A DNA stretch of 61,530 nt, counting the filler, from Rhabdomonas costata (Eukaryota): NCBI GenBank assembly GCA_019059605.1. It is 9 parts of 9 records of this genome, joined end to end, with 100 filler letters (N's around TTAATTAATTAA, not from the genome) between each part and the next. Parts side by side here need not be neighbours in the genome. Positions count along the whole stretch, not along the records: positions 6,674 to 14,612 come from JAHMHO010000010.1; 8 more parts are not named here. One strand, given 5' to 3'. Below the pieces are notes generated by a model. The model made no database searches. It worked only from the letters and a program-made list of their open reading frames with translations, and was not told where the DNA came from. Of the stretch, positions 1 to 61,530 are shown piece after piece. The position numbers were made by a program, and so were the translations under genes. Position 1 is the first letter of the stretch. Each line of letters opens with the position of its first letter.

Positions 1-168
1 GGTTTTTTGGTTACAACCGTCTTACTGAAAGCAAGTAGTCGAGGAAGTCCAGCAATAAAAAAAGACCTGAAGGGAAAGGAAAAAGGAAAAGTCTGCTGGA
101 AGGAGAAGCATTCCGATCCCGGGTGTAAGCAAAAAGTATAGGAAACCAGCGACACGTTGGGGATATAC

Positions 169-1611
169 CCTTAACGTGACGTCATAATGACTGCCGCCGT
201 AGATCACCTCCCTGAAGCGACTCGTCCAGTCCGTGTCCGAGATCAGTCCTGCCGTGGAGTCCCCCGCTGCCGTCGCGGGCCAACTCCCGCACCGCCACGA
301 AGTCGTCGCCCCGCATAAGGTCCACTCCAGTCCCCCACCGCTGGGGTCCGTGTCCAGGGCGAACACGGTGCCGTCCGGGATGCCGTACATGACACTAGTG
401 GCCCCGGCGGGGTCAGTGCTGAGGATGGTGAACATCGACTGGCGAATGTCCGCCGTGCTTGGATTGCCTTTGTGATTTTTTTTTGAAGTGCAAAGACGAG
501 GTCCAAATCAAACGAGCAGAAGCAGCTTCATTAATAACTGCGACAAATCACGCAAGGTGACTGCTAGAACCCCGGCTTTCAGCAGCAAAGAGCTAAACAA
601 AGCTGGACAAAATGCACTTCAAAAGACATAGACACAGATTGTCTCTTCGAGCACTTGACCAACCCACAGGTCACCCAACTTTCTTGAAGCAGTGGGTATC
701 GTTTAGTTCATCCTTTAGTTAGTTAGTTTTCGCCATCGTTGCTTGAGGCATTTGCCGATGGAGGCTGTTGGGGTGATTTTCTAACGGTGCAGCGAACAGC
801 CTGTTGTTTTACAACGCAGTATAGTCCAGCTGACAAGGTGCGTCAGGCACTCCAACTTTTTTGTTACTATGGAAGTGGGCCAAGTCGAAAAAGCCTTGAA
901 GATGCCCAATCGTGACTAAACAAGATGCCATAACTGGCATACCTGGTAGAGTTGCAGGCAGAGGCTGCTGGCATAACTGGTAGAGTTGCAGGCAGAGGCT
1001 GGAAAGCTGTCAGTAAACTGTACTCAGGAGAACCACCCAACCGGCAAGTCAAGCTCAGGATCTACGGTTCGGAACGGTCCGTCTCCGTCTCATGTCCAGG
1101 GGCCCATTTGGGAAGTTGCCAAGAGAATAGTGGGAAGATTAAGAGCCAAATCATCTTTCCCTCACACAACCCATCCCCGATTTTTTCCAGGGTGACCCTG
1201 ACAATTGGTGCAGATCTGAACATATGAACAAAAGGTACAGGAGAGGATACAGGGGTGCTGGAAGACCCCCCCCCCATAACGACACAAAGACGTGCTCATG
1301 TGCACACCTGAGCCAATGCTGGAATTCAGAAGGTAACCCCTCATCTGCTTGGTGTTGATCTGCATGGTGCCCAGGAAGCTCTTCATCTCATTCTCCACCA
1401 TGGTGCACGTGATACTGCGGTAGCTCATCCCAATCTGTCCAATCGCAGCCTCGGCGCCAACCCGAGTCAGGACATACACCGCAACCCCGACTGCCACCAG
1501 AGAGGCGATGGCCAAGGCCAGAAAGAGAGACCAGATCGGGGCCCGGAGTAGGCCGCGCTTGGGAGGGGGAGAAGGGACGGTGGGTGGTGAGGAAGGAACG
1601 CAGTACTCGCG
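169..1611 (-). CDS. Membrane receptor with a putative extracellular Cache-type sensor domain (partial; exons ~1611-1308 and 467-169, continues off the window)
   Basis: A hydrophobic TM segment (IWSLFLALAIASLVAVGVAVYVL) is followed by an amphipathic helix. GT-AG intron 1307-468 joins SSIGS-G|NPSTAD in frame. The exon ends YDVTLR, resembling the YDPRxRPWY Cache motif. The start and the output domain are not visible. Confidence 0.55.
934..1001. repeat. Two-copy 34-bp tandem repeat inside an intron
   Basis: ctggcatacctggtagagttgcaggcagaggctg followed by ctggcataactggtagagttgcaggcagaggctg (one mismatch). Confidence 0.9.
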
Positions 1612-4137
1612 CTTCTCCACTCGGGAAGAGAGGCAAAGCAAAACGTTGGAGTGGCTTCCATCTGTGCAATGTGCGTAACTCTGTGACATGGATAATCCCC
1701 CCAAAAAAAAACCAAGAGAAAAAGCAGGCTGCAGAACCAAGGAACGGCATTACATGCCAAGACACCTCCCAACTGCCATCATCACCCTGAGGTCCAGATA
1801 TCAGCAAGCCTCGCCAGAAAAGATTCAGCAGCGGAAAAGTGCGTTCTGGTGACTTCGGAAGACCTTCGAGGTGACCGCGAACTACGCCATTCGTGTGTCA
1901 CAACCGAAAAATAATGACAAAGATCAATAAAATAATCAAAATAATGCGTATCGCCATAGTTGAGTTTCATCACCAATTTGACGCAACCAGCACAAGTTGG
2001 TTGCCCCAGGTGGATTACTTCAGAGGTTGATCGATTGCAAGAATGAGAGACCCGCACGTCGCACATTTTTCTACTCACCACACACCAGCTGTTTAATTGA
2101 ATAACAGAGTGCTATATGGTGGTGTAGGCACAGGTTCAGAGGTGTCTCTAAACTTACTGTCAACCTGTCAATCAGTTACCATAATCAGGCAAAGTTCCCG
2201 CACGGTCCCCCGATTCCTATGGTTATAGATCAAAAAATGCTACACCATTTAACTGCAATTTACTTAGAAACTACTTCTTTCTATTTTAGATTTGACATAC
2301 ACCTGTGTGCATTTGGCAAAGGCAATTTTTCGGGGGGGAAACTCGAGCAACCCCCTCCCAGGCACCTCATGCCCCGTCGTGCATCGTGGCAAGGGCACAT
2401 CGGAAGACGGAAACATAAAAGAATTAGAATACATAGAGCTCCGGTTGGCGCACCCCATTTTCCACACATTGACCTTCCGATCCTGTCTACCTGTCCACCT
2501 GAGATACGAGAAAAAGAACACAACAGAAATCGGAAGCACGTCGAAACGAAACAAATCGTCCAAACATGTTGATTCAAAAAGTCCCATGACAAAAAATTCG
2601 AGCAAGCCACCCGAGCACCTGTGGCGATCAACTGTCCAGCCTTCTTCCCCCACTTGGCAAAGTTACAACTCCCCTGGTTGGACAGGAACTACTCTGCAAA
2701 ACGGAGAAAGACCAAACCCCAAGAACGTCTTGCCTAAGATCGCTGACAATTTAAAAAGGTTTCGGGAAAGGCCATTGAGGAACTGTCCCCCTCAACGTTG
2801 AGCAATTTTGCACCTTCCCACGCTACTCGACAACATTAGGGGGGTTGATGTTGATAGCGAAAAATGACCATTCATGCCGCATTTTTGGCTATTTTTGATC
2901 ATTTTATGAGGGAACTTCGACTCCCGGTGCGGGAGAAAGCAGGGGGGGTGGGTGCGCATGCGCTGCAAACAAAGTTTCGTCGGTGCAATGTGCAATGTCG
3001 GGTGAGAGCCAGCCCATACTTTTGGAGCATGGGAGAAAAATAGAATTAATGAACCTCCTTTTTCATGAAAGTAAGGTTTCAAATACAAGTTTCTCATATG
3101 AAATCACGAACAAATTGTTGAGCATAAGGTGATACTTGCGTTTAGTTAAAAATAGTCATGCCCACGGTGTTGAACCGTTCGGTGTTGAAGTTGGGCATTT
3201 TGACAGCAGCAAACAAATTGATGACACGTTGTCGTGAAATATGCACAACAGCATGCGCGCTGTTACGTTTAAGAAGGACACCAGAATGTAAAGCAATATG
3301 GCGATTTCTTCCTGCCAAAGCTAATTTGATTAAAGGAAACACTATCGCTCATTCCGTGTGAAGCTTCAAGTGTCACCCCAGTCAGGATTGCGGAAAGCTA
3401 GCCCTATTTTTTTAAACACAGACAGCAAACGAAAACCCACAAATTACCCCAAAAATGGCTATGATTGTTGCACAAAATGATGCAAAACCTGTCCTAAAAG
3501 AGCGCACAGAATCTATTTCCACGGTTGCGTGCAATACACTTATAGACGTACTAAGTCGCCCAGATAACTACTCACATCACCTCCCCCATCAAAAAAAAAG
3601 AGCCTGAAGAGCGACAATTACAATTAAAAACAACAGGCACGGAATGTCCAGTTTAGCGGAACGGAAAGCGCAGGGGTGGAAATGGGAGAAAAGTGGGCTT
3701 TGGCGAACAAGGAGAGACTGGACAAAACCACCTGCCCTTTGTTCCCTGGAAAGTGCTGCGTTTCGTTGCCCAAGGAAACAGTGTTTACAGAAAATTTCAA
3801 CATTGGGACATTACATTCTTTCATTTCAATTCATGTAACAATCTGGGGGACTGGGCAGGAATCACAGGGTTAAATCCGAACCAATTTCTGCAGTAATCGA
3901 GGCAAGCCCTTACCGATCCCTTTTTCGCCACAGGAGCTTACACAGAGGCTTCACCACCCACAGAATCGAAATCATAAAACCCCAAGAATAACGCAACAGC
4001 CTTCTCGGCCGCAACTCATCTCACCACGAGTGGCCCTGTAGGTGCCCTCTCTCTCAGGAAGAACCCGCCTTGCCAAACCATTTGAAGGCAGACAAAATAT
4101 CCTCTATCGATTCCTCCACTGAGCCCAAGGGCTAGTA

Positions 4138-6015
4138 TCACATCCACAGTGAAGAGAGATTGGGAAAAAACGGAGAGGCCTCAAGTGCTTCCAGTACTGC
4201 ACCGCCGATCTGATTGTCCCTGACAACCAAGGAGGTAAGGTTGGGGAAGAATGAGGAGGCTGCAAATGCGTGCATTCCCGCATCTCCGACCTGATTCCTG
4301 CGCATGGCCAAAGTAGTAAGCTTGGGGAAGAAAACGGAAGCTGCCAGTGCTTGCACGCCCGCATCCCCGATCTGATTACTGCTCACATTCAAAGAGGTAA
4401 GATTGGGGAAGAAAGGGGAAGCTGCTAGTGCTTGCACGCCCCCACCGCCGATCTGGTTGCCACTCAAATCCAAGGAGGTAAGCTTGGGAAAGAATGTTGA
4501 GGCTGCAAGTGCTTGCAGGCCCGCAGGGCCGATATGATTGTCCGTCACATCCACGGAGATAAGCTTGGGTAAGAAAGGGGAAGCTGCTAGTGCTTGCATG
4601 CCCGCATCCCGGATCTGGATGGCGCTCGCGTTCAAGGAAGTAACCTTGGGGAAGAAGGCGGAGGCTGCAAGGGCTTGCATTCCCGCATCCCCGATCGGAT
4701 TGAAGCCCACATCCAAGGAGGTAAGGTTGGGCAAGAAAGAGGAGGTTGCTAGTGCATGCGCGCCCGCATCCCCGATCTGATTGTCCCTCAAATCCAAGGA
4801 GGTGAGCATGGGGGAGAAAGCGGAAGCTGCAAGTGCTTGCATTCCAGCAGACCCCATCAGATTCCAACGCACGTTCAAGCAGGTAAGGCTGGAGAAGAAA
4901 GGGGAAGATGCAAGTGCCTTAAATCCCCCATCGGGGATTTTATTGCTACCCAAATCCAAGGAAGAGAGGTTAAGGAAGAAAGGGGAGGCTGCAAGTGCTT
5001 GCATTCCTGCAGAACTGATCTGACAAGCGCTCACTTTCAAGCAGGTAAGGTTGCGCAACACAGAGGAAGCTGCTAGTGCATGCATACCTGCAGACCCGAT
5101 ATGATTGAACGTCACATCCAAGGAAGAAAGATTGGTGAAGAATGAGGAGGCTGCAAGGGCTTGCGCACCCGCAGAACCCATCTGATTGGTGCCCACGTTC
5201 AAGGAGGAAAGGTTGGGATATAATGCGGAAGTTGCAAGTGCTTGCATTCCAGCATCGCCGACCTCGTTGTTCCACACATTCAAGAAGGTAAGGTCGGGGA
5301 AGAAAGCGGAAGCTGCTATTGCTTGCATTCCCGCATCGCCGATATGATTGCCACCCACGTTCAAGCAGGAAAGGTTGGGGAAGAATGAGGAGGATGCAAG
5401 TGCTTGCATTCCCGTTTCCCGAATTTGATTGATACCCACATCCAAGGAAGTCAGGTTGGGGAAGAAAACAGAAGCTGCTAGTGCTTGCATTCCCGCATCC
5501 TGGATCTGATTGATACCCACATCCAAGGAGGAAAGGTTGGGAAAGAATGCTGAAGCTGCTAGTGCTTGCATTCCCGCATCCCGGATCTGATTGCCACCCA
5601 CATCCAAGGAGGTAAGCTTGGGGAAGAAAGAACATGCTGCAAGTGCCTGCATTGGCGCTTCACTCATCCTGTTACCTCGGATATACAGAGAATTGAGGTT
5701 GGGAAACAAGCAGGAAGTGGAGTGTGCAGCCATTTCCGCACCCACCCCAAGCAAATGAGTCAACAGCTTCTTCTTTTTCACGGAAATCACCGCAGCGGAA
5801 CAAGCCAGCAGGAAGCTCTGAGCCCCAAATTGCTCATCTGCGAGGTCTTGAAGGGTTTTTGGGAGGCGGAGCATAACTCTCCACTCCGGGGCAAGATTCT
5901 CATCAACCAGCACTTTAAACTTTTTGGAAACCAGCCGTAGGCTGAGATGCGAATTCAGCCCCAGAAACCGAAAGCTGCAAACCAAAGTGTCGTCGAAACG
6001 AGGAAGGGTAGTCAT
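4138..6015 (-). CDS. F-box-like/leucine-rich repeat protein, intronless, 625 aa
   Basis: N-terminal LPRFDDTLVCSFRFLG...LRLVSKKFKVLVD fits an F-box pattern. It is followed by ~19 tandem 27-aa (81-bp) repeats FPxLTSLDVxxNQIGDAGMQALAASxF. Confidence 0.9.
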   Translation of the reverse strand: MTTLPRFDDTLVCSFRFLGLNSHLSLRLVSKKFKVLVDENLAPEWRVMLRLPKTLQDLADEQFGAQSFLLACSAAVISVKKKKLLTHLLGVGAEMAAHSTSCLFPNLNSLYIRGNRMSEAPMQALAACSFFPKLTSLDVGGNQIRDAGMQALAASAFFPNLSSLDVGINQIQDAGMQALAASVFFPNLTSLDVGINQIRETGMQALASSSFFPNLSCLNVGGNHIGDAGMQAIAASAFFPDLTFLNVWNNEVGDAGMQALATSALYPNLSSLNVGTNQMGSAGAQALAASSFFTNLSSLDVTFNHIGSAGMHALAASSVLRNLTCLKVSACQISSAGMQALAASPFFLNLSSLDLGSNKIPDGGFKALASSPFFSSLTCLNVRWNLMGSAGMQALAASAFSPMLTSLDLRDNQIGDAGAHALATSSFLPNLTSLDVGFNPIGDAGMQALAASAFFPKVTSLNASAIQIRDAGMQALAASPFLPKLISVDVTDNHIGPAGLQALAASTFFPKLTSLDLSGNQIGGGGVQALAASPFFPNLTSLNVSSNQIGDAGVQALAASVFFPKLTTLAMRRNQVGDAGMHAFAASSFFPNLTSLVVRDNQIGGAVLEALEASPFFPNLSSLWM

Positions 6016-6573
6016 TAGCTTGCTTTCGTCAAGGTATAAGGCTGTGAAGAAATGAAAAGGAAATGGAGATTGGCCTGATGCTTTTCCAAGCCCTGGAGAG
6101 ACCCATCCTCTTAACTGGATAATGGGATTTCCTGGACCCCCACCCCAATTCCTTGCAAGACACCTCTTTACCCGGTCATTGGGGACACATACATCCGTTC
6201 CATTTCAACAGCCAGCTCGTTCGCGGTCTCTGCCCCAGAGCGGGAACCTTCCAACAGCTCCATGCAACGCAAATCTCCGGCGATGCAAAAATTCTCACCG
6301 CCCGGCAATGGAATGACAGTGCTGCCGCCGGTGGCTCTCACCCGTGCATGGGATGCTGTGCCAAGATGTGAGGTGGTGGGACTGTTGGACGCCGCGACTC
6401 CGGACGATCCGCGGATGGTGGCTTCCAAGTTGCTGCTCAAGAATCGGCTCCACCTACCGCTACATGTGTGGCCGGTGTAGGTGGCGCAGGTGTTGCCCAG
6501 AACCCATCAAAGTGCCACTTGTGAAGTTAAAGATCCTTATTACTGACAACAATATTCTTATTCCCCACCAAAA

Positions 6574-6673
6574 NNNNNNNNNNNNNNNNNNNNNNNNNNN
6601 NNNNNNNNNNNNNNNNNTTAATTAATTAANNNNNNNNNNNNNNNNNNNNNNNNNNNNNNNNNNNNNNNNNNNN
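6574..6673. other. Artificial contig spacer
   Basis: N44-TTAATTAATTAA-N44 (stops in all six frames). Confidence 0.99.
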
Positions 6674-6986
6674 GTGGTGGGTGTGTTTGGGGGGTGGGTG
6701 ACGTCCCCAGGCCAGCTCCCCGACAACTGACTGGTTATTCTCAGTGGGAGGGTTTGACTTTCCTTTTAGTGGGTTGGCTTTGCCAGATTGGGATACGACT
6801 CAAGGGAGCCGCTTTGGAACGGAACTATGGGGGTTGCAGCGAGAGTTCAATCCGAGCCCCACGGGTTCACTCTTCACTCTCAGTTTTAAAACCACTAAAC
6901 CGCGCAGCTATGTTCTCCAGCAGGAATCATCCGTACGAGGTGTCCAATTGTCGAGACGAACCCTCATGCGGTAGGGGGGGTCACAG

Positions 6987-7971
6987 GTGCGGAATTGGAG
7001 CCGGCAGCTGAGCATGCTGGAGCGGAGGTACGCAGAGGCAGCGGCCGCGCAGCCCCCATCGGGGTCCTCGCCAGCCGCGGCTGCCGCCGCTCCACGTGCG
7101 CGTCGTTTTGCCTCTTTTTTCCACACCGAAAAACAAGCGCGGTGGTCATTGTCCACCGAGGTGAGAAGCCCGCTTTGTTCCGCCTTCAATCGGAAATCGA
7201 ACAACACGGTCGGGACTTTGGGCTCAAAAAAGACCTGAGCCCACGGAGTCACCTCCAAACGTCAGAGGAATGTACCATTTTCTTCAGCAGATGCATTATA
7301 TGGTCCGCGATGCCCTCCTGCAATTCCCGTTTGCACCGCACCCACATGAGGTAGAAGTGTTTTTCTGCTGAATTTGCAACCTTGTGGAGTGGACCGGATG
7401 ATATATGAAGGTTGTGTTGCCTGTATTGCTTACAAGGTTAGTTTTCTAATTGGTAATCATTGGTAATCAAGCATTCGAAAGACCCTAGAATTCCCCGGTT
7501 CTGAATTTATGATGGACTTTAGAACTTTTTCGTGTTTTGTATTGAACTTGCCGTGCTACACCCTCTCAAGAATCCATTTCTTTCACACACGCACACATAC
7601 ACGCACGAGCGATTTCTGGGGTGTGGCAAGGAAGGCCCGGATGGGGCATCCTGGCAATCCTGGCAAATTAGCGAGCATTTGCGCAACACCGGGAATTACG
7701 CACCTCACGAGTCAGGAAGTCAGGGGATGTTCAGAAGACCGCGACATCGGCTCCTCCTGATGAAATACGTCATGCGCTAAACACGCGCGGACGCACTCAC
7801 GCCTCTTTCTCAGCGGTGCTTCACCCCGAGGGCACTGTGGCGTCGATGCTCCGCTCTCTTGACCCAGGCCTGCTGTAACGTCTCTCTCCCATTCCCATTC
7901 CCTTTTTGTGTGGGTGTGCTTCGGTTTGTGTCGGGGCTTTCCCAAGTGCGCTTGGCGACCTTGCGTGGTGG
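6987..7971 (+). CDS. Probable fragmentary multi-exon gene of unknown function
   Basis: Several AG...GT-bounded GC-rich segments read as protein (VRNWSRQLSMLERRYAE; MHYMVRDALLQFPFAPHPHE at ~7291-7350; VLHPEGTVASMLRSLDPG). No family was recognised and phases were not fully resolved. Confidence 0.3.
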
Positions 7972-8929
7972 GTGGGCCCCTGCACAGTTGCCCTCTGGTG
8001 TGGTGGAGGGAAAGAGAGGGTTGCACTCTCTCTTCCATGCCGATTTGCTCGGCGAGCCTTCCATTTCCCTGCTTGGGTGGTATTGTAATCTTCTGTACCT
8101 CGCTGTCTTCCTCGCACTTGCTGTACACCTTTTCCTCGGAGATGCATGAAACCGGCTAGCGTAGTGGTCTCCGCCCAATTAGGATGGGTACCTCCTTTTT
8201 TGGTTTGTGGAGAGATGTGCAACTCGCTCTTCTTATGTTAGCAGCGTGGGGCTCGAGAGTATGATGAAGGTTGGGGGGCAAAAGCAGTGTGTGTGTGTGT
8301 ATGTGTGTATGTGTGTATATTCTTGTGTGCGTTTGTGTGTGTGGTTGCTTTTCAGAGCACGTGCTTTTCATATTGTGGACTGCTGGGCGTTTTGATCTGT
8401 GGGTGGTAAGGCGGCAAGCTGAATGGAAAGGAGAATGACATCTGAAATGTTTCTGGTTCTGCTTTAGCATGAAAACCAAGTCACTGCTCCGGGGAGCTCC
8501 ACGAAAACGGTAGATAGGACTGACCAGGCAACACACAGAGGTAAGGTGTTGATGAAAAGGGTTACGTCCCATATCATGTGTGCATATTTACGTCTGCTCG
8601 GTATCCTGCTTCACTTGCGACACGTTCATGAACTTCGGTTGGAAACGTGGAAATGCGTGTACCTCTTCCGCCATTTAATGTTTGTTAGTAGGCGGTAATG
8701 ACTCTATGGCGGGAGGGTGGGGTGGGGTGAGGTTGGAGGTGTGCTAACTTACCAGCAACCGGTTTGTTCCTTGAGCACTTGTGAAAAGCCACCTCCATAA
8801 GAGACTTACCCTATCCTATTCGCCGCGATCTCTGAGCTGCCCTCTTTCGGTTCTTATCTTCCGGTTGAAGCCAGCTCTCCATCTAATTCGGTCGCAGTAT
8901 CTTCCCGAACCTTTGTAACCTTCTCGAGA

Positions 8930-10570
8930 ATGTCCAGCCCCCAAGGCGTACTCCGCAGCCTCGCTCTGGTGCGACGCTGTGGAATCCTACCTCAGGCTAG
9001 GAGCTTCAGCACCACCCGGCGCCTCCTGTCGTCCCTGAGGCGCAGGCCTTTCACCTTCGGAGATGCCTTGTTTTTCGCCGTGGGGGTTCCCGGAGTCCTG
9101 TTTATTTTTCTCAACGCCTCCGGATTCTCATGGATAAAGTATTAAGCCTCCGCTGTGCTGATTTCTTCGTTGTGGTGAGGACCCATGAGCTTTCTAATAT
9201 CCTTCGCTGCTGTTGTGGTGAATGATGGTGGTCGTCCTTATTTCGTAAAAAAAGTAAAGTAACGTTGATACTCACTCTCACCATAATGTACCACCGCTCC
9301 CTTGCCAGGGACGCCTTTGTGTGCGAAGAGGATCCTTTGTCCTCTAGATTGTAGCATTTTGCTTATCGAACGGGTTCTACATCAGTGTAGATATGTTTCT
9401 GGGAAGGGCTGCACATATAGACCCGCTGAATTTCTTTTTGGAGCGTTCGAAGTGTTCATCGTATTTCTTTCATCTCCTTGCTGCGTTGGGTGGCGTTGTA
9501 GCCATAGTCGCTGCTTCGGTTTGAAACTTAAGCAACAATCTGGTGAATCTCGTCATGTTGTTTCTCTTCGGTTTTCCGTGTGGACGGTGTGGACTCTTCA
9601 GAAATGTTGTGTTTACCCGCTGGCCGCTGGATGACCCAAAACATGCATAGCATCACAGCCCACCGCAAGGACGTTCAAAGTCTCGAGAGGTCGGGCAGAG
9701 GCCTTTGGTTTCCCGATGGATGGAACGCAACTCTTGATTCCAGAATTCTTGTGGAGCAGACAGCAACTGCTGTGGTACTTGCCGCCGCCGCCACCGCCTT
9801 TGCATGTTGGGTGGGGGGGATGTTATGCCACCGCGCATTCTCCTTGCATTCTCCTCCAAGAGAAATTTTCCTCATTTTCCATTTTCCTCATTTTCCTGCT
9901 CTCATTGGTGCTGGGAGGGAAAGAAATTGCGTAGCAGGGCCCTTTTCTGGCCTCCATTTCTGGCTGTTCCTTTTCTTTCTTAAGTTCATAATGATACTTC
10001 TCGGAGTAACACTTTTGCTATTATAACTTCCGAACTCATCGCCTACCCCTCCCCCTCCCCCCGCGCGCATACGTTAATGTGTGTGTGGCAAATAAGGCAG
10101 TGACTGTTTGGAACAGTGCAATGTGTGTGAGCGTCGAGAAACATTGGCAGTGATGCGGGAACCGCGAAAAACAAGTCTCTTGGTCTCTCCACGGAGCTCG
10201 TGTTGTCGAATGTACATCACCACCGTCGGGCTCATGCTGTGAAAGCTTGACCCCAGCGAACCGCAATAAATAGTGGCGCGACTCGGAGGTGAGGGGACTT
10301 CGCGGCTCACTCTCACCAACGCGCACACACTATGCACAAATCGTTATAAACCCCCAAGTGATCAACGGAGACCAGGGCAGTTTTCTTTGCAAAGCTGCAG
10401 GGACGTGGCTGATGCGCCGTTTCCTCACGCATTCTCTTCTCGAGGAGGGTTCTCGAAGACCTATTGTTTCTGCTTTTCTGTTTCCAAAGTTGCTCCTTTT
10501 GGCAGCATTTACGCTTTTTGCGCCGGGCATCATACCAATACACGCATGGCTTGCAGTTGTCGATAGCTGA
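8930..10570 (+). CDS. Small membrane protein with a mitochondrial-presequence-like N terminus (~118 aa; exons 8930-9138, 9744-9810, 10490-10570)
   Basis: Two GT-AG introns join the three exons in frame. The N terminus is Arg/Ser-rich and acid-free (ARSFSTTRRLLSS) and is followed by 2-3 hydrophobic segments. Confidence 0.6.
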
Positions 10571-10835
10571 ATTTGGCATACCCGCTTTCCATTACGCCCA
10601 CTGCATTTTGGCTTTCGATGAGGTTTTTCGACCCGTTAACCGAAGGGGACGCGCTGTCCAGAACTGCAATGTTTTTCTGCATAGGGTTTGAAGCTGAAAG
10701 CCAAAAGCTTCGCTCGATAATGTCCGGGTGACCTGACTGGCCAGTCAATTTCCTGAAGGATGGAACATGAACTCACATGCAACGAGAAATGAATACTTCC
10801 GCGTAGTTTGTGTCTTCTTTTGAAATAAGCTTCTG

Positions 10836-13149
10836 ATGTCTTTGCTTTCCAAAAATCTCCCTCCTCGGGAGGCCCTGATGTCGCTCTTGGCCTTCCAGGC
10901 CTGTCACGTAATGGGCGCGTTGGCTCAGCTGGGGATTCCAGACCTTCTTTTGGACCTTCCCTCTACCGCCGCGGCTGTTGCGCGTCAGTGTGAGCTAAGC
11001 CCGGACGCCTGCTTTCGGCTAATGCGGGCTGGGGTAGCGGTGGGTGTTTTGCAGGTGAATCCCGGCTCCGATGCCTCTACTAGGCCGTCACCAAGAGTTT
11101 GCACTGGCGGCGGCGAACTTTCAATGGCGGGCATAAGATGCACCGCAATCTCGTACACTGGTTAGCTAGCTCCTGGACAACATTATGCACACAATGGAAA
11201 CTGCTCCGTTAATGGCAGCATTTGAAGGACCCCAACCCCGCCACAGCACGATCTCCATGGGTTCGTGTCAGTGGCGACGGGAATGTGGCTAGCGCCGCCC
11301 GGCCAAAGAGGCCGGATGGCTTCGTTTGCGTGTTGGTTGTCGTTATATGTTTGGAGTAATATCGCGAAAAAGAAAGTGTGACCTCTTTTACATGTTCCTC
11401 CCGCACAAAAGTAATTTACTGTCGTGTGGTCATGTAACGTTTGTGGAAAGCGAGCAAGCTTTCCTGGCGAAGAGATAAGAAACCTGCTGCCCTCCGCGGG
11501 TGCAATCCTTGGCCACGGCCACACATCCAGATGACCCTATCAACACTGTGGTCTTCTCTCTTACGGAGGCTGGGCACCTTCTTCGGAAGGACTCCCCGGG
11601 CTCCCACCACGCCTTCCTGTGTGGGCTGGTGATGCCGGGGCAGTACCTCCCCTTTGTCATGCTTGATCAGGCTGTTCGCAGTGGCCAGAGCACCACCCGG
11701 CAGACCCTGGGTTGTGACATTTGGGAGCACTTCCGAAAAGCGGAGGCATCTGAGGGCCTGTTGTTTTCTGAGGTCTTGAAGAAGTCCACAGCCCGCATGG
11801 CAAAGGCGCTGGTGGATGCCTCGGGATACGACTGGTCTTGGGTCCGCTTTCGTCAAATGCACACTGACGAGGGGTGTGAACAAATCATCAAAGCAAGGTC
11901 ACCGAGTCACGGTTAAAGTGATCTGAGACGGAAAAAGACGGTAAGTCAACATTGGTGACATCACTTCAAAATGAGAAATTCCGGTTTCTGATACGGTTGA
12001 CAAAATTGCTGGATCGATTTGGATCAAAATTTGGAATGAGGCCTTATGGGTCCAAAGTAGTGGCTTTTCAATTGTTCTTCGCTGGAATGATGTTTTGACG
12101 TACCGCGAAGATCCCTTACTTTTGTGGGCGGGGGCAGTTTACCATACGGTACGTGTGCTCAACCTTTAACACCCCGAAAGTGGTTCTCTTGGTTAACTTG
12201 GCTGTTTGTACTTGCCCCTCTCGTTGGTGCACTTAACCTCTCGCCGCACTGTCGTTGACGTCGGAGGCTCCAAAGGCGCCTTCCTTTCCTCTGTTCTGCT
12301 GAAGGTGCCCTCCGCAAAGGGCATCCTGCTGGACCTTCCCGAGATTGTCTCGGAAGCCCCTGCTTACCTGCAAGCCCGTGGGGTGGCCGATCGCGTGCAG
12401 TGCGTGGGCGGGGATTTCTTGAGCTCCATGCCTTTTGGGGACTGCTACTTGGTGAAGCACATCCTCCTGAACTGGTTTTTTTGCTCCAACCCACTGAATA
12501 GCATCAGCGAAATAAAACTAACCTGTCAATAGAAGGTCTGCCATTTTGAGATCATGGTTCGTCAATCTGCACCTTCATGGAACCTTTGCAACATTGCTCA
12601 ACCTTGTTTTAGGCATTTCACACCGTTGAAGTGAAGTGGAGGACGGATGAGTAGCCTGTAGTGCACCATGGTATCCTAACCAGCTCTGCATCGTATACCG
12701 TGGATATGGTTCACTTTTTTCCGCTCAACTGTGAACTAGGGTGTCTCATGTCAATGCCAGGATCCCTGCGATGGGTGCATTGTTTTTTTCGGCCTGCGAC
12801 ATCGGGTGGTCCTGCAGGTCGTCGGTTGGAATGCCCGGAGTTTTGCATATTGTGTCCTTCACTGGGTCGCCTTTTAAGGAGCGACGAACAGTGCCTCCGA
12901 ATCCTGCAGCTCATCCACGATGCCATGGACCCCGCAGGAAGGGTGCTTGTGGTCGAGGAACTTGTGGATAATGCTCGGCTCAATGTTCGGGAGCAGATCC
13001 AGGACATCTCTCTCCTTGTACTGACTGATGGAGGCCGACTGCGCACCCTTGCTGAGCACAAGGCTCTGCTTGGCCGAGCAGGATTTACCCTAACGTCCGT
13101 CCTGAAGTTGCAGTCGTGCATCTTGGAGGCGACAAAAGCACCGCCATGA
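10836..13149 (+). CDS. Class II SAM-dependent O-methyltransferase (COMT/ASMT-like, Methyltransf_2 with dimerisation domain); exons ~10836-11078, ~11527-11851, ~12243-12474, 12879-13149
   Basis: Motifs LGIPDLL...FRLMRAGVAVGVL, YDWS, TVVDVGGSKG, LLDLP, VGGDFL, YLVKHILLNWSDEQC, GRVLVVE and GGRLRT occur in order. Intron 3 (12475-12878) is GT-AG; the boundaries of introns 1 and 2 are uncertain (see findings). Confidence 0.9.
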
Positions 13150-13817
13150 CAACAATGATGACGAACCTGCAGGCTTGTGGGCACCCCTTGTGGACGTTTT
13201 TCTTACCCTCTCTGATGAGGGAAAGCCCTTTCTTCTGTGCGAATCATTCCACAATTGGGGCTTGGAGTGTTGTACTATGGTTTTAGGCGTTCCTCCGCAA
13301 CAAGTTTACCCCTCGCACGCACGGGCCTCGGAGATTTACTCCCTACATAGCTCAGCTCTTCGTGCTCATGCACGCCAACTACGATGAGTCTGGCCCACGT
13401 GTATGATGAACCGCCGTTTGTTGCACAGTTTTGTGGTTCCCGGTTGTTGGTGTGTAAAGCAGAACATTAGCACCAGCTCTCGTGACACTTACCACTGCAA
13501 AATTCATGTGGTGTGCAGCTTGCTGGCATGCATATCTTACCGTCTGCCTTAAGTAAATGTATTTCCTTCCGGAATTACCGCTGTATTCAATGAAGTACTA
13601 TTGTGATGGTCAGCAGTAATCTGCGCAGTTTCTTTTGTTCCCCCTGCCCGCCTTCGCTTCACCCGTCAACTGTAGCTGCTGTTTGAGTGCCCGGTGGCTT
13701 CAGCAGCAATAGGCAAGCTGATGAAGCTGTGATCCGTGCTAAGTTCCGGTTTCGCCGTTTTTTTGCAGCTGACCTCTTCTTCCTGTATTTTGTCCTTCCT
13801 CCTTCTCCTCCTGAAAG

Positions 13818-14612
13818 ATGACCTCGTCCCTATGCGAGGATACATTAGTTTGCAGCTTTCGATTCCTAGGGCAAAAGTCACAACTCGGCCTGCGGCTGGT
13901 TTGCAAGCAGTTTCGAAGGCTTGTTGATGAGAGTCTCGCCCCTCAGTGGAAGATTGTGCTGCGGTTCCCACAGCCCCTCAACGATCCCACGGATTGCCAA
14001 AATGCGGCACAGAGCTTGCGGCTTGCGTGCTCTGCCGGGGTGATTTCGGTGAGAAGCTGGAAGCTTATGGAAGGCTTAATTGGGATCGGAGCTGAAAAAA
14101 GGATGGTCACACCCTTGTTTCCCAACCTCACGTCTCTGGTTGTCCAAACCATCATCGTCAGACCGGGAATGCAAACATTTCCAGCTTCGTCTTTCTTCCT
14201 CAAGCTTACACCTTCGGATTTGAGTGAGAATTGGGTCGGAATTGCGGGAATGCGAGCATTTGCAGCTTCCTCTTTCTTCCCCAAGCTTACCTCCTTGATT
14301 GTGTGCCAGAATTACATCACTGCATTGGAAATGCAAGCTTTTGCAGCTTCCTCTTTCTTCCCCTATCTTACCTCCTTGGTTGTGCGCGCTAATCACATTG
14401 GAGATGCGGGAATGCAAGCACTTGCAGCTTCATCTTTCTTTCCCAACCTCACCTCTTTGGATGTGAGCGAGAATCACATTGGAGATGCGGGAATGCAAGC
14501 TTTTTCTGCTTCCTCCTTCTTCCCGAACCTCAACTCCTTGAATTTGAGGTGGAATGAGATCACAGTAGCGGGAATGCAAGCATTTGCAGCTTCCTCTTTC
14601 TTCCCCAAAACA
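13818..14612 (+). CDS. F-box-like/LRR protein paralogue, truncated by the contig end
   Basis: Clear paralogue of 4138-6015 (DTLVCSFRFLG...LRLVCKQFRRLVDESLAPQW; same 27-aa repeat). Confidence 0.88.
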
Positions 14613-14712
14613 NNNNNNNNNNNNNNNNNNNNNNNNNNNNNNNNNNNNNNNNNNNNTTAATTAATTAANNNNNNNNNNNNNNNNNNNNNNNNNNNNNNNN
14701 NNNNNNNNNNNN
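14613..14712. other. Artificial contig spacer
   Basis: N44-TTAATTAATTAA-N44. Confidence 0.99.
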
Positions 14713-15157
14713 TGCTTTGGGGACCCCCTAGATGCCCGCCTGTTGCAACAGGGCAATCAGCAAGGTTAGCTTCTCGGAAAAACAGCAGAAATATTCCTAC
14801 TGATTCGTGACATCCCGGACACTATCCAGACTGGCGCTACAAGGAAACTGGCCATTCTTTCATTCGATTGTAACACTGCCTGCACTGTGCACGCTGCATA
14901 CAAACTCTTCCGGAACTCATAGCACTGATGCTCTTGTGTCACAATCCAACACCAACACACAATCCAGCATCCTACAGGCGAAACCCCCCCGGTGATAGTG
15001 TTTACTACCGTCTTTCAAAACACGAAGTAAAAACCATCGACAATTTTGGTTAAGTGTTCACTATCGTTTTTTCTGATAGTATGCTGAGGTTGGTGACTTC
15101 AGTCTAGGATTTTGCATGTGTCATCCGCGCAAAAATGGCTCGAGAGAGGGGATATAC

Positions 15158-15341
15158 CTTGGGCGAAGTTCACCAGGTGAATGTCCCCTTCCAGAGAGAT
15201 GCGGATCTCGCGGATGTCCCGGAGGTACGCGGTGAGGTCGCCCTCCAAGTCAACATTCCAGACATCCGCAAGCTCCTTCAGCGGCTGAATGAACTTCTCC
15301 CATGCCCTCCCCTGCTGCGATTGCTCAGCACCCGCAGCCAT
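15158..15341 (-). CDS. NCAPH2: Condensin II kleisin subunit CAP-H2, first exon
   Basis: WEKFIQPLKELADVWNVDLEGDLTAYLRDIREIRISLEGDIHLVNFAQ matches the CAP-H2 N-terminal pattern (LLQPIRDL..NW.VD.A..L.EYL.EL....I.F......NF.EA). It ends at a GT donor. Confidence 0.8.
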
Positions 15342-15869
15342 TATTTCGTCAGAAATGAGAGAGAGAGAGCGATAGAGTGAGAGATGGGCAGCGGCCGAGA
15401 GGCCGTGGAGGGAGTGTGGAAATTCGTGGGAGCTTACATTATCCTGCGAGTTCTGCAGAAAGGGCATAGCAAAAGCATAGCAGGAAATTACAGGAAAAAA
15501 GTCCGCAATGGAAGTGCACAACGATTTGCAACCCTTTTTTCCCAGCACAATTGAAAAACATATGGCGTGAAAGCTGTTTGTCCTAAGATGCAATGGATAA
15601 GCTCACCTCACACTGGGGCTAGGGGCACGGACTTCAACGCTACTTTTTTCCCCACTGTTTTCTTTAAAGCTGGTACCCAGCTCAAAACCGATAGCCATTT
15701 GCTATTTACAAGCATCACTCAGACCCAGGTAAGTCGACATACGACTTCAAATCAAATGAATTAGCCCCCTGCCCCCTGCCCTGGGTTGCATGCCCTTTGT
15801 GGCTTTCGTATGGTACTCGTGTTGCGTGTTGGGCTTCGCCCAAACCTTGCGGTGTAAACAAAACATAGG

Positions 15870-18800
15870 TCTATGTGGAATTCGAATGGGAACGGCTCCC
15901 GCCAAGATGTGCATCAAACCAACCATCCCATACAGACTCCTCCATGGGCCCAGTGTACAACAATCCAGTAATGTGCCTCTCCAAGTCCGGAAGGAGGCCC
16001 CTTCAGCAGCTTTCTCAGTACCCCAGTACCACACGCTACCTCAGCGTGGTCAGTCCTGGCAGTGAGGGGTTACCTCTGGTCTCGCCAAGCCCCAGCACAG
16101 CCCAGAGAACGGAAGCCATCTCGTCGGCATTCAGCACAGGCAGAGCAGGCATTGGCTTGGGACGGTATCCCTCCTGCTGAAGCCGGTGTGCAAGTAAGGG
16201 CATAAACTGCGGCTCCCTATGAAAAAGATGGCGCCCACGGCAAAAAACCAGTCCCGAGCGAGAATGAAAAACAGGGGGCTGTTGCACTTTTTTGGAGGGG
16301 AGGGTGGGTGGGTGTTAACTGTTTAGCAGCGTTCCGTTAAACGGTCGAGAAATTTCAAACTGAACAAAAATCGGCATCTAGGGAGCAGTGGGACCTCTTT
16401 CGGAAAAATAACACCATCATGCGGGCACAGGCACACTTTACCTAACCACTAAACAGCAAAAGACGATTTTTGCATGAGCCCCCTATGGCACGTCCCGCCT
16501 CATCCGTCGGATCCGGCCGCGCCGCGGGCTGGCTTCTGCTGAAATGCTGACCCAATGGGTCCAAAAAATCCAAAATCGTTTAACCTCCCCCCACCCCTTC
16601 CTTTAAAATTGTCCCTCCAAAAAACAGGGCGCAGAAGACCAAAACACTATGATCACTGTGATGATGAAGAGCCGGGAATAAGAACCGACTAGGATTCCAG
16701 TTCTGAAATTCCGTTTGGTTGGCGACGACGAGAAGGTTTTGAACCTTTTGTACGCTATTAAAATGCGGGGCAGGTCCCTTCTATCCAATCGGGGGTTTCA
16801 TGGCATTGTGGGGTCCGCTTATCGTGCACACATCTCGCAAAAAGCAAAGCATAATGGGAATGGGTTGTTGTCTCGCTACTGGCGTGCACACATCCTCTTA
16901 CAATAGCCAAACAACAGCCAGGGGAGGTATTGAGAAACCCTCGCTGTACTCGTGCAGTGGTGAGAAAAATGTAGCCGCCTGAGTCTCGCAGCCACCGCCC
17001 CGGCGTGAAAGCTAATCAGTCGTTTTCAAGAAGTCTTCACCTGGTAGATCCGGTGGAGAAGGAGGGGACGATCATCAGAAGGAGGGTCAATTTATCTGAA
17101 CAAGCAGGCCTTCAAACACATGAAAGAAGAAAAGAGAGCCCGAGGAGAGATCTGGTTTATGGACGAGGGACACTGAGACACACCAGGCAAAGAGACATTT
17201 GCTTCCCTTGCTCAGCGGGGGAAGCCAGTCGTCGGGAAACTCCCAACCGTGTCTCTTGGGAGCGGCCATCAGAACGCACTTCTGCGTGAGGAAAGGAGAC
17301 GTCGTTATCTTCATCGATACAGCAGCAGACAAACTCGACTCATAATTTTTCAGATTTTAGCCCCCCACTTCCTCCGGTTTCTCTGGAGGCAGACACAAAT
17401 GGTGCCTTCCCAGACCTCCCCACCCAATCGTTCTCCCGAAGTAACTTCCGCCTTCATTGAAAAGCAAGAGTATTTTGGCAGCAGGTGTGTTGCTGAACGC
17501 AGTTTGGTGTTGGTATCTCCTTGGCATTATGTGCAAGAAAGCCTCATGGCCGGAGGGGAGCTCAGTGCCCCGCTGGGCAGAAGAAATTCTTTATTGTAGG
17601 GATACGTTGTATTAATTAGCACTGTCAGGCAATGCCTTGTTGGAGCTGCATGGTTGCGTTTGTACCTGTAACTTTTCATCCCTGATGCGTCTTGAGGCAT
17701 GAGACGGGAGATACGGACATTGCCAGCCGACGAACTTCCTGGTTTACCAGCTCCACCGGCGGTGCAATTGACGACGCAGCATCCAATTCCACAATTCAGG
17801 ATCAAACCGAGTGTAGGGAAGCACAGTTACCAACCCTGACACAGTTGCAGTCGAGAGCAACCACAGGCGTTTGAGTTCGCACGCAAACCGGAAGAAGAGA
17901 CCAGACCCAGTGCTCAGAAGCCACGTCCACGTACACGAAGCTCAGCAGTGGCGCTTCAGGGGGATCCCATTTGGAACGAGGAGCAGGAACTGTGAGTGTG
18001 GGGTGAGAAGGGAGAGCAAACGGAGCTAGGTTCCAGATATGAAGATATCATCAACAGCCTCCCTTAGAAGAAGAACCTCCCTTACAATGTTGAGACACAA
18101 AAATTCCCCAATTGAGAAGAAACAACCACTCCAGTTACCACTCCTGGTGAGAAGCAAATCCCTCCTCCTCCTCCTTCTTTAGAAAGTTTGTATTGTACTT
18201 CCAATCAGCAAAAAAAATAAATATAAAAACAGTTTGCTTCGCAAGCTTTTGTTTCGCACACGCAAAGTCAAATCTCTTCACTTGACCAGTGACCCAGGTC
18301 AGGGTACAGCACAGTGCCGTGGCAGAGTAGCTCTGCATCGCTTCAGTGGGTTGGGGTGGGGTGGGTTCCACAACACACAAAGTTAGGGTATGAAAGAGGT
18401 GTGCTGTGGAGAAACGGAGCATGTGCGAAACATCAGATTTATATAGGCAAGGCCAAGTGAGAGGAGCACACTAATTTGTGTTTGAGGGATAGTCATCTTT
18501 TCGCGGAGTGGACCAGGAGTATGTTAATATCTCTAGCCATAGCGACAATACACACAATGATTTGTGAATGGATAGGAACAAACGCACACGCACACGCACA
18601 CGCACGCGCACGCGCACACACACACAGACGGGCGTACGCAGACACCAGCGGCGCCCCGTTTGCTCTGCCTGCGGTGAATTTCCAACAAAAGGGCCGCCAC
18701 CCTGGTCTGGGTGTGCAGGCCAAGAAGAGACAGCACCGGCCCTGCACGGAAAGGAGTGAGCTGTGCGAGCCGGTCTCACGAAGAAGAGGGCGAGACTCCA

Positions 18801-21800
18801 TTTGGTGAACAATCCACCAAAAAACCGAATTGTTCACCGACGACTGTCAACCTCGGACGTCCACCCAAACACATCCGACTCATCCGACACACACACACAC
18901 ATTGTGCACTTGGCCAGGACGACTTTTTTCTGGGGAAGACTCGCGTTTCTCTTCCTCCCCGGGCTCCCCACCCTCGATGGGGCATGGGCCCATCGGGCCT
19001 CACCCCCTTTTCGCCTCGCTGCCTCACGTTGCTCTCCCCTGCCTCACAGGGTTCGTGTCCCCCTCGGGACATATGAACGTGGCGTATGAACACACACACA
19101 CACACACACAGGCCTTCACCTTCGCACGCACACTTACGCATGCAGACACTGCCAGGATTGAGCCAGACATTCATACATTTAGAGAAGGCTCCACCGAACA
19201 GGGCGAATATTTGAGCTGGTGCAAGCGGTCCAACCTCTCATTTTCATGGTGACCCCATGGCGATTGGTACAAGATTGGTATAGATATGGGTTCTGCTGAA
19301 AGACTTAGGGGAATTCGTGTACCTTGTGCACATGGCAAGACTGGATGCCCCCCCCATTTGAGGGAGCCCTATCATACAAACCGCACACCCCCACATCCCA
19401 TCGGTTCGCTCCGTGGGCTAACCGATGCCCGCTCATCCCGTGACCCACAGTTTACGTGAGGCCTTGATAACCCCAACTCCCACATTACCACACACCCTGC
19501 GGGTTCCCCAGGTGAAGTAGGAAGTCCCCGGGGTGCCTCTCTGCCAGTCTGAGCTGGAAGGTCTGCGCCTCCACGGGAGGGCTCCACTCCGCCTGCCGCA
19601 GCACCACCGGGCTGTGCTGCTGGAAGGCCTCAAGGAGCCTCACAAAGAACCCGGCCGAGGCCACGGGGAGGGTGGGCAAAAGGCTGACCGCGGGCCGCGC
19701 GCCGCTGGGGTGCACCCAGCTCACCGGGACAACGCTGAGCTCTGGCCCCTGTGACGGGAACCCGAACCTCCCCACCAGAAAGATTCTGATCGGGTTGAGC
19801 CCTAATGTCGGCATCAATGTCCGTTGCACATGGGTTTCAGAAAATTCATCTCCTTTTTTCACCCGCGGTATCGTAAATGCATCTCTAACGGGAACCGATC
19901 ACCAACGCTGAGGTGTCATTGCACGTGGGCGAACCTTCTAGCAATGTTTTCCTTCTTTGGGAAGGACGCAATATAAAAGTACTGGGGGGCGAGAAAAAAC
20001 ACTTTTGAAGCAGAAAGGGTGACACTTCAGAATAATTAAGCAATAACGTAACAGAACAACTAAAAGTGTCCTTCCGACGGTCATCCATGACTGTTGGTGA
20101 TTCCAAGGCAAGCACAGATATCCACAGGATTGGACCAGGCAAGGCATTCCACAAAAAGGAATGAAATCACAAGACGAGAGAATCCGCACACCTTCAGCTG
20201 CACAAAGTGTCCCAGGCCGAGCTTGCTGCCAGGGGACCTTGGGATCCCCTCCTCTAGCCGCTGCAAGTACCTCACCAATAGCCGCTGCAGCATAGCAGAC
20301 GCATCCCTGGCGGTCCAGCCCTTTTGCTGAACCGTCCCTCGCAGTACACGAAGGGCAGTCCAATACGCGATTTCCAGGAAAATTAGGAACAAAACCTGAG
20401 TGGTAAGACCGTGTATATGCTGCTGCATGCTTCATTGGAGAGTTTCCTTTGCATTTGGGGGTTCTTTCTCTGGGATAACCCAGAACCGCAGCCACGCAAA
20501 GAAAAGGGAACCATAACATGCAACAAAAGCCGAGCTTTCGCTGCTCTGTAAGGCCGTTAAACACTTTGAAACCGTTGGTCATCCCCCCCTTCCCGAAATC
20601 GGCCGCGGGGAGCACAGTGGTCTTGCTGTCGACTTCTGTTTCAGTGAAACAGCTTGGTTTTTGGCATGATCGGCTCGAAAGCTCAGGAAGGCAAAATGAC
20701 CATTCCCCTATTCTTGGTTCTTCATTGTGATTCTTCGTGTCATCAGAGTTTAATTACTTTGTGTAACGCTTTTCTTGGTGGTTCCTGATTAATTCCCGAT
20801 TCCCAACCAAGATTTCTTGCTGCTGCCCTTCTCCCATTCCCCCCCTCTTCGTGCCTTGGTACTTTTTCTTGTCAGGTGTTCACTCTTCTTCATTCGTTTC
20901 TTTTTTGGCCTCACTAACGCTTTTTTTTTTGCAAACCCTCTGCCACCTCACTTTTTTATCTTAAACAACCCTTGCCAGCCAGGTATTTCAGGGTATTTGC
21001 AGATTGCACTGGGGAACAAGGTACACGTCATGCACCAAACGAGCGCTCCCGTCTCGTTCCGTCTCTCATAGCCTTGAACGTTCCCAATACAGAAAAACAA
21101 TACAGCAAAAAACGAGTATAAGCAGACCTATATATAAAGGTCCCGGACTCCCACATTCGAAGCTCCCCCAACCCAGCTGAAAAAAAGAAGAGACGGAGAC
21201 AACACCATCAACCTCCTTTCAGGCCTTTGCTGAACCCTACAACCAGCCCAATCTGGTTACTCCTTGACTTTTGCTGCGGTTGTCTTTCTCTCTACCTCTA
21301 GTCCTCTCTCACTCGCGGGTAGCTCCCATGGGGACTATACTCGCTACCCCAATCCCAATCGAAAACCAGCAAATAAGACAAACAGCCTGCGATCCCCCCT
21401 CCTCAACTTTTCCACGCCTGACCACCGGCACACCAACTTCAGCAGAAAGGTGAGCAGCAGAAACTCGAATGAAGGTGGGCAGTAGTGCTCGAGCCTCAGC
21501 ATGACCCCAACGTCCTCCACAGTGAGAGGCCTCACGCTACAAATATTAACAATGCCAATAAAGGATTTCGCCCTTCCTTTTCACGTCACGACCTTTGGTG
21601 GATCCACGTCTCCGAAGCCTGCGAAGCCTTCCGACTGTTCAGAGGGCCGCCGAGGTGGCAGCCCGGGTGAATGTCAGGGAGAAGGTACTCGAGCTGGGCG
21701 CGGACCACCTATCCTCTTCCGTATTAGAAGCAGATGTGGTTGTTAAACCTGCTGCACCGATTACGTTCCTTGTCTCCGCGGTGGTTTGGTTCATGCAGAG

Positions 21801-22680
21801 CCTGCCGGACTTTTGAAACGAGGGAGTGTGCTTGGATCCGCTGGAGTTGCCCTGGACTTTGCATTTCTTGGTGGACACTGCGTCAAACAATTGTTCACTG
21901 TCCAGTGAGCAATACGCAAACAAATGGAGAGCGAGCGAGATTTTGTTCTAGTCCTTTCCGCGGGGAAAATACCACGGAAAGATTGGGTGTGAAGGGGAGT
22001 GGTGAGGGAGTGTGTGTGTGGGAGATGGACGATTGGAAATTGTTAAGATTATACATGGGCCACAACCTCCTGCGCTGCCTTCATCTGCGGTAACTACTCC
22101 CCTTGACGCTCTGCCTTGACCGCGACGAGCTGAAAGCTGACTCACCCCCACACACATATCGCTGGAAGTTGCTGCGCGACAAAGGCCCGGGACCCGTGGA
22201 GCAGAAGGGGGGTTATCATTTGTGGAACATTCGGCGGTGAGCTGGTGACCCAAGGCTCCGTTCGCTACTAAGCTAACTTTTGCGAGCGGCCACCAGCGCA
22301 AGTGCCCGATACCCACATACGCATGCCAGCCTCAGCCTCAGAAACTCTGCCTTGAATCTAATGTCTTGGCGAATTGGATTTTTCTGCCCCGTTTTTTCAC
22401 AGTTTTCGGGAGAGCGGTTGCGGGTTTCTCCAGCGAAGGTATCAGGAGGATATTGCTTCCAAGAGCGAGCAAGCGAGCGGGTGATACAAGCGGGTTGAGT
22501 TGAGCGCCGAGGCAAACGGAGGAATGGCTGAGGACACTCGGCCCACCGCGGGGGACCTGCTCTCAGCGGATCCTCTCCGAGAGACGCAGGAGGCCCCCGC
22601 GCCGCCAACCCCCGCGATGCCGGCCCCTGGTACTGGCATTTTCGGGGTGAGTGGGGGGCGGGGACAGCTTTCATTCGCTT
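15870..22680 (-). CDS. Large multi-exon gene of unknown function (limits approximate)
   Basis: A series of AG...GT-bounded coding-like segments, e.g. VVRAQLEYLLPDIHP...WIHQR joined in frame to PLTVEDVGVMLRLEHY; WTARDASAMLQRLLVRYLQRL; FFVRLLEAFQQHSPVVLRQ; LLSFVYVDVASEHWVWSLLP; EMASVLWAVLG. No family recognised. Confidence 0.45.
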
Positions 22681-22805
22681 CCACTTGTGAAGAAGAAACA
22701 AAGCAAGACAAAACTTGTCAAAGGCCCTTATCTGCGCTTAAACAGAGTGCAGTAGTGCCGACACCGATTTCGTTTCGTTCATGCCAACACAATTAAAAAA
22801 AAATC

Positions 22806-22905
22806 NNNNNNNNNNNNNNNNNNNNNNNNNNNNNNNNNNNNNNNNNNNNTTAATTAATTAANNNNNNNNNNNNNNNNNNNNNNNNNNNNNNNNNNNNNNN
22901 NNNNN
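22806..22905. other. Artificial contig spacer
   Basis: N44-TTAATTAATTAA-N44. Confidence 0.99.
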
Positions 22906-25035
22906 TGTGTTTTTTTGCAGTGTCTGGGTGCGACCCCCTCCCCGTGGAGGCCGTATAGCACAGAGATCCCGGGCTGCTGGTGCCCACGTCGGCGAAGGTT
23001 AACGGGCAGGAAGGTGCCGTCGTCACGGGAAGGGGGTCGCACCCAGACACTGCAAAAAAAGATAAACCGCGACAGCCATTTGAAAAGGATAGGAGTTCTG
23101 CTGGTTGACCAAATATAAATGCCTGCGGGCATTTGGAGACTTTCTGGACAGTATTAACGTACGGTACTCAGTTGTATCTTGCATCACAAAATCTGCGCTG
23201 CTGCAGCTGCAGCGGGTACTCTCCTTCCCACAGTACATCTAACTGTTCCCAAAATGAGCGGTGGAACCAAAGCGAAATTGGACTTTAAGGAAGATGCGGA
23301 TTTGGAATGGAAATCACGAAATTCTTTGATGTCAAAGGAGGTATGCGCGGAAGGGGGGGGGTGATGAGTGAGTGAGATGGGGTGATGAGCACACCCGGTG
23401 TGAGCAGCCAGGGAACAGCCACAAGGCACAAAAGCACAGCGGGTGAGACAATTCTTTCCATCGTTATGCTTTTTCTTGCGGACAAATAAATCTGCAAAAA
23501 AAAATCGGCAACGATATATCGTGTCTTGAAACGTCATAGACCTCCAAAAAAGTGAGGCGTTCTAGAAGGGCACAAAAACACTCACTTATACACCACACAA
23601 GCCGAAAATGCAAAGACACACGATGTGCGGAATATGACATCTGGAAGTACGTTGGCAGACTAAGGCAGACACAAGGCCCGAACGTGCTAAGCAGAAGAAA
23701 GACAAATTTTTGGAAACGCATAAAAGAAGAGGACCGAGGTATATCGCAAAATGGGCAACCAACGTGCATCCCCGGGTTCCGGGGCATCACCTTTTAACCA
23801 TATAGTAATACATTCTCACCAGACTCAGCTGAGAATACCACCCTGTAGCCGAAATAATGATTGGATTGAAGGGCAAAAATCTTGCTTTCCGATCCAGCAT
23901 CAAAAAGAAGCCGTTCTACCCCACACGTTTTTGCACCGTAACAGCCGCAAATGCGCAGTTTGGTGGCTACCACCGCTGCGCACACAGTTAATCGGTGCCA
24001 AAATCTATTCTGTTGCATCTGGAGATCTAACTCAACGCTTTTTGCACAATTGTACAGGAAGATGAGTAAGATGGTATTGTGGACATCTTGACGGGGTTTT
24101 GGGACATAATTGCATGAGTACGATACTCTGATGCGACAAATGGATAGATCCCCGGAGCGGACGTTTGAGCCGGCATCTGACTTGGCAACAAGTCAAGCCA
24201 GCAAGCGTGTAACTTATTGAGGCAAGAGGTCTACCTATACTGTGACATCTACTGTTCAGATTAAGAAGGGCCAGATAACCCATGAGAATTTACTGTTGCC
24301 AAACGATAGCACCCCCCCCCTCCATCGCTACATCAAAATCAGATAGTCACACGCTTTCACATTCCCAACCCTTCCCAGATAACGGCCTATGCAGAGCGGC
24401 AGGAAGAAAAGAAAGCGTGCACAACAGGCGCGGACCTAGGCACAGCATAACCGTCCCGCACCAAAAAAAAAGCAATGGCGCAGAGAGAGGGAGAAAGAAG
24501 CACTGGAAAAGGCAAACGTATGAAACTTCGAATTAGCTGGCTTTCTCAAGTGTCAAGCGGAGAGGGAGACAGAGGCAGACAAGCCAGGGAGAAAATGTGA
24601 GAAGCAGAGACAAACAAATCGAGTACATACGAGCGGAAGCGAGTCTGGGTTACATGGGATCCCAAACCAGAGAAGGAGTCTCGCATTACATGAAAGAGGA
24701 GAGCGCCTGGGGAGGGGAGGGGAGGGGAGGGAAAAGAGCTGAAGCCCGTCACCGAGAGCAGAGCATCGAAAAACTATTCAGAAGATACCGCAACAAATGA
24801 GCTGAGCTGTGCCACGACTAGAAACTGAAGAAGCATGAGAAAAGCGCAAGCTTGTCAATACCAAATGCAAAGATAACGGCACAGAAACGCATGAGCAGAG
24901 GGCAGGATCATATATGCTGTGCATAGCGCAGAAAAAGGTGAAAGACAACCACTCGAGCACAGCAGAAACACAAAACTGAGCTAAAAACCGCCTTTACCCC
25001 GTCGCAGGCATCAGCGCACTAAATCAAGAAGGACC

Positions 25036-26154
25036 CTACGAAAAAGTCCGAGATGGAGCCACTCTCAGCACCTCAGCCAAGGCCGCGATGCGGATGGGCT
25101 TCAACAAAAACTGGTCCGCTCCCGCGGAGATCATCTCTACCCTGGACGTGGCGCTGCCCGACATCCCGATGATCAACGAGCAGACCCCAAATCCACGAAC
25201 GCAGCGGATCAGCTCCACCCCAGTGACCTCCGGCATGATGTTGTCCACCACCAAAAGGTCAAACGAGCTGCGCCGGCCGACGGCTTGTCCCGAGGTAAGC
25301 CTTTCCACGGCCTGGGACGACGATGTCTCCACCCCCACAGAGCAGTGTAACGCGGAAAGCAGAGCGGCGACGATCCGGGCGGAAACCGCGTCATCGTCCA
25401 CCACAAGCGCTGCACACACCACGGTGTTCTGGGGAGGCAGCGGAACCTCGGCCTCCCGAAGAATAGCCCGCATCTGCTCACTCTGCCCGCAGTACTGCGA
25501 GACGCACTCCGGGCACATCACGTGCGTGACGGGGCAGCGCGCTTGAAGCTCCTCCATGTGGGCCTGGAAGAACTCCCCCGGAGTCAGCCAGGCGTCCTGG
25601 TCCTTAAAGCACAGGCACTGGCTACACTGCGTCCACGGAGAGAGGGAGCGGTCCTCGGTGACCTCCACCCGGGACATGAACGAGGCGTCCTGGAAGGTTG
25701 CACTCAGGGCGCAGGAGTAATACCGCGCCCCGGTGCCGATGGGGAGGAGCCGCTCCACAATGATGACCATCTCTACCCGGGAGCATGGGGTGTCGCAGAA
25801 CCACCGGAAGCTGATCAACTGCGGAACAACTCCAGCACAGACATTACGGTGAAGGGCTTTGTAGAACGGGTGAAGGGTCGGGGTCATAACCTCCCACAGC
25901 GAGGAGTTCGGACGGTGGTCCGCCGCCTGCCCGTTCGCGTTCAGGGATAGTATAATACCTTCAGTGTCCACCTCGTAGACCACCGTTGGTGGGTAGAATT
26001 GATTGCAGGTGGGTGAGAAAGCCACAGTAGTGTCGAGGGGATGGGAACCGGCATCCCCAGAAAATCGCAGGGAGAGGCGGGAGGGTGCGGTTCGGTTTTT
26101 GAACACGCGGAAGCAATCCAGGCGGGAGGAACATGGGCAGCAACACAACCCCAT
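25036..26154 (-). CDS. Intronless PAS-like + CxxC...HxxCxxC zinc-ribbon + response-regulator receiver protein, copy 1 (372 aa from MGLCCC)
   Basis: The receiver has LVVDDD, FDLLVVDNIMP (phospho-Asp), IIGMSG and FLLKP. The middle region has CSQC...THVMCPEC. The first ATG after the pyrimidine-rich leader is taken as the start instead of the longer TTG-initiated ORF call. Confidence 0.85.
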   Translation of the reverse strand: MGLCCCPCSSRLDCFRVFKNRTAPSRLSLRFSGDAGSHPLDTTVAFSPTCNQFYPPTVVYEVDTEGIILSLNANGQAADHRPNSSLWEVMTPTLHPFYKALHRNVCAGVVPQLISFRWFCDTPCSRVEMVIIVERLLPIGTGARYYSCALSATFQDASFMSRVEVTEDRSLSPWTQCSQCLCFKDQDAWLTPGEFFQAHMEELQARCPVTHVMCPECVSQYCGQSEQMRAILREAEVPLPPQNTVVCAALVVDDDAVSARIVAALLSALHCSVGVETSSSQAVERLTSGQAVGRRSSFDLLVVDNIMPEVTGVELIRCVRGFGVCSLIIGMSGSATSRVEMISAGADQFLLKPIRIAALAEVLRVAPSRTFS

Positions 26155-29100
26155 CCGGGGAAGAAAAAAAACAGGAACACAGAAAGTGAATGCGTTCTGA
26201 AGAGAACAAGGAGTTCTTAGTCGCAACTGACCTAAATATCCAATTTCCCATGGCTGGACAACAAAAGCAGAGCAGTCCAACATGCTCCAAATGGATGAGG
26301 ACACGGTGTTTGGTGGTTTTCTCAGGGGCGCTGGCAACATCGCCCCTTAGCATTAGACTCACAGCTTTGTTGTTTCCTTTACCGTCAGATACAAGTTCAC
26401 GCCCGCGGCTCTCCAGGCGCTCCAGGACCACGCCAGAGTACACCGCATTCAGAGACCGAGCATTCGTGCGCTTTGACTGATTAGGATCAGTGCATCATAA
26501 CAGTGCGGGAAGCTGCAGAGAACTCAGCGGATACACAGGAAACAAAGTTACACAACAACCGATATATAAAAACCAAAGGGACGAAAGCTCCGATATGTTT
26601 TTAAGTTACAACTGTACTGAGAATCACGAAATCCGTCCGTTTCCTGAATGACGATGCAAAGTAGGACCACATCCCACACAACATTAATGCACTACCCATT
26701 AGAACTCACAAAATAAAACTAAAAAAATGTCGCACACCATCGGCGTAGAAACACAAAATAAAACATACCTTTTTTAAGGGGTATGGACGAAAATGGCAGG
26801 TGACATCGCGGCATCTTGACCGGTTTTCTGACATAATCCCAAGAGAGAAAATTCTAATTTGAGTTGCGGAGAAACGTCCGTGGCGGGCCCGGAGCGGGCC
26901 GCTACGCCGGCGAGCCGGTATCTGGCGTCCTTTTGGGGGGCGACAGCAAGCATGTTCTGGAGGATAGAAGTTGGACCGTAGAAGCATTCCTAGATGCAGT
27001 TCATTGCATTAGATCATGCCTAGTGTTGGATGAAGCTCAAGACTGGCTACGTGAAGTGTGAATGTTTAACATTTGATGGTGTTAAACGTCTGACTGATTT
27101 CCAATGCCAATATGCGCTTTTGCCTCCATATCCTTTCCAAGAAGACAGCATGCAGAAGCGTAGCGGAGGACGGTCAAGCCAGCGCACACAGCAGACACGC
27201 GAACACAACAGCTTCAGAAGGTGCTCACCAGAACCTGGGCACAAGCTCATGCGTCCATCCAAAGAGCGTACCAAACAAAAACGGAAAGGATAACAAACTG
27301 GAAAAAGCATCAAACATGGAAGCATTGTGCTCTGCCAAGCAGTGAGAGAGGCGTCAAGGTGCACAGAAAGAGGCCGATTGCAGCAATCGCAGGAGTCTCA
27401 CATCAAATGAGAGAACACAAGCACCTGGAGAAGACAGGAAGACAGAAAAAATGAGTTGCAGCCCGCCAGCAGCATCAAAACGAGCAGAAAACACGGAAAC
27501 CAAATCACTGTGCTGTGCCACGACCACCTTCACGTGAAGAACAATAATAAAGCGCACACAAGCTTGTCAATACCAAACACTGGCAGAAGACCACCAAGCA
27601 CCGGAATGCAAGGTGCAGACGGCAGGATATCCTCTGCTGTGCAAAGAGCCGAGAACTGAAGAAAAGAGGCAAGCACAGGAAAAGAAAAGAAAATTACGCT
27701 GCCGGAAGCAGAGCGGCTGCACTAACCTCGACGCGATCCTGAAAATATCGGGGTGATGCCACTCTCAGCACCTCAGCCAAGGCCGCGATGCGAATGGGCT
27801 TCCACAAGAAATGGTCCGCTCCCGCGGAGATCATCTCTACCCTGGACGTGGCGCTGCCCGACATCCCGATGATCAACGAGCAGACCCCAAATCCACGAAC
27901 GCAGCGGATCAGCTCCACCCCAGTGACCTCCGGCATGATGTTGTCCACCACCAAAAGGTCAAACGAGCTGCGCCGGCCGACGGCTTGTCCCGAGGTAAGC
28001 CTTTCCACGGCCTGGGACGACGATGTCTCCACCTCCACGGAGCAGTGTAACGCGGAAAGCAGAGCGGCGACGATCCGGGCGGAAACCGCGTCATCGTCCA
28101 CCACAAGCGCTGCACACACCACGGTGTTCTGGGGAGGCAGCGGAACCTCGGCCTCCCGAAGAATAGCCCGCATCTGCTCACTCTGCCCGCAGTACTGCGA
28201 GACGCACTCCGGGCACATCACGTGCGTGACGGGGCAGCGCGCTTGAAGCTCCTCCATGTGGGCCTGGAAGAACTCCCCCGGAGTCAGCCAGGCGTCCTGG
28301 TCCTTAAAGCACAGGCACTGGCTACACTGCGTCCACGGAGAGAGGGAGCGGTCCTCGGTGACCTCCACCCGGGACATGAACGAGGCGTCCTGGAAGGTTG
28401 CACTCAGGGCGCAGGAGTAATACCGCGCCCCGGTGCCGATGGGGAGGAGCCGCTCCACAATGATGACCATCTCTACCCGGGAGCATGGGGTGTCGCAGAA
28501 CCACCGGAAGCTGATCAACTGCGGAACAACTCCAGCACAGACATTACGGTGAAGGGCTTTGTAGAACGGGTGAAGGGTCGGGGTCATAACCTCCCACAGC
28601 GAGGAGTTCGGACGGTGGTCCGCCGCCTGCCCGTTCGCGTTCAGGGATAGTATAATACCTTCAGTGTCCACCTCGTAGACCACCGTTGGTGGGTAGAATT
28701 GATTGCAGGTGGGTGAGAAAGCCACAGTAGTGTCGAGGGGATGGGAACCGGCATCCCCAGAAAATCGCAGGGAGAGGCGGGAGGGTGCGGTTCGGTTTTT
28801 GAACACGCGGAAGCAATCCAGGCGGGAGGAACATGGGCAGCAACACAACCCCATCCGGGGAAGAAAAAAAACAGGAACACAGAAAGTGAATGCGTTCTGA
28901 AGAGAACAAGGAGTTCTTAGTCGCAACTGACCTAAATATCCAATTTCCCATGGCTGGACAACAAAAGCAGAGCAGTCCAACATGCTCCAAATGGATGAGG
29001 ACACGGTGTTTGGTGGTTTTCTCAGGGGCGCTGGCAACATCGCCCCTTAGCATTAGACTCACAGCTTTGTTGTTTCCTTTACCGTCAGATACAAGTTCAC

Positions 29101-29405
29101 GCCCGCGGCTCTCCAGGCGCTCCAGGACCACGCCAGAGTACACCGCATTCAGAGACCGAGCATTCGTGCGCTTTGACTGATCAGGATCAGTGCATCATAA
29201 CAGTGCGGGAAGCTGCAGAGAACTCAGCGGATACACAGGAAACAAAGTTACACAACAACCGATATATAAAAACCAAAGGGACGAAAGCTCCGATATGTTT
29301 TTAAGTTACAACTGTACTGAGAATCACGAAATCCGTCCGTTTCCTGAATGACGATGCAAAGTAGGACCACATCCCACACAACATTAATGCACTACCCATT
29401 AGAAC
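25058..29405. repeat. Tandem duplication with 2700-bp period (25058-26705 vs 27758-29405)
   Basis: About 1.65 kb is identical apart from ~7 substitutions seen by eye. The downstream flanks (~24600-25030 vs ~27400-27690) are homologous but much more diverged. Confidence 0.95.
27694..28854 (-). CDS. Intronless PAS-like/zinc-ribbon/receiver protein, copy 2 (386 aa, different C-terminal tail)
   Basis: Near-identical to copy 1. It differs at SVEVE/SVGVE, DHFLWKP/DQFLLKP and the tail SPRYFQDRVEVSAAALLPAA. Confidence 0.85.
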   Translation of the reverse strand: MGLCCCPCSSRLDCFRVFKNRTAPSRLSLRFSGDAGSHPLDTTVAFSPTCNQFYPPTVVYEVDTEGIILSLNANGQAADHRPNSSLWEVMTPTLHPFYKALHRNVCAGVVPQLISFRWFCDTPCSRVEMVIIVERLLPIGTGARYYSCALSATFQDASFMSRVEVTEDRSLSPWTQCSQCLCFKDQDAWLTPGEFFQAHMEELQARCPVTHVMCPECVSQYCGQSEQMRAILREAEVPLPPQNTVVCAALVVDDDAVSARIVAALLSALHCSVEVETSSSQAVERLTSGQAVGRRSSFDLLVVDNIMPEVTGVELIRCVRGFGVCSLIIGMSGSATSRVEMISAGADHFLWKPIRIAALAEVLRVASPRYFQDRVEVSAAALLPAA

Positions 29406-29412
29406 ACACAAA

Positions 29413-29512
29413 NNNNNNNNNNNNNNNNNNNNNNNNNNNNNNNNNNNNNNNNNNNNTTAATTAATTAANNNNNNNNNNNNNNNNNNNNNNNNNNNNNNNN
29501 NNNNNNNNNNNN
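29413..29512. other. Artificial contig spacer
   Basis: N44-TTAATTAATTAA-N44. Confidence 0.99.
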
Positions 29513-30169
29513 GGTGGGGTGGGGGTGCTCCCCCTGGGTGAGGTCTCCAGGGCGGTCCAGGTCTGGCACCGCGCGAAGTCCCCGCTAGGGGGCCGAATGG
29601 CGGACCGAGGCTTCACTGGTCGAAGCAACGGAGAGAAGGTCGGAGGTGGAAAGAAATGAAAGGCACATTCATACATGCTCATGCTCATCCTATTTGGGAC
29701 ACCTCACTTTGGGCGAACTTATGGCACTCTTATTTGCAGTGACGTTTTGAGAAAATAAGACACTTTCCGGATCGAAGGCAGGAAATCTCCTGCTCCTGTG
29801 CTGTACTTTCTCTTCAGAGTTTTGGTCACAGAGAGGATGGCCAGAAACAAGAAAAAAAGAAGGAGACCCGTTCCCGATAAATCCGTTGGTTCGCACGCTA
29901 CGGCTTCTCTTGTTGGGTATGGGATGGGTATGCCCCGGGCTGGCTTGCCAGCCCGGAGCATACCCATCGTTGCAAGCCCGGAGGCCAGGTGGATTCCAAA
30001 AGGCCGATCTGACGAGGCCAAAAAACGCACCCATCAGTCAAAATTTCGAATCCGCTGGGGAGATGAGGACTAAACAGTAAAAGGTCAGACTTTCACAGTT
30101 GCAGATCTGAATGAGTGGCTCATTATAAGGGAGTGTATGGGGGAGTGGTGGAAAGTGGGTGCACACTTG

Positions 30170-33100
30170 GAGAAGTGGAGCTCAGCTGAGGAATTGAGAC
30201 GGTCCTGGAGAGACCGTTGCCAGACGTAGGCCGGGGACGGCTCATCAGTCTGACCAACTCCTAAAAGTGCAGCACGCACAGAACCAAGCTGCCACACCTG
30301 ACCTGCTCTCTGATGGCGGGGGTGCTGAAGAGGTCTTAGTAACGCCCCTCCCCCCGCACACACGGTCCACCACGCTGGTCTTGTGCAGGCGCGTTGGTGA
30401 CTCTAATCCCACTCCCACCAGGACTTACCCTGTGAAGCGACGGGCAGCAGAAACTTCAGGTGACTGAACGGAATCTCGTTCATTGGCGAAACTTGAGATG
30501 GCGGCTGAAAAAACGCACCCCTCTTGCACAGGCACCCATTCACACACCGCTCTAGAGACAGACTTCACAGAGAAGTCAAACGCCGGTCTCTGCGGCAGGA
30601 GCTGCCTGAGGTCATCCTGCAGCAAAGCCAGCTTGGGCTCCAAGGTGCCCAGACAGAGGGCAGAAGTGTCCCCGGCGTGCAGGAGGGCTCCGCGGCCAGT
30701 GCGGGCCCGGCGGAGCAGCTCGCGCAGGCGAGCCTGTTCGTGCTGCACCGCGATGACCCGGGCGAACCAGTACTTGAACTCACGGCGGTACTCTTCTCTG
30801 AACGAGAAACGAAAGGGAACAGCTCTCGGCTTCGCAAGCCACTCCTGTAATCTCGTTCAGGGCTCCAGCCGAAACCCAAACCGATCGGTAATCATCCCCT
30901 CGTGCACCATTCCACCACTCCGCCGAAATCCCACCTCATCCACCTCTTGGACGTTAACCTACAGGGATAGCTTACAACCCCAGGAGAGTGCGCGAACATA
31001 TCGCTTCTAAGTGGTCTTGCCAAGGGAGAGTGTTCTGGCTTTTATGGAAGGGAAAGGGAAGTCGCACACAAAAAAAGTACCGAGAGTTTACCGAAAATAT
31101 TACGCCAGCCTTCTGTTCCCACAGGCAACGGTAACGTCACCCACCACCACCATCCAACTTCCATTGGCCCGGTCGAAAACTCATGGAGTAGCAAAGATCT
31201 GTCCAAGCCTAGGAAGCATGACGAAAAGGTTGATCGCATCCAGGCACATGGGATTGCACGATTGTGGGAAGGGAAGCGCAAATGTACAAAATGTACAGAG
31301 TGAGATCAGGGAAAAAGAACGCGGGCCGGGGATGGACAGGAAGGGGTGGGATAGCTTTTCGAGAGGGAACCTTCGCTCCCAGTATAAGGCCGTCACAGCG
31401 GATACCATGGCTTCCTCCGTATTGTGCAGCTTCGTGTACGTCCGCAGCCGCGTCCGAACAGCGAGAGGTCCAAGCCTGCCAAACCGAACACCTCTTAGAC
31501 CGGCTTATCAATTCCCGTTTACGTCACTTGATAGCTTAACTTAAAAGCGAGCCCCCCACTGCCAGACTGTGGCTAAACATTGTTTTAGTTTTCTTGCATA
31601 CTCCTCTCTGCTGTCAGAACAAAGAGAGACTCCCGGCAAGTACGGGAGGTTCCCAGTGTGGCCTCGGTCGGAGCATCGCCTCTTTCTCTTCTGGCTACCG
31701 GCTCAGACTGGTGAACAAAAACAAAGGCCCGGAGGGGGGTCACCATCTCAATGGTGGACCCTCATGGTTTCCTGATTCGTCAATAAAACGTTAACTCGAC
31801 TTCCTTCCAGGTACGGGTACCACGCAAAACCACAGACTCTTCATCGTACCTGAAAAGAAAACGGATACTTTTTGTGTGCATCCCCGACGACGCAGCAAGT
31901 GCGCAAGAACAAAACACCAAATTGCCACCTGGGGGGAACGGGACACATCTCAGGAAAAACACCCAAAAGCAACCGATGAGCCCGTGCACTGGAGCACACA
32001 GAGAAAGGAGGCAACGGCGAGCACCCCCACAAACCGGCAGTTTCTGTACAGCTCTGTCTGCAGGGCCTTCTTGTAGCCGGCGTCGGTGGTCGCCCAATGC
32101 TCGACGATCTGAGTGGGACACCACATCCCGGGACAATTGTATTTGGCGGGGGGGGGGGGTTAAGCAGTACCAAAAGTTTGGGTCATAACGCAAGGGCTAT
32201 GAACGGTCCCCAGGAGATGACAATACAACCAGGGATTCAGTTATTTCAGGTGTGAAGGCAAGTGCCAGCGCATAATAGGGAACACGGATCCCACGTCAAG
32301 ACCGGATCTGCAGCGATAGCATGACACGACCTATGCAAAAAATGAGGGTTTCAGCACAGCAAAGCACCAAAACAACACAAAAAATGAAAGCGTGAAAGCA
32401 TCCGATTAGGCTCACAGTGCAGAGCATAGTTTTGATTTGACACAAGACAAAAAAATTTATATGATTACGGAAATTTTAATTCCTCAACACCTGGGTAATT
32501 CCGAAAGGGACTTTTTGGTTGAGCATTTTTACCGCTCACTTTTGAGGTGGCATAGGCAAAAAATGCTCACTCCACATCGAGAAAGCCAAGTCATGAATAC
32601 GCACTCTCGCGCGCCTTGATCAGAAAACGCTCTCTGGCTCGAGTGGGAGCTGTGTATTCCACACAATGCTCACATACTTAAAAAAAATTGCGCTTGGTCG
32701 AAGTGAGACAGAAATCACGTAGGCCTGATGCCCTACGAGTGGTGTGCAAATCGGGAACAAATGGGAAGCGCAAACTTCTTAAAAATGAAGGGAGCGAACC
32801 AAGCATCGGTTGAATTTGTGGAGTATCCTATCAACCACCTCCTAAGCACAGCCAGAGACACGGAGGAAGAGACCTGCTGGATCGTCTCTTCGCGCCTCCT
32901 GAGGATATGGCGCACCCAGGCTTGGATCCGGCGGGTTTTCGCCACCAGCCCGTTCACTCGTAGAAGGAGCAAAGGCAGCGACTGCGTCACCTAAGGCCGG
33001 CAAAACCCGGTTGTCGAACAAGTCGAGATTTGCAGCAGGGACCGATTCACCGAGCAGGGAGACACGCGAAGAAGGGACCACACACACAAAAGCGCCGTTG

Positions 33101-35103
33101 TATATGGAAGGGCCCCGAGGACAAAAGAGGGCCCACTTTTCGCCGCTCCCCATCCATTTTCCATGTGCTGCGCATCTCAGTTTAATGTACACCGCCAGAT
33201 CAAACGGTAAAAGTTTTGAAAAAAAAACGGGGGAAAAGCACTCAACCAGCCCACTCCTTTGGGAGCTCCTTTGCGCCATATTCCCTCAGCGGCGCGGTGT
33301 GTGCTACCTGCCGCAGGCAGGACAGGATCATTGCTGTGAGCCGCGCTGGGCAGAAGTCGGTGTCATCCGGAATAGCCCGGAGATGATACAGCCCCACAAA
33401 ATTGGCCAAGAAGCGCTCGAGCGCCTCAGAGCGTTTCTTCGGCGGGGGCTGCACCAGAACCAGCGCACTGAATTCCCCGTCAGCGTACCGCAGAGCCATA
33501 CCTCAAACAACAGCACTGCCCCTGGTGTCTTATCACGGGCTCACTTCACACTCCAAGAGGAATAAGGTTGCAAAGAGGGAAAAATGAGCAAGGGAAGGAA
33601 AACTGAACAACAACCACAAGAAAAAAGGCGCGCTGAGATGACAGAGGTGATTGAAGGTGGTTACCTACGCCTAATGTGGTTACCTGCGTACGCGTTCCCG
33701 AGGTGAGTTCATTTTGCCCCACAGCCCTTCGGAGACGTGCTGCAACCGAGCTCCCCAGTAACTTAGTCATGGGGCGTGGAACTTTGAGGCATCCAAAGCA
33801 AAGATGTGCAAAAACATATAAGAAGGGGTTGAAATCGGGTCGACAGCGCAGTCGTTGAAAAAATCATCGTCTTTTTGCACGGGTGGGCGGGTTTATGGGC
33901 CCCGCATGGTGACTCCGCGTTGATGTCAGGCAACGTCAGGCAACGCGCAGCGGGGAAAAAGCGTTTTAAAACCCACCTTTGCAGTTTATCGCGTCGTGTG
34001 ATCCTAGTGCACTGCAAAAAAAAGCAGCATAAAGTGTTAGCAAAAGCCGGTCCCAAATGAAATGCGCGTTTGGGTCCCTCTCGCGGGCGCAGACAGTACA
34101 AGCAAGAGCATTTCATCCACCTCCAGCCACAACTGGTTGATGGGGCAGTACCTAAATTGACCATCCCGCTCCCGTTATGCTCCCGTTGACAAGGAACACC
34201 AAAATGCCAAGCCCGTGGTGGTAGTGGGATGGCTATGTGGCTACTTTTCCCCTTTCCTGTGAAGCATGCATTTCTACCATTTTCTACCATGACTAAGAAC
34301 ACCCAAAGTCAGCACAAGAGACACAACAGGTTGCTAGCATGTCAAAAAGGCAAAGCACAGCAAGGCATCAACAATCACCTGCCTCCACCCCGAAGACGGG
34401 AGAAGAGCAACCAGCATCATCATAAAATTGATGAAGAACACGTGAGCAGCCGAATCAGTGGAAATCTAGTGGTGGGGCCAGGCCCCAGGCCAGCAGAGCA
34501 GAGGGAAAGATGCAGACTAGCGCACCTCCGTCCCAAAACAGACCCCAAACCCACACGGAACACACGATTTCAACACGCCAGTGCACTCCTTCGCGGCGGA
34601 AGGGGCAAAAGAAGGCAGCAGTATCACAGAAGGGAAAACGAAAACTGGAAAGGGCAGTGCGCGCAGGAAAGAAAACCGGGACTCGACTCCGCATTGAAAA
34701 GGAGTCCAGTGACCACAAACAGGCACAGCAAAAGGTGCTCACTGGCACCACCACACCCGGCAGGCAGGCAGGAAGAAAGACAGATGACGGAGGATGAAAA
34801 ACCGAAACACAGGAATCTGAACAATCCACGTCAAAAGTACAGGATGCACTCCTTCCCGCCGGGAAGAGGTAGGGAGGGAAGGAGGGCAGGCAAAAGGACA
34901 TCGCTCTCAGGCAAACAACCAATTTTACCCAGTTCCCCGCACTTGCAGCTGTGCATGCGGCAGCTAGAAAAGAAGTACAGAGGATCAGCACTCAGACTTT
35001 CGACGAGAGAAAGAGAGGGAGAAGAGGGACGCAGTGGGTGGAGGTCTGCTGAGGAGGTTTGGTTTAGGCTTTCGCCTTGGTCTTCCCCTTGCGCCTCGGC
35101 CAT
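30170..35103 (-). CDS. Multi-exon gene for a helical/coiled-coil protein with an IQ-like motif (limits approximate)
   Basis: In-frame GT-AG joins: ...TRRIQAWVRHILRRREETIQQ|IVEHWATTDAGYKKALQTEL|YDEESVV. Further segments are LERFLANFVGLYHL, LRTYTKLHNTEEAMVSAVTALYWER and EYRREFKYWFARVIAVQHEQARLRELL. Confidence 0.5.
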
Positions 35104-35815
35104 TTCAAAGGGTAGGCCTCAGCAGGTCTGCAGGTTGGCGGCTCCATTTCAAAGAAAGCCTCGTTGGTGAAGTCACCACCTAGCGCACGCAAGTCCGTTC
35201 CCGCGGGTACCGTTCCCGCCATCTCGGGGGCTTTTTCATGAGAGGAACCCAGGGAACGAAAGTCTTAGAGAGAAGAGGTGGGGGTTAGAGAAACGTGAGG
35301 AGGGGTAGGAGGTTCGGTGAAGACAAAGAGAAAAAAAGAAGAAACTGTGGTACAAGTTGAGGCTTTGAAGGACGGAAAGTGCCCCCCCGCACATACCCCA
35401 CGCACAAATGGTGACAGTAATGGAAGGGGAAAAATGAAAGGGAAACACAACAGCATTTGAACAAGTGATAATATGGGAAAAAAGTGGGGAAGGGGCGAAA
35501 CCATGTCGGGAGATATAACGTCGAGGTGGGAATGGGCCAGGGAAGTTAGGGAGGAGAATTGGGAGGCAGGAAAAATGGGAAAAGGAAAAACGGAAGAACG
35601 TGCCGGCAATCTGATTGAAGAAGTTATGTGTGCGGGGTGATGGAAACTCCCCGCTAGCAGCTCCGCAATCAACCCGATACAGAGGAGGTGCTGAAAAAAC
35701 CTCTCTAGCCCACCTCACTGGCACCCATTGTGCTTTGTGGCGGAGTGCTTTCGTGTCCGGAGAGAAAGCCATGGATAACACACTGCCCGACACCCCAAAC
35801 CACACACACCCAACA

Positions 35816-35915
35816 NNNNNNNNNNNNNNNNNNNNNNNNNNNNNNNNNNNNNNNNNNNNTTAATTAATTAANNNNNNNNNNNNNNNNNNNNNNNNNNNNN
35901 NNNNNNNNNNNNNNN
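35816..35915. other. Artificial contig spacer
   Basis: N44-TTAATTAATTAA-N44. Confidence 0.99.
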
Positions 35916-36053
35916 GTTTTGTTGTTTGTTGCTTGTGTTTTGCATCACGTTCACGTTGTGTACTCCGCGTGCATGCTGCGGCCAGTTGCGTTGTGGTGGG
36001 ATACAGATGCGGACACTAGGGCAACAGTATTTTTGGAAACCCGTGTTCCGCAG

Positions 36054-37811
36054 GAGGTGGGCCCGAACCGCCCGGTAGTACTTCTGGGCCACAGCATGGG
36101 CGGGAAGGTTGCTATGGCAGTGGCAGCCTCGTGTGGCTCGGACCCTTCGCCGCTTCGCGGGCTTATTGTTTGCGATATCGCCCCTGTGCGGTACCCCAGC
36201 GCCACTACCGAGACGCTACTTGGGCCCATGATGACTGCCTTACGGCGTCTTGAGCTGTCCTCAGTGCACACTCTGGAGGAGGCCAGAGAGGTCCTCAAGC
36301 GGGCTCTTCCAGAGCCGAGATACGTGCAGCTGCTGCAGGATAACTTGGAGGTCGCATCTGCCATTTACGTTCATTCCAACCTCTCCCACTGATACCGTTA
36401 CAGGGCGGAGAAAAAATAAAGGAAGGCTCACACTGACGAACTAACTAGAGGACGCAGGATCCCTCTCTTACCCTCTTAAAGAAATTTAGCGCAGCAATTG
36501 TTCATTTGATCGAGAGAGAGAGAGAGAGAGAGAAACGATGAGCGAAGAAAAGCACAAAAAAAAGTGAAACGAGAAAGGGCGCGTGCAGTTTGAAGGTGCT
36601 CCCGTGACACTATTGGTAGACATGAAATTTGGGCCGGAACGATTTCAGACATTTTTCATCGTGGCATCGAGGAATCTATATTTCGTCCATGTATTGGTCC
36701 GGAACGACGTGGGCTGGTGACATGAGTAGAATTACTGTGGTTTTGAGAGAAGTAGGGTGGCTGTGGCACTTTCGTTTTCTTTCTTGTGGCCTTTTCTTGC
36801 TTCAGCGTCCTTGCTGTCTTTGGCTTCATTCGAATATATCGTTATCATCACATACAGAGGTATCCATTGAACCAACCTTTTTCCCCAGCCTTTCGCTTTC
36901 AGTAATTTGGACAACCACGGCCATGGAGCCTTCCTTACCCTTCAACACGATATCACTTAGTGGTCGAAAGCCCACCTCGGTTCCGAAATGTCACCCCATG
37001 CTCCATCGACTGCTGTCATGAAGGCTGTTTAGTGCCATTCACTCACTGTGAGTGTCTGGTTGCACATCTGACGGTAGAGAGTTGCTGAGGTTGTGAGCTA
37101 AAAGTGTGCAAACCTGACTTTCCCACAGTTAAATCAAGGCCGCGTGCAGTGGAGGTTCAATCTGGACTGCATCGCCCGCAGCATGGCAGATCTGGGGGAC
37201 TTCCCATCCTTGTCAGCCCCTCCCGAGGGGTGTCGCCGGCTCCGGACATTAGTGGTGGCTGGAGCTGCCTCGGAGTACTTCAGGTATTTTTCGTGTAAAT
37301 TTGAAAATTTGACGTTGAAAGAAAAGGGTCATCCCAAGTGGTCGGCCGGTTGGAACCTAAAGATGGCCTCTGGTTTTCGTCCTTGCTAGCAGGAATGCTG
37401 ATGCATGACCCGAGCACGGGCAAGGGATGAAACCAACTTGTTGCTTGCTTCTTTTTTTTTTTGCTGCGGCACTGGTTGTCGTTCAACCGACAGCTGGGTA
37501 CCATATGGGACCTTTGCGCTGTTCACCTCACCGGTAGATTTGTACACGAAGTGGGAAACGCCCATTTTTAATTCTTCGTGGGTGCTTCTACGTCGGTACT
37601 CCTGGGCGTGGTTGATGTGTGGGTGTTTTTGTTTGGAGGGGGGGGTTGCTGTGGCAGCTCATCCGTGCATATGCCAGCGGTCCGGGCACTGTTCCCCGCC
37701 GCAGAGTTGGAGGTGCTTCCCGGGGCGGGGCACTGGGTGCACTTTGATCAGCCTGCGGCGTTCCTGCGGGCGGTGGTGACATTTGTGCAGCCGCTGCTTT
37801 CAGTTTTATAA
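36054..37811 (+). CDS. ABHD11: Alpha/beta hydrolase, ABHD11/YbfF-like, 5'-truncated (exons 36054-36350, 37129-37283, 37658-37811)
   Basis: GHSMGGKVAM nucleophile elbow, LIVCDIAP, QWRFNL and AGHWVHFDQP. Both introns are GT-AG and in phase. Confidence 0.85.
36512..36533. repeat. (GA)n microsatellite (intronic)
   Basis: gagagagagagagagagagaga. Confidence 0.9.
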
Positions 37812-39338
37812 GTGCTCCCGAAAAGGACAGCTCGGCCTGCTGTGACATGTTTTTGAAGAGACTCCCACTCACGCTGGGGGCGACCTTGTGCGGGGATGCG
37901 CGTTCAGTGCCTCTCGCTGGTAGGGAGGGCCTAGTTTTGTGGAAGGTACTATCCCCTAATACCCTCAAGATGATCGTGGCTTTTTGAATAAATGGGTTGG
38001 CTTTGTCCTTTGTAGTTGACCTTGCACGACCGAACTCAGTCATGGGGACAACTGTATTTTGGAGATCGGAACTCCAAGTGTTTAGCACTGCCAAACCTTT
38101 AACTGTGCTAAACGACCGAACCGGGCAATTTTTTCGGTGTTTTTTTTTCGCGGCACGGGATTTCCTAACGTGTGTCAACAGCCTCTAAGAAAGAGTGTAG
38201 GACGGGACGCTGTTTCCCTTTTGACGCGGTTCGCTTTGCTATCTCGACGGCTTTCTGCTTCTTCTTCTGTTGGAAGCGTTTTGATCCTCAAAATGGGCTG
38301 GCGTGAGTACACGGACAGGGATTTCAAGGCCGTTCGCTGACGTCTCCAGAGGCCAGTGGACACTGAGATATTTGCGGTTACGTCTACGAGATGGACGGAG
38401 ATCGGGTGATGCAACGACTGGTTCCGGGTGTGCCGGATGGGTGGTTGGGTGGTTTGGTGCCATAGCGTCTTGTTCAGGGTAATGTTCCAGCCAGAGTGGT
38501 TTGCGTGGTTGTGAACAGGGGTTACGTTGCCATTGATACTGTGATATATCGCCCCCTAGCGCCCTTCTCCCTTTGCCTTGCGATGCGCAGGCGGACATCC
38601 GGGTGATTCCACGTCGGCCTCCCAGACGGACTCTGGGCCTAGTTTTGGGTCCGGCTCTGGTTCTGATTCAGAGGGAGCTCCATGCCACCCTTCAGAACCG
38701 CAACAAAGAGAACACTGGGAAGGCGTGATGCGTTTTGCACACTTACGCACAACCATGCGACGGGAATCCCTTCAACTGCGCTGACCCCGCGCCTGCACCA
38801 TCTCACATTTTCTCTCCCCCCTGAAATATCCCAACTTTGCAAGTCTTCACGCCCCCTCTCCCTTTGGTCAAGTGTTTTTTCTCTCTCTTTTCACGTTTTT
38901 TTTTTGGGGGGGGGGGCAAAAGTTCTGTATTACAGAGAGAGGGTGCTGCACGTACTCTCTGTGATTCGAATAGAAGCTCTGTAGGGAGTTAGGTTTGCGA
39001 TGCGCGGGGCCACTAGGATTCCAGTGGATGCTTTTCAAGGGGTAGGGAGGCGATCTACCTGTCCCCTGGGATTCCGTTAGAAGCTTTTGCTGTGTGTTAG
39101 TTGGCGATGAATGCACGCAATGGGATATCGGCGAGTTTTTTCTGGACTGCTCCGCTGTGCTGCGACGCCCAAGAACCTTGTGTTTTTATACATTCCGCAC
39201 CAATCCCGTTTGGGTGGGGTGGGATGGGATGGTGTGGCAATGGCACCAACGTCACGACCCCTTGCGGATTAATTCTGTTTGAGCGCTTTCGGTTGGCAGC
39301 CGTTTTCGTTAATTTCAGCACCTGGGCTCCCGGCACAG

Positions 39339-39944
39339 TCCGCGGACACCACGGGGTACCTGTTTGACGCCGATGACAACGAAAGGGCGGGCGACGTGGC
39401 CTATGTCGCCGCGTTTACTGAGGGCCGCTGGGTCTTCAGCCGGCGCCCCACCCCCGAGCAACCGGTTGCCGGTATTACCAACCGAGCCGCCCCTGAGTCT
39501 CTTTCCTTGGCTGCCACCCGTGACCTCATCCAAATTCTCCACGACGCCGGCGTTGGGAGCGGCACGAAGCTTTTCGTGGACATGGAGCACTCAAAGGCCG
39601 ATTCCGTGGGCGCCGTGAACACCCTGCTGCGGGCTCTGGGAGGGTGCAAAGTGTTCCTATATACCCAGGGCCACGGTGCTGCGGCGACGGAGTTCGTGCC
39701 ACACATCGACGTCCCTCCCGACGTGAGCCTGACCTTTGCCATCCCGACATACGGCGGGACGTCTGTTCGGGGTGCAGTGAGCGTGGCTCAGGCACTGCAC
39801 ACCCGGACCACCCCACAGACGTTCTGCCTGATTCTGGAGGATGGCCAGTGGGGCACGAACTTTACGGCTCCCGAAGTGCGCGAACCTCTGGTCCGCGATG
39901 CCCTTTACCAGGGTCTGGGAAACTGGAGGCGATACCGACGATAG
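39339..39944 (+). CDS. Terminal exon of a possible TIM-barrel glycoside hydrolase (GH25/GH18-like)
   Basis: GC3-rich ~200-codon ORF after a CAG acceptor, with an alternating beta/alpha pattern, LFVDMEH (DxE) and VFLYT. The family assignment is tentative and upstream exons (~38290-39030) are unresolved. Confidence 0.45.
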   Translation, partial: SADTTGYLFDADDNERAGDVAYVAAFTEGRWVFSRRPTPEQPVAGITNRAAPESLSLAATRDLIQILHDAGVGSGTKLFVDMEHSKADSVGAVNTLLRALGGCKVFLYTQGHGAAATEFVPHIDVPPDVSLTFAIPTYGGTSVRGAVSVAQALHTRTTPQTFCLILEDGQWGTNFTAPEVREPLVRDALYQGLGNWRRYRR

Positions 39945-41480
39945 GTAGTGCCCAACCGCACATAATCGTGATGCTTCCCTTCTGTTGGTCCATCTGGGCA
40001 GGTAAATTTCGAAATCGAGCTTTGCCGTTTGGGTAGAAACAAGATTCAACAATCGGAACCAAACATCTTTCTCAGGGGTTTGCCAGATTTGGACGAAAAA
40101 AATGTTGAAGTCTGAAAATTCTGTGAACTGTCTGTTTGATTCTCGAGGGTCGCGTTTTGGGAAAGTAATGAAAAGAACCCCGCAGCAGCTGTGTAGTCCG
40201 GTCAGATCCTGAATGGCGGCTCCTTTTTACCACTGGGTATTTTTGATATCATGCCTAGCTGTGTTTCCAAAGCAAGAGATGGTTGCCGAGACTGAGTGTA
40301 GATAACTCGAGAAAGAATCATGCCTTCAACGCACTGTGTGCGCATTGTGTTGTATTGTTACAAGCTATTAACTGACCGAAAGGCGACCGATATTCTAGGT
40401 TTCTGTGTGCCGGAAGTGTATCGCGTTTTTGAAGCGTTGAAGTGGTGCGACTTTTTGAGAGGACAGGGAATGCATCACACAACACATTCCTTGTTGCTGG
40501 CGAGTTGTGATGTTGTCGCTGCGAGTTCGATCTTAGTGTGAGCTTCGTAGGTGTTTTGCGTCTGGGGGTTCTAGTGGTGCATGTCTGTCTAGCTTACCAG
40601 ATGAGACTGGAAGAATGCCATTCGAGTGTTGGCGCTGGATCGATGGGGGGCATGGGCTGGAGATACTGCTGCGTCTACTTCGAGATGTGTCTGTGGTGGA
40701 TGTGGGTGATAGGTGAGGTACCTGCTTGTTGGTACCGGGATGAAGGTTTCCGGGTGGGTCTGCGTGGTATTTTGTGCTGGGCATCTGAAGTCACTGGAAA
40801 TGATTTGGTGGGTGATGGTCTGCAGGGTATGTAGTCTTATGATCCGTTGCTGATCTGGACTGCACACGGAACTAATTGGTTTGTGGGGATGCTCCGAATA
40901 CTTGCTGGCTCTGAGGGTAACGCGGACACCCGATGAGGTGAGCGCGCGTGCTTTTGCGTCTGGTCTCGCGTATTGATGTTGGTTGGGCAACGTGGGTATG
41001 CCAGGCTGCGTTTGGTTGCTGGTTCACCAACACGCACCCCTGAAAAGGTCAAAAGCACACCGATGGTTGCCCATTTGAATTCAAACTGTAACCAATTATC
41101 GAGCGAAGAGGATGTGAAAACGACCCCATTCGTAGAATAATGCAAATGCCGCCCGGCATACATCGGAATAAGACATTCTTTCCACTGCAACACAACATGG
41201 ACCAGATCAAACACGCCAATGGAGCCAAAGGAATCAGTATAAACAGGATGCCGTGATCAGTATGTAACACCGAGTAAGGGAACGCCGAATTTTCCAATAG
41301 GAGACATACGGACATCCTCACATAACAACCAACCCAAGAATCGAAGCGGCTTCCCGGAAACACCAGCAAAAGAAAGACAGAGAACCTCAATTGCTCCAGT
41401 AAGTATACCAACCACCTGCAATGCCCTAAAACCAAGGTGGAGAGACTTCATCATGGTGCAAGTTCCTGCTTCTCTCACTC

Positions 41481-41877
41481 TTAGGGGTTCTCCAGGGACC
41501 GCTCGTACTCCACAAAGAACTCCGGATAGACTTGGGCACCGTCGTACACAACAATCTCCCGGAACGCCAGCGGCATGGAACCGGGCTCCGCCAGCAGGCT
41601 GTCGTACCCCCCCTCCTCAATCGCCAACAAAGGATTGACAACTTTCATCTCCGTTGGGTCATAGGGCGCCGGGACGGTATAGATCCGCCCCAGAAGCGCC
41701 CTGCACAGCAGCATTCGGTAGGGCTTCGAAGGCGCGACCTTGCAGGGGCACTCCTGGGGATTCGGGCCCCGGTAGCAGCCCTTGAAGCAGGTCGGGCAAG
41801 GCACGTACAGATTAGCCTTGCTGCTAAGGTCGGCCAGGTACACCCCGCCTCCGAACATGACCGCTTCGCTCGAAAAC
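41481..41877 (-). CDS. PARP catalytic domain, tankyrase-like, terminal exon
   Basis: MFGGGVYLADLSSKANLY, a Cys cluster CPTC...CPC, MLLCRALLG, YDSLLA and FREIVVYDGAQVYPEFFVEY (catalytic Glu present). Confidence 0.85.
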
Positions 41878-42383
41878 CTTGGTTGGTGGGATATCATATT
41901 GGTGGTCATCGATTCCCAACCACGCCCAAAAGCAAAGTGGAATGGATGAATGGGACAGCATAGAGTTGAGGATGCTTTGCTTATGGCTCCACTGCCACGC
42001 ATATCGAGTATCATCCACTCTTTCAGTGTTCAGGTGGCTGGAGATCCAGCAATGAACACTGGAACAACAATGATAGTTACAGCGCAGGGAATGATGATGG
42101 CAAATTAACGTGACGCTAGCTCCTAACCTAAAAAGCCAAATAAAAATCTTTGACAAAAAGGTGAAGGAGGAGGAGGAATAACACCACCGATTCACGAGAA
42201 CTCCCAAAATGCCTGACAACTGAAAAATCTCTTCTTCTCGGCGCAACAAAATCCACTTCGTAATTTCCGGATTCTTTGGACGTCTCCCCGAAAAACAAAA
42301 CATGGGAAGCGCGGTAAATTTAGATTGGATTTAACAGTGCTGTACAATTACATCACCTCCCGTTCCAACCCCCCCCCAAACAC

Positions 42384-42483
42384 NNNNNNNNNNNNNNNNN
42401 NNNNNNNNNNNNNNNNNNNNNNNNNNNTTAATTAATTAANNNNNNNNNNNNNNNNNNNNNNNNNNNNNNNNNNNNNNNNNNNN
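42384..42483. other. Artificial contig spacer
   Basis: N44-TTAATTAATTAA-N44. Confidence 0.99.
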
Positions 42484-45400
42484 GGGGGTGGTGGTGGTCC
42501 TCTCGGAACTTCCGCAATGCCGCCACGCAGAACCTGGCATGATGGAAGCCCACCCCCCCCTCACTCAGAGGAAGTCCCGAAGCCCGAAGAGGAATTTACG
42601 ATTAATGAGTCACGGCACGCTTGACAATTGGATTACAAACGATTACAAATGAAAAACATGCAGTAAGTGGCGGGGTACGGGGGGCAAAGCAAAGCCAGTT
42701 GCAACGAGGAAAAGGAAATAAAAATCGCTTCGGTGGGGAGGCGCCAGAAAAGAAATGCACGTGGTAATGACTTTCAAAAGATACGAATACGTGAATGGTG
42801 GAAGAGAGAAAACCTAAAACAACATGAGAAGGAGAAAATTCAATGCCCCAGCACAATACACGGGTCCCCAAATGCACCCTACAGCGCCGACACGACGAGC
42901 AGGCATGGCAAACGCTGCATACACTTTTCCCGAGAAGGGCGAGAAGTGGTGAAAAAGTCGTCAAAATACAATGGCAAGTTGGCAACGACAGCCACAGGTC
43001 ACATATCAGCACGCGATACATTCAGCGCAAAGAAAAAGGAAAAAAGGAAAAAGAGAAAGCAGGATCGGAGAAGGAGAAGGGTGACCGAATAAACCACACG
43101 GCATATTGCAGGCGATGGTTACAAGCGGACTCTGCCCCTGCTCAATCCCTGCTCAGCTGGACAAGCCACAACAACCCATTCTGAGCAAAGTATTCAATCG
43201 CCCCCCATTTCTACTCATTCCACCATTGGGCGCCCAAAAGAGGGGCATTAAAAGTACTATGACAAGGGTACCAGAAGGGATCCGTGCTGGGGCCAAGGGA
43301 GCCCAGCTCTGGGCTGGCAAGGATCTCCTTCGTGGTGGGCTCCATTTCCGGGGGGTTCAGCACGGAAAGCTTTGCCACAGCCTCGTCGAAGTTTTGCTCG
43401 GTGTCGGACCGCTTTCCGGCTAATTGGTTGTTTGATAACTGCCCAACTTCGTCTTGAAGGATGGAAGCCGGTGCGGAAAAGCTTGCGGTTACGGATGGAA
43501 AAAAGCGATCAAAAAGTCATACTTCTCCAATGTATTATTGGGCCCTCTGTTAAGCGGTCCCATGGTTGCGGCCATTTCAGTCCAAGAGAAGGATAGGACT
43601 TGTACAGGTCGTGTGATTCAGGAAATGACCGCAATTAAATTGAAACCAGCATACTTGCCTTGCCGACGATGACGACGGCAGCCGAGGTAGAGAGGTTGGC
43701 TTTTATCGCGCGCCCAAATAGCCAAAGAGACTATAACTCATTGGGCCACTAACTACTAAACTCGAGCATGCGCGCGGGGAAGTGTGGACCGGTGACGAGG
43801 GCACCGATTTCCTTGCGTTGCTTGTACGTCAGCTCCCCACCGTTCCAAGTCGGGTTGGCAGCTTTCCACTTGGCAAAGTAGTGGCACAGCAGGGCGACGT
43901 ACGGGATGTGCGCATGCTGCACGGGACAGTCCAGAAAGACCCAACGAAACCCTCGCTACCGCCAGAGGACCATGTGAACAAGGGCCGCTGAAAAACTTAC
44001 AAACGGCAGCACAGAGCAACGTTACGAGGACAAGCTGCACGAGGACACTAAAGGTATCCAAGGCGGATGGAATCTCATGTTAGATTGCTGGGAAGCCGGA
44101 ATACCGATGCGTCCTTACACAGAGATTGAAGGGAGGGCTTGATGTCTGCCCGAGTTGTTTTTGCAGATTGTTTTTGAAGCGAAGAGCGGCTTCGCAGGGG
44201 TACACCGTCGGGCGGATGAAGTCGGATGGGGTGACAGTCCGTTACGACAGAAGTCGTATAATTTTGATTGGCAGACAAGGTCTCAAACGAGCGCAACGAC
44301 TTCGTTCCGCAAGTATCGAATTCTACCACACTGCTCAAGCGGGTTCCTCTTTGGAGCTTTGCCTACCGGTCCTGCACACGAAATTAAAACCTGTAAAGTG
44401 TCCTCGATTGCAGCAGGGTCGCCGATGGAGTCCACAAAGTGGGCCAGTGCGGGAAATGGCTGGGTGATTCGCATATCCTCCACCTGACAAAACCGTGGGA
44501 ACCACAGATACTTTGGAGAGATCCGCACAGCTTGCAGTGATATCGGCACATCGCGGAACTGGTAGTTTCCGAAACCGATGCAAATGTCGCAGAGGCAACA
44601 CAGAAATCCAATAAATCCCGACCCGTGGTCCAAACCTAACAGGGTTACTTTCAGGGACACCGGTGCTGCGACATCAAAGTAGATAACGGGACCTGCCCGA
44701 GCTACTCATTTCAAGAACCTGCCACAAATTACCCCAAAATAGGAAAGAGAGTTGATACTAATCATTCTGTATGCCCTCCCCCCCAAAAGGGAATGTTGCA
44801 AAAACTGAGCACTTTTCGGAGTACCGGGAGTACTGGGTAAGTGAAAATTACCCCCAAGGGAAAAATTTCCCCCAGCCACTGAGGAAGAAGGCTCCAACAC
44901 ATCACAGAAGATGCAGCAGTTCGAGCAGTTGTTCAATGGCATAGTTTTACCACAGCAAGCAAAGGAAAGGAGCAGGAAAGCCAAAACCTGCGATTGTAGT
45001 AACGAAAACACAACTCGTCTAGCTTGGATTGCAGAGGCGGAGACAGACTCTGTCGAAGAACAGATTCATTTTATTAGCTTTCGCCTTAATGACAGAGTGA
45101 GCGCTCTCTATAGTGTTGGTGTGATCTTGCATCGCGGGACTTGGGGAAATTTTTCCCTTGGGAGAAAAATTTTCACTTAGCCGTACCGTCTAAAAACCAT
45201 GTCTACTTCTAGGGTCTTAGAAGCGTCGCAGGTTTCTTTTGTTGGGCTGTTCAGAGAACTTGAGATGATACTGACCAAAATTAATCGTAAACAACAACAT
45301 AACCACAACGCACAATTAGTTGCAGCTGATTCGAGGAGTTGGAAAACCCAACCTGCCGCTCTGAGAATGTCACCACCACAGCAAGGCTGCCAATGTCGAG

Positions 45401-48152
45401 GCGGAGGTACCCAAACAGCCCACAGCACCGCACCAGGATCAGCGGGATGTTGGCCTTCAGAAGTATGCTGGGAGGAGGGGCAGGGGAGGGAGGCTGATGT
45501 GAGATGAGACGGAGATGTGACGGAGCAGTGAAGAGCAAGGGGATGAATGGAACATATCTCTGCATCGCAAAGGGAAGTCAAACGAGCCAACGGCTAGAAG
45601 CCTTAACTCCAAAGGTTAAATCCACCGCCGAATGTACAATAGTGGCCGTATGCATTAATTGCCAAACGTTGATCCAAAACCTCCTCCTTAAGATTTCAGC
45701 ACTTCTTTACACAGGGGATGGGTAGCGATCCCACGTTCCCGGGATTGCAGGTTGGACCCTTTCTTGGGACCAAACCCCATTTCAAGCCTTTCAAGCCTAC
45801 ACATCCATTTGCACTGGTGTTCAGAGCGAATCACATCAATAAATCTTGACCCTAGACGAAAAAAAAACGGTAGAAGGTGCACAACTCGGGGAATGGCACG
45901 CTCAGAACAGGATTTCCTCAACCTCAAAATGACAGGGTATGCGGATGCTGCCGTTTTTCCGTTTTCCGAGGTGCTCAGAAAGTATGACTACTACAGAAGC
46001 AGCAGACCTGGACAGCTCTAATGACAGGGGTTCGTCCAGCTGGGTGGCGATGACCAGGGTGAATCCGGACTCTGCAAAGTAGTTCGGGCGGGTGCGGATC
46101 AGCTCCGCTGGGGAGACCAGCAGGAAGGTCCCCTTGACGTCCGGATTGAGCTCGGCCAGGGTGCTTGTAACGCTCTTGGCCTGTAGCAAATAAAAGGGGT
46201 TCACCTATTTTGGGTAATTCTTATGTGGACCGGGAACAGAATCATCGCGTTGAAGCTCTTCACTGTGATTGCCATGTGCTGATTGCTTAGCTGAAGAAGT
46301 CCTTCTTGTTTTCTTCATTGTCTTCGCGCGCGCGTGCGTGTGGAAACGAAAACCATCATGGGCTTCAGAAAAGATTGCCCACAAAAAAAACTAACAGGAC
46401 CAAACAGGCCGTTTGTGCCGTTTGCCGCGTGCCACCGTTCCATGCTGAACCCATGACCGCAGACACCACGTGTCTTCAGGATTTCCATTGCATTCGGAGC
46501 CGCGGCGCCCAACAATGCTCACATCTCTTTCCTCAGAGAGATCGCCTGCTGGATGGCTTAGTCCAGCCACAAACGGCTCTAGCTACAACGATGACCATCT
46601 TGAGCGGTTTTTTGTCGTCTGGCGAAAAGTGAGGAGAAGAGAGAGGAGAAAAGATGGAAAGGAAACACAAATCTACAAATCATTCCAGAACAATGGCATT
46701 GCTACTACGGGTGGCTGTACATGCAGCGATGATGGAGGGCTCCAGACCGGACATGATCAGACGCAGCTCCGTCGGCATATGCTTGACAGCAAAGAATTGG
46801 TGCATCTCAGCATCCACATGGCAAAGGTGTGTGTTACCAGGGGGCTTCCCAAGTCCTCGACCGTTGCGAAGAAGTTGTTGCCCAGGTCACCCTCGGTCAC
46901 GATGGCGTCGCTGACGATAGTAAAGCTGCCCACTCCGGGCAGCACGAGGTTCTTAAGGGTCTCCGTGGCCACTCCAGAGGCATTCAGTACGCAAATCTGC
47001 ATCCCCAGATGCCCAGCAATTAGTGATGGCTATCAATACCATGGCTCCTAAGTGGCAAGGGGCTTTCGGAAGAAGGGGCTGCAGACGGGAGGAGGCTGGA
47101 GTTGACTACGTCATGCGCATGCCATTATGGATACTCTGATTGCTGTTTGACGAAAGACGTTAGACCTCGGTGGAGGAAAACTGAGAGCAGGTCAGGCAAG
47201 AATCGTAACCGTCACAACAAAACGAACTCGGAAAGTGGTGGCTCTCCCGGGTGCTGGGTGCGGCTCACCAGCGGCACCCATTCAAAGCTAAAGCACAGGT
47301 TTACGACGAAACACGGTTCCCGATATTCGAGAAGAAATTGCAGGGAGTTAAAAGGAGCCGGAAGCTAGAGGGCAAATGCACGGTTCGCCTGGAATCGAAC
47401 AGAAGGGTGTGCAGTGAGGTTAGAGTGTGACGGATTTCGTTCTGAGGTCCACAAGAACGTCCACGACGTCTTGGATACAAAGTGATCCTATTAGTTTATC
47501 TCTGGCACCTACCTAACATCTGCTGTTATACAGGCTATAATGATGACAGAACGGATACTGTCAGGCAGCGAAGTGGGCTAAGCCAAAGCAGGCCTGGGGT
47601 TTTTGTGTATACAACGGGCCTCCCGAAACTCTGCATTGCCGGTCCTTGGAGTCAGAATTTTCTGAACTGTCACCCTAGGCCGGTCGTGGTGCCCTTTGGC
47701 GGCTCTTTCGTAACCCTTTTGTGCCGCTTCTTGCCCCACGCAGCGGGGGTTTTACGACAGCACGCACAACGTTTTCACAAGAAACAAACCCACTCCGAAC
47801 GGGGCAAGGCAATTGGTGACGGAACCTCCCCACGTCAAATCGCAAAAACCGTTGGAAGAAACTGAAAATGTGATGCGCTTAGGGGACGATGGATGAACAT
47901 CACATCACATTTATTCCTTGACGGGACAGTTGTGTCTTGTTGTTGGCGTTTGTGTATGTTTGTGCGATGAAAAGACGGAAAAAACACGCAACGTTCTTAG
48001 ATGTATTTGTACGTGCTGGAAGCGAGGCATTCAGCAACCTTTGCGTGCTCGAGAGCGGCCTGGCCGGAGCTCCCCCAGAGCCGAAGCTGGCGGTCGTACT
48101 TCTGCTCTTTGAACGAGGGCGGCGCTGCCTCCGAAGCCACCTGCGTGCTCAT
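42484..48152 (-). CDS. NAE1: NEDD8-activating enzyme E1 regulatory subunit (APP-BP1), 3'-truncated; exons 48152-48039, 46996-46838, 46180-46008, 45467-45353, 44483-44391, 43916-43790, 43419-43272, 42533-42484
   Basis: [65 protein letters not shown] and [12 protein letters not shown] occur in order. All seven introns are GT-AG and phase-consistent. Confidence 0.93.
44830..45186. mobile_element. MITE-like element (~357 bp) with ~45-bp imperfect terminal inverted repeats in NAE1 intron 4
   Basis: Left end gtactgggtaagtgaaaattacccccaagggaaaaatttccccc versus reverse complement of the right end gtacggctaagtgaaaatttttctcccaagggaaaaatttcccca. No coding capacity. Confidence 0.65.
47674..47812 (+). 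repeat. Dispersed ~140-bp intronic repeat, copy A
   Basis: Aligns with 54847-55000 on a different contig (ggccggtYgtggtgcccYttggcggctcttt...gccgcttcttgccYcacgcagc...tttacgacagcac...ccgaacgggg). Confidence 0.9.
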
Positions 48153-48957
48153 TGCCGCCCCGCCTCAAAATCGCAGTCCCAGTAGGGTGAAGATAGAAAA
48201 GTACGAGAACTTTCTTACCTCGGACACGCCTAGACACCGACCTGCACGTCGCAGCGGAAGTTCTTTACTGCATTAACTTGTTTTGTGTTTGTTTTGCAAT
48301 AAGTTGCCATGTTCTCCCCGTGTCCAAAAACCACCTAAAAGTCCAAAAAGGCCATAACTATCACGATAGTCGTTTGCACACGTTAGGAAGGATGTAAAGA
48401 CACCACACTCCACCACATAACGGAGAATATTTCCCCCGCGGTTAAGAGTGGTGCTTTAGGTGAACTGAAAACTGCTCTTGGGTGAGTTAAGCGCGGTATT
48501 CGCCTCCCGCATTCAATACCCAGCAGAGATTCTGGGCATGCCCCAACAGTCAGGGGTGTCAATGTCCAAGGGGCAGGCAAACAGCAAACGAGTGTGCACA
48601 ACGATTGATCAACATTAGCCTCTTGGGGGATGTGACAGCTTGTTTGGAAAAACACAAATCAACGATCAACAAGAGCCATTATGGATAAAAGGACTGAAAA
48701 CTCTTCCTACCAGTACATCAGGAAATCCCGACGGACACCGAAACTTAATAGCTGAGTGGATGAGAGTTACAACAATGAAGGTCGCATTACCACGTTGGTG
48801 CTGAGGGGCATTTTCACCCCTTCCTTGCCGCAGCAGCAATCCTCAGAGCTCATCAAGTAAGCACAAACAACCAACAGCAAATACAGCTATAGAATAGCTG
48901 TATTATTTTATTATAGACAATAATGTATGCAGATTAGCAGCAGTGTGACAAAACACA

Positions 48958-49057
48958 NNNNNNNNNNNNNNNNNNNNNNNNNNNNNNNNNNNNNNNNNNN
49001 NTTAATTAATTAANNNNNNNNNNNNNNNNNNNNNNNNNNNNNNNNNNNNNNNNNNNN
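48958..49057. other. Artificial contig spacer
   Basis: N44-TTAATTAATTAA-N44. Confidence 0.99.
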
Positions 49058-49339
49058 GGGGGTGCAGGTGCCCCCTGGGAGAGGATCTGACACTTGGTAC
49101 GATATCACGCTGGGTAAAGGTTGGAGAAGGTTGGAGGGCAATTCAGGACGATGTTGCTCATGTCGACCGCGTATCGGTGATCGATGGTTGCCAGTGCTGA
49201 GCATGATGAGCACTGCTAATGTGATAACCACGGCCCTTCCTACCACTTCTCCCAACTGCAGCAAATCTTCTAGTCTTTCAAGACAAGCACCTATGAAAGG
49301 CAAAAAAAAAGCGTATGGGAAGGGCTGTGTGCTACGTAC

Positions 49340-51145
49340 CAGGTCACTACAGAGCCTTCTCGAAATAGAGAGGAGGGAGGATGGAAGTCAACCGCCCGGT
49401 ACACCATCGCCTCAAGCGGAGGCAGGGACATCAGATCATCCTGTAACAGCCGGCTCAAACCCTCCCACTTGACAAAGGCAGCACGGTTCTTTCCCGCCTC
49501 CCGCGATGCCTTGTTGAGGAGCCGATAGTAAGGAGACTCCAGCGTGTACAAGGTGAGGGCAGGATGATACCCTCCCTTGCGCATGGCGTCATTGAGAACA
49601 TATGCTGCTGTTGTGGGCATGGGCGGAGAAGTCTTTCGGGGGTCGTCGTCAGGAATCAAAGGATGGTTTACGTTCATGTGATCGGAAAAGTCGTCACTCG
49701 TGCTGCGATCGCATATGGGGCAGACCCAAAAGAAGGTCTCGCTCTCCTTCACGGCCCAATCCCAATCTATGGTAATCAGCGCGTCAGCCAAACTACGTGG
49801 CCGAACATAGTTCTCAAAGTTGTGCAGGACCCCGTCATCTATGGCCTCCAAGCCATCCTGAGTGCGGTTCTCCCGCATCAAAGGGACATTTGCAGCTGGG
49901 CAATGGCAGTCCAGTGTTCGCACCGCAGCACCCAGCGAAGAGGCCGATTTTTGCAGAGCCTTGCGCTGGGTGACGTTGAGGGTGAGCAACGGAACCATTG
50001 TGGTAGCACCATCGATGATGCCCAGCACTGCTTTCCAAAGCAACGAGACCTCGCATTGCCCGAGCTCATTTTCTTTCTGCTCCTCCTTGACGCGAGCACT
50101 GAGGTCAGTACCGCGAGTGGTGGTCTGTGGCTATTCGAAAGAGCGGCAGGTCAGGAGCCGCAACGACATGGGTGGAAAGGGTGGAAAGGAAAGTAGGTGA
50201 GGGGGAGTGGTGAAAAGTGCAGGAAGGTGCACGAGAATGAAACACAGTGGGAGAGGAAGCCAAAGTGGAATTAGAAGGTGGCGTGTAAGGTGTTTTCTCT
50301 GTACGAGATCGTAAACGGGCCACCTCGGGAGAACCATTGGCAGAGACCGAGTAGGCGGAGGATGCGCGGGTGCGATTGAGGAGGAGAAATGGAATAAAAT
50401 GTCAGCGAAGAGAACAGTTTGGAGAGCTTGGGAGGGGGGGGGTTAAAGATGACGCGATAGTCTTGCCAAGCCACGTGATGGAAGTCGAGGGAAGTCGAGG
50501 GGGAAAGCGAGTGTGATGGGTGATCAGGGGTTGGAGCAGAGGGACTGCTGGTGTGGGGACCGGGTGACTGAAACACTTCGGGGGGCCACGAACGAAGGAA
50601 AACGAGGTTAGCTAAGAAGGGAGCCAGATCCAGGAAAACGGCGGAGGTGGGACGGCGAGGTAGTCATTGCAGTTCGCTGGGGGCAACCGCAGAGGGAGGG
50701 GGCTGCCGCAGCTGAAGAGCGTGCTCGTAGCATTGCTCCAGGAGCGCAACGTGGTGCCCATCGACCACGGAGGGCAGGAGGGCGGCCAGGGTTGCGAGGA
50801 AGGGTATAATGATGGCCGGGGTGCCAGGACTCTCCAGCTGAGTCAGAGCGTCTGGGTTGATGGTTGAAGGGTACAGGGGCTGGGAGGGACGCGGGCCGCC
50901 TGAGACGGCATTGTGCTTCAGTGTCTCCACCTTCACGGAATGAGAGCAAACGAGCCCATGGGCTCAAAACCTGGACGCCTGCACCTGCCTCAGATCCGTG
51001 GTGAAGGCCACATGGGTGAAGCTGCCCCCCACCCCCAAGAAACCAAAATTGAATTAACTGTCAACGCTGCGACACCCTAATGTGTGCACGACCACCGTCC
51101 AACGAATTTCCTTAACGACATCCCCTTTCTTCCGCAATTACTCAT
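49340..51145 (-). CDS. NAD-dependent mono-ADP-ribosyltransferase (ART, R-S-E class) domain protein with a C2H2-like finger, 3'-truncated; exons 51145-51096, 51021-50985, 50930-50688, 50130-49340
   Basis: ALTLYTLESPYYRLLNKASR...W...L...LMSLP....VYRAV...GSVVTW is the first half of an ART domain. CPIC...H...H lies upstream. The three GT-AG introns join in phase; the 5' exons are less certain than the ART exon. Confidence 0.7.
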
Positions 51146-51245
51146 GACACAGTAAAGTACAAAATTCATATAATGGCAATTTTAAAACTCAAACCTTGAC
51201 TGAGCCACCAACAGTCCATTTCAGCAATTTAGTAAGACACCGCGA

Positions 51246-54824
<3,579 letters not shown>

Positions 54825-54846
54825 TGAAGCTGTTAAAACCGGGGAT

Positions 54847-55000
54847 CCTCGGCCGGTTGTGGTGCCCCTTGGCGGCTCTTTAGTATATCTTTCGCGCCGC
54901 TTCTTGCCTCACGCAGCAGAGGGTTTACGACAGCACCCACGAGGTATTTACAATAGAACCACCCATCTCTCACCCCACGCCGAACGGGGGCCAGGCAAAT
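54847..55000 (+). repeat. Dispersed intronic repeat, copy B
   Basis: Homologous to 47674-47812; lies in Hsp70 intron 4. Confidence 0.9.
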
Positions 55001-55268
55001 AGCCCCAGACCAGAAGCGCCAGAAAAAAGGCAGTGTGATGCCAAGGTGCCCAAGGTGGAGGGGGCAAACTGCGCCCGCACTAGCTGACGGGCAACCGCCC
55101 GCGCCATCGCTCGAGAAAGGGCCATCCAGATGGCTTCTTGAAGCTGCTTCCTTCCGTGCTTCCCCTGTGGGCAAGGCACGTGCCCGGGCCAGCCGGCCCA
55201 CAAACCGCTGCCCAGCCTGGTTCCCTTCCCCCGTGGTCTCGGCCCCTACGCCAGAAATCCCACAGCCC

Positions 55269-55368
55269 NNNNNNNNNNNNNNNNNNNNNNNNNNNNNNNN
55301 NNNNNNNNNNNNTTAATTAATTAANNNNNNNNNNNNNNNNNNNNNNNNNNNNNNNNNNNNNNNNNNNN
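55269..55368. other. Artificial contig spacer
   Basis: N44-TTAATTAATTAA-N44. Confidence 0.99.
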
Positions 55369-58300
55369 GGGGGGTTGGCACAAAATACACCCAGATGCTT
55401 GTCCTTGGTATGCAACCTGCAGTCCCCTTTCGGGGTTGGAGTGAAAAGCATCTGGGTGTATTTTGTGCCTGCCACCACTCATCTGGGGCCCCTGAATGCC
55501 CCATTCTTGTTCAGCGCGATTTTCGTGAACTCTTTTGCGGTGGTTCCCAACATTACCGTGGTCGGCTACCTCAGCGTCGGTGACGTGAATTTGACCGTCC
55601 CAAGAGCGACGCTGACTCCCATTTCCGTCACCCCCGCCAGCCCGCAAGTTGCGGGCCAGACCCTGGCGATTAGGTTTGTTATTCGCTCCACTTCTGCAGC
55701 AGCTGGACAGCAGCTGATTTCGATCCCCTCTCGTTCCATTCTGGGAACCTCGCTGCAGTGGTCCGCCTCTAGCAACCAGTCCTCCGCGGTTGGGTGCCTG
55801 CCCATGGGCTTGCTGATGGTGTGCAACCTGACCAGCGTGATCACCTTTTCTCCCACGACGGACACGAACCTGTGGTTGTTCTTCATCCCCAACAGTGGTG
55901 TCTTGGGTGCAATGGCTGACGATTTCGTGTACCGGGCGGAGTTTTTCGAGGACTCTTTGCTCATTCCGTCATCTTCCCTTGTGTGGATTCAGGGAGTTCT
56001 TGATCCGGCCTACGCTCCTACCAGAATCAGCCCGGACAACGTCGTTAGTGCGGGAACGATGGTCACGGCCATCTTCACTGTGACGGCCTCGGGACCCACC
56101 TCCCAGGCTCGGATCAGGCTTGGGTACAATGCTTCTGAAATCGGGCAGCCTGTTAGGTGGGGCCTGGGCGGGGACCTCTCCAACGCTACACTGTGTCTCC
56201 AGAGCATCGCCGAAGTAATCTGCAACCTTAGTGGGGTTAACTTCTCTCTTACCCCCGTGAGTGTAAGCCTGTTTTTCACTCCCAGAGTGTCTGTGTTGGG
56301 CGTGGTTCCGGCCATCCAGTGGGATGCTCCCAATTTTATTACTGTATCCGCTGGCCTTCCGATGACCCAGATTGGGGTAATCTCCGCACTTTCATCCGTT
56401 GTCTACCCCGTTTCCCCATCTGGCCTTCTGGGCAGCCCCATTACGCGAACATCCCCACGCTCGGCACTGGCGGTGCTGTGTGTCGTGCGCTCCACCGCAG
56501 AGGTCTCGAACCTGGGAATTATTCGTGTTCCCGCTTCTGCTGCCAACTCCACCGTCGGTGTCTTTTGGAGCCCGTCCACAGATGTTCGAAAACTACACCC
56601 ATGCTTGCAGCACGATGAGCTGAACGGGAATGTCAGCTATAACGGGGACTGGGTCTGCTCGGGGCTGCGCTTCTCTGCGGTGGCGGAGATGAGCTATTAC
56701 CTTTTCTTCACCACGGCCGACACTGCAGTTGGCGAGTTGTTCTCCAGCAGCCCAATTGTCATCTCTGCTCCTGGGTTCGCAGACCTGAGGTACACACCCA
56801 ATATTACCCAGTGGGGCGTTCTGGCTGCCGCGATTACCACGGCCCCTTTTGCGGTTGCAGGCCAGCGCACCAACCTGCAGATACACGTCACGTCCTCGGG
56901 ACCATCTCCGGGAATGGAGACCGCTGCATTCTCCTTCCCAGTTTCCTCTCAAACGACTCTGAAATGGTCAAGTTTCAATTCGATTGCAAAGGAGATTGGA
57001 GGGTGCGTTCCTTCTGTGCAGAGTGTTGTGTGTGACTTAAGCCGGACTATCGCTTTCACACCTGCTGGCGTCGACCTCTTCTTCTGGCTCACCCCTGACC
57101 GGGCTCTCCATGGCAACCACAACATTATGCTCTCCGCGACCTACTTTGACCCGCTAGTGCTCAACTACCCCACCCTTGGCGTCATCGATATATCGGGGCC
57201 CGCTGCCGATACTGTAGTGGCTGGTGATACCATTGCACTGCACCTGACGCTGAGTCCTGCTGGAGGTGTGGCTTCTGGGCTTGCCCTCTCTGTCCCAGCC
57301 TCCGTCACTCAAGTCTTGCAATGGGCGCCTTACACGGCGGGAAACCCATCATGGAACGGCTGCAGTACACAGAGAGGATTGCACAGTTGCTCCCTTGGAA
57401 CGGTCTCGGGCTCAGCCGATATTTTGCTTCAGCTGGTTCCCATCGGCACATACGCAGGTACTATGGGACCGGTGATCACTGTATCTGCGGTAGGCTACCA
57501 AACCACGTCATTTGATCCCTTGCTCACCGTACTGTCGCGGGTTACTTTCGCCACTCCCAGGTCGCTCATTGAGGTGCACACCGGTCAGATGCTCACGCTG
57601 CAACTGAACATATCGCTGTCGTCTTTTTCCACATCAGAGGAGCACTTGTTGATACCCGCATCATATATCACGGGCACCTTGAAGTGGGCGACCACCACCG
57701 ATGAGACTTCCTTTACGTTGCCCCTTGAACTTCAGCAGCCAGATGCATAGGTGCAATCTTAGTGCCAGTATTGCCTTCACTCCAAACAACAACCGCTCCG
57801 CTTGGTTCAAGTTTGTTCCGCTCGCCGCCGTGGCCGGGCCTTTGCCTATCCCTGTGACCTTGGAGGGGACGCTCTGGAGCACCACCATAACTCCCGTCAC
57901 TGTGGTGGTTTGGGGCGATGTCGAGATCGAAGCCCTGCCGGTCCAGATTAATCCTTGGCCTGCAGTTTCCGCCTCCTCCAGTACCATCCCAACGCTTAGC
58001 CTTTACTATGGTGTCAAGTCCACGATCAACACGACGGGCGACGACAGCATAGTCCTTGCTGCCACTGCGGTGTACACAGAGGTAGTATACTGGGGAACCT
58101 CCCTCAATTTCTCACAGGCACGGCCGTGCCCGCGGTCCTTGAACCATTTCGTGTGCTCCCTGCAGGCTGGTGGGGCTGCTTTCGTTCCCGGAAAGGTTGT
58201 GCGGCTGGCACTCTTCTTCACTCCCAACCCTGCGATTGCGGGACGCTTCACTGAGAACATCACGTTCTCAGCCAACTTTATCCACTCCTGGCACGTTCCG

Positions 58301-61300
58301 AATGTCACAGTGGTCGGAGTCCCCACGCTGCGCTCGTCCACAATCGACCTTCTTAAGTCCGGCAGTGTTGTGCAGATCCTGTATTCTGTCACTGCTTTGG
58401 GGACTTCTTTGGGAGGAGAGTTCATCCGCCTCGCAGATACCAACGTTGTTCCCAACAGCACCGTGGGCTGGAGCACCAGTGCGCAGTCTACTTTTTATGC
58501 TTGCAGTCATATCTTCCACGAGTACCGCTGCAACCTGAGTGGGGCGGTGACCTTCTCTTCAACACCATCCACAGTTGTTCTTCAATTCTTGCCAATCCCA
58601 TCGGTTGTCGGGCCAGTTAGCTTTCTCACAACCGTATCGGCGCCTTTCATGGAGGACAGCTCCGTGGCTCCCAATGCCACCATACTGGGAATACTCACAT
58701 TTGTTGGGGAGAAGTTCACGGGTCTTCAGATTTCAGGCGCCGACAACTCGGTGCAGCTGGGACAGATGGTGCAAGCTCAGCTCACGCTGACCTCATCTGC
58801 GTACTCTACAGGAGGCGAGGCGCTACTTATTCCTGCCATTTGGGTGGAGCCACTGGTGCTGCTTAGCTGGACGAATGACACGACTGCTGGCCACCTTTGT
58901 CCACTCCTTGGAAGCGCGTACGTTTGCCTGTTCAGCCGTGCGATGGTGCCATCGGTGACCTTCGACGTGTATCTTTTCTTCCGTCCGCTCCCCGCTCTTC
59001 AGCTGACGCCACTGGTGCTTAGTTTTGAGGCCGACTACTACGCCGAGATTATCCACCGAACCAACCTGCGGGTGCTCGGGAACTCCTCAATGACTTCTCC
59101 TGTCTTCACTGTGGTGGCGGAATCGCCCGTGGTGCTGCCTCTGAACATCTGCACCTCCACCTACACTTTCGGTGGGGAGCGGCTGTTTATGCCTTCCTCC
59201 CGATTCGATGGTTCTCCGGTGATTTGGAACACCCTGCCTATCGTCCCAACGGGCTCCCTTCTGAACTCCAGCCGCTGTGCAGGGGTTAGCCAGAGCTGGC
59301 TTATGTGTGACCTCAGCCCCGCGTTTGCGGATGGCAGACTATGCCATTCTCTGTGGCTGTTTTTCACTCCACTCACAACAGTGGTGGGCACTTGGAATAC
59401 CACCTTCTCCTTCGAGGCCGACGAGTTCTACCCCAGCTTTTATGCACCACCACTCACAGTGCTCGGTTTCCTGGACCCTTCCCGTGCCGTCGTACAGAGC
59501 GATCCCACGAAGCCTAATATGCTGGTTTCCCCAGTTTTACTGAGCCCGTCGCCCAGTGTGCAAGCCGGGCAGCTGCTCACTGTGCAATTCTTAGTTCGAG
59601 CCACGGGAACCTCTCGCGGGAATATCAATGTCACCTTTCCGTCAGCCAATACAACTGGGCCCGCGTACTGGTACAGCGCTAATGCGGCGGACCAGTTGAG
59701 CCAGCGTTGCTCTACCCTGGGTGGCAATGTGGTCTGTTCCATGGGAAGCTCGGTGATGTTTTCTCGCAATGTGGACACTCCGATGGTCGTGCTTTTGACA
59801 CCGTCACCTACTGCGGTTGGAGTGGTCAGTCTTGGAACATTCACCATTTCCGCGGCGGACTTCCAGAGCTCCGTGGTTTCAGTGAGTGCCAACGTTTCCG
59901 CGCTGCTGAGCGTGGTCGGATACACCGTAGCCCAACAGAGCATCGGTTCCACAATCCGCATGTCGGTTCGATATACCCCCAACCCTACCGGGAAATCCAG
60001 CGGCGGCGAGCAGATCTTCATTCCTGCTTCACTGGTTGGAAATGATACTGCCATCTCGTGGAACTCGAGTACATCGGAGCAGAGCTGCACGCTCCTGGGC
60101 TCTGCCCAAACATGCGGTCTTCCCGTGGGGTTCTTCTCTCCTGGGGCGACCGTGACTGTCAGCTTCGTGCCCCAAGAGGCAGGCTTGATTGAGATCCCAA
60201 TCACATTCGCAGCGGCGAACTTTGCCAACCTGGTGCACCATCCTCTCATCCCCGTGATCTCTGAGGTGGAAAGCTGGTGTGTACCTTCCCAGCTGAACAC
60301 AGGTGAGTCGGTAGTGGTGTCCTGCACGTACAACGCTTCCGGCTTCACCAGCACATCTGGCATCCTCCGAGTGCCGACATCAAAGGTCGCTTCTGGTTCT
60401 ATTGTGCAGTGGTCGCCCGTGAACGATACAGGCGTTTTCGCTCAAGGCTGCATTCTGTTGGTCAATGAGTATGTCTGCAGCAACGTTCCTGTGCTCAGCA
60501 CTCCGAGCGTCTTGTTCCTGAAGATTACACCTATTCCCTGGGCAGTAGGGTCGCTCGGATTCAACTTTACCCTGGAGGCACCGTTCATTGTCTCCTCCGT
60601 GGTTCTTCCCGCTGTGGTAGTCATTGGGCGTCTGCGCGTACAGACCTACTCCGTTCGGTTTGCTGCCCCCAACTCCGGCGACGAGATCGGAATGTACTAC
60701 TTGCTCACTTCGTCCGGTAATTCCACGGGGATGGAGACCGTATCTATTCCTCAGGCAGCTGTGGCCGGTATGGTGAGCTGGAGCCTCGCTACTCCCAATG
60801 CTACCAGCCACAACTGCACCCTCGGGAACGCTGTTTTCACCTGCAATCTTTCTGGGTCCCTGAATTGGCTGACGTCTGGGTCTGATTTATGGCTTTACTT
60901 CACCCCTGCTCCCACCACTGTTGGCCCGGCCAGCATCACTGTCAACTTCTCTGCACAAAACTTCAACACGCTTGTGCACAGCCCTTCGGTGATTGTCATC
61001 GGCCAGTGGTCCGTGTATGCGAGGGTCATCAGTCCCTATGCCCCAGATCCTGCCTCGGGCCTGTATCGAGTGCTCGCGGGCCAACCTGCTGTGGTGCAGT
61101 ACAGCATTTACAGCACTGGCCCCACCCTTGGGGGAGAGCTGCGGGTGCTGTCATACCCACTTCAAGGTCCAGTGACGTGGGCTCAGACGAACAACGCTTC
61201 TGTTGCCGCTCCGTGCATCCAAGGTGCTCAAGAGTTCCGATGCAATTTGTCCGCTGTGCCCTTTTCCGACTCCAATGTGGCGGACGTTTATCTGTTCTTC

Positions 61301-61530
61301 GTCCCCAGCACGACATTTATTGGGCCAATGAGCAACTTCACTGGAATGGAGCGTGACGCGATGCGGCCAAACTGGACGGTGAGTGTGCCGATCGGCGTGT
61401 TCAGCTACTTTGACCCACGCCGCAACATCTCTGATCAGCCGAATCCCTTCCTCTCCAACAACCTTCTTGCTTCCCCAACGGTGCTCCCACCTTCGGGAGT
61501 TGTGGCCGGACAGGTGGCTACGCTGCAGTA
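55369..61530 (+). CDS. Giant intronless repeat protein (>2050 aa, both ends missing) with ~16 tandem ~125-aa beta-sandwich (DUF11/Ig-like) units; one +1 frameshift at ~57718
   Basis: The ORF runs 55375-57717, then a second frame is open without a stop from 57719 to the window end (read codon by codon; absent from the ORF track). Each unit reads V.AG...G.E.h.hP...W...C-x(7-9)-C.L...hWLFF.P...G. NxS/T sequons are numerous. Confidence 0.85.

Follow-up and report, generated by a model that had tools for sequence, protein, structure and literature searches.

In Euglena, nonconventional introns follow the code 5'-N3CDG..CH'GN5-6|R, and it has been shown genetically that this CAG/CTG code is required (PMC12501133). 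These introns typically carry direct repeats at their junctions, which are frequent but not obligatory (PMC3935182; PMC12501133), and 84.4% of the introns of E. agilis are slidable (PMC12501133). A pyrimidine|purine rule has been given for both junctions (PMC4770533). In another report, the pairing of the termini is tested with 10 nt + U7 + 10 nt, for which energies of -2 to -10 kcal/mol are expected (PMC11170887). The class has been described as having no polypyrimidine tract, and in the same review late excision and the formation of a full-length circular RNA are properties of nonconventional introns (PMC11282704).

In Rhabdomonas costata, seven putative nonconventional introns have been reported (Soukal et al. 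2021, PMC8219788), and the only one named in the main text of that report is NODE_718 / TR27401, in a hypothetical protein. Rhabdomonas is a primary osmotroph that is far from Euglena. Introners are found as multi-copy families, and in most cases the target-site duplication (TSD) or the terminal inverted repeat (TIR) supplies the GT-AG sites at which they are spliced (PMC11282704). Non-canonical removal by the spliceosome has also been discussed for some transposon-derived introns.

Here we analyzed an R. costata gene in a window of 61.5 kb, that is, the whole stretch of DNA under analysis. All features described below are on the plus strand.

The host gene and its introns 1 and 3

The Pfam search showed that the host gene encodes a family-2 O-methyltransferase. 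It possesses the dimerisation domain PF08100 (E = 4e-08, profile positions 6-71) and the SAM-dependent O-methyltransferase domain PF00891, which was matched at positions 64-140 (E = 2.8e-17) and 141-209 (E = 2e-11). When scored with an HMM of 13 homologues, the candidate spliced models of this protein reached about 310 bits. Each of the four exons is open, and the GC content of the exons is 0.57-0.60. Exon 1 (10836..11054) contains the start ATG and the dimerisation domain; its frame is 10800, the homologues align to 10857-11066, and its 3' limit is uncertain. Exon 2 (11531..11847), of which the 5' limit is uncertain, ends with ...YDWSWVR. Exon 3 (12248..12474) begins with TVVDVGGS, the SAM-binding motif I, and holds the first of the two PF00891 matches, while exon 4 (12879..13149), which includes the stop codon TGA, holds the other.

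The exon structure was compared by tblastn with eukprot:RCo047025 (P0001), a transcript-derived protein of R. costata, and 235 of its 237 residues were identical to the exons of the window. Residues 1-72 were mapped onto 11632-11847 in exon 2 (71/72 identical), residues 72-148 onto exon 3 (100% identical), and residues 149-237 onto exon 4 (88/89 identical). The two differences (window/protein) are E/A at 11725-11727 and L/S at 13108-13110. The RCo identifiers denote transcripts or transcriptome-predicted proteins obtained with Trinity and TransDecoder, and redundancy in the published set of proteins was removed at 90% identity (PMC8219788), so that close variants are hidden. Because RCo047025 differs from the window at two residues, the transcript may be that of another allele or copy.

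Intron 3 (12475..12878) is a conventional GT..AG intron of 404 nt, slidable by 1, with the ends GTTTTTTT..CTTTTAAG. RCo047025 reads HILLNW|SDEQ across it, and the PF00891 profile is continuous there, 140 being followed by 141. Thus the normal GT-AG intron that the first-pass annotation had assigned to this gene is confirmed.

The borders of intron 1 (11055..11530) are provisional. The consensus-like pair CAG|GTGAAT ... CCAG| gives an intron of 476 nt and the wrong frame, off by one base. From the enumeration of GT/GC..AG borders, no solution appeared convincing. Just two of them retain the conserved residues, and these only in part at best: 11065-11530 (GC..AG), whose donor is poor, and 11044-11530, in which the conserved GVLQ is lost. 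The conserved FSLTE is lost in 11055-11568. We then scored 1252 distinct candidate proteins with the HMM of 13 homologues; the 25 best candidates lay within about 3 bits of each other, and homology therefore cannot pick the borders. Among proteins of 59-191 aa there was no transcript-derived protein over exon 1 and intron 1, and the searches at 187-2000 aa and 130-415 aa gave none besides RCo047025. Intron 1 carries an inverted repeat (11083-11114 / 11488-11520), and its terminal duplex of -44.9 kcal/mol was matched by 7 of 1000 arm shuffles.

A probable 400-nt intron ahead of SAM motif I

At the junction of exons 2 and 3, RCo047025 reads ...YDWSWVR|TVVDVGGS, which means that exactly 400 nt of the window are missing from it. 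Residue R72 of this protein falls on both 11845-11847 and 12245-12247, so that the excised unit is again 400 nt long. We place this intron at 11848..12247. Its junctions carry a TSD-like direct repeat, CCGC, with the upstream copy at 11844..11847 and the downstream copy at 12244..12247. Over this repeat the intron is slidable by 0 to -4 nt (leftwards), and the resulting five registers give the same joined sequence. The ends in these registers are TT..GC, CT..CG, GC..CC, CG..GC, and CC..CG; GT/GC-AG or AT-AC ends occur in none of the five.

The intron interrupts the codons just ahead of SAM motif I. The homologues P0006 and P0007 read YDFSGVRTVVDVGG and YDFSSVRTVVDVGG at this place, with no extra residues, and the removal of the 400 nt restores the spacing of the homologues. 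Within 12150-12275, AG starts only at 12179, 12265, and 12274; that is, there is no AG anywhere in 12181-12264, and an in-frame TAA lies at 12194-12196 (frame 10802). Taken together, these two results mean that SAM motif I is out of reach for any GT-AG intron. The first-pass annotation was thus right that intron 2 has no usable AG acceptor. In contrast, the excisions that it had proposed, 11852-12242 or 11852-12245, would give WVRFR(R)TVV and agree with neither the WVR|TVVDVGG of RCo047025 nor the sequence of the homologues. Compared with 11848-12247, the proposed cut sites are off by 4 nt on the 5' side and by 2-5 nt on the 3' side, and the junction repeat is CCGC, not CG.

The GC content of the intron is 0.458, lower than that of the exons, and its composition is like that of introns 1 and 3. 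Pyrimidines make up 70% of the last 40 nt, a feature that contrasts with the description of the nonconventional class as free of polypyrimidine tracts (PMC11282704). A search of the 61.5-kb window for further copies of the intron gave only chance matches of 12-29 nt (E = 3), and nearby sequence contains no copy of the 400 nt in either orientation. The Rfam search of the whole window gave no matches, and thus no snoRNA or other known RNA was recognized in the intron.

Pairing of the intron ends and the Euglena rules

Using the register 11848-12247, we tested the terminal 60 nt of one end against the 60 nt of the other with RNAduplex. The result was an imperfect helix of 39 pairs and -38.4 kcal/mol, of which the 5' arm is at 11852..11907 and the 3' arm at 12188..12237; the pair probabilities were 0.2-0.9 for 11862-11906. 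A helix of this energy was matched by 5 of 1000 arm shuffles and by 127 of 2818 random 400-nt genomic segments. The helix is thus moderately above chance. For comparison, the terminal duplexes of two verified conventional introns were at chance (247/1000 and 96/1000 shuffles), the former value being that of intron 3. An earlier calculation on the 404-nt span 11844-12247 had given -33.4 kcal/mol (33/1000 shuffles, 389/2775 segments), and we replaced it by that on the present register.

The helix is set back from the junctions, starting at +5 to +11 and ending at -11 to -17. The outermost pairs (11852-53 with 12236-37) have a probability of 0.03, and good support for the helix begins only at about 11858/12231 and continues inwards. 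At the DNA level, the alignment of 11852-11893 with the reverse complement of 12197-12237 has 44 columns, of which 31 match, 8 are mismatches and 5 are gaps. On the 5' side these inverted repeats begin 4 nt inside the intron, and on the 3' side 6-10 nt inside it. The first-pass annotation had placed the base-paired arms correctly. Their DNA identity is not significant, as scores equally high were reached by 104 of 1000 dinucleotide shuffles and by 158 of 1874 genomic segments. Folded as a whole, the intron is no stabler than shuffled sequences (z = +0.83; 78 of 100 shuffles fold as well). We also considered a bulge-helix-bulge geometry like that used by the tRNA endonuclease and set it aside, because the exon flanks give only pairs of low probability, about 0.05.

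We then compared the intron with the rules published for Euglena. None of the five registers has 5'-N3CDG on the donor side, and none has CH'G followed by a 5-6 nt spacer and an exon starting with purine. Between the triplets at +4..+6 and -8..-6, 0-2 of 3 pairs can be formed in every register. A purine begins the downstream exon in registers 0 and -2 alone. Both junctions follow the pyrimidine|purine rule in one register, -2 (11846-12245, C|G twice), and the other four fail. The terminal 10 nt + U7 + 10 nt gave 0.0 kcal/mol in all five registers, while the use of 20-nt termini gave -1.4 to -6.4 kcal/mol across the registers.

Explanations of the interruption and comparison with known introns

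From these results, we consider it likely that the stretch 11848-12247 represents a nonconventional intron in the nuclear O-methyltransferase gene of a euglenid, either R. costata or a near-identical relative. Three other explanations were weighed. The difference between RCo047025 and the window might lie in the DNA; that is, the 400 nt might be a MITE-like or repair-filler insertion with a 4-nt TSD, the transcript behind RCo047025 might derive from a copy without the interruption, and the gene in the window might be disrupted, unexpressed or non-functional. The 2/237 residue differences, the CCGC direct repeat with its imperfect inverted repeats, the hiding of close variants by the 90% collapse of the protein set (PMC8219788), and the N-terminal exon junction, which is out of frame with the best GT-AG pair, would all agree with this explanation. 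However, the inverted repeats are degenerate (31/44 columns) and stop short of the ends of the element, which suggests an old insertion, and yet none of the four exons is damaged and their identity to the expressed protein is 99%. In addition, the 61.5-kb window contains no second copy of the 400 nt. No common MITE superfamily is known to make a 4-nt duplication other than TTAA. In true nonconventional introns, junctions with direct repeats are the norm, as the slidable introns of E. agilis show (84.4%, PMC12501133). We therefore think that such an insertion is quite improbable. The probability of an artefact of assembly or amplification, in which foreign sequence was inserted at a microhomology to form a chimeric contig, seems very slight. 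Although there is a 4-nt microhomology at both junctions and the window is made up of short draft contigs with N spacers between them, two chimeric joints would be needed, and they would have to return to exactly the same codon; the 400 nt do not recur nearby in inverted or direct orientation, and their composition matches that of the other introns of the gene.

It is also conceivable, though unlikely, that the 400 nt are a true intron that the spliceosome removes via non-canonical sites, the helix only bringing these sites close together. The pyrimidine-rich 3' end (70% over 40 nt) would suit this explanation, and C-rich polypyrimidine tracts are reported for the conventional introns of E. 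gracilis (PMC11170887). Register -2 starts with GC, and the Euglena nonconventional code is absent. Hemistasiid diplonemids, for which such removal has been discussed, keep a full U2-type spliceosome, and abundant introns that lack GT-AG but have paired ends are reported next to this conserved machinery (PMC12621601). On the other hand, none of the registers has a 3' AG, and the verified conventional intron of the same gene has plain GT..AG ends. The 5' end, GCTTTC or TTTCGT, is unlike the consensus of a U1-binding site. Furthermore, the mechanism has been established in no euglenid (PMC11282704).

Returning to the nonconventional intron, we can describe its removal only by analogy with Euglena. 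In the pre-mRNA, the imperfect helix 11852-11907 / 12188-12237 may draw both junctions together, and machinery probably other than the U1/U2AF-dependent spliceosome would cut both junctions and join the exons. The excision would occur after removal of the conventional introns, and the released intron would be a circle of full length. It has been proposed that such introns originate from MITE-like insertions or from double-strand-break repair, and both the CCGC repeat and the imperfect inverted repeats at the termini fit this proposal. The first-pass annotation had supposed a second, structure-guided excision mechanism as in euglenids. That a non-GT-AG intron stands beside a GT-AG intron is borne out by RCo047025, but the implied novelty is not, as the class is already documented; for this intron, structure-guided excision may hold by analogy with the work on Euglena (PMC12501133). 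The intron is thus one more example of a known euglenid intron class and not a new mechanism, because nonconventional introns are already known in euglenids.

We tentatively speculate that Rhabdomonas may use a different signal, in which CAG/CTG is missing, a long imperfect helix lies 5-17 nt back from both cut sites, and the cuts are made at a short direct repeat, and that intron 1, with its GT..AG pair one base out of frame and an inverted repeat stronger still, is perhaps a second case, although we regard this as rather doubtful. If this speculation is true, R. costata would contain more introns of this kind than the seven reported so far, and the code defined by genetics in Euglena would not be general among euglenids. 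The nonconventional intron of the present gene is a clean case from a heterotrophic euglenid, which is anchored by a transcript-derived protein and lies beside a verified GT-AG intron. Since the 400-nt intron is without the CAG/CTG code, it would be a useful test substrate: if the machinery of Euglena or of Rhabdomonas removes it, the recognition rule would be wider than the published code.

Comparing the intron with known systems, we find that it resembles transposon-derived introns (introners and MITE-derived introns, PMC11282704) in its TSD-like 4-nt repeat, its imperfect terminal inverted repeats, its size of about 400 nt, and its non-coding nature. Unlike introners, it has no second copy in the 61.5 kb and no GT-AG. 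It is also similar to the noncanonical introns of hemistasiid diplonemids (Thakur et al. 2025, PMC12621601) in the euglenozoan host, the non-GT-AG ends, and the paired end regions. The diplonemid introns have G/C-rich ends, and their pairing was assessed over the 9 terminal nt, whereas the terminal 10 nt are unpaired here.

The intron differs from those of Euglena in that no register has the CAG/CTG (CDG/CH'G) triplets at +4..+6 / -8..-6. The Euglena helix begins from +4 / -6, whereas that of the present intron lies further inside, from +5 to +11 on the 5' side and from -11 to -17 on the 3' side; its terminal 10 nt give a pairing energy of 0 and its 3' end is pyrimidine-rich. In contrast to these differences, it shares with the nonconventional introns of E. 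gracilis and E. agilis (PMC3935182, PMC4770533, PMC11170887, PMC12501133) its place in a euglenid nuclear gene, its non-GT/GC-AG ends, the short junction repeat that makes the borders slidable, and the inverted repeats that pair the end regions. The downstream exon starting with purine (registers 0 and -2) and the coexistence with a GT-AG intron in one gene are further likenesses. Finally, it is like the seven introns reported in R. costata in its species, as judged from protein identity, in the kind of evidence, which is a transcript compared with a genomic contig, and in its non-GT(GC)/AG boundaries.

The O-methyltransferase gene and the 400 nt missing from its message

The O-methyltransferase gene lies on the plus strand, has four exons and includes the region of intron 2. 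Exon 1 starts from the ATG at 10836 and gave a match to PF08100, the dimerisation domain of O-methyltransferases. Exon 2 uses frame 10801 and its 3' end reads ...YDWSWVR(FRQMH...), while exon 3 lies in frame 10802, starts with (..SRR)TVVDVGGS and corresponds to positions 64-140 of the PF00891 profile; exon 4, which follows intron 3, corresponds to profile positions 141-209.

When exon 2 was searched against longer proteins, a single match was obtained, the 237-aa protein P0001 (eukprot:RCo047025). According to the account in PMC8219788, RCo numbers are transcript/protein identifiers of the Rhabdomonas costata transcriptome, and the proteins are TransDecoder predictions from poly(A) RNA assembled with Trinity. 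In tblastn, P0001 fell on the window in three pieces (11632-11847, 12245-12475 and 12880-13146), and 235 of its 237 residues were identical to those of the window exons. The only two differences were at 11725-11727, where the window has GAG (E) and P0001 has A, and at 13108-13110, where the window has TTG (L) and P0001 has S; they could be allelic, due to a paralogue or sequencing errors. P0001 starts with MPGQ, within exon 2. It reads HILLNW|SDEQ across intron 3 (12475-12878), an ordinary GT..AG intron, and this verifies the statement of the first-pass annotation that the same gene also has a normal intron.

Across the intron 2 junction, P0001 reads ...DASGYDWSWVRTVVDVGGSKG..., and its residue R72 is encoded twice, at 11845-11847 and at 12245-12247. 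These pieces of a transcriptome-predicted protein, together with the doubly encoded R72, indicate that exactly 400 nt are gone from the message. Because CCGC occurs at both 11844-11847 and 12244-12247, the intron placed at 11848-12247 can be slid 1-4 nt leftwards, and its ends in the five registers are TT..GC, CT..CG, GC..CC, CG..GC and CC..CG. That is, GT-AG, GC-AG or AT-AC ends occur in none of the five registers. Two homologous proteins (33-43% identity), P0006 and P0007, read YDFSGVRTVVDVGG and YDFSSVRTVVDVGG at the junction without extra residues; thus, the 400-nt excision restores the spacing of the family. The first-pass annotation had proposed to remove 11852-12242 or 11852-12245, giving WVRFR(R)TVV, with a CG junction repeat. 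These products are 2-3 residues too long compared with P0001 and the homologues, and the repeat is actually CCGC. Its claim that no AG acceptor can lead into SAM motif I in an open frame agrees with our data, since the AG dinucleotides of 12150-12275 are limited to three starts, 12179, 12265 and 12274, and a TAA interrupts frame 10802 at 12194-12196.

Pairing between the ends of the introns

The ends of intron 2 had also been described as base-paired. When the two proposed arms were aligned, 31 of 44 columns matched, and a DNA score as high as this was reached by 104 of the 1000 dinucleotide-shuffled sequences and by 158 of the 1874 genomic segments. We then computed the duplex between the two terminal 60-nt segments of 11848-12247, with G-U pairs allowed. 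An imperfect duplex of 39 pairs was obtained between 11852-11907 and 12188-12237, and its energy of -38.4 kcal/mol was equalled by 5 of 1000 arm shuffles and by 127 of 2818 segments of 400 nt drawn at random from the window. The corresponding duplexes of two verified conventional introns, intron 3 of the methyltransferase gene (247/1000) and an HSP70 intron (96/1000), were not above chance. In the ensemble, pair probabilities were 0.2-0.9 in the helix 11862-11906 / 12188-12229 and 0.03 for the outermost pairs, 11852-53 / 12236-37. These duplex and ensemble figures suggest that the ends of intron 2 would be joined by a helix that is real but loose and begins some way inside the cut sites. As DNA identity the pairing is unremarkable. 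The fold of the whole intron had no extra stability compared with shuffles (z = +0.83). The last 40 nt of the intron are 70% pyrimidine.

As to intron 1, the consensus-like pair CAG|GTGAAT (11055) ... CCAG| (11530) encloses 476 nt, one base out of frame, and the frame would be preserved if 475 nt were excised instead (GT..CA or TG..AG). A strong inverted repeat (11083-11114 / 11488-11520, -44.9 kcal/mol), equalled by 7 of 1000 arm shuffles, is present at the two ends of intron 1. No transcript-derived protein covering intron 1 was found, and placement of its borders by homology gave no resolution. Intron 1 could be another intron of nonconventional or "intermediate" type, or could reflect a 1-nt assembly error or a true frameshift.

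Other features of the window

Rather than a single molecule, the window is a set of nine stretches of 6162-8093 nt separated by N44-TTAATTAATTAA-N44 spacers (6574-6673 and seven more, e.g. 14613-14712 and 22806-22905). The methyltransferase gene sits in the stretch 6674-14612, and the adjoining stretches are uninformative on linkage. The junctions placeable by homology in the HSP70 and E1-like genes are conventional GT..AG. In the HSP70 gene fragment (53895-54824, plus strand; PF00012, E = 1.9e-29 and 3.3e-51), a GT..AG intron spans 54222-54410 and the flanking sites are conventional. The minus-strand gene at 45905-47029, whose product we take to be E1-activating-enzyme-like, has GTAACA..CTACAG and one more GT donor.

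A direct duplication of ~2 kb (24674-26712 vs 27391-29412, 92.6% identity) carries a long minus-strand ORF in both copies (25039-26346 and 27697-29046), the former matching PF00072, the response-regulator receiver domain (E = 2e-14). Repeats with a period of ~81 nt form a tandem array (4138-5661; self-matches at offsets of 81, 162-163, 243 and 324 nt, 72-79% identity) within a 688-aa minus-strand ORF (4141-6204), and inverted relatives of these repeats occur at 13835-14608, where the methyltransferase stretch ends. The 1282-codon plus-strand open frame at 57683-61528 reaches the end of the last stretch and had no Pfam match at E <= 0.01.

Nature of intron 2 and comparison with euglenid introns

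An allele or paralogue without the interruption could have been the source of the transcript behind P0001: the protein departs from the window at two residues, and according to PMC8219788 the proteins were published as a set collapsed at 90% identity. However, the inverted repeats are degenerate, yet every exon is intact, and slidable junction repeats are usual in true introns of this class (84.4% of those of E. agilis, as reported in PMC12501133). An assembly artefact is unlikely, because the 400 nt copy nothing nearby and are intron-like in composition. If intron 2 is a true intron, the spliceosome could still remove it at non-canonical sites; its 3' end is rich in pyrimidines. We regard the anomaly as genuine and the first-pass reading as right in kind, the host being a euglenid, a group in which such introns are established. 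We place intron 2 in this known class, as an example that is new or may already have been tabulated. For R. costata, PMC8219788 gives seven putative nonconventional introns, obtained by mapping transcripts to contigs, and calls four of these "very likely"; our full-text literature search on Rhabdomonas introns found no further paper.

As described in PMC3935182, PMC4770533 and PMC11282704, euglenid nonconventional introns have non-canonical borders, ends brought near by secondary structure, frequent direct repeats at the junction, pyrimidine|purine at both junctions, and conserved complementary triplets at +4..+6 / -8..-6, usually CAG/CTG. They leave after the conventional introns and are seen as full-length circles. 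Intron 2 shares with this broad class the euglenid host, the lack of GT/GC-AG ends, the absence from a transcript-derived protein, the end-pairing helix and the CCGC repeat, and, in the register 11846-12245, pyrimidine|purine at both junctions. In contrast, the genetically defined Euglena requirement, 5'-N3CDG..CH'GN5-6|R with pairing beside the triplets, which according to PMC12501133 is found in 61.2% of the nonconventional introns of E. agilis, matches none of the five registers of intron 2. Only 0-2 of the 3 triplet pairs can form, and the test of PMC11170887, in which the terminal 10 nt are joined through U7, gave 0.0 kcal/mol in every register. That is, intron 2 belongs to the broad euglenid definition but lacks the Euglena-specific features, and it is mainly this misfit with the Euglena splicing code that makes it noteworthy.
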